Source of the DNA: a virus
Lineage: Duplodnaviria; Caudoviricetes
IMG/VR virus record: IMGVR_UViG_3300043431_000358
Coordinates: 1 to 59,650 of that record
Length of the DNA stretch: 59,650 bases
Direction: 5' to 3' (one strand)
In this document: positions 1-59,650 of the stretch, one piece after another
How the letters are laid out: each line of letters starts with the position of its first letter
Position numbering within the stretch: position 1 is the first letter of the stretch
The notes under the pieces: model-generated
What the model was told of the DNA's origin: nothing
Seen by the model: the letters and a program-made list of their open reading frames with translations, nothing else
Databases searched by the model: none
Position numbers and translations under genes: made by a program

Positions 1-133
1 ACCTTGTCCACAGGTCCGCGGAATGTAGGGTCGGGGTCAGCGGCGGATCAGGTAAGTTTTACCGGCAGGTCCGTCCGGGTCGGTCGTCAGGCCGGCGCGG
101 CCTGATCAGCACGTCGAAGGTAAGTGGGGATCC

Positions 134-739
134 ATGGCCACACGCGGACGCAAGCCCAAGCCGACGAACCTGAAGCTGGTGCAGGGGAACCCCGGGAAAC
201 GGGCGATCAACAAGGGTGAGCCGAAGCCGCCGGCCGGCGATGCACTGACGCCGCCGTCGTTCCTGAACGCCCCCGCCAAAGTCGAATGGGCCCGCGTGCT
301 TGGTGACCTGCAGCGTTGCGGTCTCGTCACCACGATTGACCGGGCGGCGCTGGCCGGGTACTGCCAGGCCTACGGGACGTGGACCGAGTGCGACAAGGCG
401 CTGAAGGCCGCGGCCCGGCTGGACCGGGCCAATGCCAAGGCGGCGCTGGCCATGCTGATGCCGGGCGACAAGGTCGGCCAGGCCGCGGTGGGTGCGCAGC
501 TGGCCTCCGCCGGCCTGCTGGCCACCACGACGAACGGCAACGTGATCCAGTCCGTGCTGCTGGGGGCGCGCAACCGGGCGATGGAGCTGTGCCTCAAGTT
601 CGGTGCCGAGTTCGGCATGACACCCTCAGCGAGGTCCCGCATCGATGTCAGCATTGGCGACAGCGCCCCGGCAGCCGGCCAAGGCCAGGGCCAAGGTAAG
701 CAAGCCGCCGCCGGCGGGCCAGGCTCCTACCTCACCTGA
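134..739 (+). CDS. terS: Terminase small subunit (P27 family-like)
   Basis: N-terminal RGRKPKPT..K...GNPGKR and C-terminal EFGMTPSARSRI motifs; upstream of terL. Confidence 0.92.
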   Translation: MATRGRKPKPTNLKLVQGNPGKRAINKGEPKPPAGDALTPPSFLNAPAKVEWARVLGDLQRCGLVTTIDRAALAGYCQAYGTWTECDKALKAAARLDRANAKAALAMLMPGDKVGQAAVGAQLASAGLLATTTNGNVIQSVLLGARNRAMELCLKFGAEFGMTPSARSRIDVSIGDSAPAAGQGQGQGKQAAAGGPGSYLT

Positions 740-2477
740 TCCGGTCACGGCCTACGCCCAGGACGTGGTGGCGGGGCGGGTGGTGGCGGGGCCCTACGTC
801 CGCGCCGCCTGCCAGCGCCACCTGCGGGACCTGGTGGAGGCGCCGGCGCGGGGCTACCGATTCGACCTGGCGCTGGTGGCGCGCGTCATCGGCTTCTTCC
901 GTGATGTGCTGCGGCTCAACGTGGGCGAGGCCAGCTCGGCCGAGCTTCGACCATTCGTGCTGGAGCCCAGCCAGGCCTTCATCGCGGGCAGCTTGTTCGG
1001 GTGGGTGAGCGCTGCGACCGGCATGCGGCGGTTCCGCACCGCCTACATCGAACAGGGCAAGGGCAACGGCAAGAGCCCGTTCGCCGCCGGCCTGGGCCTG
1101 TACGGTACGGTGGCCGACGACGAGCCTGGCGCCGAGTGCTACGCCGCGGCAGCGAACCTCGACCAGGCGCTGATCATGTTCCGGGACGCGGTGGCCATGC
1201 GCGACCAGTCCCCGGTGCTCAAGGCCGCGCTCGTGAAGCACGGCGGCGCCAAGTGCACGAACCTCAGCTACGCGAAGAGGGGCGCGTTCTTCCGGGCGGT
1301 CACTGCGTCGGACGGCAAGTCGGGCCCGCGGCCGCACTTCAGCCTGGTCGACGAGCTGCACGAGCACCCGAACGCCGACGTTGTGGACATGCTGTCGGCC
1401 GGGCAGAAGGGGCGCCGCCAGCCGTTGCTCGTCGAGATCACGAACAGCGGGTTCGACAAGCAAAGCGTCTGCTACGCCCACCACGAGTACAGCATCCGTG
1501 TCGCCGAGGGGCTGGAGCACGACGACACCTGGTTCGCCTACGTCTGCGCGCTGGACAAGAAGGACGACCCTCTGGTGGACGAAGGCTGCTGGATCAAGGC
1601 GAATCCGCTGCTGGGCGTGACGATCCAGCTGGAGTACCTGCGCAAGCAGGTGCGCGAGGCGATCGGCATGCCGTCCAAGCAGAGCACGGTGAGGCGCCTG
1701 AACTTCTGCCAGTGGGTGGACGCCAAGAATCCATGGATTGACGGCCCAACCTGGCTGGCGGTGGAGCACGAGTGGGACGCGCTGGAGGAGCTGGCGCAGT
1801 GCGACGAGGTGGTGGGCGCGCTTGACCTGTCCGGCACGCTCGACCTGACCGCGCTGGCGCTGGCCGGCCGCCATTCCGAGACGCCCGACCAGTTCATTGC
1901 GCGTGCCGAGTTCTGGACGCCGGCTGACACGCTGCGCGAACGCGCGCGAAAGGACAAGGCCCCGTACGAGCTGTGGCGGGATGCTGGCCACCTCAACGCC
2001 ACGCCCGGCCGCAGCATCGACTATTCGGTCGTGGCCGAGCGCATCCTTGAACTGCAGCAGATGCTGCCGGCCCTCAAGGCCCTGGCGTTCGATCCCTACC
2101 GCATCAAGTACTTGGAAAGGGAGATGGAGCTGCTGGGCGTGGAGATCGAACTGCGGCCCCATCCGCAGGGCTACTTCAAGCCGCAGCCGAAGAAGGATGC
2201 GCAGGGCAATGACCTGCCGGTGCTGTGGATGCCTAGGTCGATCGAGGTGCTCAGCAAGAAGGTGGTCGACAAGAGGATCCGGGTGGAGCGGAACCCCTGT
2301 CTGACCTGGAACGCGGCCTCGGCGGTGCTGGAGGCGGACGGCAAGAACAACTCGATTTTCCAGAAGCGCAAGAGCTACGGCCGCATCGACGGCCTGGTGG
2401 CGGTGGCGATGGCGGTGGGCTTCCTGGACCTGGGTGGCACAATCGCGCCAACGGAGCCGAACATCAGATGGCTGTGA
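645..2477 (+). CDS. terL: Terminase large subunit
   Basis: Walker A GKGNGKS, Walker B LVDELHEH, nuclease motifs LDLS and RIDGLVA; exact start uncertain (overlaps terS). Confidence 0.95.
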   Translation: MSALATAPRQPAKARAKVSKPPPAGQAPTSPDPVTAYAQDVVAGRVVAGPYVRAACQRHLRDLVEAPARGYRFDLALVARVIGFFRDVLRLNVGEASSAELRPFVLEPSQAFIAGSLFGWVSAATGMRRFRTAYIEQGKGNGKSPFAAGLGLYGTVADDEPGAECYAAAANLDQALIMFRDAVAMRDQSPVLKAALVKHGGAKCTNLSYAKRGAFFRAVTASDGKSGPRPHFSLVDELHEHPNADVVDMLSAGQKGRRQPLLVEITNSGFDKQSVCYAHHEYSIRVAEGLEHDDTWFAYVCALDKKDDPLVDEGCWIKANPLLGVTIQLEYLRKQVREAIGMPSKQSTVRRLNFCQWVDAKNPWIDGPTWLAVEHEWDALEELAQCDEVVGALDLSGTLDLTALALAGRHSETPDQFIARAEFWTPADTLRERARKDKAPYELWRDAGHLNATPGRSIDYSVVAERILELQQMLPALKALAFDPYRIKYLEREMELLGVEIELRPHPQGYFKPQPKKDAQGNDLPVLWMPRSIEVLSKKVVDKRIRVERNPCLTWNAASAVLEADGKNNSIFQKRKSYGRIDGLVAVAMAVGFLDLGGTIAPTEPNIRWL

Positions 2478-4111
2478 ACCCTGTCGCGGCGATTCGAAAT
2501 GCATGGCGCGCGATGCGGGCGCCGGCCGCGGCGTCTGCCCAAGCCGCCCTCCAGTCGCAGCCCGCGGACCCGCAGCGCGGCACGATCCTGCAGGTGATCA
2601 CGCGCAACCACGCCGACGTGCGGGTTACCCCTGATGTGGCGCTGATGGTCTCGGCGGTCTGGGCCTGCATCGATGTGATCGCGGGCACCATGTCCGCCAG
2701 CAACTGGGACGTGTACGGCGGCGTGCGCGACGGCGGCAATGAGTACCTATTGCCAGGCGACGCGACACACTTCATTTTGAACACTCGGTGGAACCCAGAG
2801 ATGACGGCCCAGGCCGCCAAGCGGGCGCTGTTTATCAGCGCGGTTGGCATGGGGAACGGCTACGCCGAAATCGAGCGCGACATGGCCGGCCGGGTGGCTT
2901 CGATCTGGCCCATTCGGTCGGACCGAGTAGAGCCGATGCGAGACATGGGCACGGGCCGCCTCTATTACCGCGTGCACAACGACCTGCGTGCGGGATGGGT
3001 GGACCTGGACCCGCGCGACATGCTGCACATCCGTGGGCCTGGTGTGGATGGGCTGCTGGGCGACAACCCTGTGGCGCGAGCGGTTCAGACGATCGCCAAG
3101 GCAATCGCGATCGATCAGTTCACGGCGTCCTACTTCGGGAACAACACGCAGCTTGGCGGTGTGCTCACAGTACCCGGCAAGTTGGACGACGTCACCTACG
3201 ACCGCTTGAAGAGCCAGTTGGAGGAGCGCCACCGCGGCGCCACCAAAGCGTTCCGGGAGGCGATCCTGGAAGGTGGCATGAAGTGGGAGGCGGTCAGCAC
3301 CGAGGCAGAGAAGGCCCAGCTCATCCAGGCTGCACAAAACTCTGTCGAGGAGATCGCGCGCTGGTACCACGTCCCGCCGCACAAGATCGGACACTTGGCG
3401 CGCTCGACGAACAACAACATCGAGCACCAAGGGCTCGAATTTGTGCGCGACTCGATGCGGCCGTGGCGCGTCGAGACCGAGCAGGAGTGCGACTACAAGT
3501 TGTTCCCGGCGCGCGGCGTGCGCCGCTTCGTGTGCGTGGACCTGGACTGGGCCACCGATGGTGATTTCAAGTCCCGCATGGAGGCCTTCCAGATCGCCCG
3601 CGGCATGGGGGTGTTCAGCGCGAACGACATCCTGCGCAAGCTGGGCGAGAACACCATCGGGCCGGAGGGTGACCTGCGCATCGTGAATGGCGCGGCCATC
3701 CCGCTCAAGGACGTTGGCAAAAACTACGCGGTGGCCGCGCCGGCGCCGGCCGCAGCACCTGGTGCCGATGGCGCTGAGCCGGACGGTGCGGAGGAGCCAG
3801 ACGACGGCGACACCTCAACGATCGAGGCCTGGACCCGCAGCGTGCTGGCCCGCGTGGCTGCGCGGCGCGACAACCGGGCCGCGGACCTGCGCCGCGGCGG
3901 CAAGACGGCAGAGGACGCGATGGCGCAGGCCCAGGCCGACACGGTGCGGGCGCTACCCACCATGTCGGCCGACCTGCTTGACATGCTTGACGCCTGCTGG
4001 CCCGGCTCGGCCGCGCGGCTGCAGTTTTTCAATGCGGCGCGCGCGGTCGCTGCCGGGGGCGCCCCGGCCGATGCGGCTGCCGAGTTCATTCGGACGGTGA
4101 GGGCACCATGA
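2468..4111 (+). CDS. Portal protein, HK97 family, with C-terminal extension
   Basis: SAVWACIDVIA, GNGYAEIER, ILEGGMKW, EIARWYHVPPHKIG, NNIEHQ motifs. Confidence 0.95.
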   Translation: MAVNPVAAIRNAWRAMRAPAAASAQAALQSQPADPQRGTILQVITRNHADVRVTPDVALMVSAVWACIDVIAGTMSASNWDVYGGVRDGGNEYLLPGDATHFILNTRWNPEMTAQAAKRALFISAVGMGNGYAEIERDMAGRVASIWPIRSDRVEPMRDMGTGRLYYRVHNDLRAGWVDLDPRDMLHIRGPGVDGLLGDNPVARAVQTIAKAIAIDQFTASYFGNNTQLGGVLTVPGKLDDVTYDRLKSQLEERHRGATKAFREAILEGGMKWEAVSTEAEKAQLIQAAQNSVEEIARWYHVPPHKIGHLARSTNNNIEHQGLEFVRDSMRPWRVETEQECDYKLFPARGVRRFVCVDLDWATDGDFKSRMEAFQIARGMGVFSANDILRKLGENTIGPEGDLRIVNGAAIPLKDVGKNYAVAAPAPAAAPGADGAEPDGAEEPDDGDTSTIEAWTRSVLARVAARRDNRAADLRRGGKTAEDAMAQAQADTVRALPTMSADLLDMLDACWPGSAARLQFFNAARAVAAGGAPADAAAEFIRTVRAP

Positions 4112-4812
4112 CAATCCTGGCGAAGACGAAGGGCAAGCGCGGCGAGATCTACGTCTACGAGGCAATCGGGGACGGGTGGGTCGGCGGCATCACGGCCAAG
4201 TCTTTTGCCGACACGCTGGCGAAGCTGAGGGACGTGACGGCGCTGGACATCTACATCAACAGCCCGGGGGGCGGGGTGTTCGATGGCATCGCGATTTACA
4301 ACCAGATCCGCCGCTGGGACCGCGGGGAACGCATCGTGCACATCGACGGCATCGCGGCCTCGATCGCCAGCGTGATCGCCATGGCCGGCGACGAGATCCG
4401 CATCGCGGCCAATGGCCAGGTGATGATCCACGAGCCGTGGGGCATGGCCTACGGCACGGCCGACGACATGCGCAAGAGCGCCGAAAGCCTGGACGGTGTG
4501 CACGAGACCATCCTCGACACGTATGTTTCGCGCACGAAGGGTGATCGCAAGGATCTGGACAAGCTCATGCGGGCGGAAACCTGGATGCTGGCCGACGAGG
4601 CGGTGCGCCGCGGCTTCGCCACCAGCAAGACCGAGGAGAAGACGCCCGAGATGGAACCGGCGGCCATGGCGGCCACGATGGCGCTGCTGGACAAGTACCG
4701 CAACACGCCGGCCAACTTGCGCGCCACGTCAGTGGCCGCCAACGCCAAAGTGGCGCGGATGTCAATGCGCGTGCAACAATTGCGCGCGGGGGCCAGCCCC
4801 CGGAACGCGTAA
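4108..4812 (+). CDS. ClpP-like head maturation protease
   Basis: INSPGG.VFDG.AIYN, DGIAASIASVI, MIHEPW, AETWM; lies between portal and capsid. Confidence 0.93.
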   Translation: MTILAKTKGKRGEIYVYEAIGDGWVGGITAKSFADTLAKLRDVTALDIYINSPGGGVFDGIAIYNQIRRWDRGERIVHIDGIAASIASVIAMAGDEIRIAANGQVMIHEPWGMAYGTADDMRKSAESLDGVHETILDTYVSRTKGDRKDLDKLMRAETWMLADEAVRRGFATSKTEEKTPEMEPAAMAATMALLDKYRNTPANLRATSVAANAKVARMSMRVQQLRAGASPRNA

Positions 4813-4854
4813 CGGCCAGCCGGACGCCAACCTACCCACCGAAAGGAATCGGCA

Positions 4855-6336
4855 ATGCGTACGAACCTCCACCTGGCCCTAACCGCCACCGCCGTTGCGC
4901 TGTGCCTGGGCTTTCCCATCAACGCCGGCAGGACCGATCAGCGGCTGCCGGTCATCCGCGCCGACGGCGTGCAGATGGAACACCTCCAGGCCCGGCTCGC
5001 CGAACTGGACAGCTCGGCAAAAAACATCATTGCGTTCGCCGAGAGCGAGAAGCGGTCCCTCAACGGCGACGAGGTCAAGGAACTCGACAAGATCTACGCC
5101 GCGTTCGAGGAGGTGGACGCCGAAATCAAGGTCCGCGAGCGCGCCGCCAACATGTCGGCCCGCGCCGCTGGCGGCGGCGGCCGGCAGACCAATCCGGACC
5201 TGACGCCCACGCAAGTGGCTGCTGCTGCCGGTGACGATGTGCCGGCCGCAACCCAGCAAAGCCCGGCCCTGGCCCGGCGCGTGGCCGCCAGCGCGCGGTC
5301 GACCGACACCGGCAAGTGGGGCTTCCGTTCGCCGGGCGAGTTCATCGTCGCGGTGTTCCGCGCCTCGGCCCGCGGCGCCAGCCCCGACCCGCGCCTGATC
5401 GCAAATGCGCCCACCACCTATGGGCAGGAGGGCGTGGGTGCCGATGGCGGCTTCGCGGTGCCGCCCGATTTCCGCGCGACCATCATCAAGAAGGTGGCCG
5501 GCGAAGAGTCGCTGCTGTCGATGACCGACCAGCAGACCACCAGCAGCAACAACATCACGTTCCCCGTCGACGAGACGGAGCCATGGGGCACTTCGGGCGT
5601 GCGCGTCTACTGGGAAAGCGAGGGCGGGCAGAAGACCCAGAGCAAGCCGCGCCTGGCCGAGTCCACCGTCAAGGCGAACAAGCTCATCGCGCTGGTGCCA
5701 ATGACCGACGAGCTGCTGGACGACGCCCCGGCGATGACCTCGTGGCTGAACACCAAGGTGCCCGAGCACATCGACTACGCCGTCAACGCCGCCATCATCC
5801 GCGGCAGCGGCGTGGGCCAGCCGCTGGGCATGCTCAACAGCGCGGGCCTGCTGACGGTGGCGGCTGAGAGCGGCCAGGCCGCTGACACGCTGCGCTTCGA
5901 GAACATCGTGAACCTCTACACCCGCATGCCGGCGAGCAGCAAGCGCCGGGCCGTGTGGCTGATGAACGAGGACAACGAGGCCCAACTGATGAAGATGCAG
6001 TTCCCCGGCACGGGCACGGCCGTCCCGGTGTACCTGCCGCCCGGCGGCTTGTCCGCTGCTCCCTACGGCACGTTGATGGGCCGGCCGGTTATTCCCATGG
6101 AAGCCATGTCCGCCCTCGGCGATGTGGGTGACATCGTCTTCGCCGACATGTCCAAGTACATGACCTTGGTGAAGGGCGGGCTGAAGCAGGACATCTCCAT
6201 CCACCTGTGGTTCGACTACGACATCACGGCCTTCCGCTTCGTGCTGCGAGTCGGCGGAAAGCCCTGGTTCAACAGCGTGATCACCCGCGCGAACGGCCTG
6301 TCGCGTTCGTTCTTCGTCACGCTCGGCGCGCGCTGA
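4855..6336 (+). CDS. Major capsid protein (HK97 fold)
   Basis: Coiled-coil delta-domain-like N-terminus, GADGGFAVPPDF, ELLDD, G.G.GQPLG, LMGRPV motifs. Confidence 0.95.
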   Translation: MRTNLHLALTATAVALCLGFPINAGRTDQRLPVIRADGVQMEHLQARLAELDSSAKNIIAFAESEKRSLNGDEVKELDKIYAAFEEVDAEIKVRERAANMSARAAGGGGRQTNPDLTPTQVAAAAGDDVPAATQQSPALARRVAASARSTDTGKWGFRSPGEFIVAVFRASARGASPDPRLIANAPTTYGQEGVGADGGFAVPPDFRATIIKKVAGEESLLSMTDQQTTSSNNITFPVDETEPWGTSGVRVYWESEGGQKTQSKPRLAESTVKANKLIALVPMTDELLDDAPAMTSWLNTKVPEHIDYAVNAAIIRGSGVGQPLGMLNSAGLLTVAAESGQAADTLRFENIVNLYTRMPASSKRRAVWLMNEDNEAQLMKMQFPGTGTAVPVYLPPGGLSAAPYGTLMGRPVIPMEAMSALGDVGDIVFADMSKYMTLVKGGLKQDISIHLWFDYDITAFRFVLRVGGKPWFNSVITRANGLSRSFFVTLGAR

Positions 6337-6393
6337 TCACCCAGTGCCGCGGGGCAGCCCGCGGCCGGCTCACCCTCTTCGAAAGGAACTGAC

Positions 6394-6846
6394 ATGCAAC
6401 CGAACCAAACGCCCAGCGAGCAAAGCGCTGTGCTGGCGTGCATCGACCCGGACGCCTACACGGCGGCCACCTACACCACCGGCTGGGTGGCCCTGGGCGA
6501 GTGGGACTACGTGCAGGCCATCATCATGGCTGGCGCCCTGGGTTCCAGTGCCACGCTCGACGCCAAGCTCACGGCCGCATCGGACAGCAGCGGCACCGGG
6601 CCGACTGACGTGACGGGCGCGGCCATCACCCAGCTTACCCAGGCCGGGACCGACTCTAACAAGCAGGCGCTGATCAACCTGCGCATGGACTCGCTGGCCG
6701 GCCTGGGCTTCACGCACTTGCGGCTGAGCATGACCGTGGGCACGGCCACGTCGGACGCTGGCGCGCTGCTGCTGGGCTTCGGCGCCAAGTACGCACCGGC
6801 CAGCAACAGTGATGCCACCACGGTCGACAGCATCACGACGGTGTGA
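6394..6846 (+). CDS. Putative head decoration/capsid-associated protein
   Basis: Directly after capsid, strong RBS (gaaaggaa), Thr/Ala-rich; function inferred from position. Confidence 0.55.
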   Translation: MQPNQTPSEQSAVLACIDPDAYTAATYTTGWVALGEWDYVQAIIMAGALGSSATLDAKLTAASDSSGTGPTDVTGAAITQLTQAGTDSNKQALINLRMDSLAGLGFTHLRLSMTVGTATSDAGALLLGFGAKYAPASNSDATTVDSITTV

Positions 6847-6848
6847 CC

Positions 6849-7265
6849 ATGACGGCGCCGCCCAGCAGCACCAAGACGATCCGCTTCACTGAGGCGGCCG
6901 AAGTGGACTACCTTGACGGCGCCGGCCTGCGCAAGTACGCCGAGGGGTCCACGCACACGATGCGGTCCGACAAGGCGGACCGGTGGATCCGGCGCTCCAA
7001 GGCCGTGGACGTCACGTTGCGGGAGACCGTGGACGTGGCGGGCCCAGCGGTGCTGCGCCAGCCGGGCGACGAGCCGCGCGCACCGGCCGCTCCGGCCGCG
7101 GCACCGGCCGCTCCGGTCACAGCAGGCGGCGCGATGGCGTCGGGAGTACCCCAGCATGGCAACACCGTGGCGAGTGCCCCTGCTGTGGCCGGGGCGGACG
7201 GTGGCGGTGATGGCCAGCGGGCCGTCAATGTCGGCGACCGTGGCCGAGGCGGTTCGCGCGAGTGA
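6849..7265 (+). CDS. Hypothetical protein
   Basis: Fills the gap after the decoration gene, Ala/Pro-rich tail. Confidence 0.55.
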   Translation: MTAPPSSTKTIRFTEAAEVDYLDGAGLRKYAEGSTHTMRSDKADRWIRRSKAVDVTLRETVDVAGPAVLRQPGDEPRAPAAPAAAPAAPVTAGGAMASGVPQHGNTVASAPAVAGADGGGDGQRAVNVGDRGRGGSRE

Positions 7266-7815
7266 CCTGCCGTCGATCGCGGTCAACGACACGCACCGCT
7301 TAGCCCCCTGGGCGGCGGTGCTCTACGCAGCGGATTCATCCTGGTGGGCGCACCACGCAGCCGAAGCGCTGCACTTCCCCGGCATCAAGGCCACGGCCAA
7401 CGACAGCGTGCCGTATCGCGCGGTGCACCTGCTGCGCCCAACCGGCATCGAAGGCTTCGACCCCGACCCAGGCTGCCTGCGCACCGGTGGGAACGGCGGC
7501 TACCAAGCGCTGCACCTGGCCGTGCATGCTGGCGCCACCCGCATCCTCCTGTTCGGATTCGACCTGGACGACAGCGCCGGCCGGCACTGGCACGGCAGCC
7601 ACCCCGAGCCACTCACCAACACCGCCACGGGCGTGTTCGCGATCTGGCGATCCCGCTTCGCCACTCTGGTGGAGCCCCTGCGCGCGCGGGGTGTGCAGGT
7701 GGTCAACTGTGCGCCACAATCGGCGCTCCACTGTTGGCCGCTGGCCGACCCTTTCGAAACTCTCGCAGGAGCGCGAACTTGCCCGACGTCATCAACATCA
7801 CCGCCCGTGGCCTGA
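7156..7815 (+). CDS. Maf/DUF115-like (sialyltransferase-fold) putative glycosyltransferase
   Basis: VAVMASGPSM, IAVND, LYAAD..WW, GGNGGYQALHLA..AGA.RILLFGFD, VVNC motifs; ATG at 7156 chosen within the 6913 ORF. Confidence 0.7.
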   Translation: MATPWRVPLLWPGRTVAVMASGPSMSATVAEAVRASDLPSIAVNDTHRLAPWAAVLYAADSSWWAHHAAEALHFPGIKATANDSVPYRAVHLLRPTGIEGFDPDPGCLRTGGNGGYQALHLAVHAGATRILLFGFDLDDSAGRHWHGSHPEPLTNTATGVFAIWRSRFATLVEPLRARGVQVVNCAPQSALHCWPLADPFETLAGARTCPTSSTSPPVA

Positions 7816-8072
7816 GCAAGGCCAGTCACATGGCCAAGGAACTGGCCGAGATCGAATCCGCACTGGACACGCCACCCGAATACCGCAAGGACATTGCCGC
7901 GCTTGTCGGTCTGGACGGCTACAAAGTGTCTGTGCCGTGGTCACTGGTCCAGCAGGAGCTGCAGGAGAAGCGGGCCAAGCTGCACCTGGCGCTGCAGGAG
8001 ATGGGCATCCACCTGCTGCCGCCCGAACCCAAAGAGGCGCCGGCATTGGTCCCAATCTGCCCGTCCCTGTAA
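7779..8072 (+). CDS. Hypothetical protein
   Basis: TTG start with aggag RBS; fills gap between neighbours. Confidence 0.5.
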   Translation: MPDVINITARGLSKASHMAKELAEIESALDTPPEYRKDIAALVGLDGYKVSVPWSLVQQELQEKRAKLHLALQEMGIHLLPPEPKEAPALVPICPSL

Positions 8073-8077
8073 CGTCT

Positions 8078-8887
8078 ATGCGCGCGCTGTGCGTGCTCCG
8101 CGCCGCCCCGGTCTACCGGCGCGACGCCGTCTTCCAGGGCCTGCGAGCGGCCGGCTACGAGGTGCACACCAAGATGATGCCGCATCTGTGCGCCAGCGAC
8201 ATCATCGTGTCCTGGAACCGGTACGGCGTGCCGGACCAGCAGGCCCACATGATCGAGCGGGCCGGCGGCCGGGCCGTCATCATGGAGAACGGCTACCTCG
8301 GCAAGGAACTGGCCGGGGACAGTTGGTATGCCCTGTCGGTCGGCCACCATGCCGGGCGCGGGTCCTGGCCTGGAAGCGGCGAGCCGGCCGGCCACTGGAG
8401 CATGGCCACCGGTGCCGGTGCGGCTGCGCGGTGGGACGACCTGGCCATCCCGCTGGCCCCCTGGCGCGAGCCTGGCGGGGAGACCATCGTGCTGCACCAG
8501 CGCGGCATCGGCGAGCACGGCATTGCCTCGCCGCACCGGTGGGCCGAGGACCTGACCCCGCGCATCAAGGGCGCGCGCATGCGGGCGCACCCGGGCGCGG
8601 GCAACACCACCGACCTGGAGCACGACGTGCGCAAGGCCTCGGAGGTGATCACCTGGGCCAGCGGGGCCGCGCTGCGCTGCCTGGTGATGGGGATTCCGGT
8701 TTGGTACGCGATGCCAGGGTGGATCGGCGCGCCGGCCTCTCTGCCGCTCCAGGAGCGCGCGCGCGGGGTGCTGCCGCTGCGCGACGATGCCGCCCGACTG
8801 GGCATGCTGCGCCGGCTGGCCTGGGCCCAGTGGCGCCTTTCGGAGATCGAGAGTGGACACGCTTTCCGCACCCTCCTCGGCGTCTGA
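8078..8887 (+). CDS. Capsular-polysaccharide-synthesis (KpsC/KpsS-like, GT-B) putative glycosyltransferase
   Basis: MENGYL, RAHP, ITWASGAAL..LVMGIPV, LAWAQW..SEI.SG motifs. Confidence 0.65.
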   Translation: MRALCVLRAAPVYRRDAVFQGLRAAGYEVHTKMMPHLCASDIIVSWNRYGVPDQQAHMIERAGGRAVIMENGYLGKELAGDSWYALSVGHHAGRGSWPGSGEPAGHWSMATGAGAAARWDDLAIPLAPWREPGGETIVLHQRGIGEHGIASPHRWAEDLTPRIKGARMRAHPGAGNTTDLEHDVRKASEVITWASGAALRCLVMGIPVWYAMPGWIGAPASLPLQERARGVLPLRDDAARLGMLRRLAWAQWRLSEIESGHAFRTLLGV

Positions 8888-9395
8888 GGCCTTCGAGGCC
8901 CTGCACGTGCGGCCTGAGCCGGGCCGCGTGCTGATCGTCGGCTCGCGGGTCTACGGCAGCCGAGAGGACCGCCGCACCCGGCACGCGCAGGCGGTGGGCG
9001 TGGACATGTTGCCTGGCCCTGGCGTCGATGCCGTCATCGACATGGAGACGCCCGCGGCGCTGGCGCTGGGAGTGTTCTCGCACATCGAATGCGTCGCGGT
9101 GCTGGAGCACAGCCGGCGCCCGTGGCTGCTGGCCGCCAACCTGGAGCGCATGCTGCTGCCGGGCGGCACCATCCACCTGACGGTGCCATTCGTCTGGCGG
9201 GTGCACGCCTACCCGCATGACTACTGGCGGTTCACGCTGGACGGCGTGCGCCAGCTCCTGCCAGGCGTGGCCTGGGAAGCCCTGGTCTACGCCCACGTCT
9301 TCGAGACCCCCAAGAACCACCTTCCCCGCACGACGGTGGACGGGTTCCCCTACTTCGCCCGCACCGAGGTGTGCGGATTCGGCCGACTGGCCTAA
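8853..9395 (+). CDS. Class I SAM-dependent methyltransferase
   Basis: VLIVGS, GVDMLPGPGVD, VLEH...PW, LLPGG, VHAYPHDYWRFT. Confidence 0.8.
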   Translation: MDTLSAPSSASEAFEALHVRPEPGRVLIVGSRVYGSREDRRTRHAQAVGVDMLPGPGVDAVIDMETPAALALGVFSHIECVAVLEHSRRPWLLAANLERMLLPGGTIHLTVPFVWRVHAYPHDYWRFTLDGVRQLLPGVAWEALVYAHVFETPKNHLPRTTVDGFPYFARTEVCGFGRLA

Positions 9396-9411
9396 ACATT
9401 GAAAGTGATGC

Positions 9412-10635
9412 ATGAAAGCTACTCTTGATCTAGTTCGTCGCCTGAGGGACACGACGGGAATAAAAGTGAACCGGTCATTCGGAGGATTCTTTGCCGACCG
9501 GCTGGTGCAGGCTCTCAGCAGACCAACGCTGATTGATGCCATTGAGCACCTTGCGCAATCGCTTGATGCCGGCACTGAGTTCATTGGAGGAAAGAAGATT
9601 GCACCGTTCTTGCAGGAAGCAAGCGGGCCCATGGCGCCGGCTATTCTTCACTGGATGCGCGAGCACCCCGCAGTAGTGGCCATGATCGCCAGCCTGAAAG
9701 ACGAAGAAGATTACGCTTCTGCCATCGGCTCGATACCTCTGGACGCGGCAGCGGTTGACGACGACAGCGTAGTCACTGCGCATCCGTCATACGACGTGAC
9801 TTTGGTGGTGAACGTGTTGGGCGGGCTGGCGCACGGGAGCGACAGGAAAGCGGGTAATGCCACTCTGTACAGGCGCCGCAGCGTGATCACAGAGACAGGC
9901 AAGCACATGGCATTGCCAATCTACGCAGGAAACGCCCTGCGCGGACAAATGCGCGACTTGCTCTCTGACCACTTTCTGCGCGCCATCGGTTTGACCGCAA
10001 GCAGGAGTCAACCGGCTGTATCACTTTGGGCATTCCACACGCTGTACGCAGGCGGTGTGCTTGAGGCGAACGCGAAGGTAGACAAGGAGCTTGGCAACGC
10101 TGGCGCAGTCCGGGCTGACGCCATCAGAGACCTGCGGAATTACATCCCAATGCTTTCGCTACTTGGGACTGCGATTGGAAACAGGATCATCTGCGGACGC
10201 ATACAAGTTGGCGACCTTAGACCGCGTTGCGTCGAATGGGGGACAGGAACGGTGCGTGCCGACTCTCTTATTGAATGGACTTTCCTCACAAGGCGCGACG
10301 ACTACGAAGGCCGCCAAGAGGGCGAAGACCATGCAGGCATGATCGCCACCAGCGAGGTCCTCAAAGGCGGAACGGTGCTTGACGGAGGCATCGACATAGA
10401 TGGCCATGCCAATAGCATGGAAAGGTCTTGCCTGGCTCGCGGCCTGTCACTGATGATTGAGCGTGGCATGCTGGGTGCAGAAAACAGGCGAGGCATCGGC
10501 AAGGTGACCATCGAGGTAAAAGGTCTGCCAGACCCAGCGGAGTACGACGAACACCTGTCCACGCATGCCGCCGAGATCACCGATTACCTCCGCCGTCTTG
10601 GAGCACTGAGTGCGCAGCCTCCTATTGCTGGCTGA
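9412..10635 (+). CDS. csf2: Type IV CRISPR backbone protein Csf2 (Cas7 group RAMP) with N-terminal helical, probably Cas11-like, domain
   Basis: From residue ~127: LAHG, PIYAGNALRGQMRD, LYAGG.L, PMLSLLG, GRIQVGDL.P, FLTRRDD, EVLKGGT and G-rich loop GAENRRGIGKV. Confidence 0.85.
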   Translation: MKATLDLVRRLRDTTGIKVNRSFGGFFADRLVQALSRPTLIDAIEHLAQSLDAGTEFIGGKKIAPFLQEASGPMAPAILHWMREHPAVVAMIASLKDEEDYASAIGSIPLDAAAVDDDSVVTAHPSYDVTLVVNVLGGLAHGSDRKAGNATLYRRRSVITETGKHMALPIYAGNALRGQMRDLLSDHFLRAIGLTASRSQPAVSLWAFHTLYAGGVLEANAKVDKELGNAGAVRADAIRDLRNYIPMLSLLGTAIGNRIICGRIQVGDLRPRCVEWGTGTVRADSLIEWTFLTRRDDYEGRQEGEDHAGMIATSEVLKGGTVLDGGIDIDGHANSMERSCLARGLSLMIERGMLGAENRRGIGKVTIEVKGLPDPAEYDEHLSTHAAEITDYLRRLGALSAQPPIAG

Positions 10636-11395
10636 CGCATTCGAAGCCGGCGTCGAATGGCGCGCTGAGCCTCTCCCGGAAGACCCTCAGCCTGGGGTTT
10701 GCTGCCTGCTTGGAGAGGTTCTACCGACCATCTCCAAGCGGCACCTTCTCACGGCCAGCTTCACAGATTCGAACATGCTTCAGCGGCCCGACAGCGACCG
10801 CGTGAGCGTTGCGGCCTGGACGGCTTTCACGGCTGGAGAGTTGCGCGATGGGAAAAGCCGCAGGTACTGCCCGGAACGGATGAGTAGCTGGCGCTGCACC
10901 GCAAACCGTTTCGAGGCCCTCAGCCGGCAGGGCGTGCGCGATGCGGTGTTCGGAGAACCACCCGGCAGCGCCTGGGCTGGCTACGCCACCACCAGCTACA
11001 AGAAGCATGGGAGCCTCCGCGCGCCTGTCAATGACGGTACGGGGAACGTGTGGCTATGGGAGACACGCCTTGTGGACTGTAGTGACCGGACCGAATTGCG
11101 CGTCATGTGGGAAAAGATGCGCGGCTACCAGGATGCAGGCATTCCACGACCAGTTCTTGAGACCGGAGAATTGGACGCATACCTTGTCGCAAAGATCGGT
11201 ATTCCTACGGCGATGCAGTACCAGAAGTGGTCGGCGCCGCTGGTCTGGTCTGCCGTCTACCAGTTCGTCGTCTACCTATTGCCTTCAAAGGAAGAACTGA
11301 TTGAGCAAAATACAGAGCAACCGCCTGCTGTGGGAACTGCACGCCAAGACCTCCGGGCACCAGCGCAGGGTGAAACACCTGATCTCTTCGATTGA
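10610..11395 (+). CDS. csf1: Csf1-like (Cas8-like large subunit of type IV)
   Basis: Position between csf2 and cysH-like/csf3; GVCCLLG...SFTD...PDSDRVS and KKH.....PVN motifs as in Csf1; divergent. Confidence 0.65.
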   Translation: MRSLLLLADAFEAGVEWRAEPLPEDPQPGVCCLLGEVLPTISKRHLLTASFTDSNMLQRPDSDRVSVAAWTAFTAGELRDGKSRRYCPERMSSWRCTANRFEALSRQGVRDAVFGEPPGSAWAGYATTSYKKHGSLRAPVNDGTGNVWLWETRLVDCSDRTELRVMWEKMRGYQDAGIPRPVLETGELDAYLVAKIGIPTAMQYQKWSAPLVWSAVYQFVVYLLPSKEELIEQNTEQPPAVGTARQDLRAPAQGETPDLFD

Positions 11396-12032
11396 GGCCG
11401 TCCCGGCGGACAATGCCTACGTGAGTTTCAGTGCAGGGAAGGACTCCGCGGTCTTGGCGCACGCTGCGAACGTCGTATACCCTGGTATTCAGATATGGAT
11501 GGTTGACCCCGGCATCCCAACGCACTGGACAGAAGAAGAGCAAGACAAGTGGCTTGAGTACGCATCCTCAATGCGGTGGTCGTTGCGGGTGTTCCCGTGG
11601 GACAAGTGGGCGGAAGTCGGAGAAGCTGCCAGCGAGAAGGACCACAGAAAAAAAGCGCATGACTCAATGTTCGAGGAAATGCACAAACAAGCTCACGAAG
11701 AGTCCAGAACGCACGTCCTGATGGGGCTGCGGGCGCAGGAGAGCCACGGCCGGAGGTTCTCCCTCGCGACGCACGGAGAAGCGCACACCAGCCGTAGCGG
11801 CACCACGCGTCACTGCCCATTGGGTCTTTGGACCCATGACGACATTTGGGCGTACACGATCACGCACGGTCTGCCATGGTTGACGATCTATGATCACCTG
11901 GGACCAGAGGCTAGGAACGGCCTCATCGGCAGGAGCGGCGTTCAGCAGGGCCGCATGGCTTACCTTCGTCGCTACTTCCCTGATGCCTACCGGCACGCAC
12001 GCGACGTACTTGGATTGGATTACGCGCAATGA
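11301..12032 (+). CDS. cysH: CysH-like PAPS-reductase-family (PP-loop) protein, type IV-B accessory
   Basis: PP-loop YVSFSAGKDS, MGLRAQES, CPLGLWTHDDIWAY; TTG start with aaggaag RBS. Confidence 0.85.
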   Translation: MSKIQSNRLLWELHAKTSGHQRRVKHLISSIEAVPADNAYVSFSAGKDSAVLAHAANVVYPGIQIWMVDPGIPTHWTEEEQDKWLEYASSMRWSLRVFPWDKWAEVGEAASEKDHRKKAHDSMFEEMHKQAHEESRTHVLMGLRAQESHGRRFSLATHGEAHTSRSGTTRHCPLGLWTHDDIWAYTITHGLPWLTIYDHLGPEARNGLIGRSGVQQGRMAYLRRYFPDAYRHARDVLGLDYAQ

Positions 12033-12709
12033 GTCACCTCAAGATCACTTTCCACCTGGACGGCAGCGGCGTCTACTTTGACCCAAACGAGCCGACGACG
12101 CTGGACGGGTTGCTTTGCTGGGTGTTGGCGCCAAAGCAGGGATTCCGACACCTCGACCGCAGCGAGGTTCCAGGCAATGTTCAACTCCCGCTCATGCGCA
12201 CAGCTCTTGGTAGCACGTTCATCTGGAACGCATCCGCGCTCTTCCCGGATGGGCCATCTGGAGAGGGGCTGTGGTTCTGGCGGAAACGCATGCGTCAGTC
12301 ACGGATCCACCTCACAACTGGGTCACCAAACACTACCAACGGCACCTACCGTGATTGGCAGACACCGCTGCCACTGACCCTGTGCCTACGCATGGTCGCC
12401 TACGCGAGCGGGAATGGATGTGACGTCAGGCGGCTGCTGAGAGAGGTCAGATACATCGGTAAGAAGGCCGCGCACGGACACGGGAAGGTCATCAAAACAG
12501 AGGTTGAGCACTGCGAGAAAGACAACAGCCTGACCATGGACGGCCTTGCCACCAGGTGGTTGCCGCAAGCGGGTGGCCCCAGGCTGGTACGTCCGCGCCC
12601 GCCATACTGGCACCCGCACGGGCGCATTGAGTGCTGCGATATTGGCAGCGCGTGGCCTCCCACACGCGCACCATCTATTCCAACTGAGGGGCAGGTTTGC
12701 GCATCCTGA
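12029..12709 (+). CDS. csf3: Csf3 (Cas5 group RAMP) of type IV CRISPR-Cas
   Basis: LKITFHL, LDGLL, LPL, WNAS, G-rich loop IGKKAAHGHGKV, terminal RPPYWHP. Confidence 0.85.
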   Translation: MSHLKITFHLDGSGVYFDPNEPTTLDGLLCWVLAPKQGFRHLDRSEVPGNVQLPLMRTALGSTFIWNASALFPDGPSGEGLWFWRKRMRQSRIHLTTGSPNTTNGTYRDWQTPLPLTLCLRMVAYASGNGCDVRRLLREVRYIGKKAAHGHGKVIKTEVEHCEKDNSLTMDGLATRWLPQAGGPRLVRPRPPYWHPHGRIECCDIGSAWPPTRAPSIPTEGQVCAS

Positions 12710-13560
12710 TCACCGGCAAGGGCACCAGCGGCTCCTGGAAGATCCGCGGCGAGCAGTTGGGCGCGGCCATTGGCGCCACGGTGGTGGCCCAGGCCAGCCG
12801 GGCCGTGATCGAAGCGCACGACCTGGTGGTGCTGGTCAAGCGCGGTCCGGAGGACCTGGTGCGCCGGATCCGCGAGTCTGGGAAGCCGCTGGTGTGGGAC
12901 GTGGTGGACGCGTGGCCCCAGCCGGCCGGCAGCCATTGGGCGCGGCCGGCCTGCCTGCAGTGGCTGCGGCAGCGACTCAACGAACTGCGGCCCGCGGCGT
13001 GCGTGGCGGCCACACCGGTGATGGAGGCGGACATTGAGGCCGAGCGGGTGCCAGCGCTGTGCGTTTGGCACCATGCCAAGCCGGGCCAGGCCATCAACCC
13101 CATTCGCGAGTGCCTGGCCACCATCGGCTACGAGGGCAGCGAGGCCCACCTGGGCGGGTGGGTGCAGCACCTGGAGGCCGCCGCACGCCGCGCTGGCATC
13201 CGCTTCGTCATGCTCCCGCCTCGGCTGGCCGACGTGGACATCGTGGTGGCGCTGCGCGACCAGGCCGGCCACGCGGCGCGGCACTGGAAGTCGAACGTGA
13301 AGCTGGCCAATGCCCAGGGCTCCGGCACGCCCATCATCATGGGGGCTGAATCCGCCTACTTGGCGACGGTAAGCGGCGCCGAAGCAATCGTGTCAAGCCG
13401 GGACGACCTGGACGAAGCCATCGAACTGATGCGGCCCGTGGCCGTGCGGCGCGCCGCGGCAGAAGCCATGCTTGCTGCCGCCCCCAGCCTTGCCACCTGC
13501 GCCGCGGCCTACCGCGACTTCCTCACCTCGGTGCTGGCCCAGCGGGCTGGCCGCCGGTAA
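12697..13560 (+). CDS. Putative glycosyltransferase (GT-B-like)
   Basis: GSWKIRGEQL, VWDVVD, HH, IGYEG, WKSNVKLANA..SGTP.I motifs; TTG start overlapping csf3. Confidence 0.6.
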   Translation: MRILITGKGTSGSWKIRGEQLGAAIGATVVAQASRAVIEAHDLVVLVKRGPEDLVRRIRESGKPLVWDVVDAWPQPAGSHWARPACLQWLRQRLNELRPAACVAATPVMEADIEAERVPALCVWHHAKPGQAINPIRECLATIGYEGSEAHLGGWVQHLEAAARRAGIRFVMLPPRLADVDIVVALRDQAGHAARHWKSNVKLANAQGSGTPIIMGAESAYLATVSGAEAIVSSRDDLDEAIELMRPVAVRRAAAEAMLAAAPSLATCAAAYRDFLTSVLAQRAGRR

Positions 13561-13574
13561 CCGGAGCATCACCG

Positions 13575-14096
13575 ATGCGAATCAACGTTGGGTGTGGTCG
13601 CCACGTCCTGGAGGGGTGGGTGAACGTGGACGTGGAGCGCTCGCCCAAGGCAGAGCGGGCGCCCGAGATCCTGGCCAGCGCGGTGGCGATCCCTCTGGCG
13701 GGTGGCTGCGCGGACGAGGTGATGGCCATCCACCTCCTGGAGCACTTCTGCCGGTGGGAGGTGGCGGCCGTGCTGGCCGAGTGGCGCCGGCTGCTGAAGC
13801 CTGGCGGCCTGCTGGTGCTGGAGATGCCGGACATCCTCAAGTGCGCCCGCAACCTGATCAAGCTGGCCGCCGCTGGCGCCGATGCCCACCAGATCGACAG
13901 CCAGGCCATGTGGGGCCTGTACGGCGACCCCGGCACGCGCAACCCGCTCATGTGCCACCGGTGGGGCTGGCACCCGGCGACCCTGCAGGCCGAACTGCAC
14001 GCGGCCGGCTTCACCGACATGGTGTGGACGCCGACGCAGTGGCATGCGGCCGGCCGGGCCCACCGTGACATGCGCGTCGAAGCGCGGAGGCCCTGA
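13575..14096 (+). CDS. Class I SAM-dependent methyltransferase (Methyltransf_11-like)
   Basis: INVGCG, GWVNVD, HLLEH, EW.RLLKPGG.L.LEMPD. Confidence 0.85.
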   Translation: MRINVGCGRHVLEGWVNVDVERSPKAERAPEILASAVAIPLAGGCADEVMAIHLLEHFCRWEVAAVLAEWRRLLKPGGLLVLEMPDILKCARNLIKLAAAGADAHQIDSQAMWGLYGDPGTRNPLMCHRWGWHPATLQAELHAAGFTDMVWTPTQWHAAGRAHRDMRVEARRP

Positions 14097-14097
14097 G

Positions 14098-14871
14098 ATG
14101 CGCGCCGAGATCCTCATCGCCCAGCCGCTGTCGAGCCGCGGCGAGAAGATGCTGCGCGCGCTGGCCCGCACCTCGCCGCCCGGCAGCGTGCTCACCAGCA
14201 GTTATGCCGGCCAGTGCGAGTTGCTGGTGATCTACGGGCCCGGCGCACCGGTGCGACTGCAGCAGGCCGCCCAGCACCGCGCCGGCGGCGGTCGGGTGGT
14301 GATGTGGGACCTGGGCTACTGGGACCGGGAGGCCACCATGCGGCTGTCGGTGGACACGCTGCACCCCACCGCGGCGCAGCTCGAGCTTGCGCCCGAAATC
14401 CACCGCGCCACGTTCGGCCTGCGCGAAGACGCCGACCCGGCCGGGCCCATCATGCTGGTGGGCCTCGGGCCGAAATCGTGCGTTGCCTACGGCTACGCGC
14501 CGATGCAGTGGGAGCAGGGCCGCCTGGATGCGCTGCGCGCGCGCTTCCCGGGCCGGGAGATCCTCTGGCGACCCAAGGGGGACAAGCCAACGCTGCTGCG
14601 CGGCACCACGCTGCGCCACGGCATGCCAATCCACGAGGCGCTGTCCGGCTGCAGCCTGGTGGTCTGCCGGCACAGCAACGTGGCCGTGGACGCCTGCATC
14701 GCCGGGGTGCCAGTCGAGTGCGAGGATGGGGCCGCCCTGGCCCTATATCATGGCAACCCGGAGCCCACGCTGGAGCAGCGCGCACGTTTCCTGCAGCGGC
14801 TGTCGTGGTTCAACTGGGGATTCAATGAGGCTCAGGCATGTTGGAACTGGATCGCTCAGCTGACCAGGTAA
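14098..14871 (+). CDS. Second KpsC/KpsS-like putative glycosyltransferase
   Basis: WDLGYW, WRPK, HSNVAVDACIAGVPV, R..FLQRLSWFNW...E; parallels 8078-8887. Confidence 0.6.
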   Translation: MRAEILIAQPLSSRGEKMLRALARTSPPGSVLTSSYAGQCELLVIYGPGAPVRLQQAAQHRAGGGRVVMWDLGYWDREATMRLSVDTLHPTAAQLELAPEIHRATFGLREDADPAGPIMLVGLGPKSCVAYGYAPMQWEQGRLDALRARFPGREILWRPKGDKPTLLRGTTLRHGMPIHEALSGCSLVVCRHSNVAVDACIAGVPVECEDGAALALYHGNPEPTLEQRARFLQRLSWFNWGFNEAQACWNWIAQLTR

Positions 14872-15575
14872 CCCGGGTCTACATCGGCCACGACCCGCGG
14901 TCCCAACTGGCCTACGAAGTGGCCGAGCATTCCCTCCGGCGGCATGCCAGCGGGCCCGTCTCGGTGACCGCCCTGCGCGCCGACGTGCTGGCGGCCCAGG
15001 GCCTGCTGCGCCGGCCCACCGATGCCCGCGGCGGCACGCTCTACGACCTCCCCAGCAACGCGCCCTGCAGCACCGAGTTCGCGATCTCTCGCTTTATGGT
15101 GCCGCTGCTGGCCCAGCACGGATGGGCACTGTTCGTGGACTGCGATGTGGTGTTCATGGCCGACGTGGCCGAGGTGCTGGCCTGCCGCAACCCAGACGTT
15201 GCCGTGCAGGCGGTGCACCACAACCACGTGCCTCGGCTGGCCACCAAGATGTGCGGGGCGGCGCAAACACGCTACCCGCGTAAAAACTGGAGCAGCGTCA
15301 TGCTCTGGAACTGCAACCACCCGGCAAACCGGCGCCTCTCGCTGGACGACATCAACAACCGGCCCGGGCGCGACCTGCACGCCCTGTACTGGCTGGCAGA
15401 CAGCGAGGTCGGCTACCTGCCTCCGGTGTGCAACTGGTTGGTGGGCGAGCAGCCTGCGCCGTCACGCCCGGTGGTGGCCCACTTCACCAATGGCGGGCCC
15501 TGGCTGGACGGCTGGTCGCCCGCTGATCACGACGACATCTGGCACCGCGCCCGCGCGGAGATGGGTACCCCATGA
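14838..15575 (+). CDS. GT-A fold glycosyltransferase (GT8-like nucleotide-diphospho-sugar transferase)
   Basis: YIGHDPR, STEFAISRF.VP, DxD motif FVDCD, YPRKNWSSVMLWN, HFTNGGPW. Confidence 0.85.
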   Translation: MLELDRSADQVTRVYIGHDPRSQLAYEVAEHSLRRHASGPVSVTALRADVLAAQGLLRRPTDARGGTLYDLPSNAPCSTEFAISRFMVPLLAQHGWALFVDCDVVFMADVAEVLACRNPDVAVQAVHHNHVPRLATKMCGAAQTRYPRKNWSSVMLWNCNHPANRRLSLDDINNRPGRDLHALYWLADSEVGYLPPVCNWLVGEQPAPSRPVVAHFTNGGPWLDGWSPADHDDIWHRARAEMGTP

Positions 15576-16219
15576 GCGTCACCGTCATCCGCCCCCCGGC
15601 GTTCGAGCCCATCAGCCTGGAGCAGGCCCGCCAGCACCTGCGTGTTGACGTCTACCCGGGCAGCCCGGGCGGGCACCCCGACGACGACCTGATCATGCGC
15701 GCGATCGTGGCCGCCCGCGAGCGGGCCGAGGAGATCACCCGGCGCGCGCTGGTGGAGCAGGGCCTGCGCATGGTGGCGCCGGATTGGTACGTGGAGGGCT
15801 GGCGGCGGACGGCCCGGCATGGCATCGACCTGCTGCGCCCCCCGCTCATCAGCGTGGATCAGGTCAGCTACTACGACGACGCCAACGTCCTGCAGGTGGT
15901 GGACCCGTCGAACTACTTCGTCGAGGACACTCAGCCCGTTCAGCGTCTGCGCTGGGCCAGCAGCTTCGCCTACCCCTGCGCCTACGTGCGAGCGGACGCG
16001 GTGCGCGTGGACTACACCGCCGGATACGCGGGCCAGGCAAGCCCGGTCATCGACCAGGAGGGGGCCGCCAGCGGCATCCCGGCCAGCATCATCAACGGCA
16101 TGCTGCTCCTCATCGGCGACATGTACGAGCACCGCGAGGCCACGATTGTTGGCTCGATCAGCACGGTGCTGGCCGCGGCCGATGCGCTGTTCGAGAGCAA
16201 GCGAATCCACAACTTCTGA
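15572..16219 (+). CDS. Head-tail connector protein
   Basis: EPISLEQARQHLRVD..DDDLI, YTAGY, LLLIGDMYEHRE. Confidence 0.9.
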   Translation: MSVTVIRPPAFEPISLEQARQHLRVDVYPGSPGGHPDDDLIMRAIVAARERAEEITRRALVEQGLRMVAPDWYVEGWRRTARHGIDLLRPPLISVDQVSYYDDANVLQVVDPSNYFVEDTQPVQRLRWASSFAYPCAYVRADAVRVDYTAGYAGQASPVIDQEGAASGIPASIINGMLLLIGDMYEHREATIVGSISTVLAAADALFESKRIHNF

Positions 16220-16223
16220 GGCC

Positions 16224-16838
16224 ATGCTGCACACCCAGGTGGCGCCGCGGTGGCGCGGCCGGCTGGTGGTGGTGGCGGCCACCGGGGCGGGTCTCACGCC
16301 AGAGGTTGCGGCCGCATGCGCCGGCGTGCCCACCATCGCTGTCTCAGACGCCTACCGACTCATGCCCGCGGCGGAGGTGCTCTACAGTTGCGACGCCCGC
16401 TGGTGGGACCACCACCGGCCCCAGTTCGCCGGAGAGAAGTGGAGCACCCACCAGGTGGGCCGCAACGACAAGCGCGGCGCGGCCGATCGGCACGGCCTTC
16501 ACCTTGTGCCGGGCGCGCCGGGCCAGGTGTTCCGCACCGATGGCACCATCGCCTACGGCTCCAACAGCGGGTTCCAGGCGATCGGCCTGGCAATCCTGTT
16601 CGGCGCGGCGCGCATCGTGCTGGTTGGGTTCAACCTCGGCGGCCCGCACTTCTTCGGCGCCCACCCGCGGCCGCTGGTCAACAGCAACTGCCGCCAGTTC
16701 CTACCGCACTTCCAGGCCGCGGCCAAGCGCATGCCGGCCGGCGTGGAGATCGTGAACGCCACGCCGCGCAGCGCGCTCGACTGCTGGCCCATGGTGCCGC
16801 TGGCTGCCGCGCTGGCGTGGCCGGCGGCGCCGGGTTGA
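16224..16838 (+). CDS. Second Maf/DUF115-like putative glycosyltransferase
   Basis: VVAATGAGL, IAVSD, LYSCD..WW, GSNSGFQAIGLA..FGA.RIVLVGF, IVNATP.SAL.CWP; paralogous to 7156-7815. Confidence 0.7.
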   Translation: MLHTQVAPRWRGRLVVVAATGAGLTPEVAAACAGVPTIAVSDAYRLMPAAEVLYSCDARWWDHHRPQFAGEKWSTHQVGRNDKRGAADRHGLHLVPGAPGQVFRTDGTIAYGSNSGFQAIGLAILFGAARIVLVGFNLGGPHFFGAHPRPLVNSNCRQFLPHFQAAAKRMPAGVEIVNATPRSALDCWPMVPLAAALAWPAAPG

Positions 16839-16849
16839 ACTGCGTCACA

Positions 16850-17029
16850 ATGCCGGCCATGGACCCAGGCAAGAAGCGGCGGCAGTGCAACACCTGCGCG
16901 CAGGTGCGCAAGCGGCTGCCGAAGCCCATCCGGGAAGCCCTGGAACGTGTCGAGGAAAGGATGATCAGTGCGAGCGGGACAACTGCGCCACAGGCTGACC
17001 CTCCAGCGCCGCGCCGACACCAAAAGTAA
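16850..17029 (+). CDS. Small hypothetical protein (CxxC)
   Basis: 59-aa ORF filling gap before the head-closure gene. Confidence 0.35.
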   Translation: MPAMDPGKKRRQCNTCAQVRKRLPKPIREALERVEERMISASGTTAPQADPPAPRRHQK

Positions 17030-17336
17030 TTCGGGCGAGGTGCAGGTCGGCTACGAGTCGTTCGACACCGTCTGGGGCAACGTCAAGCCGCTGGTGGGGC
17101 GTGAGTTCTTCGCCGCGCAGCAGGTGCAGGCCGAGGTGACCACCGAGATCCTTATCCGCTGGCGGCCCGGCATCAACTCGACGTTGCGCGTCCGTCACCG
17201 ACCCAATGCCCGCGAGGGCGAGGACGACGCCTACGACATCCTGGCCGTGGCCGAGGACAACGTCAGTGGGATCCGCCAGCTTCGGCTGATGTGCGTGAAG
17301 CGTGATGCAGAGGGGTGGCGCCGTGGCCCAGATTGA
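16968..17336 (+). CDS. Head closure (head-tail adaptor) protein
   Basis: RAGQLRHRLTLQ, VWGNVKPL.GRE, IRWRPGI motifs. Confidence 0.9.
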   Translation: MRAGQLRHRLTLQRRADTKSNSGEVQVGYESFDTVWGNVKPLVGREFFAAQQVQAEVTTEILIRWRPGINSTLRVRHRPNAREGEDDAYDILAVAEDNVSGIRQLRLMCVKRDAEGWRRGPD

Positions 17337-17526
17337 ACAACGTGTGGAACTGCGGGCGAACGACTTGGTGCGGATGAGCATCACGGTCAGAGTCGTTGGC
17401 CTCAAGTGGTGGTGGTTGCGCGCGCGCATCGGGATCGCCATCCTGCGGCTGGCCGCCATCGTTCTGCCAGGGCCCGTCAATGTGGCGATCGACACCGGGA
17501 ATGAGCGTCGTGGCAACAGCGATTGA
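17323..17526 (+). CDS. Small hypothetical protein
   Basis: GTG start, coupled to both neighbours. Confidence 0.45.
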   Translation: MAQIEQRVELRANDLVRMSITVRVVGLKWWWLRARIGIAILRLAAIVLPGPVNVAIDTGNERRGNSD

Positions 17527-17965
17527 AGGCGTGGCCGCGCTGACGCGGCAACTCAAGGAACTTGGCGACCCGAAGGCCCAGGCCGCCACGCTTCGCGCCG
17601 CCGTGCGCACCCCCATGCGCGCGGTGATGGCCAAGGCCAAGGCGAACATCGCCAGCTTCAGCCCGGGTCAAACCGACATCCACCGCACGTACAAGGGCCG
17701 CATGGTCGGCGCCGGGTTCGCGGCCCGCAGCATCCGGATCAAGATCCAGCTTTCCCGGGACAAAGAGGCGGCGTTCGCGTTCCTGGGCGTGGCGCCGGAG
17801 GCGTTCTACGCGGTGCAATTCTTCGAGCTGGGGACGGCCCACATCGCCAAGCAGCCGTGGCTGGTGCCGGCGTTCGAATCCAGCCAGAACGCCATGGTGC
17901 AAGGCATCGCCACCGAGTTGCGCAAGCGCATCGAGCGCATCGCCAAGCAGCGGGGCGGCAAGTGA
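17501..17965 (+). CDS. HK97 gp10-like neck/tail-completion protein
   Basis: FY..FFELGT.H...QPWL.PA motif. Confidence 0.85.
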   Translation: MSVVATAIEGVAALTRQLKELGDPKAQAATLRAAVRTPMRAVMAKAKANIASFSPGQTDIHRTYKGRMVGAGFAARSIRIKIQLSRDKEAAFAFLGVAPEAFYAVQFFELGTAHIAKQPWLVPAFESSQNAMVQGIATELRKRIERIAKQRGGK

Positions 17966-18372
17966 TCAACGAAGCCGTCTACCAGCACCTGATCGGCACG
18001 GCCGGCGTGGCCGCCATCGTGGGCACCCGGATCCACCCGCTCGTGATCCCCCAGCGCATTGCCGCATCGACGCAGCGGGTGCCGGCCGTCGTCTACTCAA
18101 TCAGCGGGGTGGACCGGGCGATTTCATACTGCGGCACGGACAGGCTGGTGCGCAGCACCTTGGGCATTGACTGCTATGCCGCCGAGTATGATGCGGCTCG
18201 TGCGCTGGCGACCGCGGTGCGCACGGCGCTGGTGGACTTTTCCGGGCCGATGGGCAGCGCCACCGTGGTCCCAGTGCGCACCTGCAACATCGAGACCGAG
18301 TTCGACTTGTTGGACATCGAGCCCGGCCTGTATCGCGTATCCCAGCAGTGGACTATCTGGCACGAGGAGTGA
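17962..18372 (+). CDS. Tail terminator (DUF3168-like)
   Basis: RIHP...PQ, P.VVY..IS, IDCYA..Y..A..LA..VR.AL; precedes tail tube. Confidence 0.8.
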   Translation: MINEAVYQHLIGTAGVAAIVGTRIHPLVIPQRIAASTQRVPAVVYSISGVDRAISYCGTDRLVRSTLGIDCYAAEYDAARALATAVRTALVDFSGPMGSATVVPVRTCNIETEFDLLDIEPGLYRVSQQWTIWHEE

Positions 18373-18378
18373 CCGATC

Positions 18379-18807
18379 ATGGCGAGCGAAGACACCTTCA
18401 TCGGCAACGATTTTGTTGTCCAGATCGAGAGCCTCACCAGCTCCGGCAACTTCCAGGACATCTGCGCGGCCGTGGACTTCGGCAGCGTCGGCGAGGAGAA
18501 GCCTTTGGTGGACGTGACGGGCTACTGCGACACCGCCCGGACCTACCGCAACGGCCTGGCCGACGGGGTGGAAATCCCGCTCCAGTGCAACTTCATCCCA
18601 GGCGACACCACGCTGGAGAGCATGTATGACAGCTACCAGTCCGACACGGTGCGCAACTTCCGCATCTCGTACAAGGATGGGTCGCCGACCAACTACTTCC
18701 AGTTCGCGGCCACGATCCGGGCCTGGAACATCACCGGCCCAATCGGCGAGAAGTCGGTGATGCAGTTCACCCTCAAGATCTCCGGCGCCGTCACCTGGAA
18801 CCGCTGA
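18379..18807 (+). CDS. Major tail tube protein
   Basis: VDVT, GLADG, NFIP, TLKISG.VTW; precedes chaperones and tape measure. Confidence 0.85.
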   Translation: MASEDTFIGNDFVVQIESLTSSGNFQDICAAVDFGSVGEEKPLVDVTGYCDTARTYRNGLADGVEIPLQCNFIPGDTTLESMYDSYQSDTVRNFRISYKDGSPTNYFQFAATIRAWNITGPIGEKSVMQFTLKISGAVTWNR

Positions 18808-19106
18808 TGAACATGCGCTCGCGCCTGCTGGCGCTCACCGTCCGCCGCATCACCGACATCAGCATCGAGGGCGAAGTGTTCCGCGTCCGCGAGCCCACGG
18901 CCGGCGACGTGCAGGCCTTCGTGAAACAACGTGAAGCGGATGCGCGCTGCGCCATGGCCAGCCTGATGGCCGCGTGCATGGTGGACGAGGACGGAGAACC
19001 GTTCCTGACGGCCGAGGATGCGCTGGCCATCGCGGATGTGCCGCGGCTGGCCACCCCCATCGTGGATGCCCTCACCAACGCGATGGGCGCCCAAAAAAAA
19101 GGCTGA
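18807..19106 (+). CDS. Tail assembly chaperone (gpG-like)
   Basis: Between tail tube and tape measure; ends on an A8 slippery run. Confidence 0.8.
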   Translation: MNMRSRLLALTVRRITDISIEGEVFRVREPTAGDVQAFVKQREADARCAMASLMAACMVDEDGEPFLTAEDALAIADVPRLATPIVDALTNAMGAQKKG

Positions 19107-19432
19107 GCCCAGCCGAGTTGTTCGACCACCGCCTGGCCGCGCTGCTGGGCCGCACGGTGGGGGAGATGAGGGCCACGCTGCCGTGGGATGAGTACTGCAG
19201 CTGGCTGGCATACTGGCAGGTGGAGCCCTGGGGCCCGTGGAGGGACAACGTGCACGCCGCCATCATCGCCCGCGAGGTGACTCGCGCAAACGCACGGCTA
19301 CGCCGCGGCGCCAAGCTGGAGCTGGCCGGCTACATGGTCATCGACCCCGAGGAGCGCCAGCGCGCTGCCAACGAACGCGTGGTCAGCATGCTGCAGGCTA
19401 TGGCCGTGATGGGAGAGCGCCGTGGCAACTGA
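19094..19432 (+). CDS. Tail assembly chaperone frameshift extension (gpGT-like)
   Basis: -1 frame open from A AAA AAA (19094-19100): LA..LGRTV.E, W.AY...EPWG..R. Confidence 0.75.
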   Translation, partial: KKRLSPAELFDHRLAALLGRTVGEMRATLPWDEYCSWLAYWQVEPWGPWRDNVHAAIIAREVTRANARLRRGAKLELAGYMVIDPEERQRAANERVVSMLQAMAVMGERRGN

Positions 19433-21590
19433 CCTCGCAAAGCTCGTAGTCCGGCTGGAGGCGCAGACCGCCCAGTACATGGCTGGCATGCAGGCCGCAG
19501 AGCAGCGCCTGGCAAAGTTCAACAAGCAGGCCGTGGGGTTCGCCGCAGGCGTCGGGGCATCGATTGGGCAGGCCCTGACAGGGTTGGCCAGCCGCTTCGT
19601 TGACATGGGCAAGGCCGCCATCGACAACGCCGACAACCTGAACAAGCTGTCGCAGGCAACCGGGGTGAGCGTCGAGGCGCTGTCGCAACTGCAGTTCGCG
19701 GCGGACCTGTCCGGGCTGTCCACAGAGGAACTGGCGGCATCGCTGTCGAAGCTGGCGCGCGCTGGTACAGAAGCGGCCGCGGGGTCCCGCGCGCAGGTGG
19801 ACGCTTTCGAGCGCCTGGGCGTGTCGGTCAAGAACACGGACGGCAGCCTCAAGAGCACCGAGGAGTTGCTGCTGGACGTGGCGCAGGCCTTCTCGCAGCT
19901 GGAGGACGGCCTGGCCAAGAACGCGCTGGCCCAGGACCTGTTCGGCAAGAGCGGCGCCAAGATGATCCCGTTCCTGAACGCCGGCCGCGAGGGCATCGCG
20001 GCGCTGCGCAAGGAAGCGGACGCGCTGGGCCTGACCATCACCAGCAGCACGGCCCAGTCGGCCGAGCGGTTCAACGACGCGCTGAGCACCGTCTCTGCAG
20101 CGGCCGGGGGCCTGGTGAACAAGTTCGTTCAGGAAGCGCTGCCGGTGTTCGAGAAGATCGCGCAGCGCTTCGTTGACGCGGCGCGTGACGGTGGCGCGCT
20201 GAGCGTGGCCGTGGACGTCCTGTCGGTTGCCTTCAAAGGTCTTTTCACGGCGGGCGTGGTGGTCGTGAGCATCTTCCAGCAGATTGGCCTGTACATCAAC
20301 GGGCTGCTGACCGCGCTGGCGCTGCTGGCTACTGGGAGCGTGAAAGAGGCGGCGGATGTCCTCAAGGACCGCTTCAGCCAGATGCGCCAGAACATCGTCA
20401 AGGACACCGAGACCATCGTGGCCGTATGGCAGGACGCGGCGCCCAAGTTGAAGACCGCGGCCAAGGCGTCCGGGGACGCGCTGCAGGTCATCGACCAGGA
20501 AGCGCGCAAGGCGTCCGATGGCGCGCTCAAGTCCATCACCGCGCTGGCCGACGGATTGCGCCAGCAGGTGGCCACCTTCGGGATGGGTGAAAAGGCAACC
20601 ATCGAATACCGGATCGCGCAGGGCGACCTGGCTGAGCAGTTCGCGAAAGCCGGCGCAGCTGGCAATGCCATGCGCCAGAGAATCGTCGGGCTTACCGAGA
20701 TCCTGGCCGCCCTGGAAAAGCGCACCCAGGCTGCGAAGAAGGCTGAGGAGGAAGCCAATGCAGTGCGGCAGGAGGGCCTCGCGGTGTTCGAGTCCACCCG
20801 CAACCCGGCTGAGCAATACATAGCCACCATCGACCGGCTGGGCAGCCTACTGCAGGCCGGTGCGATCGACTTCCAAACCTACCAGCGCGCGATCGATCAG
20901 GCCCAGGATGCGTTCGACCGGCAGAACGTCGCTCTCCAGCAAGGTATCCGCGTGTTCGAGGAGACGCGCACGCCGGCCGAGGAGTACGAGGCGCGACTCC
21001 AGAAGCTGCAAGAGCTGCTGGCGCAGAACGCCATCAACCAGGACACGTTCAACAGGGCCACGGCCCAGGCCAAGGATGCGTTCGACACGGCCGTGAAGGG
21101 TAGCCAGAAGGGCGCTCAAGAGCTGCAGGGGTTCTTGACCCAGGCACTGACCGGCGGATTCGAGGACGGGGCCCGCGGCATCCTGCGCGGCTTCATCCAG
21201 CTCCTGCTGCAGATGCAGGCCCAGGCGCTGGCCGCCAAGATCACGCAGTCGATCTTCGGCGCTGCAGGTGGTGCTGGCGGCGGCGCAGGTGCGGCCGGCG
21301 CGCTGGTCAGCCTGTTCGGAGGCACGCGCTCTACCGGTGGCGATGCCAGCGCAGGCAAGGAGTACATCGTAGGGGAGCGCGGGCCGGAGCGGTTCGTGCC
21401 CGATGTCAACGGCCGGATAATGAGCAACGACAGCCTTGCGCCGCAGATCACGGTGAACCCCCAGATCATCAACGTGCGGGACCCCAACGAGATCCCCAAC
21501 GCAATCCAGAGCGGCGCGGGCGAGGCGGCCATCATCAACATCATCGGCCGCAACCCCGGGGTGATCAAGCAGCTACTGCAAGGCGGGTGA
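19422..21590 (+). CDS. Tail tape measure protein
   Basis: 722 aa, Ala/Gln-rich helical, N-terminal LAKLVVRLEA.TA, C-terminal VGERGPE.FVP. Confidence 0.92.
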   Translation: MATDLAKLVVRLEAQTAQYMAGMQAAEQRLAKFNKQAVGFAAGVGASIGQALTGLASRFVDMGKAAIDNADNLNKLSQATGVSVEALSQLQFAADLSGLSTEELAASLSKLARAGTEAAAGSRAQVDAFERLGVSVKNTDGSLKSTEELLLDVAQAFSQLEDGLAKNALAQDLFGKSGAKMIPFLNAGREGIAALRKEADALGLTITSSTAQSAERFNDALSTVSAAAGGLVNKFVQEALPVFEKIAQRFVDAARDGGALSVAVDVLSVAFKGLFTAGVVVVSIFQQIGLYINGLLTALALLATGSVKEAADVLKDRFSQMRQNIVKDTETIVAVWQDAAPKLKTAAKASGDALQVIDQEARKASDGALKSITALADGLRQQVATFGMGEKATIEYRIAQGDLAEQFAKAGAAGNAMRQRIVGLTEILAALEKRTQAAKKAEEEANAVRQEGLAVFESTRNPAEQYIATIDRLGSLLQAGAIDFQTYQRAIDQAQDAFDRQNVALQQGIRVFEETRTPAEEYEARLQKLQELLAQNAINQDTFNRATAQAKDAFDTAVKGSQKGAQELQGFLTQALTGGFEDGARGILRGFIQLLLQMQAQALAAKITQSIFGAAGGAGGGAGAAGALVSLFGGTRSTGGDASAGKEYIVGERGPERFVPDVNGRIMSNDSLAPQITVNPQIINVRDPNEIPNAIQSGAGEAAIINIIGRNPGVIKQLLQGG

Positions 21591-21591
21591 C

Positions 21592-22644
21592 ATGGCGTAT
21601 GCGACCGGCACGGCCGAAGATTTCATCGACTTCCTGAGGATGCTGCGCGACTACGCCAGCGGCGCCATCGAGCCTGGCGGGTCGCCCACCAGCGGGCTCA
21701 CGGGCGGGATCCCGGTGCCAGCGGCCGACCAGTGGACCGTGCTGGCCAACGGCGCCGGCATGCCAGCACTGCCCAGCACTGGCTTTGCCACGGACGGCGA
21801 GGTCTACCTGCAGGGCCCAGGCAGTGACCCGGCGGACCAGATCATCGTCGGTCTGAAGACCTACCGATCGGTCGGCGCCAACATCTTCGGATGGGACCTG
21901 CGCGGCTTCACGGCGTTCAACAGCGCGCTGACATTTGACACTCTGCCAGGCGTGTCTCCCGCGGTCTACGCGGCGTTCGACGACGCGGCATTCGACTGCT
22001 GGTTCTGGGTGGACCGCCGGCGCATCATGGCGCTGGCCCGCGTGGGCACCACCGACATCCTGGTGCACCTCGGGTTCATCCAGCAGTTCGGCACGCGCAA
22101 CCAGTACCCCTACCCGCTGCTCATCGGCGGCAGCCAGGACCGAAACACCGCGAGCTTCCAAACCAACAACTTCGGCCAGAGCAGCCTGCCTGATCCGTGC
22201 AATAACGGTGCGCAGTTGCGGTGGGTGGATGGGTCTTGGCAGGAGTACCGAAACTACAGCAGCAACGACTCCACGCGCAGCCAGGCACGCATAGCAACTG
22301 GTAACGTGGTGTGGCCGCACCGAAATTCTTCGACCAATGCTGATGGCGTGGATTCTTCGACGGCAGAGGGCAACGAGGACGCGCTATTCGAGTCTTTCTC
22401 CGTGGGTAGCTCGGTGGCCATCAGCAGCGCCGAGATAGGCGAGTACGCGCTGTTCCCATCGATCCTCACAAACAGCACGCAGCTGGTCGGCAGGATAGAC
22501 GGTCTATACACCGTCTTCGGTTTGGGTTTGGTGAGCGGCGACACCATCACCGACAACAGCGAATCCCCGGCAGTCACATACGACGTTTTCGCCAACACGT
22601 GGCGCACCGAACCCGTGGATTTCATTGCCATTAGAAGGAGCTGA
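21592..22644 (+). CDS. Virion structural (tail) protein
   Basis: Follows tape measure; MAYATGTA start and YPYPL.IGG motif seen in siphovirus minor tail proteins. Confidence 0.7.
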   Translation: MAYATGTAEDFIDFLRMLRDYASGAIEPGGSPTSGLTGGIPVPAADQWTVLANGAGMPALPSTGFATDGEVYLQGPGSDPADQIIVGLKTYRSVGANIFGWDLRGFTAFNSALTFDTLPGVSPAVYAAFDDAAFDCWFWVDRRRIMALARVGTTDILVHLGFIQQFGTRNQYPYPLLIGGSQDRNTASFQTNNFGQSSLPDPCNNGAQLRWVDGSWQEYRNYSSNDSTRSQARIATGNVVWPHRNSSTNADGVDSSTAEGNEDALFESFSVGSSVAISSAEIGEYALFPSILTNSTQLVGRIDGLYTVFGLGLVSGDTITDNSESPAVTYDVFANTWRTEPVDFIAIRRS

Positions 22645-22647
22645 ACC

Positions 22648-23649
22648 GTGCCTATAGAACGCCTCACCAACGTGGCCGACTTCGACGACTTGCTTGGCGA
22701 GATCCGGACCTTTCTGAATGCCACTGGGGATTGGACGATCCACCGCGATCTGGACACGCCCGACGAGGGTTCCTCGGCTGGAGGACGCATTCTTGTGGTT
22801 AGTAACGGTGATGTGCTGGCCGGACTTAGGTCCACCACGACGGGACCTGGCGGCGGGCGACTCTACCTGTTCGACGGCATCCCGCCATATACCGGTACGC
22901 CTAACCTGGATGCGCTTCCAAACAACTCCGGCGTGGTGATGTCAGGATCCGATTACACCAGCGGAACGACGCCACCCGCCAAGGCGTTCACAACGACGTT
23001 CGCCGGCCCGTTCCCCACCGCATACCTACTCAGCGACGACCCAAGCACATACTGCCACATTGTCATCGAGGTGACTGCCGGAAAGTACCGCCACATCCTG
23101 TTTGGCAACATCCATAAGTTTGGCTCATGGACGGGTGGCGGCTACTACGCCAGTCACCGGTGGACCACAGGTGCCATCGTCGACGCCCCGAACGGTAACA
23201 CCCATACCGTGCCATTCGACGGTTCGTCAAATGCCGCCACTGGTGGTCAGTGGACGTTGCATTACGAGGGTAGCGGCTTCGCGTGGGTAGCCCCACTGCA
23301 AACCACTTTCAATGGTGTCAGTCGGAGCCTCGTGCGAGGATCTGTGCGCGGTGGGTTCGGCACTCTCTTTCGGTCGATCCAGGAATCAGCGTTCTCTGGC
23401 CTGGTGGCACTCAACCCGGTCACGGTGTGGCCGGTCAACACTACAGACACACCAGTGACGACACGATGCGCCGGCCGAGTGCCAGACGTGGCAGAGATAA
23501 ACCTGGGGAACTTTTCTCCAGGAGATAGCTACTTCATCGGCGCCGATGAGTGGATCGTGTTCCCGGTAGCTACCAAGGGCCTTCCGTCGGCGCGGCTTGG
23601 CGTGGAGAACAGCGGGTACTTCGGCCTGGCCTACCTGGTGCGTCCGTGA
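22648..23649 (+). CDS. Virion structural (tail) protein
   Basis: YRH..FG...K.G.WTGG.Y, W.VFP...K, SG..G.AY; position in tail module. Confidence 0.7.
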   Translation: MPIERLTNVADFDDLLGEIRTFLNATGDWTIHRDLDTPDEGSSAGGRILVVSNGDVLAGLRSTTTGPGGGRLYLFDGIPPYTGTPNLDALPNNSGVVMSGSDYTSGTTPPAKAFTTTFAGPFPTAYLLSDDPSTYCHIVIEVTAGKYRHILFGNIHKFGSWTGGGYYASHRWTTGAIVDAPNGNTHTVPFDGSSNAATGGQWTLHYEGSGFAWVAPLQTTFNGVSRSLVRGSVRGGFGTLFRSIQESAFSGLVALNPVTVWPVNTTDTPVTTRCAGRVPDVAEINLGNFSPGDSYFIGADEWIVFPVATKGLPSARLGVENSGYFGLAYLVRP

Positions 23650-25340
23650 CAGCCTACGATGGCTTTCTGTTCCCACTGCCTGAGTTGTACCAGCAGGAGC
23701 TGAGCAGCAGCCTGGACGACGGCATAGATCAGCCTGGATCCATCGCCATGGTCTTGCTCGACGACGTGGCCACCATCACAGGCACCGTTGGGCAGCGCAC
23801 CTCTACGCCGCGCCAATCGCATGCGCTGGCTGGCCACGTGCACACGGCATGGGACGACCTGCTATTCGGACACATCCTGATCATCCCGTCACGGCTGGAC
23901 CTGGGCAACATTCTGAGCAACCAGACCCGCACGCTTGAGATCGCCAACCTTTACCTGACCGAGCGCGAGTGGCTCAGCGCCGTCACCGGTGTGGCCGGGC
24001 TGACGTTCAACAACCTTCCGGCCTTCGGCTCGCCGCCGTCGCCCTACCTTCTGCCGTCTTTCGGCTCGTTCCTGCTGCAGGTTGGCATCTCGGCTGAAGG
24101 TCCCGCATCCATCGACGGCACCATCACGCTGGACTTCGACGTCGGCCCGCAGGACGTGCCAGTTACCGGCCAGCGCGTGGTGCTGTGGCCGTTCCAGCCG
24201 CAGCCGGATATCTTGGAGACGCTGGAGTGGGCCACCAACGTGATGGAGGCCTACGACGGGACCGAACAGCGGATGAGCATCCGCACCACCCCGCGCCAGC
24301 GCCTGCGTATGAACTTCGTCAAGTTCGCGGCGGTGGAGCGGCGCGCGAAGGCGCTGCTGTTCGACTGGCTGGCGCGCGTGTTCGCGCTGCCGGTGTGGTT
24401 CGAAGCCCGTCGCACCACAGCACCGTCAACGGTGGGCGCCACCAGCATCGCCGTCGACACGGACGCAGGCGACTTCCGTGTGACCGGCCTGGTATTCATC
24501 TACTCCAGCGACACGGCATATGAGGCGGTCGAGATCGAGGCCGTCAACGCCAGCAGCCTGGACCTGGCCAGCGAGCTGACGCTGGCCTACCCATCCGGCA
24601 CGCTGGTCATGCCGGCGCGCACGGTCTACGCCAAGAGCGTTCCCAGCACGCCGCGGCTGCCCGGCGGCGGCAGCGCCTACGCGATGGAGTTCGTCACCAT
24701 CGTCGGCCAGGACCTGGCGTCCACATCCGGCTCCTCTGCATACGATGGCAAGGTGCTGCTGGACGACTGCAACCTGGTCGAGTCAGGCGACGGTGACGCG
24801 TGGGAGCGTCCAGTGATCGTTCTGGACACGGACTCCGGCCGGATCTACCAGACCAGCCGGGTGGATCGCAGCCGCTTCCGAACCCGCAAGGTCTGGGACT
24901 CGACCAGCCTGGCCGAGACGTGGCGCATTCGGCAATTGCTTCATGCGCTGGCCGGCAGCCGGGTGTCATTCTGGTTGCCGTCGTTCCGGTCAGACCTTGT
25001 GCTGGCTGCAACCATCGGTCCGGCGGCTCTGACGTTCCGGGTCGAGGAGTGCGGCTACACATCGCTGATCCAGTCGCGCAGGCCATTCGCTGATGTTCGG
25101 CTGGTGCTGGTCGACGGAACAGCCATCGTGCGCCGCGTGACCGGGTCTGTGGTGGACGGAGCGCAGGAGGTCCTCACGATCGATTCGGCGTTCGATCCGC
25201 TGGCCCCCATCCTCATTGCCGATGTGGAGCGCATCGAGCTGGTGAACCTGGTGCGCATCGCGGACGACAAGGCCGAGATCCAGCACCGCCGCCTGGGCGA
25301 TGCCTCGGTTAGCATCGCGGTCGTGACCTGCAAGGAGTAG
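23646..25340 (+). CDS. Tail protein (distal tail/hub-like)
   Basis: ETLEW.T......DG.EQR...R..PR and G....FWLPS motifs; GTG start coupled to upstream stop. Confidence 0.7.
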   Translation: MTAYDGFLFPLPELYQQELSSSLDDGIDQPGSIAMVLLDDVATITGTVGQRTSTPRQSHALAGHVHTAWDDLLFGHILIIPSRLDLGNILSNQTRTLEIANLYLTEREWLSAVTGVAGLTFNNLPAFGSPPSPYLLPSFGSFLLQVGISAEGPASIDGTITLDFDVGPQDVPVTGQRVVLWPFQPQPDILETLEWATNVMEAYDGTEQRMSIRTTPRQRLRMNFVKFAAVERRAKALLFDWLARVFALPVWFEARRTTAPSTVGATSIAVDTDAGDFRVTGLVFIYSSDTAYEAVEIEAVNASSLDLASELTLAYPSGTLVMPARTVYAKSVPSTPRLPGGGSAYAMEFVTIVGQDLASTSGSSAYDGKVLLDDCNLVESGDGDAWERPVIVLDTDSGRIYQTSRVDRSRFRTRKVWDSTSLAETWRIRQLLHALAGSRVSFWLPSFRSDLVLAATIGPAALTFRVEECGYTSLIQSRRPFADVRLVLVDGTAIVRRVTGSVVDGAQEVLTIDSAFDPLAPILIADVERIELVNLVRIADDKAEIQHRRLGDASVSIAVVTCKE

Positions 25341-25343
25341 GGC

Positions 25344-26165
25344 GTGCCATTCGCAGACAACGAGGAGAGCGTCGAATCCGGGGCTCCGGTGGAGCTGTAC
25401 CTGTTCAGCTACTCGGGCGGGTCGTTCCGCTACACCTCGGCCGATGCGGACATCGACTTCCAGTCCGCCACCTACACCCAGACGGCCCTGTCACGCAGCC
25501 AGGTGGACGACTCGTCCGACGTGCTCAAGTCGTCGATGAACATCACGGTCCCGGAGGACTTCGTGGTGTCGCGCCTGTTCGAGGTGGCACCGCCCAGTGA
25601 CGTGGTGACCGTCACCATCTACCGCATGCACACCACCAACCCGGGAGACTACGCCACCATCTGGATCGGCCGCGTGCTCAATGCGGTGTGGTCGGTTGGG
25701 TCCAGCGTGCTGTCGTGCGAGAGCGTCTTCACGCGCATGCGCACGCCGGGCCTGCGCCGCATCTTCTCGCGCAACTGCCCGCACCTGCTGTACGGACCGG
25801 CGTGCCGCGCGCAAGAAACCCTCTTCCAGGAAGTCGCCGTTCTGAACGGCCTGGAGTCTGCGGGCTTTGATGTGACGTCGCCAACGTTTGACGCTCAGCC
25901 AGACGGATACTTCGCCGGCGGCAAGCTCTCCTTCGAGTCGAGCCCGGGCGTGGTGGAGCGCCGCGGCATCCGCGACCACGTCGGAGACACCATCACCATG
26001 ACGCATCCCATCGCGTCGCTGCTGGCCACCTCGGTGGTCACCGTGGCCCCGGGCTGCGCACGCACCCGCGACGTGTGCGTGGCCACGTTCAACAACGTCG
26101 TCAACTTCGGCGGCTTTCCGTTCATCCCCCCACGCAACCCCTTCGGGGGTGGATCGGTGTTCTGA
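25344..26165 (+). CDS. Tail-tip protein, DUF2163/BR0599 (lambda gpL-like) family
   Basis: PVELY.F, CPHLLYGPAC, PGC......C...FNN..NFGGFPFIP..NP. Confidence 0.85.
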   Translation: MPFADNEESVESGAPVELYLFSYSGGSFRYTSADADIDFQSATYTQTALSRSQVDDSSDVLKSSMNITVPEDFVVSRLFEVAPPSDVVTVTIYRMHTTNPGDYATIWIGRVLNAVWSVGSSVLSCESVFTRMRTPGLRRIFSRNCPHLLYGPACRAQETLFQEVAVLNGLESAGFDVTSPTFDAQPDGYFAGGKLSFESSPGVVERRGIRDHVGDTITMTHPIASLLATSVVTVAPGCARTRDVCVATFNNVVNFGGFPFIPPRNPFGGGSVF

Positions 26166-29100
26166 TGGATCCCGCAACCATTCTGTACATCGTCACGCTG
26201 ATCCTCAGCATCGCGCTGGCGCCCAAGCCAAAGGCCCCGAAGTCAGCGAGCATCGAGGACTTCAGCTTCCCCACCGCCGAGGAGGGCCGGGCAATCCCGG
26301 TGGTGTTCGGCGACATCGAGATCACCGGCCCCAATGTGCTGTGGTACGGCGATCTTTCGATCGTCCCAATCAAAAAGCGCGCGGGCTTCAAGAAGGCCAC
26401 GGTCGGCTTCAAGTACCACATCGGGTTCCACCTGGGTCTATGTCACGGTCCAGTGGACGCGGTCACCCGGGTGCGAGTGGACAAGAACATCGCCTGGACC
26501 GGGTCGATCACCAGCAACGACAGCGGCAGCATCGACCTCCCGGATCTCTTCGGCGGAGAGTCGCGTGGTGGCGGACTGTATGGCGAATTCGACATCGAGA
26601 TTGGCGCATCGACCCAGCCGGTGAGCACCTACCTGGACGCCCAGCAGGGCGCGAACGTGCCGGCCTACCGAGGCGTAACGTGCTTCGTCTGGAAGACGGG
26701 AGCCGGCACCTCAGGCGGTCCATTCGGTTTCTCTCGCCGGCTGGGGTACATCGGCAACTCAGAAGCTCTGCGGCCGTTCGGCGTGCGCGTCACGCGGATC
26801 CTGGCCGGCTGGGAGGGCTCGGTCTGGTACCCCGCCGCGGCCACGGTGGACGGCGCGATGAACCCCGCGCACATCATCTACCAGGTGCTCACCGATGGTG
26901 AGTGGGGCATGGGCATCTCCACCGCCCTGATCGATGAGGCCACATTCACCGAGGCCGCTGACACGTTCGTCGCAGAGAGTTTCGGACTGAACCTGATCTG
27001 GAACCAGACCAGCAGCATCGAGCAGTTCCTACAGGTCGTGCTGAACCACGTGAACGGCTCGCTGTCCCTGCGGCTGGATACGGGCAAGTACAGGCTGACA
27101 CTGTTCCGCGGCGGCTACGACGCTTCATCGCTGCCGCTGTTCGATCAGTCCACCGTGATCGACCTGCGCCGCTTCGAGCGCCGCGGCTGGGGCGAGACGG
27201 TCAATGAGGTGACCGTGATCTACACGGACCCGGCCTCGCTGGAGCCCACCGCAATCAGCGCTCAGGACCTGGGCAACGTGGACGCGCAGGGCAGCCGGAT
27301 CCCGGAGATCGTGGAGTTCCCGGGCATCCGCAACCACGACATCGCACGCGCGACCCTGGGCCGCGAGCTGGCCGCACGCTCGATGCCGCTGACCAAGATC
27401 CAGTTCACGATCAACCGCACCGCGTGGGACCTCAGCGTCAAGGACCTGTTCCGCTTCACCTGGCCGGAGCGAGACTGCACCGAGCGCGTGTTCCGCGCGC
27501 TGAAGATCGGCCGCGGGACGCTGCAGGACAACACCATCACGATCGAGGCCATCGAGGACATCTTCCAGTACAGCACCGGGACGGGCCTGTCCATCGTCCC
27601 GGCGCCAGGCGATACGGCCAACTTGGATACGCCTGAGCTTGACGACGACGATACGCCAGCCGTCATCAGCACCACCACCACCACGCCGCCCAGTGGCAGC
27701 CCAGGCCCGCAGAACGGAGACCGCTATTACGTGCCGGTCGGCGCCACTGGAGCATGGTCTGGGCATGCCGGACAGTTGGCTGAGTGGGACGAGGATGGCG
27801 GCGGTTGGGCATTCACAACCCTACCCGTTGGGACCATTTTCCAAGTGCTCGACACATCTCCACCGGACCAGCAACAGGTAGTTGGGTCAGGCCTGTCTTC
27901 CCTTGTTGACCTACTAGTTAGCGAAAAAGGCGACCTGCTAACTCACAACGGCTCGGAGCCGGTTACGTTGCCTGTTGTGGATGATGGTGACGTACTTGTC
28001 GCTAACTCATCTAAGCAAACAGGCCTTCAATGGAAGAGCAGCCGTGACGTATTTACGTCGCTGGTCTACAGCAAGGATATACAGCCATCTACGGACACGG
28101 TAGATAACAGTGTAAGCGAGGTGTCTTTTACCTCTATATCACCAGCGCTGCTCGGATCAGATGCGGCACCGCGTGCCGGCGACGTCATTGTCATCAAGGG
28201 TGCAGGAACATATGGAACAACAGGAACGCCAACGCTAAACCTGAAGGTGAAACTAGGTACAGTTGTACTGGCCTCTACCGGCGCCATAACAATGGGCAGC
28301 AGCATATCCAATAGAGGTTTCTCTTTCGAGGTGAAAGTAACGCTGATGAGCGTTGGCGCAGCCGGTACTGTTGAGGCTCACGGTTGCGTGACGTTCTCAA
28401 CAGCATCGGCTACCTCAGCACTAGTGTCACTATTCAGCACTGCGCCGATTGCGGTAGATACTAATGTAGCATCGTCTGTATCAGTTACTGCTCAGTGGGG
28501 CACAGCTAGCGCATCTAACACAATCACTTTGCGACAGTTGTACATTGAGTACCTTAACATTAGGACAAGTGACGCATCTGTTTTATTCGTTGACGCATCT
28601 GGTACAACGATACAGACATCATCGACAACCGTGTCAGAAACTATCCCATTGACCACGTCAGTAGGAGACCTGTTACTAGCGTTTATTATGCACAGGTCGT
28701 CTGCAACGCCGCCCAGCGGGTGGACCTTGGTAGCTTCTGCGACTTGCACATCACCGTTGACGCAGAGTACATCGGTCTACAAACGAACAGCATCAAGTGG
28801 CGATGCAGGCGCATCAGTAACATGGACACAGTCATCGGCAGGACGGATTATTGCGCACCTTAATTGCTACAGGGGGACGCTGTCTCCTGCCGACGTCGTT
28901 GCATACGCAACTACAAGTCAAAACAGTGTAGATACAAATATCTTGCCGTGGGCAAATGTCGTCGCAACCGCGGATGGACAAATAGGAGTGGCGGCGTCTA
29001 GTTGCATACTTGCACATACTGGCGGTGCTGCCACAACTATGAGCGCATCGTCTGGGACTATGTCATCGCCCGCGAGTGCAATAGACAACAGGATGGCAGT

Positions 29101-29209
29101 AGCAAGGTTGGCGAGGAACAATGGGCAGACGCTTGGAGGCCAGTTCACAGATAACCTAGTAAGCCCAACAGGAAACGCTAATGCATCTGTGTCCGTTGTG
29201 GTAGGGTGA
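26165..29209 (+). CDS. Tail tip / host-specificity protein with DUF2793-like segment and divergent C-terminus
   Basis: PTAEEGR.IPVVFG, PAYRG, MNPAHII, NEVTV.Y; GDRYYVP.GATGAW.GH.GQLA.W. Confidence 0.85.
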   Translation: MDPATILYIVTLILSIALAPKPKAPKSASIEDFSFPTAEEGRAIPVVFGDIEITGPNVLWYGDLSIVPIKKRAGFKKATVGFKYHIGFHLGLCHGPVDAVTRVRVDKNIAWTGSITSNDSGSIDLPDLFGGESRGGGLYGEFDIEIGASTQPVSTYLDAQQGANVPAYRGVTCFVWKTGAGTSGGPFGFSRRLGYIGNSEALRPFGVRVTRILAGWEGSVWYPAAATVDGAMNPAHIIYQVLTDGEWGMGISTALIDEATFTEAADTFVAESFGLNLIWNQTSSIEQFLQVVLNHVNGSLSLRLDTGKYRLTLFRGGYDASSLPLFDQSTVIDLRRFERRGWGETVNEVTVIYTDPASLEPTAISAQDLGNVDAQGSRIPEIVEFPGIRNHDIARATLGRELAARSMPLTKIQFTINRTAWDLSVKDLFRFTWPERDCTERVFRALKIGRGTLQDNTITIEAIEDIFQYSTGTGLSIVPAPGDTANLDTPELDDDDTPAVISTTTTTPPSGSPGPQNGDRYYVPVGATGAWSGHAGQLAEWDEDGGGWAFTTLPVGTIFQVLDTSPPDQQQVVGSGLSSLVDLLVSEKGDLLTHNGSEPVTLPVVDDGDVLVANSSKQTGLQWKSSRDVFTSLVYSKDIQPSTDTVDNSVSEVSFTSISPALLGSDAAPRAGDVIVIKGAGTYGTTGTPTLNLKVKLGTVVLASTGAITMGSSISNRGFSFEVKVTLMSVGAAGTVEAHGCVTFSTASATSALVSLFSTAPIAVDTNVASSVSVTAQWGTASASNTITLRQLYIEYLNIRTSDASVLFVDASGTTIQTSSTTVSETIPLTTSVGDLLLAFIMHRSSATPPSGWTLVASATCTSPLTQSTSVYKRTASSGDAGASVTWTQSSAGRIIAHLNCYRGTLSPADVVAYATTSQNSVDTNILPWANVVATADGQIGVAASSCILAHTGGAATTMSASSGTMSSPASAIDNRMAVARLARNNGQTLGGQFTDNLVSPTGNANASVSVVVG

Positions 29210-29260
29210 CGGTTGTAATGCCGTTTTAGTGAACTACTCTGAAAAGTGAAAGAGGATCGA

Positions 29261-29404
29261 ATGCTGACATCGATACTTACCAACGTGGTAGTGGCGCTGG
29301 TTGCAGGTGCTTGGGTTGCTTACCGTGTGAGGCCTCAAGGCCAGTCTATGGTTGGGACATTCAAGGTCTTGATCATGGGGCCGCAGCCAACCGTCCCAAA
29401 GTGA
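29261..29404 (+). CDS. Small single-TM membrane protein (47 aa, below the ORF-track cutoff)
   Basis: MLTSILTNVVVALVAGAWVAYRVRP...; gagga RBS; stop overlaps next GTG. Confidence 0.5.
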   Translation: MLTSILTNVVVALVAGAWVAYRVRPQGQSMVGTFKVLIMGPQPTVPK

Positions 29405-29778
29405 AGGTAGCGCCGCTGTGGCTGCTGCTGGCCGGGATGGCCGCGCAGTTCCTCTGGCAGTGGGCTCCGACGTGGGCCCAGGCGGACGCATGGAACGCTG
29501 CCGGCGCCATCTTCATCGCGCTCCTGCTGGGCGTGCTTGCGGTCGCATACCATCGAGCAAAGGAGATGCTGCTGGTGTGCGGCTACCTGGCGGTGCTCTG
29601 GCTCCTGACGGCCGGCTGCAGCCTGCTGTGGCTCAAAGAACAATGGGAGGTGTCGCCTGGCCAGGACCAGTGCGATGCCCAATTCAAGTTTCCGCTCTCG
29701 GTCATTGGCCTGTTCATTGGGCTCGTGTTGTTGATCCGCATCCGGAGCGCACCTGATGGACAAGGTTCCAAGCATTGA
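29401..29778 (+). CDS. Multi-TM membrane protein (lysis cassette)
   Basis: About four hydrophobic segments; GTG start. Confidence 0.6.
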   Translation: MKVAPLWLLLAGMAAQFLWQWAPTWAQADAWNAAGAIFIALLLGVLAVAYHRAKEMLLVCGYLAVLWLLTAGCSLLWLKEQWEVSPGQDQCDAQFKFPLSVIGLFIGLVLLIRIRSAPDGQGSKH

Positions 29779-30154
29779 GAACGTGGCCATTGGCCTCGCG
29801 GTCTGGGCAACCGGAACGGTCATCGGGCCCTACCTCGGGGCCTACATCCTCATCGTGTTCGGCTGGTTCTTCGGCGTGCTGGTGGGGGTTTGGCGGCTGA
29901 AGTTCGAGCCGGCCGACCATTACAGGCGCATCAAGGCGGCCTGGTTCGTGGCGGTGTCGTTCGGGGTCACGGTGGGTGGAGCCAGCCTGGTTGCCAACTG
30001 GCTTGCGCCGCACCTGCACCGCACCCCGTTTGAACTACTCTTCTTCGCGGCATTCGGGATCCCGGCTGTCGGGCACACGTGGATCACAATCGCCAGGTGG
30101 GTCGGTGGCCTGGTGAGACGCCGCTTCGACCAGCGTTTCAGGGAGCCCCAATGA
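29756..30154 (+). CDS. Putative holin
   Basis: 3-4 TM segments, basic C-terminus, upstream of endolysin. Confidence 0.55.
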   Translation: MDKVPSIENVAIGLAVWATGTVIGPYLGAYILIVFGWFFGVLVGVWRLKFEPADHYRRIKAAWFVAVSFGVTVGGASLVANWLAPHLHRTPFELLFFAAFGIPAVGHTWITIARWVGGLVRRRFDQRFREPQ

Positions 30155-30501
30155 ACCTTTCCGACTTCATCACCCCGCTGGCGCTGCTGACCATGGTGGT
30201 CGCGGCGGCCGGCATCTGGTCATTGATCTGCAGGATCACGGTCATGCGACCGGGCGAGACCCGCGTGCAGGTGGTCATCCAGCACTTCGTCCTGGCCATC
30301 GGCCTCTTCTCGAACCTGGTCTGGTCCGTGAACTGGGAACTCTTCAGGGAGTTCGGCGCCGGCGGCTGGGTGGTCGACCTGCTGTCGCGACGCGAGGTGG
30401 GCGACCTGGTGCTGGTCACCAGCGTGCTGGTGTTCCTGCTCATGAGCGCGCACAGGTGGCGCTGGCGGGCCCCCGATGGCACGCAGCGGGGCCGGGCATG
30501 A
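30151..30501 (+). CDS. Putative holin/antiholin-like membrane protein
   Basis: 3 TM segments, ATGA-coupled to endolysin. Confidence 0.55.
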   Translation: MNLSDFITPLALLTMVVAAAGIWSLICRITVMRPGETRVQVVIQHFVLAIGLFSNLVWSVNWELFREFGAGGWVVDLLSRREVGDLVLVTSVLVFLLMSAHRWRWRAPDGTQRGRA

Positions 30502-30974
30502 GCGAGCCGAGCTGGCTGGCCAACGCCAGGCTGGATCTGGGCCTGAGCGAGGTGCCGGGCGCCGCCAGCGCGCCGGCGATCGTGCGGATGTGGCAGTTGG
30601 TCAAGGCCCCCTTCAGCGACGACGCGACCCCCTGGTGCGGCGGGGCCTGCGGCGCCTGGTTCACCCGGGCCGGGTACGCGCCGCCGGCGGCCTGCTGGCG
30701 GGCCAAGAACTGGCTGGACTGGGGCCGGCCGCTCACCGAGCCCGTGCTGGGCTGCGTGGTGGTCTTCGGTCGGGACGGCGGTGGCCACGTGGCGCTGGCC
30801 GTGGGCCGCAACGAGCGCGGTGGCCTGGTGTGCCTGGGCGGGAACCAGGGAGACTGCGTGTCGATCGCGGCTTTCTCCTTCGACCGCGTGCTGGGATACC
30901 GGGTGCCGGTGGGCGACCGCAAGTACGACCCGCTACCGATGCTCAACGCCGACTTCAGCCGGAGCGAGGCTTGA
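30498..30974 (+). CDS. Endolysin, TIGR02594-like NlpC/P60-CHAP family
   Basis: DD.TPWCG, A..WL.WG, GCVVVF.R.GGGHV, LGGNQGD.V. Confidence 0.85.
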   Translation: MSEPSWLANARLDLGLSEVPGAASAPAIVRMWQLVKAPFSDDATPWCGGACGAWFTRAGYAPPAACWRAKNWLDWGRPLTEPVLGCVVVFGRDGGGHVALAVGRNERGGLVCLGGNQGDCVSIAAFSFDRVLGYRVPVGDRKYDPLPMLNADFSRSEA

Positions 30975-31420
30975 ACGGCCACGCCGTGCTGGGCGGCCTG
31001 CTGGTGGTGCTGGGCGCGGCCGGCCTGGGCGGCTGGGCCGGGTGGGACTGGCGCGATGCCCGCGCCCAGCGCGAGCGCGTGGCCGCGGTGGAAGATTCCC
31101 AGCGAGAAGAGGCGGCCCTGCGCGGCCGCATGGAGGAAAGCCATGAACGAGCGCTTGAAGAGCTGGCGCGCCTGCGCATTGACCGCGCCGCTGCTGATGC
31201 TGCTGGCCGTGACCTGCGGGTGCGGCTCGGCGCCGCCGTTGCCGCTGCCCGTGCCGCCGCTGCCGCCGGAAGCGCGCCAGCCGGCGATCCCATCGGAGTG
31301 CTCGCCGACGTGCTTGTCCGCGCTGACGACCGCGCGGCAGTCCTGGCTGACTTCGCCGACCGATCCCGTGCCGCCGGCCTTGCCTGCGAGCGATCCTTCG
31401 ACGCGTTGAAGCGGCGCTAG
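30971..31420 (+). CDS. Rz: Inner-membrane spanin (Rz-like)
   Basis: N-terminal TM, coiled coil, AD....AG.ACE..FDAL end; TTG start. Confidence 0.8.
   Translation: MNGHAVLGGLLVVLGAAGLGGWAGWDWRDARAQRERVAAVEDSQREEAALRGRMEESHERALEELARLRIDRAAADAAGRDLRVRLGAAVAAARAAAAAGSAPAGDPIGVLADVLVRADDRAAVLADFADRSRAAGLACERSFDALKRR
31143..31409 (+). CDS. Rz1: Outer-membrane lipoprotein spanin (Rz1-like), nested in Rz
   Basis: Signal peptide with lipobox-like Cys (LLAVTCGC), Pro-rich mature part, alternative frame inside Rz. Confidence 0.75.
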   Translation: MNERLKSWRACALTAPLLMLLAVTCGCGSAPPLPLPVPPLPPEARQPAIPSECSPTCLSALTTARQSWLTSPTDPVPPALPASDPSTR

Positions 31421-31421
31421 G

Positions 31422-32087
31422 TCAGCGCTTTCCGTAGACGGCTTCGCACACGGCCTGGCACTTGTCCAGGCTGAAGCGGTTGTCGTCGTCGCGCACGCCG
31501 GTCTCCATGTCGATCCAGTAGGTGAGGTCGCGCGAGCCGGCGATGGCCTCGACGTGCTGGGCGACGTTGTCGGGACCGAGTCCACCAGCGAACCCGATGC
31601 GGCGGCCGGCTGGCGGGTGGGCCGGCCACGAAGCCGGGACCTTGCCGCGCCCGCCGCTCTTGTCGAACAGCCAGTCAACAGGACCAGCACTTGGCCACCC
31701 TTCGGCGCACTGCATGATCGGCGTGAGGCTCCGGCACATCGCCCACTCATGAACCTTTTTCCATGCGTGCACCGGCGCGCCGTTGATCTGGGCCCGGCCG
31801 AAGCTGTAGATCAGCATCTCGTCCAGTTCGACCACCAGGGCGTGGCCATCGACGACGTGCAGGGCGTGGTCTCCGCACAGGTGGGCGGCCATGCGGTGCC
31901 AATCGCGGATCTTCAGGAGCCGGCGCACGAACGGCATCTCCGGGTAGCGGTTGTCAATGCCTTGGCGCTTGCGGCTGAACAAGATCCCCCACTCGATGGG
32001 GTACAGCTTCTGCAGCTCCAGCATGCGGCCAGTGTCCGTCCATTGATCGACGCCGGTGAAGGTGATGAAGGCTGGTAGGGTGGTCAA
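31422..32087 (-). CDS. Phosphoribosylanthranilate-isomerase (TrpF)-like TIM-barrel protein
   Basis: LFDKSGGRG, GFAGGLGPDNV, WIDMETGVR motifs. Confidence 0.7.
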   Translation of the reverse strand: MTTLPAFITFTGVDQWTDTGRMLELQKLYPIEWGILFSRKRQGIDNRYPEMPFVRRLLKIRDWHRMAAHLCGDHALHVVDGHALVVELDEMLIYSFGRAQINGAPVHAWKKVHEWAMCRSLTPIMQCAEGWPSAGPVDWLFDKSGGRGKVPASWPAHPPAGRRIGFAGGLGPDNVAQHVEAIAGSRDLTYWIDMETGVRDDDNRFSLDKCQAVCEAVYGKR

Positions 32088-32175
32088 TTACGGTCCTTTC
32101 GTTCGGGCCAGTAGATTTCGATGAGGATCAGCGCCACCAGCACGAGGGCGGCGATGGGGAGCCAGCCGGAGCGCT

Positions 32176-32517
32176 TCACAGCTCACCTGACGCGGCCGCA
32201 TCGACGCGCACACCGACATAGGCCGCAGCGCGCACGATGGCGCGGCACAAGGCCGGCCCGCAGTCTTCGCCGGCAGCGATGTGCTCATCGCACCATGCGA
32301 TGCGGTCCTCAGCCCGCGCCGAAGCGCCGCACGCCGTGATGACGATGCTCATGCGTAGCTCCAGCGCCAGGTCGGTGGCGTCGCCCTTGTCTTCCAGTGG
32401 GCGCCACCGGCGCATCCCCTCACCGCCTTCGTCGATGCACATGCCCAGCCCGATGTACCACTCGGCGCCATTCCTGGCAGCCTTCGAGGCCAGTTCCAGC
32501 AGTTCGCGGTCGGTCAT
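32176..32517 (-). CDS. Conserved phage hypothetical protein
   Basis: MTDRELLELA.KA...W.PL.D.GDA..LA..L...RAIVRAAA pattern common in phages. Confidence 0.7.
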   Translation of the reverse strand: MTDRELLELASKAARNGAEWYIGLGMCIDEGGEGMRRWRPLEDKGDATDLALELRMSIVITACGASARAEDRIAWCDEHIAAGEDCGPALCRAIVRAAAYVGVRVDAAASGEL

Positions 32518-32708
32518 GGTTCTTCTCCTGAAGGTTCGGCCGCCTCGCTGGCGGCCAGCATGTCGTGGATGTCGATCGGCTGCTGCGGCAGGTCGCCCCA
32601 CAGGTACTGCCGGCGCCGCAGCGCGATCTGGCTGGCCTTCTGTTCTGTTGACTCGCGCGCTGCGTCTGCGCGCTCCATGGCGTTGGCTGTTTCGTCTATC
32701 GGCATCAC
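32514..32708 (-). CDS. Hypothetical protein
   Basis: Coupled to both neighbours. Confidence 0.5.
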   Translation of the reverse strand: MMPIDETANAMERADAARESTEQKASQIALRRRQYLWGDLPQQPIDIHDMLAASEAAEPSGEEP

Positions 32709-34078
32709 GCCTCCCCAAGCAGCTTGCGTGCGCTGGCCTCGACGGTGAGCCTGGCACTGCGCGTACCAGATTGCTCACCGTGCCCGTTGAGGTAGTCGCT
32801 TACCAGTTCACCCGAGTAGGACTCCATCAGCAGCATGTGCTCCGCCAGCATGGCGTCGGTGTCGCGCGGGGCTGGTGCATCAACCGGAGCGCCGCACGTC
32901 ACGCACGCGGCCAGGCCGGCTTCGTCTGCGCTGAGATCGCCAGAGAGCCCCGGATCGGCATCGAAGGCTGCGCCCAGGTCGGTCATGAGTGAGCCACCGA
33001 AAACGCTGTCGAACCGGGCCTGTCGCTCCGTGCCGGTCAGGTGCTCCTCGACATCTGCGTTGCGGCCTGTGGCCATCTCGTAGAGCACCTTCATTCGAGA
33101 AACCAGCGTGCCAAGGCGAACGCCTTTCCGCATGGGCCCGTGGCCCACCACAACATCACACGGGAGCGGCCAGTCCATCGGATCCTGAGCATCCGCGGCT
33201 GGCGGCATTGAGGAGGCGGCTGGCGTGGCGGGTGCAGTTGCCGGTGCGACTGGCCCAGGGTTGGCAGCCCTGAACGCCTCGTACTCTGCCACCTCCTTGT
33301 CGAACAGCGCCTGCCCGCCGATGGCAACGTCATCAGCGCCCGGGAGATGGCCTGGACCGGCAAGCGTGTTGACGATCCAATGCATGCCGTGATGCGGGCC
33401 GTGGCGGTGACAGTCGGCCAGTGCAGCCCGCATGGCAAGGATGTTCCGGTGCAGCGCATCTCCGAACGTGAGCGCTCGGCGCTCCGACTTCGCGCCCTCT
33501 GCCTCCAGCGAGGTAATGCGCGCAGTCAGCGCCGCCACCTCTGCGCCCCATTCCTTGCGCATGTCCGCGATGCGGTTGCGCTCTTCCACCAGGTCGGCCT
33601 CCAGCCCGGCGACAAGCGCATCCCGCGCGGCTATGGCGGCCTGGGCGTCGCGCTGGCTGACGAGGCCATCGAACCGCCTGTCCGGCCGGATGCGGCGCTT
33701 GTGTGCAAGTATCTCGTCGTCGCCAAGGTCGACCACTGGCATGCGTACGTCGCCGTCCTCGTCCACCGGCTCGTCAGGCGAGTAGATCGCCACCACCGGC
33801 AGCGCGGCATCGCCAGCGGGCTGCGCGGGCAGGCCCCAGCGCGCCCGCATGTCGGCCGCAAGCTGCGGGTGCGTGGCCGCTACAGCGCCTGCGTACGTGG
33901 CCAGCGCCACGGCGGCGTGCTTGTCGTGCGTCACGTCCAGAACGAAGTAGTCGCAGCCGTGGTGCTTTCCGCCGGGCGCGCTGCTGCCGTCCGTGCGCTC
34001 GATCCTGAACTTGCCGTAGAGGCCATACTGGGCGTTCGTCTTCGTCGGGTCTCGGTCAGGTAGCTGGTCGTTGCTCAT
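32705..34078 (-). CDS. Mosaic (Ead/Ea22-like) hypothetical protein
   Basis: Patchwork of small phage domains (GLYGKF...RTDG...YFVLD, coiled coil, WPLPCDV.VG). Confidence 0.6.
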   Translation of the reverse strand: MSNDQLPDRDPTKTNAQYGLYGKFRIERTDGSSAPGGKHHGCDYFVLDVTHDKHAAVALATYAGAVAATHPQLAADMRARWGLPAQPAGDAALPVVAIYSPDEPVDEDGDVRMPVVDLGDDEILAHKRRIRPDRRFDGLVSQRDAQAAIAARDALVAGLEADLVEERNRIADMRKEWGAEVAALTARITSLEAEGAKSERRALTFGDALHRNILAMRAALADCHRHGPHHGMHWIVNTLAGPGHLPGADDVAIGGQALFDKEVAEYEAFRAANPGPVAPATAPATPAASSMPPAADAQDPMDWPLPCDVVVGHGPMRKGVRLGTLVSRMKVLYEMATGRNADVEEHLTGTERQARFDSVFGGSLMTDLGAAFDADPGLSGDLSADEAGLAACVTCGAPVDAPAPRDTDAMLAEHMLLMESYSGELVSDYLNGHGEQSGTRSARLTVEASARKLLGEA

Positions 34079-34292
34079 ACGGTTCTTTCGTTGGGTTGAT
34101 GCCGGCCAGCTTCTTCTCCAGCGCCACGGCTGCGTCCTCAAGCGCCAGCGCCACGTAGGCATCGCCCAGCCGGACGCGAGGCTTGTCTTTGGAGCGCTTG
34201 CGCACGTCGTGCAACTTGGCGCGCAGGGCCCTTGCAGCCTCGGCCAGGTCGTGCCTGGCCAGCTCGGCCTCGGGTTGGTCCAGACGGATCAT
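34056..34292 (-). CDS. Hypothetical protein
   Basis: Fills gap in leftward operon. Confidence 0.5.
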   Translation of the reverse strand: MIRLDQPEAELARHDLAEAARALRAKLHDVRKRSKDKPRVRLGDAYVALALEDAAVALEKKLAGINPTKEPYEQRPAT

Positions 34293-34663
34293 GTGGTGTA
34301 GGCGAACTCGATGCGGGTGATGGTGGTCTCGGGCGTGCAGCCGCGGTGCGTGGCGCAGAACATGGCCACGAACTCGGCTGGCGCGTGCTTGGGGTGCGGC
34401 CCCGGGAAACCCTCCAGCGTGGTTTCCTTGAAGCCGTAGACGGGGTCCGTCGCCATCAGCAGCAGCGGCTCGCGCCGCACGTCGATGATGCGGATGGGAC
34501 CACCCAGGCGCACGATCTTCTCGCCCGGCCGAAGGCCCATACCCTTGCGCACCGGCTGCACCAGGTGGCCACGCTGCAGCATGAGCCAGCCCAGACGGCG
34601 CGTCACGCTTTTGGTCTGTTGCAGCACCTGCTGCTCCGTCAGGGCAAAGCTCATGTTGCGCAT
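34289..34663 (-). CDS. ASCH/PUA-like domain protein
   Basis: MSF.LT..Q.....K.VTRR.GW, EGFP, TRIEF.Y. Confidence 0.75.
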   Translation of the reverse strand: MRNMSFALTEQQVLQQTKSVTRRLGWLMLQRGHLVQPVRKGMGLRPGEKIVRLGGPIRIIDVRREPLLLMATDPVYGFKETTLEGFPGPHPKHAPAEFVAMFCATHRGCTPETTITRIEFAYTT

Positions 34664-34674
34664 GGCTGGTCCGC

Positions 34675-35010
34675 TCAGCTTTCCAGGGGATCGTTCTCGG
34701 TATCCACCGGCGCGGCAGGTGCCCCAGCCAGCAGCTTCACGAAGGGCCACTTCGTCTTCACGAACACCGCGTTGATGTGGGAGCCCTTCGAGTCCGCCGC
34801 CTCCAGCGCAGCGAAGTGCTCGGGCGTCACGCGCGGGTACTCGTAGGTGTAGTCCCCGGGAACCATGGTGGCGGGGTTCTTGAACCTCACGGCCAGCGTC
34901 TGGGTATCGGGCGCCCAGCCGTAGCCGTGGATCTTGGCTGACAGCGGGGTCAGCGTCAGTGCGATAGCCGAATGCTTCATGGCCTCGGGGTTGGTGGTCG
35001 GTGCGTTCAT
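34675..35010 (-). CDS. KTSC domain protein
   Basis: S..I...GW......L.VRF, YEY..V......L..ADSKG..IN. Confidence 0.8.
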   Translation of the reverse strand: MNAPTTNPEAMKHSAIALTLTPLSAKIHGYGWAPDTQTLAVRFKNPATMVPGDYTYEYPRVTPEHFAALEAADSKGSHINAVFVKTKWPFVKLLAGAPAAPVDTENDPLES

Positions 35011-35069
35011 TGGATCTCCTGCGTGGTGGTGGAAAAGTGCCGCGCTCATGGGCGCGCGGCTTGCCCTGT

Positions 35070-35825
35070 TTACTTGGGGCCGCGGCCCTTGGTCTTGGCG
35101 CGCTCGTTCGCCCGGATGGCCCGGCCGATGCGGCTCTCCAGGTGCTTGTCAAGCGCAGGCGCGTCGCCGGGCTCATCGCTCATCGGCTTCTCGCCGTGGA
35201 CGTCCAGGAAGGCCCCGGTGGGGTCCGCGGGCTTCTCCTCGTCCGCCGGGTCAACGATCAGCGCGCCCTGGGCGCTGTGGACCGGAGCGCCGCTGAGCTT
35301 CTCCTGCGTGTTGTCGGACTGGGGCGAACTCATCAGCGTCATCAGCACGTCATGCTTGACCAGGCAGCCCAGCGCGCCCAACGTCTCCGGGTCGAGGTGC
35401 GACACCTGCGCCCGGAAGTCGATATCCACTGTGCCGCCCTCCTTCGCATCGATCCTGAACGCACCGATGGTGCAGGTGTTCAGGTTGAGGTTGCTGGAAC
35501 CACCCATGCCGTAGTCGATGACGATGTCTCGGCCAACGTACTCGCGGCTCAGGTCGATCGGCATGGCGATGGATGGGCACCGAAGCATGGGCCGCTCTGC
35601 CACGGGCTCAACTCCATCCAGCTCCGGCTCATCTTCATCGCCATCGGCCGCTGGTTTGTAGAGACCGAACAGCAGCCCGCCATCGAACATCGCCAACGCT
35701 CGGTTGCTGCACGTCAGACGGAAACCGATGTCGGCCGCCGGCACCTTCTCCTTGCCGTGCACCTCGGCGCGGATGTTGACCGACTTGACGAGTACGGTGG
35801 TGAACGTGGGAAGAGTGAAACTCAT
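35070..35825 (-). CDS. Conserved phage hypothetical protein
   Basis: VN.R.E.HG...VPA.D and KEGGTV...FR motifs; gaaagg RBS. Confidence 0.65.
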   Translation of the reverse strand: MSFTLPTFTTVLVKSVNIRAEVHGKEKVPAADIGFRLTCSNRALAMFDGGLLFGLYKPAADGDEDEPELDGVEPVAERPMLRCPSIAMPIDLSREYVGRDIVIDYGMGGSSNLNLNTCTIGAFRIDAKEGGTVDIDFRAQVSHLDPETLGALGCLVKHDVLMTLMSSPQSDNTQEKLSGAPVHSAQGALIVDPADEEKPADPTGAFLDVHGEKPMSDEPGDAPALDKHLESRIGRAIRANERAKTKGRGPK

Positions 35826-35842
35826 GCATGCCTTTCTGTGGA

Positions 35843-36340
35843 TCATCGATCCTTGGGGTTCTGAGGAAGTAGGACGCCGAGTTCCGTTGTGACGTACTCG
35901 GCTACCTGGTCCAGGTACAGCGCCATCTCTGCGGTGTTGAGTTGGCTGGTGCTCATGACCAGCCGGCGCTGCTTTTTCGGAGGCTGAAGGAGCGCTGCCA
36001 TCTTCGGGTTCGGCAGCTCCGGCGGGTAGTACCACTTCTCCTGCCCGCGTGCGTTGATCTCCGGAAGGAAAAGCTCCTTGGCGTGCTCGTGCCACACCTC
36101 TGCCGTGTACCGCTGACCAGCCACGTAGGCCTGCTGCGCAGTCGGTTCTAGGATGCCAGCCCACATGTAGGCATTCGCCTCCGTGCTGCGCGTGGCCTTG
36201 TACTCGGACACCACGGCGCGAAGGTAGCGCTTTGCCTCAGCCATGGGCGCGAGGTTGGCGCCCATGAACGCGACAAAGCGATCCCAGTCGGCGCGCTCGC
36301 GAAAGATGAACTCTCGGGCGAGTGCTTGGTCTTTGCTCAT
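35843..36340 (-). CDS. ninB: NinB/Orf-family recombination protein
   Basis: RS.E.NAYMW, E.WHE..K..FL, STS.L...EM..YL..V. Confidence 0.75.
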   Translation of the reverse strand: MSKDQALAREFIFRERADWDRFVAFMGANLAPMAEAKRYLRAVVSEYKATRSTEANAYMWAGILEPTAQQAYVAGQRYTAEVWHEHAKELFLPEINARGQEKWYYPPELPNPKMAALLQPPKKQRRLVMSTSQLNTAEMALYLDQVAEYVTTELGVLLPQNPKDR

Positions 36341-37221
36341 GCGTCTTCGCTGGAGCGTCTCCACGCGGTGTTGATGTCGGCGCCGAGTTGCTCCGGCAGG
36401 CTGGCGATCAACCGGTCGAAGTTCCACTCGCAGTCACGGAAGCACCGGCCGTCACCATCCCATCCATCACCCAGGTTGCGCAGGATGCTGTTGGCGATCT
36501 CTTTGTCCTCGTTGGTTTCGATCTTGAACCGGTCCATGGCGTTGCTCACCGGATCGGGACCGTCGTTCCAGTCGTGCCGCACGCGCATCATGGCCACCGC
36601 AAGATCGGCGCGCTGGTGCTGGTCGCGCAGCGCATCCAGCACGTCGCGCCAGTCGAACTCACGATCCATGCCGTAGCGCAGGATGATCTCGGCCAGTTCC
36701 ACGTTCGCCAGCTTGGCCTGCTTCTCGCGTTCGGCCGCTGCTGCCCGCTCACGCAGCGCTTGCTCGGCCACCTGTGCGGCCTGGGCCTTGAACGCCTGGT
36801 ACTGGGCAAGCATGCGCTCGTAGCTGCTGGTGGCGCTGGCGAAGCCGTCGTCGGTCTTCACCTCGCGCTGCAGGTCGGCCAGATACCCAGCCGGAAGCGT
36901 GTCGTACTTCGGGTACCGGGCCCGCGACTTGGTGTCTCGCACCCTGTAGCTGCGCGGCATGCCGATCGCCTCCATCAACTGCGTGATGTGCGTCACGATC
37001 AGCTTGTTGTTCTCGATCGCCGGCAGGTTCTTCTCGTGCGTGGCTATGTCCACCTGGCGCGCCGCCTCCAGCTGCGCAAGCGCATGGTCAGCCACCCGGT
37101 CCGTGCTTGGTTCGGTGTAGATGTACTGGCTCTTCAGCGAGCTGGCATACCCGCTCGGGCTGGCTTGGCACGTTCCGACGCGGCCGCATTTCTCCACCGG
37201 CATGATCTTCAAGTCGAACAT
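36337..37221 (-). CDS. Hypothetical protein
   Basis: 294-aa ORF with phage-like codon usage, coupled to neighbours. Confidence 0.7.
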   Translation of the reverse strand: MFDLKIMPVEKCGRVGTCQASPSGYASSLKSQYIYTEPSTDRVADHALAQLEAARQVDIATHEKNLPAIENNKLIVTHITQLMEAIGMPRSYRVRDTKSRARYPKYDTLPAGYLADLQREVKTDDGFASATSSYERMLAQYQAFKAQAAQVAEQALRERAAAAEREKQAKLANVELAEIILRYGMDREFDWRDVLDALRDQHQRADLAVAMMRVRHDWNDGPDPVSNAMDRFKIETNEDKEIANSILRNLGDGWDGDGRCFRDCEWNFDRLIASLPEQLGADINTAWRRSSEDA

Positions 37222-37703
37222 TGGCTTGTCACCCTTCTGATTTCAACGATCACTCCGTCAGCGATGACGGTCTCCCACTCCGGCGGAACCGGGACCGCCG
37301 CCGGCCACAGCCCGGCGCCCACCAGCGCGGCCACCGTGCGCGCGTGCGCCGCTTCCCACATCGCCCGGCGCTCGTCCCCGCTCATGCGCGAGCCCTGGTC
37401 CAGGTTGCTGTGGCAGCGGTGGCACAGAGATGCCACGCGGTTGTCGTCGGCCTTCTGCCGGCCGCCCTTGCCGTGCTCGCCCCAGTTGCTGTGCGCGGCG
37501 CACACCGTGCCGTCCGCCGCGAAGCAGTTCTGGCACGGGATCGCACGGCAGGCCACCAGCAGCGCCGGGCTGCGCACGGCCACGCGCTTCGACACAGCCA
37601 CCACGGCACCGGTGGACAGCGCGTGCACGCCGCGGCCGGTACCAGGCGTGTGCACCGTGCGCTGGCGCACCAGCACCGGCCGCTTGAAGGGTCTGCGCTT
37701 CAC
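37209..37703 (-). CDS. DUF1364-like Zn-binding putative nuclease
   Basis: PCQNC, AAHSN, GKG...KADD, LCHRCH..LD. Confidence 0.7.
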   Translation of the reverse strand: MKRRPFKRPVLVRQRTVHTPGTGRGVHALSTGAVVAVSKRVAVRSPALLVACRAIPCQNCFAADGTVCAAHSNWGEHGKGGRQKADDNRVASLCHRCHSNLDQGSRMSGDERRAMWEAAHARTVAALVGAGLWPAAVPVPPEWETVIADGVIVEIRRVTSQCST

Positions 37704-37705
37704 GT

Positions 37706-39469
37706 TCAGAACGGCGCCTGCACGTCCAGCTTGGCCCGAACGTGCTTGATCAAGGCCTCGCCGATAACGCGCATCTGCGATGGGTAGAACAGCACAGCGG
37801 TTCCCTTCGTTCCGGTCGCCTTCGGAACGCGCAGGTCCGATGTGACAAAGGTCTCGGTCATGGTGACGCCGAACTCGGCGCAGACATCGCCCAGCTTCAG
37901 CGTGGGCTGCTCGGTGGGGCGCGCCGCTGGTTGTCCTGCTGGTGCGAAGTCGAACCGGCCGCTGCCGGCCGGACCGGTGCTGTGCAGCGTGCCAAGCACC
38001 GGCAACGCGGCCAGGGTGGCCTGGGCCGGCGCAGCAGCAACGACAGGCGCGGGCGCGGGCGCCTGAACAACTGCCGCAGCCTCCTTCGCCAGACGCAGCG
38101 CTTCGGCCGCGTCGTCGTCGCGCTTCTTCTGCTCCTCGGCCTTCAGGCGCTTCTCTTCCACCGCGGCCTTGTGCGCAGCGATGCGCGCGTCCGCGATGGC
38201 CTTGAAGTCCTCGGCCGGCTTCGTGCCCACGGTGGCGAAGTCGGCGAACAGGAACACCCAGTCGTCCTCGCCGATCTTCAGGGCGGCGCGGTTGTCGGCC
38301 AACTGGTTGGCCACGGCCTGCAGCCGGAGCTTCTGGTTCGCCAGCTCCTGCCCGGCAGCCGCGCGCACGCTCTCCACGGTCCGCTTGCCTTTGATGGCCT
38401 CAGCGAAGCCGCCCACGGCCCGCTGGATCCAATGCGCGCCATGCGTGCCAGAGCGCTTGTTCAGGCCGGCCACGAACTCGTCCAGCTCCTTCTGGTGGGC
38501 CTGGACTACCTCCGTGCGGATGGACGCCTTGCGTGCCGTCACGGCCTTGTCCAGCTCCAGCCGCTTCGAGCGCAGTTGCGCGCTGATGTGGTCGATCGTG
38601 CGGAACAGCTCGTCGATCGTCGTGGTCTGCGCCAGCGCCTGTTCCTTCACCAGCGCCAGCCGGTCCTCGCCGTCCTGGCAAAACTTCACGGTCTGCTCGG
38701 CGTTGGCGAAGTCGCTGTCGGTCTCCAGCTTGGTGTTGATCTTGGCGATGAAGCGGGCCGCGGCCTCGCTGAACACGGCCATGTTCGTGGAGGTGACCTT
38801 TCCTTCGACGCGGATCACCAGCGCCGGCAGGGCCTGGATCACGTCCACCACCGGCGGGGGCGGGGGCGGCGGCGCGGGTTGGTAGGCCTCCAGGTCGGCC
38901 TCGAACTGCTGCCAGCCGGCCGTGATCTTGGCAGCCAGTTCCTTGTTGGACTTGTACCAGCAGTGGCGCTCCTCCACCAGCTTGCCGTCCTCGGTCCACT
39001 CGCTGGCCATGAAGAGCACCTTGCTGCACTTCCCGACCATGCACTGCTGCTCCATCTGCACCTGGTGGTACATCGGAAGGTCCGTGCCCTTGCAGCCCGG
39101 CTGCATGATGTTGCGAAGTTCCTGGTTCAAGCGTTTGTGCTCGGAGCCGATGTCGCCGGCGAGCGTCAGACCGTCGAACGAAGCCGACATGCGACCCTCG
39201 GTCCCAACCACCGGATACAGCTCTTCGCCGATGATTTCCTCGGCAAGCGGCCGGGCCAGCGCTTCCCACTCGTGGCCTTTGTCCAAGATGCGTTCCTGCA
39301 CGTAGTCGCTGTGCTCGCGCGGCGCGCCAGTGTGCATCTCGTGCAGCAACTGCAGGCGGGTCTTGTGCGGCGAGACGCCCAGCATGGTGGGGGCGTCACT
39401 CGCGTTGAAGTGGGTGGCGCGGTGGGCGTGCCACGCGGCGTCGCCCTGGGTCAGGTTGTGGAGTTCCAT
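37706..39469 (-). CDS. YqaJ-like (lambda exonuclease family) recombination nuclease with coiled-coil C-terminus
   Basis: QG...W..HR....ASDA, GH..E..AR, ASFDG, EHK, Q.EQQ. Confidence 0.9.
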   Translation of the reverse strand: MELHNLTQGDAAWHAHRATHFNASDAPTMLGVSPHKTRLQLLHEMHTGAPREHSDYVQERILDKGHEWEALARPLAEEIIGEELYPVVGTEGRMSASFDGLTLAGDIGSEHKRLNQELRNIMQPGCKGTDLPMYHQVQMEQQCMVGKCSKVLFMASEWTEDGKLVEERHCWYKSNKELAAKITAGWQQFEADLEAYQPAPPPPPPPVVDVIQALPALVIRVEGKVTSTNMAVFSEAAARFIAKINTKLETDSDFANAEQTVKFCQDGEDRLALVKEQALAQTTTIDELFRTIDHISAQLRSKRLELDKAVTARKASIRTEVVQAHQKELDEFVAGLNKRSGTHGAHWIQRAVGGFAEAIKGKRTVESVRAAAGQELANQKLRLQAVANQLADNRAALKIGEDDWVFLFADFATVGTKPAEDFKAIADARIAAHKAAVEEKRLKAEEQKKRDDDAAEALRLAKEAAAVVQAPAPAPVVAAAPAQATLAALPVLGTLHSTGPAGSGRFDFAPAGQPAARPTEQPTLKLGDVCAEFGVTMTETFVTSDLRVPKATGTKGTAVLFYPSQMRVIGEALIKHVRAKLDVQAPF

Positions 39470-39484
39470 GGATCCTCGTGGTGG

Positions 39485-40378
39485 TCAGAACGGCGGCTTG
39501 TAGGAGGTGAGCTTGTCCTTTTGGACCTGCGTGAAGCGCTTGCCCTTGGACTCGACGAAGGCGATCAGCCGCTCAGGAGCGACGCACTTTCCGCTCTTCT
39601 CGTTCGGGATGGTCAACTGGTCCACCCAGGGCGGCAGCTTCTCGGTGAACTCTTCGTCGGTGTACTCCGGCGGGGCGGCTGGCGGCGGGGGCGGCTCTGG
39701 TGGCGCTTCAGGCGGGCCACGCCTACGGTCTTCCGTGCGCATGCGATCAGCACCCGCATCGTCGTCCACCGGATCGTCTTCCTCAGCCAGGCCGGTCACC
39801 GCCTTGAGCGTGTAGCGCTCCAGGTAGGAAAGCGTGCTGGCCCGCGCGTGCATCTTGTTCTTCGCCCCGCCCTCATCCGGCGGACCACCGAACGGCACGG
39901 CCTCGCTGTGGCCCAGCACGTGGCGCACGCGGCACTCCACGCGTATCCAGTCGCGCGCGTCCTCCAGGATCTGCCAACTGAAGCTCAGCCCGTGGCGCGA
40001 CATAGCCTCGGAGATACCGTCCACCCAGGCATACGAGTCGGCGTACTTTTTGCCCTTGAGCGGGCCGTCCTTGATCAGCCGGTTTCGGATGACATGCACG
40101 CCCTCGGCCTTGAAGGCTGCGAAGGCCGCGTTGTAGGCGTTCTCGGCCTCTCGGCGCTGCCAGCGTTCAAACACGTCAATCAGCCCGTTGACGTGCGCCA
40201 GGTCCATGTCCGGGCGCATGGCCGCAGTCTCGATGATGCGCATCAGCATGCTGGCGCCCGTGGCCGGCTGGGCCTGCTGGTGCACCACCTGGCCGGGGGC
40301 CATGGCCACAGCGTGGCGCGCGGTCTCCTGCAGCGGGTCGGACACGATGGTGGCATCCTGCACGGTGGTGGTGTTCAT
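39485..40378 (-). CDS. erf: ERF-family single-strand annealing protein
   Basis: A..AY..AF..F, YA, HGLS, H..GHSE, ST.SY..RYTL.A.TGL..EDD. Confidence 0.85.
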   Translation of the reverse strand: MNTTTVQDATIVSDPLQETARHAVAMAPGQVVHQQAQPATGASMLMRIIETAAMRPDMDLAHVNGLIDVFERWQRREAENAYNAAFAAFKAEGVHVIRNRLIKDGPLKGKKYADSYAWVDGISEAMSRHGLSFSWQILEDARDWIRVECRVRHVLGHSEAVPFGGPPDEGGAKNKMHARASTLSYLERYTLKAVTGLAEEDDPVDDDAGADRMRTEDRRRGPPEAPPEPPPPPAAPPEYTDEEFTEKLPPWVDQLTIPNEKSGKCVAPERLIAFVESKGKRFTQVQKDKLTSYKPPF

Positions 40379-41199
40379 TCCTCGCCCTCGGCGCCCATCT
40401 CGCGCAGTTCCGCGTTGATCATGTCGGTGAACAGGGTGTGAAGCTGATCGCGCACCGCGGCGCGGTGCTTCTCGAATACGGCATCAGCCTTCGCCCGCGC
40501 TTCTTCGTACGTCGAACAGCCTTTCGCCGCTTCGAACGCGGCCGTCAAGGCAGCGTTTGAAGTGGCGTCCCAGGCGTCCCAGGCGTCCCAGGCGTCCCAG
40601 GCGTCCCTGGCGTCCCTGGCGGCCCTGGCGTCCCAGGCGTCCCTGGCGTCCCTGGCGGCCCTGGCGGCCCTGGCGGCCCTGGCGGCCCTGGCGTCCCTGG
40701 CGGCCCTGGCGGCCCAGGCGTCCCTGGCGGCCCTGGCGGCCCTGGCGGCCTCACCCACCAAAGCAATGGCGGCAGTGCGATCAGCTTCGCCAAGCTCTGC
40801 CGTGATCGGGGCCAGCGCACGCAGCGCAGCCGCGTGCTCGGCAAGCTCTGGCACCTCCGCGAACCAAAGCGGCGCATGGACACGCCACATCCAATCCAGC
40901 GCCATGAACGATCTCTTGGCGCTCAGTGCCGGACCGCGGTTCGTGCCGGCCAGCTTGCCGGTGTAGCGAGCCTTCAACTCCTGGCGGTCAGCGGTCGGCA
41001 ACAAGTCGTTCCACGCGCGCCCGAAGGCGGCCAGCACCGGGTCAACGCAGGCCGGTGAGTCGCTGAAAGGCTCGCCGGAAAACATGCTCTCCAGTTCCAG
41101 CAGGCACGGGTCAGGCGCGCCCGGCTCGTGTTTCCCTGAGCCGAGTTGTAGCGCCTCGATCTGTTCGGGCGTGAGGTGGGGGGTGATGGGTTCGTTCAT
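40375..41199 (-). CDS. Hypothetical protein with (A/D)-A-(R/W) tripeptide repeats
   Basis: L..G.H......C..E......GE.FSD.P.CV.PV......WND N-terminal domain followed by repeat tract. Confidence 0.7.
   Translation of the reverse strand: MNEPITPHLTPEQIEALQLGSGKHEPGAPDPCLLELESMFSGEPFSDSPACVDPVLAAFGRAWNDLLPTADRQELKARYTGKLAGTNRGPALSAKRSFMALDWMWRVHAPLWFAEVPELAEHAAALRALAPITAELGEADRTAAIALVGEAARAARAARDAWAARAARDARAARAARAARAARDARDAWDARAARDARDAWDAWDAWDAWDATSNAALTAAFEAAKGCSTYEEARAKADAVFEKHRAAVRDQLHTLFTDMINAELREMGAEGEE
40564..40750. repeat. 9-bp tandem repeat GGCG(T/G)CCC(A/T), about 20 copies
   Basis: Directly visible; in frame within the 40375-41199 gene. Confidence 0.95.
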
Positions 41200-41308
41200 G
41201 GTCTTCCGAGGTGGATGTGGTGCCGCACGGCCTTGGCCAGCGCGGAGAGGATGGAGTGCCCGCTGGCGCGCAGGCCGAGGAATGTAAGCACGAATGGCTT
41301 GGCGATTC

Positions 41309-41635
41309 TCATAGCGCGGGCTCAGGCGGCACGTCGTCTGCAAACCAGCAGTTGGCCATGCGCTCGACGGTGGGCCAGCAACCAGGCGTCTGCAGGCAGG
41401 CGAACTGCTTGTCGTCGCTGTATCCGATGATCTGCCGCCACATGAACGACCGGTGCTGGTCGCTCTCTACGTCGCAGTGCGCGCCGGACACGAGAACCAG
41501 CGAGCGCACTTCCGGCATCTTGTCGCCGTCTCGGTACGGGCGCTTGGCTAGCCGGCCTATGACGGCCTCACGCGCTTTCGCGCCGGTTGCTTGTGCTGTC
41601 GCGCCCTGCGGCGCATTGGTCGGGTGTTCAGACAC
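41309..41635 (-). CDS. Hypothetical protein, first gene of leftward operon
   Basis: GTG start with aagga RBS. Confidence 0.55.
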   Translation of the reverse strand: MSEHPTNAPQGATAQATGAKAREAVIGRLAKRPYRDGDKMPEVRSLVLVSGAHCDVESDQHRSFMWRQIIGYSDDKQFACLQTPGCWPTVERMANCWFADDVPPEPAL

Positions 41636-41688
41636 TTCGGTCCTTGGAATCTCGTTGGTCTCGCACGAAATGCAGCGAGAGAGCCCGG

Positions 41689-41770
41689 ACTGTGCCTGCC
41701 ACGTGGCGCGGTGTCAACCCCGTTGATGGTTGGTGCACGTCCGCTATGATGTATTGCGCCACGTGGCAGG
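41689..41770. promoter_or_regulatory. Divergent promoter region with two inverted 15-bp operator-like sites
   Basis: CCTGCCACGTGGCGC (41695-41709) and its exact reverse complement (41756-41770); TTGACA on minus strand (41712-41717); TTGATG-16-TATGAT on plus strand (41723-41750). Confidence 0.7.
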
Positions 41771-41781
41771 AATGACGTAGC

Positions 41782-42054
41782 ATGCGCCGCATGGACAAAT
41801 ACCCGATTGAAGTTGCATCCATCCGGGCCCGCGTGGCTGCGCTACCCAACGTGCAGGCGTTCGCCGACCGCCACGGGCTGGCGCCTCGCACGCTGTACCG
41901 CATCGTGGCCTCGGCCAAACCGGACGCAGGGCGAAGTGCCAAGAAGTACCAGCCCAGCGCGCCGACCCTGCGGGTGCTGGCGCAGGTGTTCGACAAGCTG
42001 GACGCGGCGGCGGCAAAGCGCTCCCGCCGGGCCGACAAGAAGGCCGGCCGATGA
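41782..42054 (+). CDS. Cro-like helix-turn-helix regulator
   Basis: VQAFADRHGLAPRTLYRI and YQPS..TL..L; first gene after divergent promoters. Confidence 0.65.
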   Translation: MRRMDKYPIEVASIRARVAALPNVQAFADRHGLAPRTLYRIVASAKPDAGRSAKKYQPSAPTLRVLAQVFDKLDAAAAKRSRRADKKAGR

Positions 42055-42299
42055 GCGCGCGGTTCCTGGTGTGGTGCCACGAACTTGGATCGACCGCAGA
42101 AGACGGGCGAGAGATCCTGGCCGACGACGCTGAGGATGCCGCCCGAACCTGGGCTCGCCGAGAGGACGCCGAGAGCGCGGACTACTGGATCGTCGGCGGG
42201 TCTGGCACCACCGTGGTGGTGCGCAGTCCTGACGGATCGGAATGCCGCATGCGCGTCACCGGTGAGCCAACCATCCGCTACACAGCGAGGACCGAATGA
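42051..42299 (+). CDS. Hypothetical protein
   Basis: ATGA-coupled on both sides. Confidence 0.65.
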   Translation: MSARFLVWCHELGSTAEDGREILADDAEDAARTWARREDAESADYWIVGGSGTTVVVRSPDGSECRMRVTGEPTIRYTARTE

Positions 42300-42664
42300 C
42301 TGACAACGTGACGGTGTTCCCTGGAGCAGACGGCCTGCCGGAGAACCCGATGAAGATCGCGCCGGGGCGCCCGGGGTACTGCAGCCATACATCCGTCGTG
42401 CTGGACTGTCACGACCGCACGGTCCGGTGCGCGGATCCGAAGTGCGGGGCGGTCCTGGATGCCTTCGACTTCCTGCGCGGGAATGCGCAGACCATCGACA
42501 GCGCCTGGCGCAGGTACCACGAGGTGCTGCGCCAAGCCGGCGAGGTGAATGACCGCGTGCACGCCCTGAAGAAAGAGGAGGCGAGGCTGCGTGCGATGGT
42601 GAAGCGCCTCCAGGACAAGACGGGCTCGGTGCTTGTGGTGCGGCCAGAGAAAGGCACGCTATGA
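42296..42664 (+). CDS. Hypothetical protein with Cys/His cluster and coiled coil
   Basis: C.H.......R.V.C...CG...DAFD.L; ATGA-coupled. Confidence 0.65.
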   Translation: MTDNVTVFPGADGLPENPMKIAPGRPGYCSHTSVVLDCHDRTVRCADPKCGAVLDAFDFLRGNAQTIDSAWRRYHEVLRQAGEVNDRVHALKKEEARLRAMVKRLQDKTGSVLVVRPEKGTL

Positions 42665-42894
42665 GCCGCCACAGTGGAGCCAAGCGGGCCGAGGAGCGGA
42701 AGCTCTGGCCCGACGAGGCTGAGTTCGTGGTGCTGTGGCTGGCGGTCGGCTACTCGCTGGAGCGCGTCGCCACGGTGATGGACATGACCCTGGAGCACGC
42801 CCGCCACTTCCTGCCCGGAAGCCCACAGAAGCCGTCAGCCAGGCTGCGGCTGGAACAGCGCAGCGCGTTCTCCCGGCGCGGGGCCTCGACATGA
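42661..42894 (+). CDS. Small HTH-like hypothetical protein
   Basis: GYSLERVA.VMDMT; ATGA-coupled. Confidence 0.5.
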   Translation: MSRHSGAKRAEERKLWPDEAEFVVLWLAVGYSLERVATVMDMTLEHARHFLPGSPQKPSARLRLEQRSAFSRRGAST

Positions 42895-43439
42895 TGGCCG
42901 ACGTACGCACCCGCGACGCGGCCTGGGTCCTGGCGCAATGCATTGAGGAGGGCGACTGCCTGCTGTGGCAGGGCCGCATGGGGACCGGGAACAACCGGGC
43001 TAACCCTCTCGTGAGCGGCATCCTGGCCAGCGGTCGCAGCGGCCCGCTGCCCGTGCGCCGGATGGTGTGGGAGCACCGGAACGGCCCGCTGAAGCCCGGC
43101 CAGGTGGTCTACCGGACGTGCTGCCAGAACAGGTGCCTGGCTTGCCTTGAGGCCGGCCCGCCGGGATCGCCAATGCGCCAGCGCAAGCGGGAAGGACTGA
43201 CCGGCCACTCGCCAGCCACCAAGGCGGCCCTCACCCGCGCGCGCCGAGGCCGGGCCGGCAACGTCCACACCCCCGAGCAGGTGCAGGAGGTGAAGCGCCT
43301 GGGCGTGCTGGGCGGAACCGATGCCGAGATCGCCCGCCAGACCGGCGTGAGCGAGGCCATGGTCGGGAAGATCCGCACGGGGAAGTGCTGGGCGGACTCG
43401 GTGCAGGGATCCAGCGTGTTCAGCCTGGCGGGCCGGTGA
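42891..43439 (+). CDS. HNH-like (degenerate) protein with C-terminal HTH
   Basis: GDCLLWQG, RR.VWE...GPL..G......C....C, EIARQTGVS..MV.KIR.G..W. Confidence 0.65.
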   Translation: MMADVRTRDAAWVLAQCIEEGDCLLWQGRMGTGNNRANPLVSGILASGRSGPLPVRRMVWEHRNGPLKPGQVVYRTCCQNRCLACLEAGPPGSPMRQRKREGLTGHSPATKAALTRARRGRAGNVHTPEQVQEVKRLGVLGGTDAEIARQTGVSEAMVGKIRTGKCWADSVQGSSVFSLAGR

Positions 43440-43460
43440 TGGGCGCCGCAATTCTGGGGC

Positions 43461-43489
43461 TTGCGGCGGGCTGCAACTTCGCGCAGAAT
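43461..43489 (+). promoter_or_regulatory. Putative sigma70 promoter upstream of structured RNA
   Basis: TTGCGG-17 bp-CAGAAT. Confidence 0.45.
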
Positions 43490-43500
43490 CCGCCCACCAT

Positions 43501-43613
43501 TGCGGCAACAGTGGTGACGCATCGAGCCCTGATTGGGTGGTGTGTTCCCCGGGTGGACCCGGACCGGTGTTGCCGCACCTTGGAACGCATCACCCAACCA
43601 GGGCTTCTGCGTT
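43501..43613 (+). ncRNA. c4/CI-like antisense-type structured RNA candidate
   Basis: 25-bp stem 43524-43548/43582-43606 with G-U pairs; loop TGTTGCCGCA (43568-43577) complementary to TGCGGCAACA (43501-43510). Confidence 0.55.
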
Positions 43614-43942
43614 TCTGGGCCTCCGGTCGGGCAGTGGTTCCGGCCGGCACGCCGCACGCTCAAGCGTTCCATGCAACCCATGCGCGGCCCTGGCGGGTCT
43701 TACCCGTGAGCCAGGTGGGAGGCCGGGCAACCGGTTGGCTGCAACGCCAGGTCACGGGTCGCCTTCTCGGGAGCCTTTCTTCTCTCACGCTGTGGGGGTA
43801 GGGGGGTCTTCGCGAAGCGCTTCGGCCTCACTGAGTACCTGAACCTCCCCAAGAACTTCGAAGGGTGAAGAGTAAAGGACGCCACGGTTTTGGTAGAGAG
43901 AGTGCAGAGAGAGAAACCTTTTAAGTCGAAAGCAGGTTTTGA

Positions 43943-44992
43943 ATGAGCGAGAAAACGAAGATCGAATGGGCGGACTCGACGTTCAACCCGTGGATGGGAT
44001 GCACCCGAGTCGGCCCAGGATGCGATAACTGCTATGCCGCAGTGAGCACGCCCAGCCGGTCGATGGGCGTCAAGTGGGGTTCAGGCGAGGACCGCAAGCG
44101 CACCAGCGCCAGCACGTGGGCCCAGCCGATGAAGTGGGAGCGCAACGCTTCGGCGTTCCAGGCCGAGCATGGCCGCCGGCAGCGCGTGTTCTGCGCCTCA
44201 CTGGCCGACGTGTTCGACAACGAAGTGCCACCGGCTTGGCGCGCCGAGTTGTTCGCGCTCATCGCCGCGACACCGAGCCTGGACTGGATGCTCCTCACGA
44301 AGCGAATCGGCAACGTCGCGAAGATGATCGAGGCGCCCGGCATGCAGAAGTGCGGATTGCCTCCGAACGTCTGGCTCGGCGCCACCGTGGTCAACCAGCA
44401 GGAGGCCGAGCGCGACGTGCCAAAACTGCAAGACACGCAGGCCACCGTGCGCTTCCTGAGCATTGAGCCGATGCTGGGACCCATCACGCTTGGCAAGGGC
44501 GGGACCGAGAAGCACGGGTACCTGGCGCGCACGGAGCTTGGCGACTGGGTAGAGCGCGGGGAAGGCCGTGGCCACCTGGATCACTGGACCTACGCCGACT
44601 ATCCACTGGATGGTAAGCGCTCTACAAAGCAGGGTCAGTACAGCGTGCCGCGCATCGACTGGGTGATCTGCGGCGGCGAGAGCGGACCAGGCGCGCGGCC
44701 GATGCATCCAGACTGGCCCCGCTCGCTGCGCGACCAATGCGCGGCGGCCGGCGTGCCGTTCTTGTTCAAGCAGTGGGGAGAGTGGAAGCCAGTCACTGCC
44801 GAGATGGTCCTTGAGCGTGGTGACTTAGGCCGCCAGCTGCTGCCGCTGCAGATCATTCGCCACGGCAGTGCCGGGCCAGACCAGCACGTCTGGAAGGTCG
44901 GCAAGAAGGCCGCCGGCCGCCTGCTTGACGGCGTGGAGCACAACGGCTTCCCGCTCGAAGGCGCCGAGATGGCGCACACCCGTTCAATCTGA
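43943..44992 (+). CDS. DUF5131 (phage Gp37/Gp68) radical-SAM-like protein
   Basis: TKIEW.D.TFNPW.GC..V.PGCDNCYA, RVFCASLAD.F, LLTKR, WVICGGESG. Confidence 0.9.
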   Translation: MSEKTKIEWADSTFNPWMGCTRVGPGCDNCYAAVSTPSRSMGVKWGSGEDRKRTSASTWAQPMKWERNASAFQAEHGRRQRVFCASLADVFDNEVPPAWRAELFALIAATPSLDWMLLTKRIGNVAKMIEAPGMQKCGLPPNVWLGATVVNQQEAERDVPKLQDTQATVRFLSIEPMLGPITLGKGGTEKHGYLARTELGDWVERGEGRGHLDHWTYADYPLDGKRSTKQGQYSVPRIDWVICGGESGPGARPMHPDWPRSLRDQCAAAGVPFLFKQWGEWKPVTAEMVLERGDLGRQLLPLQIIRHGSAGPDQHVWKVGKKAAGRLLDGVEHNGFPLEGAEMAHTRSI

Positions 44993-45006
44993 CCCAGCAC
45001 CCAGCC

Positions 45007-45216
45007 ATGCCGCAAGACCTGACATCGATCGACCCAAAGGTGCAACGCCCTGACGTTGTGGCCAAGTGCCCGGCCTGCGGGCAGCAGACATTCCGCGTGA
45101 TCATCACTGACGGCGGCCACGGCCACGACGAATGGGGAGTCGTTTATTGGTTCGGCGGGGACGGGCATTGCGATGCGTGCGGGCACGCCGGGTACCACTC
45201 AGACAGCAGCCACTGA
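45007..45216 (+). CDS. Small Zn-finger protein
   Basis: CPACG ... CDACG. Confidence 0.55.
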   Translation: MPQDLTSIDPKVQRPDVVAKCPACGQQTFRVIITDGGHGHDEWGVVYWFGGDGHCDACGHAGYHSDSSH

Positions 45217-45221
45217 AGCCG

Positions 45222-47735
45222 ATGACCGACTACACCACGTTCCTGCGCCAGAAGATCAAGCTGGCCAGCTTCAAGGGATTCGAGGTTGCTGCCGAGGAAC
45301 TGAATCCGAAGCTCAAGCCGCACACGAAGGACATCGTCCGCTGGGCGGCGAAGGGTGGCAGCCGCGCCGTCTTTGCGAGCTTCGGCCTGCACAAGACGGT
45401 GACGGCGCTGGAGTGGTTCCGCCTGATGGGCATCTACCGGCCAGGCCTGCGCCTCAACGTGTGCCCGCTCGGCGTGCGGCAGGAGTTCATCCTTCAGGCG
45501 GTCGAGCACTTCCAGGGCGAGTTCGCGCTGGACCTGCGCTTCATTCGCACGGACAGCGAGATCGGCGATGAGCGCACGATCTACCTCACGAACTACGAGA
45601 GCGTGCGCGAGGGCAAGATCACGCCGCGCCTGTTCCGCGCGACCAACCTCGATGAGGCGAGCGTGCTGCGCAGCTACGGTAGCAAGACTTACCAGGAGTT
45701 CCTTCCGGCATTCGAGAGCGTCGAGTTCAAGCTGGTGAACACGGCCACGCCCAGCCCGAACCGGTTCAAGGAACTCATCCACTATGCCGGTTACCTGGGC
45801 GTGATGGACACCGGACAGGCGCTGACGAGGTTCTTCCAGCGTGACAGCGAGAAGGCCGGGAACCTGACGCTGTACCCGCACAAGGAACAAGAGTTCTGGT
45901 TGTGGGTCGCGAGCTGGGCAGTCTTCATCCAGCGGCCGAGCGACCTAGGGCACAGCGACGAAGGCTATGTACTGCCGGCGCTTGACGTGCGGTATCACGA
46001 GGTGCCGAGCGACTACACCAGGGCTGGCCACGAGAAGGACGGGCAGGCGCTCATGTTCACGGATCCAGCGATTGGCCTGAGCGCGGCGGCCACGGAGAAG
46101 CGCGACAGCATGCCGGCGCGCATTGCCAAGGTGGCTGAGATCGTCGCGGCGGATCCTGACGATAACTTCATCGTGTGGCACGACCTGGAAGACGAGCGCC
46201 ACGCCATCCAAGCCGTGCTCCCGGAGGCTGTGAGCGTGTGGGGCTCGCAGGATCTGGATGAGCGCGAAGCGCGCATCGTCGGCTTCGGAGATGGCCAGCA
46301 CCGGATCCTCTCGACCAAGCCGGTGATTGCCGGCAGCGGCTGCAACCTGCAGCGGTACTGCCACCGAGAGATCTTCGCAGGTGTCGGATTCAAGTTCAAC
46401 GACTTCATCCAGTCCATCCACCGCGTGCACCGCTTCGGCCAGAGCCGGCCAGTGCGCATCGACATCGTCCACACCGAGTCGGAGCGCGAGGTGCTGCGCA
46501 GCCTGCTGACGAAGTGGGCCAAGCACGACGAAATGCAAACCACCATGACCGACATCATCCGCAAGTACGGCCTGAACGAACTGGCCATGCAAGAGACACT
46601 GGCGCGCTCCATTGGCGTGAGGCGCATCGAGGTCAAGAGCGACCTTTACTGCGTGGCGAACAACGACTGCGTGGAAGAGGCGAAGCTGCAGCCCGACAAC
46701 TCGGTGGACCTGATAGTGACGTCGATCCCGTTCGCGAACCACTACGAATACTCTCCCTCATACAACGACTTCGGCCACACGGACGACAACGAGCACTTCT
46801 GGGCCCAGATGGAATTCCTCACGCCGGAGCTGTTCAGGATCCTGAAGCCGGGGCGCCTGGCGTGCATCCATGTCAAGAACCGCATCCGCTTTGGCAATGT
46901 CACGGGCCTTGGGTTCCCTACGGAGGACTACTTCCTGGAAGAGACGTCGATGCACTTCCGCAAGCATGGGTTGCCGAAGCTCGGCCTCGTGACGGTCGTG
47001 ACAGACGTCGTGCGGGAGAACAACCATACCTACCGGCTGGGCTACACGGAGATGTGCAAAGACGGCACGACCAAGGGTGTCGGCTGCTCGGAGTACATCG
47101 TCATCGTTCGCAAGCCTCAGACCGACCTGTCGCGCGGCTACGCCGATGTGCCAGTGGTGAAGTCCAAGGGGGACTACAGCCTCGCGCGCTGGCAGGTGGA
47201 TGCGCACGCGCTGTGGCGGTCGAACGGCAACAGGTTCCTGTCCGCCGAAGAGATGGCACTGATGGGCCCGGCGAAGCTGGCGAAGTTCTTCACCGACGAC
47301 AGCTTGCGGCGGATCTACGACTTCGAGCACCACGTCAAGATCGGCGATGAACTGCTGGCGCGTGGCGCGCTGCCATCGACCTTCATGAGTCTGGCGCCCG
47401 GCAGCCACCATAGCGAGGTCTGGCACGACGTGGTGCGCATGATCACGCTCAACAGCGACCAGTCGCGCCGGGCCGTGGAGAAGCACGTCTGCCCGCTGCA
47501 GTTCGACATCGTCGATCGGCTGATCGAGCGCTACAGCAACAAGGGCGAACGCGTCTATGACCCGTTCTCCGGGCTGGGCACCGTGCCGTATCGGGCCATC
47601 CTAAAGGGTCGCACAGGCGGCGGGTCGGAACTGAACGCAGATTACTTCCTTGACCAGGTGCACTACCTCAAGAGCGCCGAACAGCAGGTGTCGATGCCGT
47701 CTCTGTTCGACCTGGAAGATGAGGTTTCACAATGA
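45222..47735 (+). CDS. SNF2-like helicase domain fused to N6/N4 DNA methyltransferase
   Basis: FGLHKT, LDEAS, TATPSPN, Q...R.HRFGQ; MTase motifs TSIPF, H.CPLQ, DPFSGLGT. Confidence 0.85.
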   Translation: MTDYTTFLRQKIKLASFKGFEVAAEELNPKLKPHTKDIVRWAAKGGSRAVFASFGLHKTVTALEWFRLMGIYRPGLRLNVCPLGVRQEFILQAVEHFQGEFALDLRFIRTDSEIGDERTIYLTNYESVREGKITPRLFRATNLDEASVLRSYGSKTYQEFLPAFESVEFKLVNTATPSPNRFKELIHYAGYLGVMDTGQALTRFFQRDSEKAGNLTLYPHKEQEFWLWVASWAVFIQRPSDLGHSDEGYVLPALDVRYHEVPSDYTRAGHEKDGQALMFTDPAIGLSAAATEKRDSMPARIAKVAEIVAADPDDNFIVWHDLEDERHAIQAVLPEAVSVWGSQDLDEREARIVGFGDGQHRILSTKPVIAGSGCNLQRYCHREIFAGVGFKFNDFIQSIHRVHRFGQSRPVRIDIVHTESEREVLRSLLTKWAKHDEMQTTMTDIIRKYGLNELAMQETLARSIGVRRIEVKSDLYCVANNDCVEEAKLQPDNSVDLIVTSIPFANHYEYSPSYNDFGHTDDNEHFWAQMEFLTPELFRILKPGRLACIHVKNRIRFGNVTGLGFPTEDYFLEETSMHFRKHGLPKLGLVTVVTDVVRENNHTYRLGYTEMCKDGTTKGVGCSEYIVIVRKPQTDLSRGYADVPVVKSKGDYSLARWQVDAHALWRSNGNRFLSAEEMALMGPAKLAKFFTDDSLRRIYDFEHHVKIGDELLARGALPSTFMSLAPGSHHSEVWHDVVRMITLNSDQSRRAVEKHVCPLQFDIVDRLIERYSNKGERVYDPFSGLGTVPYRAILKGRTGGGSELNADYFLDQVHYLKSAEQQVSMPSLFDLEDEVSQ

Positions 47736-47953
47736 AAGTCAAAGGCCACGACGCGCTCGACGCGCAATGCCCGGCCCGCTGGTGCTGGTCGCCGGGGAAC
47801 TACCAGCACCGCGGAGCCTGTGGAGGTGGCGGGAGCCGGAACACTGGCACCGTCACGTCGTGCTGCCTGGAGCGGGCGCACCGCGGGTGCCCGCAGCCGC
47901 TGCCTGAGCCTGGCGATCCGGCGCCCACCGCACCTGGCCCGGCCAGCGCCTGA
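47732..47953 (+). CDS. Small Cys-rich hypothetical protein
   Basis: ATGA-coupled; gagg RBS. Confidence 0.45.
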   Translation: MKVKGHDALDAQCPARWCWSPGNYQHRGACGGGGSRNTGTVTSCCLERAHRGCPQPLPEPGDPAPTAPGPASA

Positions 47954-47955
47954 CG

Positions 47956-48525
47956 ATGCTGCGGCTCATCGTGGACATCAAGGGCCAGTTGCGGTCGTTC
48001 GACGCGCGGTGCCCAGGGCTGGAGAAGTTCCTTGCGGAGGCTGAGGTGCTGGACCCGGCCGCGGTGAAGGTCAATGCCGTGGAGCTGGTGGGAAAGAAGC
48101 AGCGCAAGGCGAAGCCCAACGCCAAGCCGAAGCCGGCGACCGACATCCCGTGCCCGTGCCAAGCCATCGCGGAGCTGTACGAAGAGAAGCTGCCGGAGCT
48201 GGCGGGCATCCAGTCCTTCGACGGCCCGCTGTGGGAGGAGCGGCAGGAGCACATGCGAGAGATGTGGGGCTGGATCCTCACGAGCGAGAAGCGCGACGGG
48301 ACGCGGCGCGCCACGACAGCCGCAGAGGCCATGGAATGGCTGGGCGAGTTCTTCGGCCGGGTCAACCTGATCGGCTGGATGATGGGGCGTGAGAACCGAG
48401 GTGTCGAACACGCAAAATGGAAGGCCGACCTCGATTACCTCATCCGCGGGCAGAAGGTCTGGGAGAAGGTCATTGCCGAATCGAACGTGGTCATCAAGGC
48501 TCAACGGGCCGGGGGTGGCCGGTGA
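47956..48525 (+). CDS. Putative replication initiator/replisome-organiser-like protein
   Basis: I..LY...LPEL and MG......WKADLD.LI.......KVI as in phage initiator C-domains; directly upstream of dnaB. Confidence 0.55.
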   Translation: MLRLIVDIKGQLRSFDARCPGLEKFLAEAEVLDPAAVKVNAVELVGKKQRKAKPNAKPKPATDIPCPCQAIAELYEEKLPELAGIQSFDGPLWEERQEHMREMWGWILTSEKRDGTRRATTAAEAMEWLGEFFGRVNLIGWMMGRENRGVEHAKWKADLDYLIRGQKVWEKVIAESNVVIKAQRAGGGR

Positions 48526-49985
48526 TGACTGAAGGGCGAAGGATCCGAAAGAGCATCGCTTTGTCTGGCGCCCCCGCAGCGGACCCGCGTGACGATGTGT
48601 CGCGTCTGCGTGTGCCGCCCCATAGCTCTGAAGCGGAGCAGTCGGTGCTGGGCGCGCTGCTGCTGGACAACAGCGCGTGGGATCGCGCCGGTGATCTCCT
48701 GTCCGCAAGCGACTTCTACCGGTACGAGCACAAGCTGATCTACGAGGCGATCTGCGGCCTGATCGCGGCCAGCAAGCCGGCGGATGTGGTCACGGTGCAC
48801 GAGGTGCTGGAGCGGGCCGGGAAGGCCCAGGAAGTCGGCGGCCTGGTCTACCTGAACGACCTGGCGCAGAGCGTGCCCAGCGCCGCCAACATCCGCCGCT
48901 ACAGCGAGATCGTGCGCGAGCGGGCGATCCTGCGCAAGCTGATCGCGGCCAGCGACGAGATCGCGACCAACGCATTCAACCCGCAGGGGAAGAGCGCTGC
49001 CGAGGTGCTCGACGCGGCGCAGAGCCTGGTGATCCAGGTTGCTGAATCCGGCTCCAAGGCGAACGATGACTGGGACGGTATAGGCGGCCTGGCAATCCGC
49101 TTCGCCGACGAGCTGAGCGAGTTCTCGATGGGAACCAAGGCGCCGGACGTAATCCCCACTGGCCTTGACGATCTGGATGAAAAGCTCAACGGCGGCCCGC
49201 GGCCTGGCGAGGTGGTGACCATCGGCATGCGCAGCGGCATGGGAAAGACGGCGCTGGGCCTGACGATACTGGCCACGGCTGCTGGGAAGGGCGAGCCCTG
49301 CGGCATGTTCTCGATGGAGATGCCGAAGCAGCAGGTGAACATGCGCATGGTGTCCATGATGTCCTATGTCCACCTGACCAAGCTCAAGCGCCCCGAGCGA
49401 CTGAACGACATCGACTGGGGAAAGATCAGCGACGCGACGGAGCACATCCAGGCGCTGCCAATCCACATCAACGACCAAAGCGGCCTGACGATCAACCAGA
49501 TCCGCGGCAAGGCCCGCGCGCTGCGGCGCAAGCTGGGCGGCCGGCTGCGGGTGCTGGTGGTCGATCACCTGGCGCTGACGCGCGGCAGTGACCCGAAGAT
49601 GCTGAGGACCTACCAACTGGCCGAGGTGACATCTGGCCTCAAGGCGCTGGCGAAGGAGCTTCACTGCGTGGTGTACCTGCTGGTGCAGATCAACCGGGCG
49701 ACCGATGGGCGGCCCGACTCGATGCCGCAGTTGGCCGATATCCGCGACACGTCGAGCGTGGAAGACGACAGCGACATCGTGGTGTTCGGCCACCGCGAGT
49801 ACAAGAACCACCCGGACCTGGCGGACGAGTGGAAGTACTTCGGCGAGTTGTCTGTCGCCAAACACCGGGACGGCGAGCTGGGCCGCATCTCCGTGATGTT
49901 CGTGGGCGAGAACGTGCGCTGGGCGAACTGGACGAAAGACGTGCCCACGCCGCGCAGCAAGACCATCGTGAAGAAGGATCTTTGA
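48525..49985 (+). CDS. dnaB: DnaB-like replicative helicase
   Basis: PPHS.EAEQSVLG, GMRSGMGKT, FSMEM, VVDHL, LKALAKEL, Q.NR, AKHRDG. Confidence 0.95.
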   Translation: MTEGRRIRKSIALSGAPAADPRDDVSRLRVPPHSSEAEQSVLGALLLDNSAWDRAGDLLSASDFYRYEHKLIYEAICGLIAASKPADVVTVHEVLERAGKAQEVGGLVYLNDLAQSVPSAANIRRYSEIVRERAILRKLIAASDEIATNAFNPQGKSAAEVLDAAQSLVIQVAESGSKANDDWDGIGGLAIRFADELSEFSMGTKAPDVIPTGLDDLDEKLNGGPRPGEVVTIGMRSGMGKTALGLTILATAAGKGEPCGMFSMEMPKQQVNMRMVSMMSYVHLTKLKRPERLNDIDWGKISDATEHIQALPIHINDQSGLTINQIRGKARALRRKLGGRLRVLVVDHLALTRGSDPKMLRTYQLAEVTSGLKALAKELHCVVYLLVQINRATDGRPDSMPQLADIRDTSSVEDDSDIVVFGHREYKNHPDLADEWKYFGELSVAKHRDGELGRISVMFVGENVRWANWTKDVPTPRSKTIVKKDL

Positions 49986-50482
49986 TGCGTTTTATCGGAA
50001 TCGACCTGGGGCTGTCAGGCGCGGCAGCAATGATCGACGGCGTGACCCGCGACATGGCGGTGACGGCGCTGCCCACCACCGACTCCGCGGCCGGGCGGCG
50101 CCTGCATGGCCGCGAGCTGCTGTCCATCCTGCGCGGCTGGGTGCCGGCCGGCGAGCCGTGCTTCGTGACCATCGAAGACATCAGGCCTCGCCCGGGTGAT
50201 CGTGGTGGGCACGGCAACACGATGCACAGCCAGGGCAGCCTGATGCGCAGCCGCGGCATCGTCGAGGCCGTGACCGACATCATGCCGGCGCATGTTCTTT
50301 GGGTCTGGCCAGCGAAGTGGAAGAAGCAGTTCGGGCTGATCGGCGCGGACAAGAACGCCAGCCGGGCCACCGCGGCGCGCATGTTCCCTGCGATGGCCCA
50401 CGCCTTCGCCCGGGTGAAGGACGACGGCCTGGCCGAGGCCATGCTGCTGGCCTACTACGGCATGCGGGAGGAGATGGGTTGA
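49985..50482 (+). CDS. RuvC-like Holliday junction resolvase
   Basis: FIGIDLGLSGA, IE, P..WKK..GL, DG.AEA.LLA.YG. Confidence 0.8.
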   Translation: MRFIGIDLGLSGAAAMIDGVTRDMAVTALPTTDSAAGRRLHGRELLSILRGWVPAGEPCFVTIEDIRPRPGDRGGHGNTMHSQGSLMRSRGIVEAVTDIMPAHVLWVWPAKWKKQFGLIGADKNASRATAARMFPAMAHAFARVKDDGLAEAMLLAYYGMREEMG

Positions 50483-50631
50483 CCCTTCACCTACGCCCCG
50501 TGGGCCGCGGCCGCTGGCGCCTGGCGGTCTGGACGATCCAGAGCGACCGGGCCACGCCCTACACCGTGAAGGTAGGCGACAGGATCCCCATGGGCGATAT
50601 CGTCTGGCGGGTGGTGGCCGTTCTTCCATGA
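50479..50631 (+). CDS. Small hypothetical protein
   Basis: TTGA-coupled, ggagga RBS. Confidence 0.4.
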   Translation: MTLHLRPVGRGRWRLAVWTIQSDRATPYTVKVGDRIPMGDIVWRVVAVLP

Positions 50632-50644
50632 CCAAAGGCACTGC

Positions 50645-52108
50645 ATGCTGACCCCCCAGTTCACTCTCGCGCTGGCCACCAAGCTGGTGGTCGATCTGTT
50701 CGCCGGCGGCGGCGGGGCCAGCACCGGCATTGAGCAGGCGATCGGCCGGCCGGTGGACATCGCCATCAACCACGACGCCAGCGCGCTGGCGCTGCACCGG
50801 GCAAACCATCCGCAAACGCTCCACCTGCGCAGCAACGTCTGGGACGTGGACCCGAGAGTGGCCACCGGCGGCCGGCTCGTGGGTCTGCTGTGGGCCAGCC
50901 CGGACTGCAGGCACTTCAGCCCAGCCAAGGGCGCGGCGCCGGTGAGCGACCGTGTGCGGAGCTTGGCGTGGGTGGTCGTGCGCTGGGCCACGCACTGCCG
51001 GCCTGACGTGATTCACCTGGAGAACATCCCGGAGTTCAGGAACTGGGGGCCCGTGGTGGCCGGCAGGCCGTGCCCAGACCGCAAGGGCAAGACGTTCCAG
51101 CGCTTCGTCCGCCAGCTCGAAGTCCTGGGCTACCAGGTGGAGCACCGGGAACTGCGTGCGTGCGACTACGGTGTCCCCACCATCCGCCGGCGCCTGTTCC
51201 TGGTGGCCAAGCTGCGCAGCGCCGGCCCGATCGTCTGGCCGCAGCCCACCCACGGGCCAGGCCTGCAGCCGTACCGCACGGCTGCCGACTGCATCGACTG
51301 GACCATCCCCTGCCCCAGCATCTTCCTGACGGCCGAGGAGGCCAAGGTGCTGGGTGTGCGTCGCCCGCTGGCCGAGGCCACGCTGCGACGGATCGCGCAC
51401 GGTGTGCATCGGTACGTGCTGGGCGAGGCCAAGCCCTTCATCATCCCCATCACCCACCAGGGCGGGGACAACCGGGTTGGGCGGCACCACGACGTGCGCG
51501 CGCCGCTGCCCACCATCACGGCGAACTCCAAGGGCGGCGAGTTCGCGCTGGTGTCGGCCTTCCTCACGAAGTTCTACGGCGGCGACCCGGCGCATGGCCA
51601 TACCGCGGCCGCAGTGAGCGAGCCGCTACCGACCGTCACGGCCCTGGACCACAACGGCCTGGTGGCCGGCACGCTGGTCAAGCTGCGCGGCACCAGCACC
51701 AGCCGGCCGGCGGATGCCCCGCTGGACACCATCAGCGCCGGCGGCGAGCACCACGGGGCGGTGATGGCGTTCCTGCAGGCGTACTACGGGACTGACCAGG
51801 ACCCGGACCTGCGCGAGCCCATGCACACGGTGCCGACGCGCGACCGCTTCGCGCTGGTGACGGTGCGCGGCCAGCGCTACATGCTGGCGGACATTGGGCT
51901 GCGCATGTTGGCTCCACGCGAGTTGTTCAGGGCCCAGGGCTTCGCGGAGAGCTACATCATCGACCGCGGCCTGGACGAGGCCGGCCGGTGGGTGAAGCTC
52001 ACGAAGCGCGACCAGGTGCGGCTGGTTGGAAATTCCGTGTGCCCGCCGCTGGCGCGCGCGCTGGTGGCGGCGAACTACAGCGACGTGGAACAGCGGCAAG
52101 CGGCATGA
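50645..52108 (+). CDS. C5-cytosine DNA methyltransferase
   Basis: DLFAGGGG, WASPDC.HFS, LENIPEF, DYG.PT.R.RLF, GNSVCP. Confidence 0.92.
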   Translation: MLTPQFTLALATKLVVDLFAGGGGASTGIEQAIGRPVDIAINHDASALALHRANHPQTLHLRSNVWDVDPRVATGGRLVGLLWASPDCRHFSPAKGAAPVSDRVRSLAWVVVRWATHCRPDVIHLENIPEFRNWGPVVAGRPCPDRKGKTFQRFVRQLEVLGYQVEHRELRACDYGVPTIRRRLFLVAKLRSAGPIVWPQPTHGPGLQPYRTAADCIDWTIPCPSIFLTAEEAKVLGVRRPLAEATLRRIAHGVHRYVLGEAKPFIIPITHQGGDNRVGRHHDVRAPLPTITANSKGGEFALVSAFLTKFYGGDPAHGHTAAAVSEPLPTVTALDHNGLVAGTLVKLRGTSTSRPADAPLDTISAGGEHHGAVMAFLQAYYGTDQDPDLREPMHTVPTRDRFALVTVRGQRYMLADIGLRMLAPRELFRAQGFAESYIIDRGLDEAGRWVKLTKRDQVRLVGNSVCPPLARALVAANYSDVEQRQAA

Positions 52109-52563
52109 GCGACCTGTTTGGCGCTCCACCAGCACCAGCCCCTGCGCCGCCACCCGCACGCCGGGCCCGCGCGCCCCGGGCGAAAGCAGCGCCAGCACCT
52201 GCAGCGCCGGCGCAGGTCAGCAGGCCGGCCGAGGAACTGCAGGTGGTGCAGGAGCAGCAGCCAGAGCCGCAAGCCACGAACTTGCCAACTTGCGCAAAAT
52301 CGCAAACTGGCGCCCCAGGGCCTACACCGGCGCCCGAGAAAATCAACATCGCGGGGCGTCAGTACGGCCTGGTGACGCTGCACGACGGCCGCCATGTGGA
52401 CAGCGCCAGCGAGGAATGGCGCCTGGAGACGCTGGCCCGGCACCTGCTGACCCTGGCGCCGCCGGAGCGGGATGACTGGCTGGCCGGCTGGCCCGTGGAT
52501 GCGGCCACAGAGATGCGCCTGCTGATGCGCGCCCTGCGTGCGACGGATCGCGTCGGCGAGTGA
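52105..52563 (+). CDS. Hypothetical protein
   Basis: ATGA-coupled; L.DG..V.S.SEEWR.E..AR motif. Confidence 0.6.
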   Translation: MSDLFGAPPAPAPAPPPARRARAPRAKAAPAPAAPAQVSRPAEELQVVQEQQPEPQATNLPTCAKSQTGAPGPTPAPEKINIAGRQYGLVTLHDGRHVDSASEEWRLETLARHLLTLAPPERDDWLAGWPVDAATEMRLLMRALRATDRVGE

Positions 52564-52628
52564 CAAACTTTGCCAGCGAACCTGCCGCGTTTCGTCAGTT
52601 CAAGGCCCGTGCCACGGCTTAAACCCCA

Positions 52629-52644
52629 TGGCACGGAACTGGCA
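52629..52644 (+). promoter_or_regulatory. sigma54-type -24/-12 promoter motif
   Basis: TGGCACGGAACTGGCA (GG-N10-GC) in intergenic DNA upstream of 52656. Confidence 0.5.
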
Positions 52645-52655
52645 ACTCAGAAGCC

Positions 52656-52883
52656 ATGACCGAAACCGAACCGATCCCAGCGCCAGCGAGCCCCCAGCAC
52701 CAATGCTACGAGCTGACCTTTGCGCTGCTTTCCAAACTGGCAGCCGGTGCGCTGGTGCAGGTAGACCCGGAGCACGTGCAGGAGTTCCTGGCGGAGATTG
52801 AGCACGCCCACCGGCTGCTGCGTGACGCGCAACTGGACCGGTGGATGTCCGCCCCGCGGCCCGAGGTGTACCCTGAAGGCTGA
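52656..52883 (+). CDS. Hypothetical protein
   Basis: ORF downstream of promoter motif. Confidence 0.55.
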   Translation: MTETEPIPAPASPQHQCYELTFALLSKLAAGALVQVDPEHVQEFLAEIEHAHRLLRDAQLDRWMSAPRPEVYPEG

Positions 52884-52901
52884 ACGGACGAAGGAGTTGC
52901 C

Positions 52902-53090
52902 ATGAGCGATCACCCGATGTTCCAGAGGATCACCCGGCGCATGGAGGTGCTGCAGCGGGAGATCGACAAGACGCACAAGGCCGGCGGCGATGCGCCAGCG
53001 CGTCCACCGCCGGCCAGGCCAGCGGCGCCCCGCGGGATCCTCACCCAGGGCGACGGCAAGCCGAAGCCGCAAGAATTCTGTTGCAAGTAG
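52902..53090 (+). CDS. Hypothetical protein
   Basis: Strong aaggag RBS. Confidence 0.55.
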   Translation: MSDHPMFQRITRRMEVLQREIDKTHKAGGDAPARPPPARPAAPRGILTQGDGKPKPQEFCCK

Positions 53091-53149
53091 CGCGCACTTA
53101 CATCAAAATGCGCGCCACGCGACAGCGCGGCAAACCCAGATACGCGCCG

Positions 53150-53395
53150 GGAAGCCTGCCAGGTGGGCAGGCGAAGGGTTGACGTCCCGCACCCGCTGAC
53201 GCAGCAACAGGCCAACCGCCCGGGGTTCACCTCCCGGGCGGGTTGCTCCAGCCGGATGGCCGGCCTGTTCACCTCCCCCACTCTCGCCTATCCTTCGCCC
53301 GTGCTGGCCTAGTCGGGGCCATCACGTCTCCTCGGGTGGATCGAGAGAGCGAGCCCAACCCGTTTGCCCCCGGCGCCATCACTGGACCGGGGGCT
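53150..53395. ncRNA. Candidate structured non-coding RNA between convergent operons
   Basis: Nested inverted repeats and a duplicated GTTCACCTCCC; no convincing ORF. Confidence 0.35.
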
Positions 53396-53401
53396 ACTTC
53401 A

Positions 53402-53779
53402 TCAGCAGGGCAGCGTGCCGGCGCCGTGGTGTTCGGCGGTGCCGAGGATGCCGATGATGGCGCCCACCTGATCCCTGCGGGCCGCCTCGTGGCCGTCCAG
53501 CGCCAGGCCGATGTCGGTGCTGGTCTCTTCCCAGTCGTGGCCCTGCGTGTGGATCTTGATCAGGTCGCCCGCCTGGATCAGGTCGATCAGCTCGTTCGTT
53601 TCCAGGTGGTTCAGGGGTTCGTGCTCGCCATCGGCCGTGGCCGCGTCGGCGACCTCCTCGGGCAGGCTGCCCGGCGTGGCGCGGTGGAACTGGTACGCCA
53701 GCAGGGCTGCATGGATGGTGGCCACGTCGCGCGGGTCGAGTTCGGTGGTCGCGACGGTCTGGATGGTCGTGGTGCTCAT
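53402..53779 (-). CDS. Hypothetical protein
   Basis: ggag RBS; ATI.AAL..YQ motif. Confidence 0.6.
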   Translation of the reverse strand: MSTTTIQTVATTELDPRDVATIHAALLAYQFHRATPGSLPEEVADAATADGEHEPLNHLETNELIDLIQAGDLIKIHTQGHDWEETSTDIGLALDGHEAARRDQVGAIIGILGTAEHHGAGTLPC

Positions 53780-53868
53780 TCGAGTGGTCTCCGGGAGAGT
53801 GGCGGCGCCGGCCGTGTGCTGGCGCCGAGTGCGATCGCACTGGCCTGGGCGGACCCAGGCCGCTGCAA

Positions 53869-54102
53869 TCAGGCTGGTGGACTCAGGCCGTCCAGGGCCG
53901 CGATGGCCTCGTGCAGCCTGGTGCGGAGCCTGCTGAGGGTCATGGTGTCGACGGCGCCGGTGGCCAAGCTGCACACAACGCGGTGGCGCGCCTCGTCCAC
54001 AACCTTGTTGGCCTCATGTGCGGCCGCGCTCCCTGCTGGAAGCCTGGCGTGCGTGACCGCCAGCTTGACCAGTTCATCGACGAGTTCGATCGTGGTGGTC
54101 AT
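53869..54102 (-). CDS. Hypothetical protein
   Basis: ORF in leftward small-gene run. Confidence 0.55.
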   Translation of the reverse strand: MTTTIELVDELVKLAVTHARLPAGSAAAHEANKVVDEARHRVVCSLATGAVDTMTLSRLRTRLHEAIAALDGLSPPA

Positions 54103-54109
54103 GGCCTGG

Positions 54110-54679
54110 TCACTTTTGGTTTGCGGACCAATGCAGGTTGCCGTGGCGGGCCCACATCAGCGCTGCTTGCTGGGCCTCCTTGGAGTTCTCGAACTGGAGC
54201 AGTTCACGCATGGCGTACGGGGCTGGCTGGCACTCGTGAGCCAGCGGAACGCTGGTTGTGGGGCGCGCCACCGGAGTTGCGTGGATGAATGCCGGCTGAC
54301 CGGCCGCGCGGCGCTCGTGCAGGTGGGCGGACACGTCACGGCTGATCAGCCAGCCGATGCCGACCAAGAATGCCGAGATCCACCCGATGCACTGCAGAAT
54401 TGGCGCCGGGGCGCACACGGCCGTGGTGGGCCAGCCGGTGCCGCTGAGAGCGTTCACGGCCACCGGGATCGCCGCTGACACGGCCAGCCAGGCGCCCAGG
54501 CCGACCTGCAGCGTGCGGTGCGCCATTGGGCGCTTGGTGCGGTCGTGCGCGGCGGCTTGGTGGCGGGCGTAGGCCCAGAAGACGAAGATGAGCGCGGCCA
54601 GGGCGGCCAGCGACTCCAGGGCGATGATGGCGTGCACCGGCGAATGGCCGATGGTGGCGCAGGCGAGATAGGCGTTCAT
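54110..54679 (-). CDS. Membrane protein (about 3 TM)
   Basis: Hydrophobic segments; gagga RBS. Confidence 0.6.
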   Translation of the reverse strand: MNAYLACATIGHSPVHAIIALESLAALAALIFVFWAYARHQAAAHDRTKRPMAHRTLQVGLGAWLAVSAAIPVAVNALSGTGWPTTAVCAPAPILQCIGWISAFLVGIGWLISRDVSAHLHERRAAGQPAFIHATPVARPTTSVPLAHECQPAPYAMRELLQFENSKEAQQAALMWARHGNLHWSANQK

Positions 54680-54690
54680 GGCGGGATCCT

Positions 54691-54715
54691 CAAAAAGCGC
54701 CCCGGGGTCGGGGCG
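54691..54715 (-). terminator. Putative intrinsic terminator
   Basis: Minus strand CGCCCCG-ACCC-CGGGGCG followed by CTTTTTG. Confidence 0.5.
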
Positions 54716-54770
54716 AAGCCTCTACGTTGAAATACTGGGCTGCGGCATTGCCCGGGCCGCTCAGGTCACT

Positions 54771-55022
54771 TCATGGCGAAATCTCCTTCGCGAGTAGAGC
54801 GATGAAAAGAGGGTGGGCATACCCCTTGTTCTGGTTGCAGGGCTTGCAACACCAAAGGGTGTTGCTGTACCTGCGCGTGCCACCGGCAACGCGCGGCACC
54901 CAGTGATCTAAAGTGCCATCCTTCAGAGGTAGCGGCACCCCGCAGTAGCTGCAAAGACCGCGGGCCCGCTGCCTGACCCTTGCGCGCCGGCGCTGCTTCG
55001 GTGTGAGCTTCTTGCGGGCCAT
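54771..55022 (-). CDS. HNH endonuclease (McrA-like)
   Basis: CSYCG, TLDHWVP...GG....N....CKPCNQNKG. Confidence 0.8.
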   Translation of the reverse strand: MARKKLTPKQRRRARVRQRARGLCSYCGVPLPLKDGTLDHWVPRVAGGTRRYSNTLWCCKPCNQNKGYAHPLFIALLAKEISP

Positions 55023-55025
55023 GGG

Positions 55026-55403
55026 TCACTCTGCAGCCCGGCGCAGCCCCTTGGCCACGACGTCGGCGACTTCCTGCCCATCACCCAGGTGGGCACCCTC
55101 CAGCGTGCGCGCCGCGTTCTTCATCGCCTCCACAAGCGAATCGGCGCGGGCGTGCGCCTTGACCAGTTCTGCGCACAGCAGAGCGACCTTGCCGGCCGAG
55201 GCCATGGCGTCGATGCGGGTGTCACCCAACACCTGGGCGGCGGCGGCATCGGGCTTGGCCAGCCCGCCCAGCGGACGGACTTGCGCCTCGTAGTGGGCGT
55301 GGGCTTCGTCCAGCATCCGGCGCACCGTGGCTTGTGAGTAGGCCCAGTCGCTCAGGTCGGCGCCGTAGCGCTGCAGGACGTCGGTCTTCGGCGGGTGTTC
55401 CAT
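55026..55403 (-). CDS. Hypothetical protein
   Basis: ggag RBS. Confidence 0.55.
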   Translation of the reverse strand: MEHPPKTDVLQRYGADLSDWAYSQATVRRMLDEAHAHYEAQVRPLGGLAKPDAAAAQVLGDTRIDAMASAGKVALLCAELVKAHARADSLVEAMKNAARTLEGAHLGDGQEVADVVAKGLRRAAE

Positions 55404-55470
55404 ATTCGGTCTCCGGTTGATGCTGGTGGAGCGGCGGTCGCCTTGGGTGGCCTGCCGCCTCCGCGTTTGG

Positions 55471-55743
55471 TCAGGCCGTGGCCAGTTCGCCGCGGGAGTA
55501 GTGCTGCACGGACACCGGAGCATCCCAGTTGGCATCGTCCTCGGACTCGGTAGCACCCAGGCTAGCCCACGTCACCATGACGGTGGGGCCCGTCTCTTCG
55601 GCGGGCGTCTCGGTGCTGAGGTACCCGGAGGCGATCCATACGGCATCGCCGACGTTGTTGGTATGGATGCAAGGCTCCTGAGCCAGGACTACGCAGGTGC
55701 CGTCTGCCAGGTTGATGGTGCCGTGGTCTCTGGTGGTGGTCAT
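55471..55743 (-). CDS. Acidic hypothetical protein
   Basis: ggagag RBS, downstream of sigma54-type motif. Confidence 0.6.
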   Translation of the reverse strand: MTTTRDHGTINLADGTCVVLAQEPCIHTNNVGDAVWIASGYLSTETPAEETGPTVMVTWASLGATESEDDANWDAPVSVQHYSRGELATA

Positions 55744-55779
55744 GGTGCTCTCCGGTTTGGTTGGTGACGCAGGTACAAG

Positions 55780-55795
55780 TGCATGGGCTGTGCCA
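55780..55795 (-). promoter_or_regulatory. sigma54-type -24/-12 promoter motif
   Basis: Minus strand TGGCACAGCCCATGCA (GG-N10-GC). Confidence 0.6.
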
Positions 55796-55871
55796 CCCCG
55801 AAAACAAGCTGATTCGTGCTCTACAGCACGTGGTGTGCGACCAAGCGCGTCACCCCGTGCGACGGTATTGG

Positions 55872-56078
55872 TCAGCGGCCGACCGAACCTGTCAGACCGG
55901 CCAGCATCCAGATGCACCGGCAGTTGGCCGCCGCATCCAGCGATGCATCACGGGCCGCAACGGGGTGGCCGGCCAGGTCGTGCATGCGGGCCTCGATGCT
56001 CAGCCGGATCACGGCCAGCACGTGCGCGCCGATCTGGCGGTGCCGGAGGGCCAGTTCGGCGGTGGTTGGCGGGGTCAT
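55872..56078 (-). CDS. Hypothetical protein
   Basis: ATGA-coupled to upstream gene. Confidence 0.5.
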   Translation of the reverse strand: MTPPTTAELALRHRQIGAHVLAVIRLSIEARMHDLAGHPVAARDASLDAAANCRCIWMLAGLTGSVGR

Positions 56079-56353
56079 GCGATCGGGCCGAAAAACTTGC
56101 TGGGCTTACCGGCCAGCAGCAGCGCAAGGCTGTGCGCCGGCACGGGGATGGACTTGGTAACGCGCGGCACATCGCCGTAGGCGTACCGCGCGCCACCAGC
56201 TCTGTCTGTCCACACCCAAGCCACCATCGCGCCACCGATCAGACCGCGGTAGCAGGGCCGCTCTGACTGGCTGTCCACGCGCACCCAGCCGCGGGCCACC
56301 AGGGCCAGGGCCAGCCGCTCCGTCTGGCTCGCGTGCTGCTCCTTAAACCCCAT
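56075..56353 (-). CDS. Hypothetical protein
   Basis: Coupled in leftward run. Confidence 0.55.
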   Translation of the reverse strand: MGFKEQHASQTERLALALVARGWVRVDSQSERPCYRGLIGGAMVAWVWTDRAGGARYAYGDVPRVTKSIPVPAHSLALLLAGKPSKFFGPIA

Positions 56354-56627
56354 GATCGTCCCCTGGCAGCACAGGCCACACCTGCCGCACGTCGGCCTCG
56401 CTGAGCGTCTGCGTCCCGGCGTCCCGAACCAGCATGATCCGGCAGCCCCACACCTGCGTGGCCGGCCAGAACTCCAGGCGTCCCGCAGGCATCGGCTGGG
56501 CCGGGTCTGCGCCTCGCAGGCGCCCCAGCTTGGCAAAGGCAAGCGCGCTCGCCGCGGCACGCTCTGCATCCGCCACCGCAGCACGGTGGCGCTGGGCCAG
56601 CGCCGGGCACGCGTTCAATGTCTTCAT
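56343..56627 (-). CDS. Hypothetical protein
   Basis: aaggag RBS, ATGA-coupled. Confidence 0.55.
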   Translation of the reverse strand: MKTLNACPALAQRHRAAVADAERAAASALAFAKLGRLRGADPAQPMPAGRLEFWPATQVWGCRIMLVRDAGTQTLSEADVRQVWPVLPGDDHGV

Positions 56628-56824
56628 GATTGGCTCCTTTCAGCCGCATTCGCCTGCGCACACCAGATCTGCGCCTGCCGCCAGTCGTAGCGGGCCTGCT
56701 GGCTCACGCCGAGTCCCCATGCGCCACGCGGCAGATCGTTGCATTCCCAGACCCAGCATCCCTGCCGCGCATCCCACCCGCGGCGGATGCGCGGCAGCAT
56801 GGGCCGCCGTTCCTCTTCGTTCAT
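56624..56824 (-). CDS. Hypothetical Trp-rich protein
   Basis: ggag RBS. Confidence 0.5.
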   Translation of the reverse strand: MNEEERRPMLPRIRRGWDARQGCWVWECNDLPRGAWGLGVSQQARYDWRQAQIWCAQANAAERSQS

Positions 56825-56836
56825 GGACTGCGCTCC

Positions 56837-56862
56837 AAAAGCGCCGGGGAATCCGCCCCGGC
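56837..56862 (-). terminator. Putative intrinsic terminator
   Basis: Minus strand GCCGGGG-CGGATT-CCCCGGC followed by GCTTTT. Confidence 0.45.
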
Positions 56863-56907
56863 TCGGTGTGTGACAGCACTGGCCAGCCGCCGGGCTGGCC
56901 GCTGGTG

Positions 56908-57138
56908 TCAGCGGTAGCCGTTCGCGCCATCGAGGCGCGGCGTGGCAACTGGCTGCGCGGTGGCTCGCTCGATAGCGCACGCGTGGTGGTAGTCCAGGCT
57001 GGCCACCGAATACGCGGCCCTGGTGGCCTTGGTGGAGTCGGCCACCATCGCATCCCACGCAGCCTGCAGGCGCTGGCGGGCCGCCCAGCCGATCACCGGC
57101 TTGCCAAGGCCATTCAGGGGCGTGTTGCTGGTGTCCAT
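56908..57138 (-). CDS. Hypothetical protein
   Basis: aaggag RBS. Confidence 0.55.
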   Translation of the reverse strand: MDTSNTPLNGLGKPVIGWAARQRLQAAWDAMVADSTKATRAAYSVASLDYHHACAIERATAQPVATPRLDGANGYR

Positions 57139-57170
57139 GCTCAATCTCCTTGGTGTCGTGCCGGAGCGGG

Positions 57171-57338
57171 TCAAAACGCGACGGTGCGGAACACCGTGCT
57201 CGTGCGGCCGTCGATGCGCACGAAGCGCACCGTCTTGCCGTTGCCGCTGCGCTCGGCGACCACATGCCGACGCGAGTCACCGGTCAGGCGCACTGACTGG
57301 CCAGGCCGCAGGGCTGCAATCTTTTGGTCTGTGGTCAT
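57171..57338 (-). CDS. Small basic hypothetical protein
   Basis: ggagag RBS; first gene after sigma54-type motif. Confidence 0.55.
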   Translation of the reverse strand: MTTDQKIAALRPGQSVRLTGDSRRHVVAERSGNGKTVRFVRIDGRTSTVFRTVAF

Positions 57339-57395
57339 GTTGCTCTCCGTCTGGTTTCGCAGTCCGCCCATCGCCGACTGCATGCCATCAACGAT

Positions 57396-57411
57396 TGCGA
57401 GATGCGTGCCA
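57396..57411 (-). promoter_or_regulatory. sigma54-type -24/-12 promoter motif
   Basis: Minus strand TGGCACGCATCTCGCA (GG-N10-GC). Confidence 0.55.
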
Positions 57412-57426
57412 TGGCCGAAAGGTGCC

Positions 57427-57497
57427 AAACGCGGCCAAAGTCACGCCCAGGGCGACGAAACGCGGCAGGTGAGCCCAGCCGGACGACCAAACGCGGC
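57427..57497. repeat. Three AAACGCGGC direct repeats at 31-bp period
   Basis: Copies start at 57427, 57458 and 57489. Confidence 0.8.
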
Positions 57498-57614
57498 GCG
57501 CGGCGTGACGCGGACCGTCACCCGTGAAGCTGGCCCGCGTCTTGCCGCGCCGACCCGATCGGGTGACTTTGTGCGTTATGCTCCGGCCGAAGTAAACGCA
57601 CAACGGGGTGATAC

Positions 57615-57938
57615 ATGGCGACGGTGATGAAGCGGTGCCCGACCTGTCGGGGGCTGCACGCGGTGGGGCAGTGCAAGACCGATGGCGAGGTGGCCGGGCT
57701 GCTGGCCGTGGCCGCGCCGGCCCCAGCACCTGCGGCGCCACCGGCCCCAGCAGCAAAGCGGTCGGCCCGGGTCGCCCAGGCCAAGGCCGTGGAGAAATCA
57801 GCCGCCGCGGTCCGCCAGCAGGCCTACCGGTCGCGCGGCGGCCCGGAGGTGAAGCAGGCGAACACCGAACGCATGCGCGCCGCCAGGGCAGCGAAGAAGG
57901 CGGCCAAGCTGGCCGCGGCGAACGACAAGGAGATGTGA
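57615..57938 (+). CDS. Hypothetical protein with N-terminal CxxC..H...C
   Basis: Basic Ala-rich ORF, ggggtg RBS. Confidence 0.6.
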   Translation: MATVMKRCPTCRGLHAVGQCKTDGEVAGLLAVAAPAPAPAAPPAPAAKRSARVAQAKAVEKSAAAVRQQAYRSRGGPEVKQANTERMRAARAAKKAAKLAAANDKEM

Positions 57939-57941
57939 CCC

Positions 57942-58166
57942 ATGGATTACCCGATCAAGCCGCGCGCCGACACTGCGCGCCTCAAGCCCCGCATGCGTCC
58001 GCTGCGCCCTGGGAGCGACCTGGCCCCGGGCGGCCAGCTCTGGCTGTGCCACCGGCCCGATGTCTTCCTCTGCGGCATCGGCCATACCCAGGTCGAGGCG
58101 TGGGAGGCGGCGCACGATGTGCCGGTGTACCAGCGCACCCCCTTTGCAGTCCGGACCATCTCGTGA
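57942..58166 (+). CDS. Hypothetical protein
   Basis: aggag RBS. Confidence 0.55.
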   Translation: MDYPIKPRADTARLKPRMRPLRPGSDLAPGGQLWLCHRPDVFLCGIGHTQVEAWEAAHDVPVYQRTPFAVRTIS

Positions 58167-58276
58167 ACCGGCCCGATGCGACCAAAGGCGGCACCCAATG
58201 ACGCACCTTGTCACCTGCCCCTGCCAAAACCGACGCATCCAGTCGGACCAGCGGCATGGATGCGCTTGCAACAGCG

Positions 58277-58292
58277 TGGCATGCTCAATGCA
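58277..58292 (+). promoter_or_regulatory. sigma54-type -24/-12 promoter motif
   Basis: TGGCATGCTCAATGCA (GG-N10-GC) upstream of 58330. Confidence 0.6.
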
Positions 58293-58329
58293 CATGTCCT
58301 GTCATCACCCCCACCCACAGGAGAACGAC

Positions 58330-58473
58330 ATGTCAGCTCACACCCTGGTCCGCCACGCCGCCCTGGTCGTCCGCCGCCTGCGCACCGCCGGCCACCACAA
58401 GGCCGCCCGCACCGCCGCCTTCGAGGCTCGGCGCGAGATCGGCGCCTCCCTGCTGCGCCGGAGCGTGGCGTGA
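58330..58473 (+). CDS. Small basic hypothetical protein
   Basis: caggag RBS; 47 aa. Confidence 0.5.
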   Translation: MSAHTLVRHAALVVRRLRTAGHHKAARTAAFEARREIGASLLRRSVA

Positions 58474-58580
58474 ACGGCTGTGAGGCGTCGCTCGGCTGGC
58501 CGGATGTCGTGCTGGTGATTGCAGGCTTGGTCTTCTTTTGTGCGCTGCCATGGCTCATCAACCGCTGGAGCAAGCTATGA
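58470..58580 (+). CDS. Small single-TM protein
   Basis: GTGA/ATGA coupling on both sides; hydrophobic core. Confidence 0.4.
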   Translation: MNGCEASLGWPDVVLVIAGLVFFCALPWLINRWSKL

Positions 58581-58831
58581 GCAGCACCCCAACCGCAACG
58601 ACCCGCCTGAGCCTGCGCCTGCAGGACATCGCAGGATCGCTGGAGGACGCGATCTACGAGATCACCGGCGAGCGACATCCGTTCATGCTGTTTGTCGAGA
58701 CTGACGCGGTGGTGCAGTTCGTCAGCAACGGCGCGCAGCCTGCTGGCGGACCGCTCGATACGCTGCTCAAGCGCTTGGACGCTGGCCGCGCCGACATCCC
58801 CGCCCACTACAACCCGGACATCCCGCGATGA
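58577..58831 (+). CDS. Hypothetical protein (paralog of next gene)
   Basis: ATGA-coupled; ggag RBS. Confidence 0.6.
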   Translation: MSSTPTATTRLSLRLQDIAGSLEDAIYEITGERHPFMLFVETDAVVQFVSNGAQPAGGPLDTLLKRLDAGRADIPAHYNPDIPR

Positions 58832-59097
58832 CCAGCCAATTCGCCACATCCAAGGTCGTGAACGCACGCATGCAGGAAGTTGCCGCCTCGCTCGGCGAGG
58901 CCCTGCAACAGATCGCTGGGCAGAGGCTGCCATTCCTGCTGCCATTCCTGCTGCTGGTCCAGACTGACCAGGTGGTGCAGGTCCGCGCCGACTGGACCCC
59001 CGTGGACGGTCGCACCCTGATCGATGGAGCGGTCGAGTGGGCGGGGACGAGCCTTGGCGGCACCCTCAACCAGTTCACTGTGGACATCTCGCTGTGA
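58828..59097 (+). CDS. Hypothetical protein (paralog of previous gene)
   Basis: ATGA-coupled; shares RxQxxAxSLxxAxxxIxGxRxPFxLxVxTDxVVQ. Confidence 0.6.
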   Translation: MTSQFATSKVVNARMQEVAASLGEALQQIAGQRLPFLLPFLLLVQTDQVVQVRADWTPVDGRTLIDGAVEWAGTSLGGTLNQFTVDISL

Positions 59098-59240
59098 CCC
59101 TCTCCCTCCTCCCCGCCCTGGCCACCTGCATCGCATGGCTGGCCGCCGTCGCCTGCTGGCTGGGTAGCCTCGCATGAGGCGCGCCCTGGCCGCCGCTGCA
59201 CTCACCGCTGCCGCGGTCCTCATGGGCCTGTGGGCAGGTG

Positions 59241-59585
59241 ATGCCAGCGCACAGCCCAGCAGCCCAGCCCACGCACGTACGCACAGGGCCGCCCATGGTT
59301 GACCGCATCCGGGGCCGCGCCCTCCAGCGCATCCGCTCCCGCCACCTCCGCCTGCACCCCCTGTGCGTGACGTGCCAGCAACGCACACCCCCCGTTGTGC
59401 GTGCAGCCACCCAGGTGGACCACATCACCCCCCTGTACAAGGGCGGGCAGGAGGCCGAGGACAACCGCCAAGGCCTGTGCGACGACTGCCACCGTGACAA
59501 GACCGCAACCGACATGGGCACACACCAGCGCGGCTGCGATACTGACGGCATGCCATCCGATCCTCGTCACCACTGGAATAGTTAG
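59241..59585 (+). CDS. Packaging-associated HNH endonuclease (HK97 gp74-like)
   Basis: HPLCVTC, A..VDHI.P...GG.....N.Q.LC..CH..KT, DG.P.DP.H.W; last gene before terS; start uncertain. Confidence 0.88.
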   Translation: MPAHSPAAQPTHVRTGPPMVDRIRGRALQRIRSRHLRLHPLCVTCQQRTPPVVRAATQVDHITPLYKGGQEAEDNRQGLCDDCHRDKTATDMGTHQRGCDTDGMPSDPRHHWNS

Positions 59586-59650
59586 CTCATGCTCACACAC
59601 GAAATACCCAGGGGGTGGGTAAAGTCCTCAACAGGTTATACACAGGAAAC

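What the first reader, a model, noticed from the sequence alone, without database searches (positions are those of the whole stretch)
9412..12709. Phage-encoded, array-less type IV-B-like CRISPR-Cas effector cassette
Seen: four overlapping genes with RAMP signatures (Csf2: PIYAGNALRGQMRD, GAENRRGIGKV; Csf3: IGKKAAHGHGKV, RPPYW), a Csf1-like gene and a PP-loop CysH-like gene; visibly more A/T at third codon positions than the flanks, with sharp edges. Established: csf1/csf2/csf3 plus cas11 and cysH-like, without cas6, dinG, adaptation genes or array, defines subtype IV-B, whose function is unresolved. Inference: a recently acquired module that could sequester host crRNAs (anti-CRISPR), use a non-CRISPR guide, or direct the CysH-like enzyme to a nucleic-acid target. 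No array is visible anywhere in this apparently complete genome.
Basis: partly seen in the sequence, partly recalled or inferred. Interest (0 to 1): 0.92.

Follow-up and report, generated by a model that had tools for sequence, protein, structure and literature searches.

The report
Phage type IV-B cassette, fused Cas11-Cas7
A freshwater phage carries a recently inserted four-gene, array-less type IV-B-like CRISPR-Cas module in which the small subunit Cas11 is fused to the backbone protein Cas7, one member of a phage-borne family that may help to work out what type IV-B systems do.

Summary
Window 9412-12709 holds four co-oriented, overlapping genes. They encode a 407-aa Cas7/Csf2, a Csf1, a PAPS-reductase-like PP-loop enzyme with no conserved cysteine, and a Csf3/Cas5. 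Their GC3 is 0.63-0.72 against 0.84-0.93 in the flanks.

The record is a 59.65-kb tailed-phage contig. I found no array, Cas1, Cas2, Cas6 or DinG in it.

New here:
- Residues 1-125 of the "Csf2" are a fused Cas11 domain, so the "missing" cas11 is present.
- Sibling phage contigs at 83-91% nucleotide identity lack exactly 9394-12699 and have about 237 bp there instead.
- The fused clade has 35 distinct loci, mostly IMG/VR phage contigs across several phyla, often inside the terminase/portal/head module.
- The enzyme gene between csf1 and csf3 is a swappable slot. It holds a CysH-like gene, an IbrA/IbrB-like PAPS-reductase plus ParB pair, radical SAM, or a DNA methylase. Its similarity does not track Cas7.

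Most likely this is a late-expressed ribonucleoprotein platform for a nucleic-acid-modifying enzyme. That mechanism is inferred, not shown.

Type IV-B on prophages and phages is already in print. I did not find the fusion or the slot in print. I class it as a new variant of a known kind.

The parts
9394..12699 (+). Inserted accessory segment (3306 bp) that is absent from sibling phages
   Evidence: blastn: window 8078-9393 matches L049:7790-9105 at 83.8% identity, and window 12700-17337 matches L049:9343-13971 at 88.8%. L068 shows the same break. The sibling has about 237 bp with a small ORF in this place. GC3 drops inside the segment.
9412..9786 (+). Cas11-like small-subunit domain (residues 1 to about 125) fused to Cas7
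   Evidence: The domain is all-helical: 8 helices, pLDDT 82.9 when folded alone. A 23-sequence profile hits 11fs_N 'Cas11c' at E 4.9e-5. The best of 48,161 chains in VIA-align is 7jhy_h of the type IV-B complex (Z 7.3, rmsd 3.3, 98 residues aligned); the next is 8fcj_J of a type I-B Cascade at Z 4.8. The domain is conserved across 74 homologues.
9787..10635 (+). Cas7/Csf2 RAMP backbone domain (residues about 126-407)
   Evidence: PADLOC typeIV_Cas7, E 8.8e-39, residues 127-395. Foldseek: 7xg0_E (IV-A Csf2) E 8e-10, 7jhy_a (IV-B) E 3.3e-9 with TMt 0.69, and Csm3 chains. Residues 141-151 form a conserved loop with D144 nearly invariant and pLDDT below 50.
10610..11395 (+). Csf1-like large subunit
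   Evidence: PADLOC Csf1_0_IV, E 2e-7. 25 of 25 family members hit it, best E 4.4e-16. C31 is invariant. There was no PDB match by sequence or profile.
11301..12032 (+). CysH-like PP-loop enzyme (PAPS reductase family, no conserved cysteine)
   Evidence: Pfam PAPS_reduct, E 3.2e-13. A family profile hits PAPS reductase 6vpu_A at E 7.5e-22. S44, G46, K47 and S49 of the PP-loop are invariant in the 24 aligned sequences, as are E147, S148 and R151. D48 is conserved in at least 70% of 28. No cysteine column reaches 50%.
12029..12709 (+). Csf3 (Cas5) subunit
   Evidence: PADLOC typeIV_Cas5, E 2.3e-30. TIGR03116, E 3.9e-17, below its cut-off. A family profile hits 7xfz_B Csf3 at E 1.5e-15 over residues 5-205. 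Its stop codon lies inside the 5' end of the next gene, where homology to the sibling phage resumes.

Best explanation
What it is. Window 9394-12699 is a 3.3-kb accessory insertion in the late (head) gene block of a freshwater tailed phage. It encodes a complete but array-less type IV-B-like effector module with four proteins:
- a Cas11-Cas7 fusion as backbone,
- Csf1 as large subunit,
- Csf3 as the Cas5-like cap,
- a CysH-like PP-loop ATP-using enzyme that lacks the catalytic cysteine of true PAPS reductases.

How it most likely works (inferred).
1. The genes are read through with the late operon.
2. The fusion protein polymerises on an RNA that does not come from a cognate CRISPR array. Each subunit brings its own Cas11, so the Cas7:Cas11 ratio is fixed at 1:1. 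Csf3 and Csf1 cap one end.
3. The ribonucleoprotein serves as a platform that brings the slot enzyme to a nucleic acid, which it modifies through adenylate chemistry.
4. The phage gains a counter-defence or competition advantage.

Shown: the gene identities, the fusion, the insertion polymorphism, the phage context and the swappable enzyme slot. Inferred: RNA binding, the enzyme's association with the complex, the substrate, and the benefit to the phage. My confidence in the identity is about 0.9, and in the platform mechanism about 0.35; the single figure given for this field (0.5) is a compromise between the two.
For: Identity: (details under the observation check and parts).

Fusion.
- The profile of the N-terminal domain hits Cas11c of the solved type IV-C complex at E 4.9e-5 (the entry is linked to the Cell Rep 2026 paper).
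- The top structural match of 48,161 chains is the 143-aa chain h of the IV-B complex 7JHY, Z 7.3, which is 2.5 above the next row. That next row comes from a Cascade entry.
- The listed 120 best of 355 homologues cover 86-100% of the query and are 372-567 aa long.
- Of 8 short hits to the domain that I inspected, 4 run on into the Cas7 domain and none is clearly a free-standing Cas11.

Accessory and recent: sibling contigs lack the segment, there were 0 cassette hits in 81 related loci covering 946 kb, and GC3 is low.

Functional conservation: 35 distinct loci of the fused clade, counting the window, keep intact genes over a GC range of 0.32-0.66.

Enzyme platform.
- Slot content across the 35 loci: 16 are cas7-csf1-cysH-csf3; 4 have the same genes in another order; 4 have only a PAPS_reduct+DUF3440 protein plus a ParB_N protein; 6 have both kinds of PAPS enzyme; 1 is partial; 2 have a radical SAM enzyme and no PAPS enzyme; 2 are cut by the contig end. 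L022 also carries an N6_N4 DNA methylase.
- Similarity to the window's Cas7 tracks Csf1 (Spearman 0.63) and Csf3 (0.79) but not the CysH-like protein (-0.16, p 0.45) over 24 loci.

Late expression.
- The gap upstream of the cassette is 16 nt and the overlap downstream is 13 nt.
- Only one promoter-like site (10391-10418, inside cas7) was found in 4000-17000, no more than the 1.1 expected by chance, and no + strand terminator-like site lies between 6306 and 17000.
- In relatives the cassette is co-oriented with, and often lies between, terminase, portal and head genes.
Against: - No experiment or RNA data bear on assembly, guide, substrate or phenotype.
- There is no intergenic space for a guide RNA next to the cassette in the window, and no conserved adjacent non-coding element was seen.
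- The helical-bundle match at Z 7.3 is, by the tool's own note, within the range that common helical arrangements can reach. Foldseek gave no significant hit for the domain. That chain 7jhy_h is Cas11 is my inference from its length and from the paper's description.
- The NCBIfam equivalog cut-offs for Csf2 and Csf3 are not reached: 28.5 of 130 bits and 62.6 of 140 bits.
- Nearness to packaging genes was not tested against chance. Only loci whose neighbours fell into 9 scanned clusters were annotated.
- The correlation uses related, non-independent loci.
- PP-loop enzymes also make small molecules, so a nucleic-acid substrate is only one possibility.
Confidence: 0.5

Rival explanations
1. crRNA sponge (anti-CRISPR). 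The complex loads host crRNAs made by the host's own Cas6. This withdraws them from the host effectors and so protects the phage.
For: - The cassette has all backbone parts but no array, Cas6 or adaptation genes.
- Pinilla-Redondo et al. raised the idea for IV-B, and themselves called it unlikely (PMC7038947, passages).
- The solved type IV-C complex recruits crRNAs from other arrays in the genome (PMC13676074, passages).
Against: - It does not explain the near-constant enzyme slot or its swapping.
- The genes sit in the late block, too late to protect incoming DNA in the same infection.
- The clade spans hosts of GC 0.32-0.66 and several phyla, which is hard to reconcile with recognition of one repeat type.
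- The JS623 IV-B complex took up few crRNAs when they were co-expressed (PMC7937560, passages).
Confidence: 0.12
2. RNA-guided binding and silencing, as in type IV-A. The complex uses a guide encoded elsewhere (a host array, or a phage RNA) to bind DNA or RNA of competing elements or host genes. It then blocks them or, through the conserved Asp loop, cuts target RNA.
For: - The Cas7 domain is closest in fold to IV-A and IV-B Csf2 and to Csm3.
- The disordered loop 141-151 with near-invariant D144 is in the same general place as the 'catalytic loop' with Asp42 that Zhou et al. discuss. The residue correspondence is my inference.
- Type IV-A acts by transcriptional repression (PMC11656645, passages).
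Against: - There is no helicase: DinG gave 0 matches.
- No guide source was found in the window or beside 46 related loci.
- The enzyme slot remains unexplained.
- Zhou et al. note steric clashes for target binding in the IV-B backbone.
Confidence: 0.15
3. Signal generator. On binding a nucleic acid, the complex activates the PP-loop enzyme to make a nucleotide-derived small molecule, which then acts on host or phage effectors.
For: - The type IV-C paper's introduction says CasCysH has been proposed to AMPylate substrates or to produce second messengers (PMC13676074, passage).
- The PP-loop motif is intact and the catalytic cysteine is missing.
Against: - No candidate receptor or effector gene is conserved next to the cassette. 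Flanks differ between loci.
- The alternative slot contents (ParB_N partner, DNA methylase, radical SAM) look more like nucleic-acid modification than signalling.
Confidence: 0.08
4. Passenger or decaying remnant. The cassette is a selfish or neutral hitch-hiker with no function for this phage.
For: - It is dispensable, since sibling phages lack it.
- Its composition is not yet adjusted to the phage.
- One library protein (P0121) looks like an internally deleted cassette.
Against: - All four reading frames are intact, and the key motifs are conserved with relatives at 40-80% identity.
- The same gene set persists in 35 distinct loci, in many of which the cassette's GC has converged on that of the flanks.
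Confidence: 0.05

Closest known systems
Type IV-B CRISPR-Cas (Mycobacterium sp. JS623 megaplasmid; PDB 7JHY; Zhou et al. 2021, PMC7937560)
   Same: - The gene set is the same: csf1, Cas11, csf2/Cas7, csf3/Cas5, plus an associated cysH-like gene.
- There is no array, Cas6, helicase or adaptation genes (definition from PMC7038947 and PMC8175902, passages).
- The Cas7 fold matches 7jhy_a (E 3.3e-9, TMt 0.69).
- The N-terminal domain's best structural match is 7jhy_h.
   Different: - Here Cas11 is fused to the N-terminus of Cas7. In 7JHY they are separate chains of 143 and 300 aa.
- The gene order is cas11-cas7, csf1, cysH, csf3.
- The carrier is a tailed phage, with the cassette in its late block, not a plasmid.
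- Sequence similarity to JS623 Csf2 is weak (phmmer E 3.6e-4).
- In relatives the enzyme gene is swapped or supplemented, whereas Pinilla-Redondo et al. describe co-diversification of cysH with IV-B.
Type IV-C effector (Pyrococcus abyssi / Thermococcus onnurineus; PDB 11fs, 11hc, 11hd; PMC13676074)
   Same: - These are the best sequence matches in the PDB for both halves of the fusion: Cas7c at E 9.7e-7 and Cas11c at E 4.9e-5.
- In that complex the backbone is built of Cas7-Cas11 pairs (passages), which is the stoichiometry a fusion would fix.
   Different: [quoted passage not shown]
- Here the large subunit is Csf1, and no nuclease domain was found in the four proteins.
Type IV-B of 'Fuxiviridae' archaeal viruses (PMC10848311) and type IV loci noted on prophages and phages (PMC7038947, PMC11656645)
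   Same: These are virus-borne type IV-B modules with a CysH-like gene next to Csf3 and no adaptation genes (passages).
   Different: - The Fuxivirus locus has a separate Cas11 (it is listed among that paper's protein sets) and a mini-array.
- The present clade has a fused Cas11 and no array.
- It infects bacteria of several phyla, going by the titles of the genome records.
IbrA/IbrB-like pairs (PAPS_reduct+DUF3440 with a ParB_N protein) of phages and prophages; the name is recalled, not from a call
   Same: Eleven of the 35 distinct loci carry such a pair inside the cassette, between csf1 and csf3.
   Different: The window itself has only the short CysH-like enzyme, with no DUF3440 and no ParB_N protein.

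Membership tests
Type IV-B CRISPR-Cas | Type IV Cas7 (Csf2) backbone protein | tested here: met
   PADLOC typeIV_Cas7, E 8.8e-39. The model has pLDDT 87.6, and Foldseek's top hits are IV-A and IV-B Csf2.
Type IV-B CRISPR-Cas | Csf3 (Cas5) subunit | tested here: met
   PADLOC typeIV_Cas5, E 2.3e-30. A family profile hits solved Csf3 7xfz_B at E 1.5e-15. No fold was predicted.
Type IV-B CRISPR-Cas | Csf1 small Cas8-like large subunit (not Cas10-like) | tested here: met
   PADLOC Csf1_0_IV, E 2e-7 for the window protein. 25 of 25 family members hit it, best E 4.4e-16. There was no PDB sequence match and no fold was predicted.
Type IV-B CRISPR-Cas | Cas11 small subunit | tested here: met
   It is present as an N-terminal domain of Cas7, not as a separate gene. 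The domain profile hits Cas11c at E 4.9e-5. The top structural match is 7jhy_h at Z 7.3. Foldseek was not significant.
Type IV-B CRISPR-Cas | Associated cysH-like gene (PAPS reductase fold, catalytic cysteine lost) | tested here: met
   Pfam PAPS_reduct, E 3.2e-13. The PP-loop is conserved and no cysteine column reaches 50%. The loss of the cysteine in CasCysH is described in PMC8175902 (passage).
Type IV-B CRISPR-Cas | No DinG/RecD helicase, Cas6 or adaptation genes | tested here: met
   0 matches for TIGR03117 (Csf4), PF01881, PF01867 and PF09827 in the 59,650-base record. The record is about 90% complete. RecD was not searched for.
Type IV-B CRISPR-Cas | No CRISPR array | tested here: met
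   Searches found none in the window. One search found none in the 46 related loci scanned.
Type IV-B CRISPR-Cas | Forms an RNA-containing Csf2/Cas11 filament complex | not testable with these tools
   This needs purification and RNA sequencing or cryo-EM.
NCBIfam equivalogs cas7_csf2 (TIGR03115) and cas5_csf3 (TIGR03116) | Score above the curated cut-off | tested here: not met
   28.5 bits against a cut-off of 130, and 62.6 bits against 140. The proteins are relatives of these families, not members of the narrow equivalogs.
Type IV-C CRISPR-Cas | Cas10-like large subunit with HD domain | tested here: not met
   The large subunit matches Csf1 models only. No Cas10 or HD family appeared for any of the four proteins.
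Type IV-A CRISPR-Cas | DinG helicase, Cas6/Csf5 and array | tested here: not met

The most novel reading that the evidence does not exclude
Phage type IV-B modules are not immunity-like at all. In this reading they are a modular 'RNP plus enzyme' machine that marks nucleic acid during virion assembly. The Cas11-Cas7 filament forms on a phage or host RNA late in infection and positions whichever enzyme occupies the csf1-csf3 slot (CysH-like adenylating enzyme, IbrA/IbrB-like pair, radical SAM, methylase). The enzyme then modifies the phage genome or a co-packaged RNA. That would explain why the cassette repeatedly sits inside terminase, portal and head modules.
Probability: 0.15. Interest if true: 0.9.

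Novelty: new variant of a known kind. Interest (0 to 1): 0.62.

Why it matters
Type IV-B is the one common CRISPR-Cas subtype whose function is still called unknown in reviews up to 2024-2026 (passages).

This cassette is a minimal four-gene version with several useful properties.
- It has a natural presence/absence pair of sibling phages.
- The Cas11-Cas7 fusion fixes the backbone stoichiometry.
- The family of relatives shows that the enzyme gene is an exchangeable part.

Together these give concrete, testable constructs: pull-down and RNA sequencing, enzyme swaps, and cassette transfer into laboratory phages. They also point the search for function towards nucleic-acid modification rather than interference.

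If the module proves to be a counter-defence or a genome-marking device, it would add a new way in which phages reuse Cas proteins.

Tried and rejected
Searches and jobs that gave nothing usable.
- Nucleotide searches of the cassette and of window 1-25000 against the INPHARED phage collection found nothing.
- A single-protein scan of viral contigs found no relatives. The alignment-based scan did.
I could therefore not see the contexts of the closest homologues, P0002-P0006, except L038.
- Complex prediction with Csf1, Csf3 and the CysH-like protein (partner) returned 'no answer', score 0.00. This is no evidence either way.
- Foldseek of the N-terminal domain against the PDB gave no significant hit.
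- The Csf1 protein and its profile gave no PDB match, and the ESM Atlas gave no usable hit.
- No RNA holder was listed among the sequencing runs.
- hhalign of the N-terminal domain profile and of the Csf1 profile against the distant clade in L036 was negative, so that clade's architecture is unresolved.

Ideas considered and dropped.
- A 31-nt spaced repeat downstream of csf3 in L040 is a triple 18-nt operator-like motif before the next gene, not a mini-array.
- I checked whether the short hits to the Cas11-like domain are free-standing Cas11 genes. Of 8 inspected, 4 continue into Cas7, 1 is a deletion chimera and 3 diverge after the domain. There is no clear free-standing form.
- I did not build a Cas7 tree with reference IV-A to IV-E sets, because the reference sequences sit in paper supplements.

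Literature on a Cas11-Cas7 fusion in type IV.
- Searches (7 papers; 8 papers), and the passages read, mention other fusions (csf1-csf3, Cas8-Cas11, Cas11-nuclease) but not this one.
- Moya-Beltran et al. 2021 (PMC8658065) is not held, and supplements were not seen. So the fusion is 'not found', not 'not in print'.

Full report
**The sequence.** Between 9412 and 12709 the + strand carries four ORFs of 407, 261, 243 and 226 aa. They overlap by 26, 95 and 4 nt. The first starts 16 nt after the stop of the upstream gene. The last ends 13 nt inside the next gene. GC per kb is 0.59-0.62 inside against 0.70-0.73 beside it. GC3 of the four genes is 0.63-0.72. The two adjacent genes have 0.88 and 0.89, and flank genes in general 0.84-0.93.

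**The carrier.** The window is a whole IMG/VR virus record of 59,650 bases, classed linear, with 90% CheckV completeness.
- PHROGs identify small terminase subunit (134-739), large terminase subunit (645-2477), portal (2468-4111), head protease (4108-4812) and major head protein (4855-6336).
- They also identify tape measure, tail proteins, RecE/Erf-like recombination genes, helicases and DNA methyltransferases.
- Between the head protein and a weak head-tail-connector match (15572-16219, E 0.0083, below cut-off) lie methyltransferase-like and unassigned genes. The cassette sits among them.
- No tyrosine or serine recombinase was found, so the life style is open.
- DNA holders are freshwater metagenomes.

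**The four proteins.**
- The 407-aa protein matches type IV Cas7 models over residues 127-395 (PADLOC, E 8.8e-39).
- The 261-aa protein matches Csf1 models (E 2e-7). All 25 of 25 aligned relatives do so as well, best E 4.4e-16.
- The 243-aa protein is a PAPS-reductase-family PP-loop enzyme (Pfam E 3.2e-13; family profile against 6vpu_A E 7.5e-22).
- The 226-aa protein matches Csf3 (PADLOC E 2.3e-30; family profile against solved IV-A Csf3 E 1.5e-15).
- The narrow NCBIfam equivalogs are hit only below their cut-offs.
- An AlphaFold model of the 407-aa protein built on 74 homologues is confident (pLDDT 87.6, pTM 0.83). Its Foldseek matches are IV-A Csf2, IV-B Csf2 (7jhy_a, TMt 0.69) and type III Csm3.

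**The 'missing' Cas11.** Residues 1 to about 125 of the 407-aa protein match no Cas7 model. They are conserved in all close homologues and fold into eight helices.
- A 23-sequence profile of this domain hits 'Cas11c' of PDB 11fs/11hc/11hd at E 4.9e-5.
- The Cas7 part's best PDB sequence match is 'Cas7c' of the same entries.
- Their chain names (Cas7c, Cas11c) are the ones used in the 2026 Cell Reports paper on type IV-C complexes, whose backbone is built of Cas7-Cas11 pairs (passages read). That the entries belong to this paper is my inference from these names.
- Folded alone (pLDDT 82.9), the domain's best match among 48,161 representative chains is chain h (143 aa) of the type IV-B complex 7JHY: Z 7.3, rmsd 3.3 over 98 residues. 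The next row is a chain of a type I-B Cascade at Z 4.8.
- Foldseek found nothing significant. Its top, non-significant row was a 108-aa chain of a type I-A Cascade.
- The structural Z is modest for a helical bundle. However, the sequence and fold evidence are independent and agree, so I read the protein as a Cas11-Cas7 fusion.
- A profile search of 1.84 billion representatives found 110 proteins at E up to 0.001. About half are 390-480 aa long, that is, fused. Of eight short ones inspected, four simply run on into Cas7.

**What is absent.** No array, tRNA or Rfam family was found in the record. No Cas1, Cas2, Cas6 or Csf4/DinG was found either. By the published definition this gene content is subtype IV-B: csf1, csf2, csf3, cas11 and cysH-like, with no dinG, cas6 or array (PMC7038947 and PMC8175902, passages).

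**A true insertion.** A 58,042-bp IMG/VR contig (loci L049 and L067) and an 8.3-kb contig (L068) are collinear with the window at 83-91% nucleotide identity. They match up to 9393/9394 and again from 12692/12700. In place of the 3306 bp they have about 237 bp with a small ORF that has a hydrophobic stretch. The stop codon of csf3 lies in the first codons of the downstream gene, where homology resumes. None of the 81 loci related to this phage (946 kb) encodes any of the four proteins. Together with the low GC3, this shows a recent gain.

**A phage-borne family.**
- The Cas7 search gave 355 proteins. The 120 listed cover 86-100% of the query.
- Pattern scans found 36 loci in IMG/VR, of which 33 include the N-terminal domain.
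- They found 10 loci in one-genome-per-species contigs. One is weak, and two are the same contigs as IMG/VR loci.
- The record titles name Rubrivivax, Sulfuriferula, Pedobacter, Anaerolineales, Desulfofustis and others.
- After merging near-identical copies there are 35 distinct fused-clade loci, counting the window.
- Cassette GC runs from 0.32 to 0.66 and mostly follows the flanks.
- Flanking genes are not conserved between loci. Where I annotated neighbour clusters, they are large terminase subunit, portal, small terminase subunit and minor head protein. They are co-oriented with the cassette, which lies between such genes in L010, L016, L018, L025 and L040 as well as in the window.
- I did not test this positional pattern against chance.

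**The enzyme slot.** The three Cas genes keep their order. What lies between csf1 and csf3 varies across the 35 loci:
- 16 loci have one CysH-like gene of about 250 aa.
- 4 loci have the same genes in another order.
- 4 loci have a protein of about 400 aa with PAPS_reduct and DUF3440, plus a ParB_N protein.
- 6 loci have both kinds of PAPS enzyme.
- 1 locus is partial.
- 2 loci have a 450-aa radical SAM enzyme and no PAPS enzyme.
- 2 loci are cut by the contig end.
- L022 also has an N6_N4 DNA methylase.

Similarity to the window's Cas7 goes with that of Csf1 (Spearman 0.63) and Csf3 (0.79) but not with that of the CysH-like protein (-0.16) over 24 loci. The window's enzyme is closest to that of L040 and L029, whose Cas proteins are distant. 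The closest Cas relatives (L038, L039, L002) have very different enzymes. The loci are related to one another, so the p-values are rough.

The enzyme keeps the PP-loop (S44, G46, K47 and S49 invariant in 24 sequences; D48 in at least 70% of 28) together with E147, S148 and R151. It has no conserved cysteine. This agrees with the description of CasCysH by Taylor et al. (PMC8175902, passage).

**How it probably works.**
- Shown: a complete backbone set, an intact PP-loop enzyme, late-block placement without its own detectable promoter or terminator, conservation across many phages, and modular exchange of the enzyme.
- Inferred: the fusion polymerises on RNA as Csf2 does in 7JHY, where the RNA was heterogeneous (PMC7937560, passages). 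Csf3 and Csf1 cap it. The complex presents the enzyme to a nucleic acid for adenylate-type modification. The phage gains in conflicts with host defences or with other elements.
- The disordered, conserved loop 141-151 with D144 may correspond to the putative catalytic loop of Csf2. That is a lead only.
- The rivals are a crRNA sponge, guide-dependent silencing, signal production and a neutral passenger. They are weighed in their own sections.

**Comparison with what is known, and novelty.** Type IV loci on prophages and some phages, and a IV-B in archaeal 'Fuxiviridae', are in print, so a phage-borne IV-B is not new in kind. I did not find three things in the papers and passages I could search: the Cas11-Cas7 fusion, the size and host breadth of this phage clade, and the exchangeable enzyme slot. 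Supplements and Moya-Beltran et al. 2021 were not available to me. I class the finding as a new variant of a known kind and score its interest at 0.62. The function of IV-B is a standing open question and this family offers clean test material. Nothing here yet shows what the system does.

Noticed in passing
window 6843-9395 and 12697-15575: The head-to-connector interval holds a run of accessory-looking genes. They include a weak MptE-like match (6913-7815), a Methyltransf_11 protein (13575-14096) and several proteins with no family. The 287-aa gene at 12697-13560 has relatives in 62 IMG/VR loci.
   Followed up: partly
window 28001-29300: This is the lowest GC of the record (0.507 in 28001-29000). 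It lies in the 3' part of the 1044-aa tail protein gene 26075-29209, whose PHROG matches cover mainly residues 35-594. It may be an exchanged receptor-binding end.
   Followed up: no
window 40563-40747: There are 20.6 copies of a 9-nt tandem repeat inside the - strand ORF 40375-41343. If translated, this gives a tripeptide repeat.
   Followed up: no
L049:9083-9334: In the sibling phage the cassette's place is taken by a small ORF (up to 83 aa) with a hydrophobic stretch.
   Followed up: partly
protein P0121 (148 aa, representative library): This protein joins the Cas11-like domain directly to a Csf3-like C-terminal end. It looks like an internally deleted cassette.
   Followed up: no
L035, L036, L037 (IMG/VR contigs of 11, 90 and 87 kb): These loci hold a second, distant set of type IV-like genes. 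Cas7 is 27-30% identical, and Csf3, ParB_N and PAPS_reduct genes lie nearby. hhalign to the Cas11-like domain and to Csf1 was negative.
   Followed up: partly
L040:13460-13541: There are three copies of an 18-nt motif about 180 nt downstream of csf3 and just before the next gene. It looks like an operator, not an array.
   Followed up: partly
window, whole record: No tyrosine or serine recombinase was found, while RecE-like and Erf-like recombination genes are present. Relatives of the cassette sit in long bacterial contigs (L038, 250 kb; L041, 183 kb), so some carriers may be prophages.
   Followed up: partly
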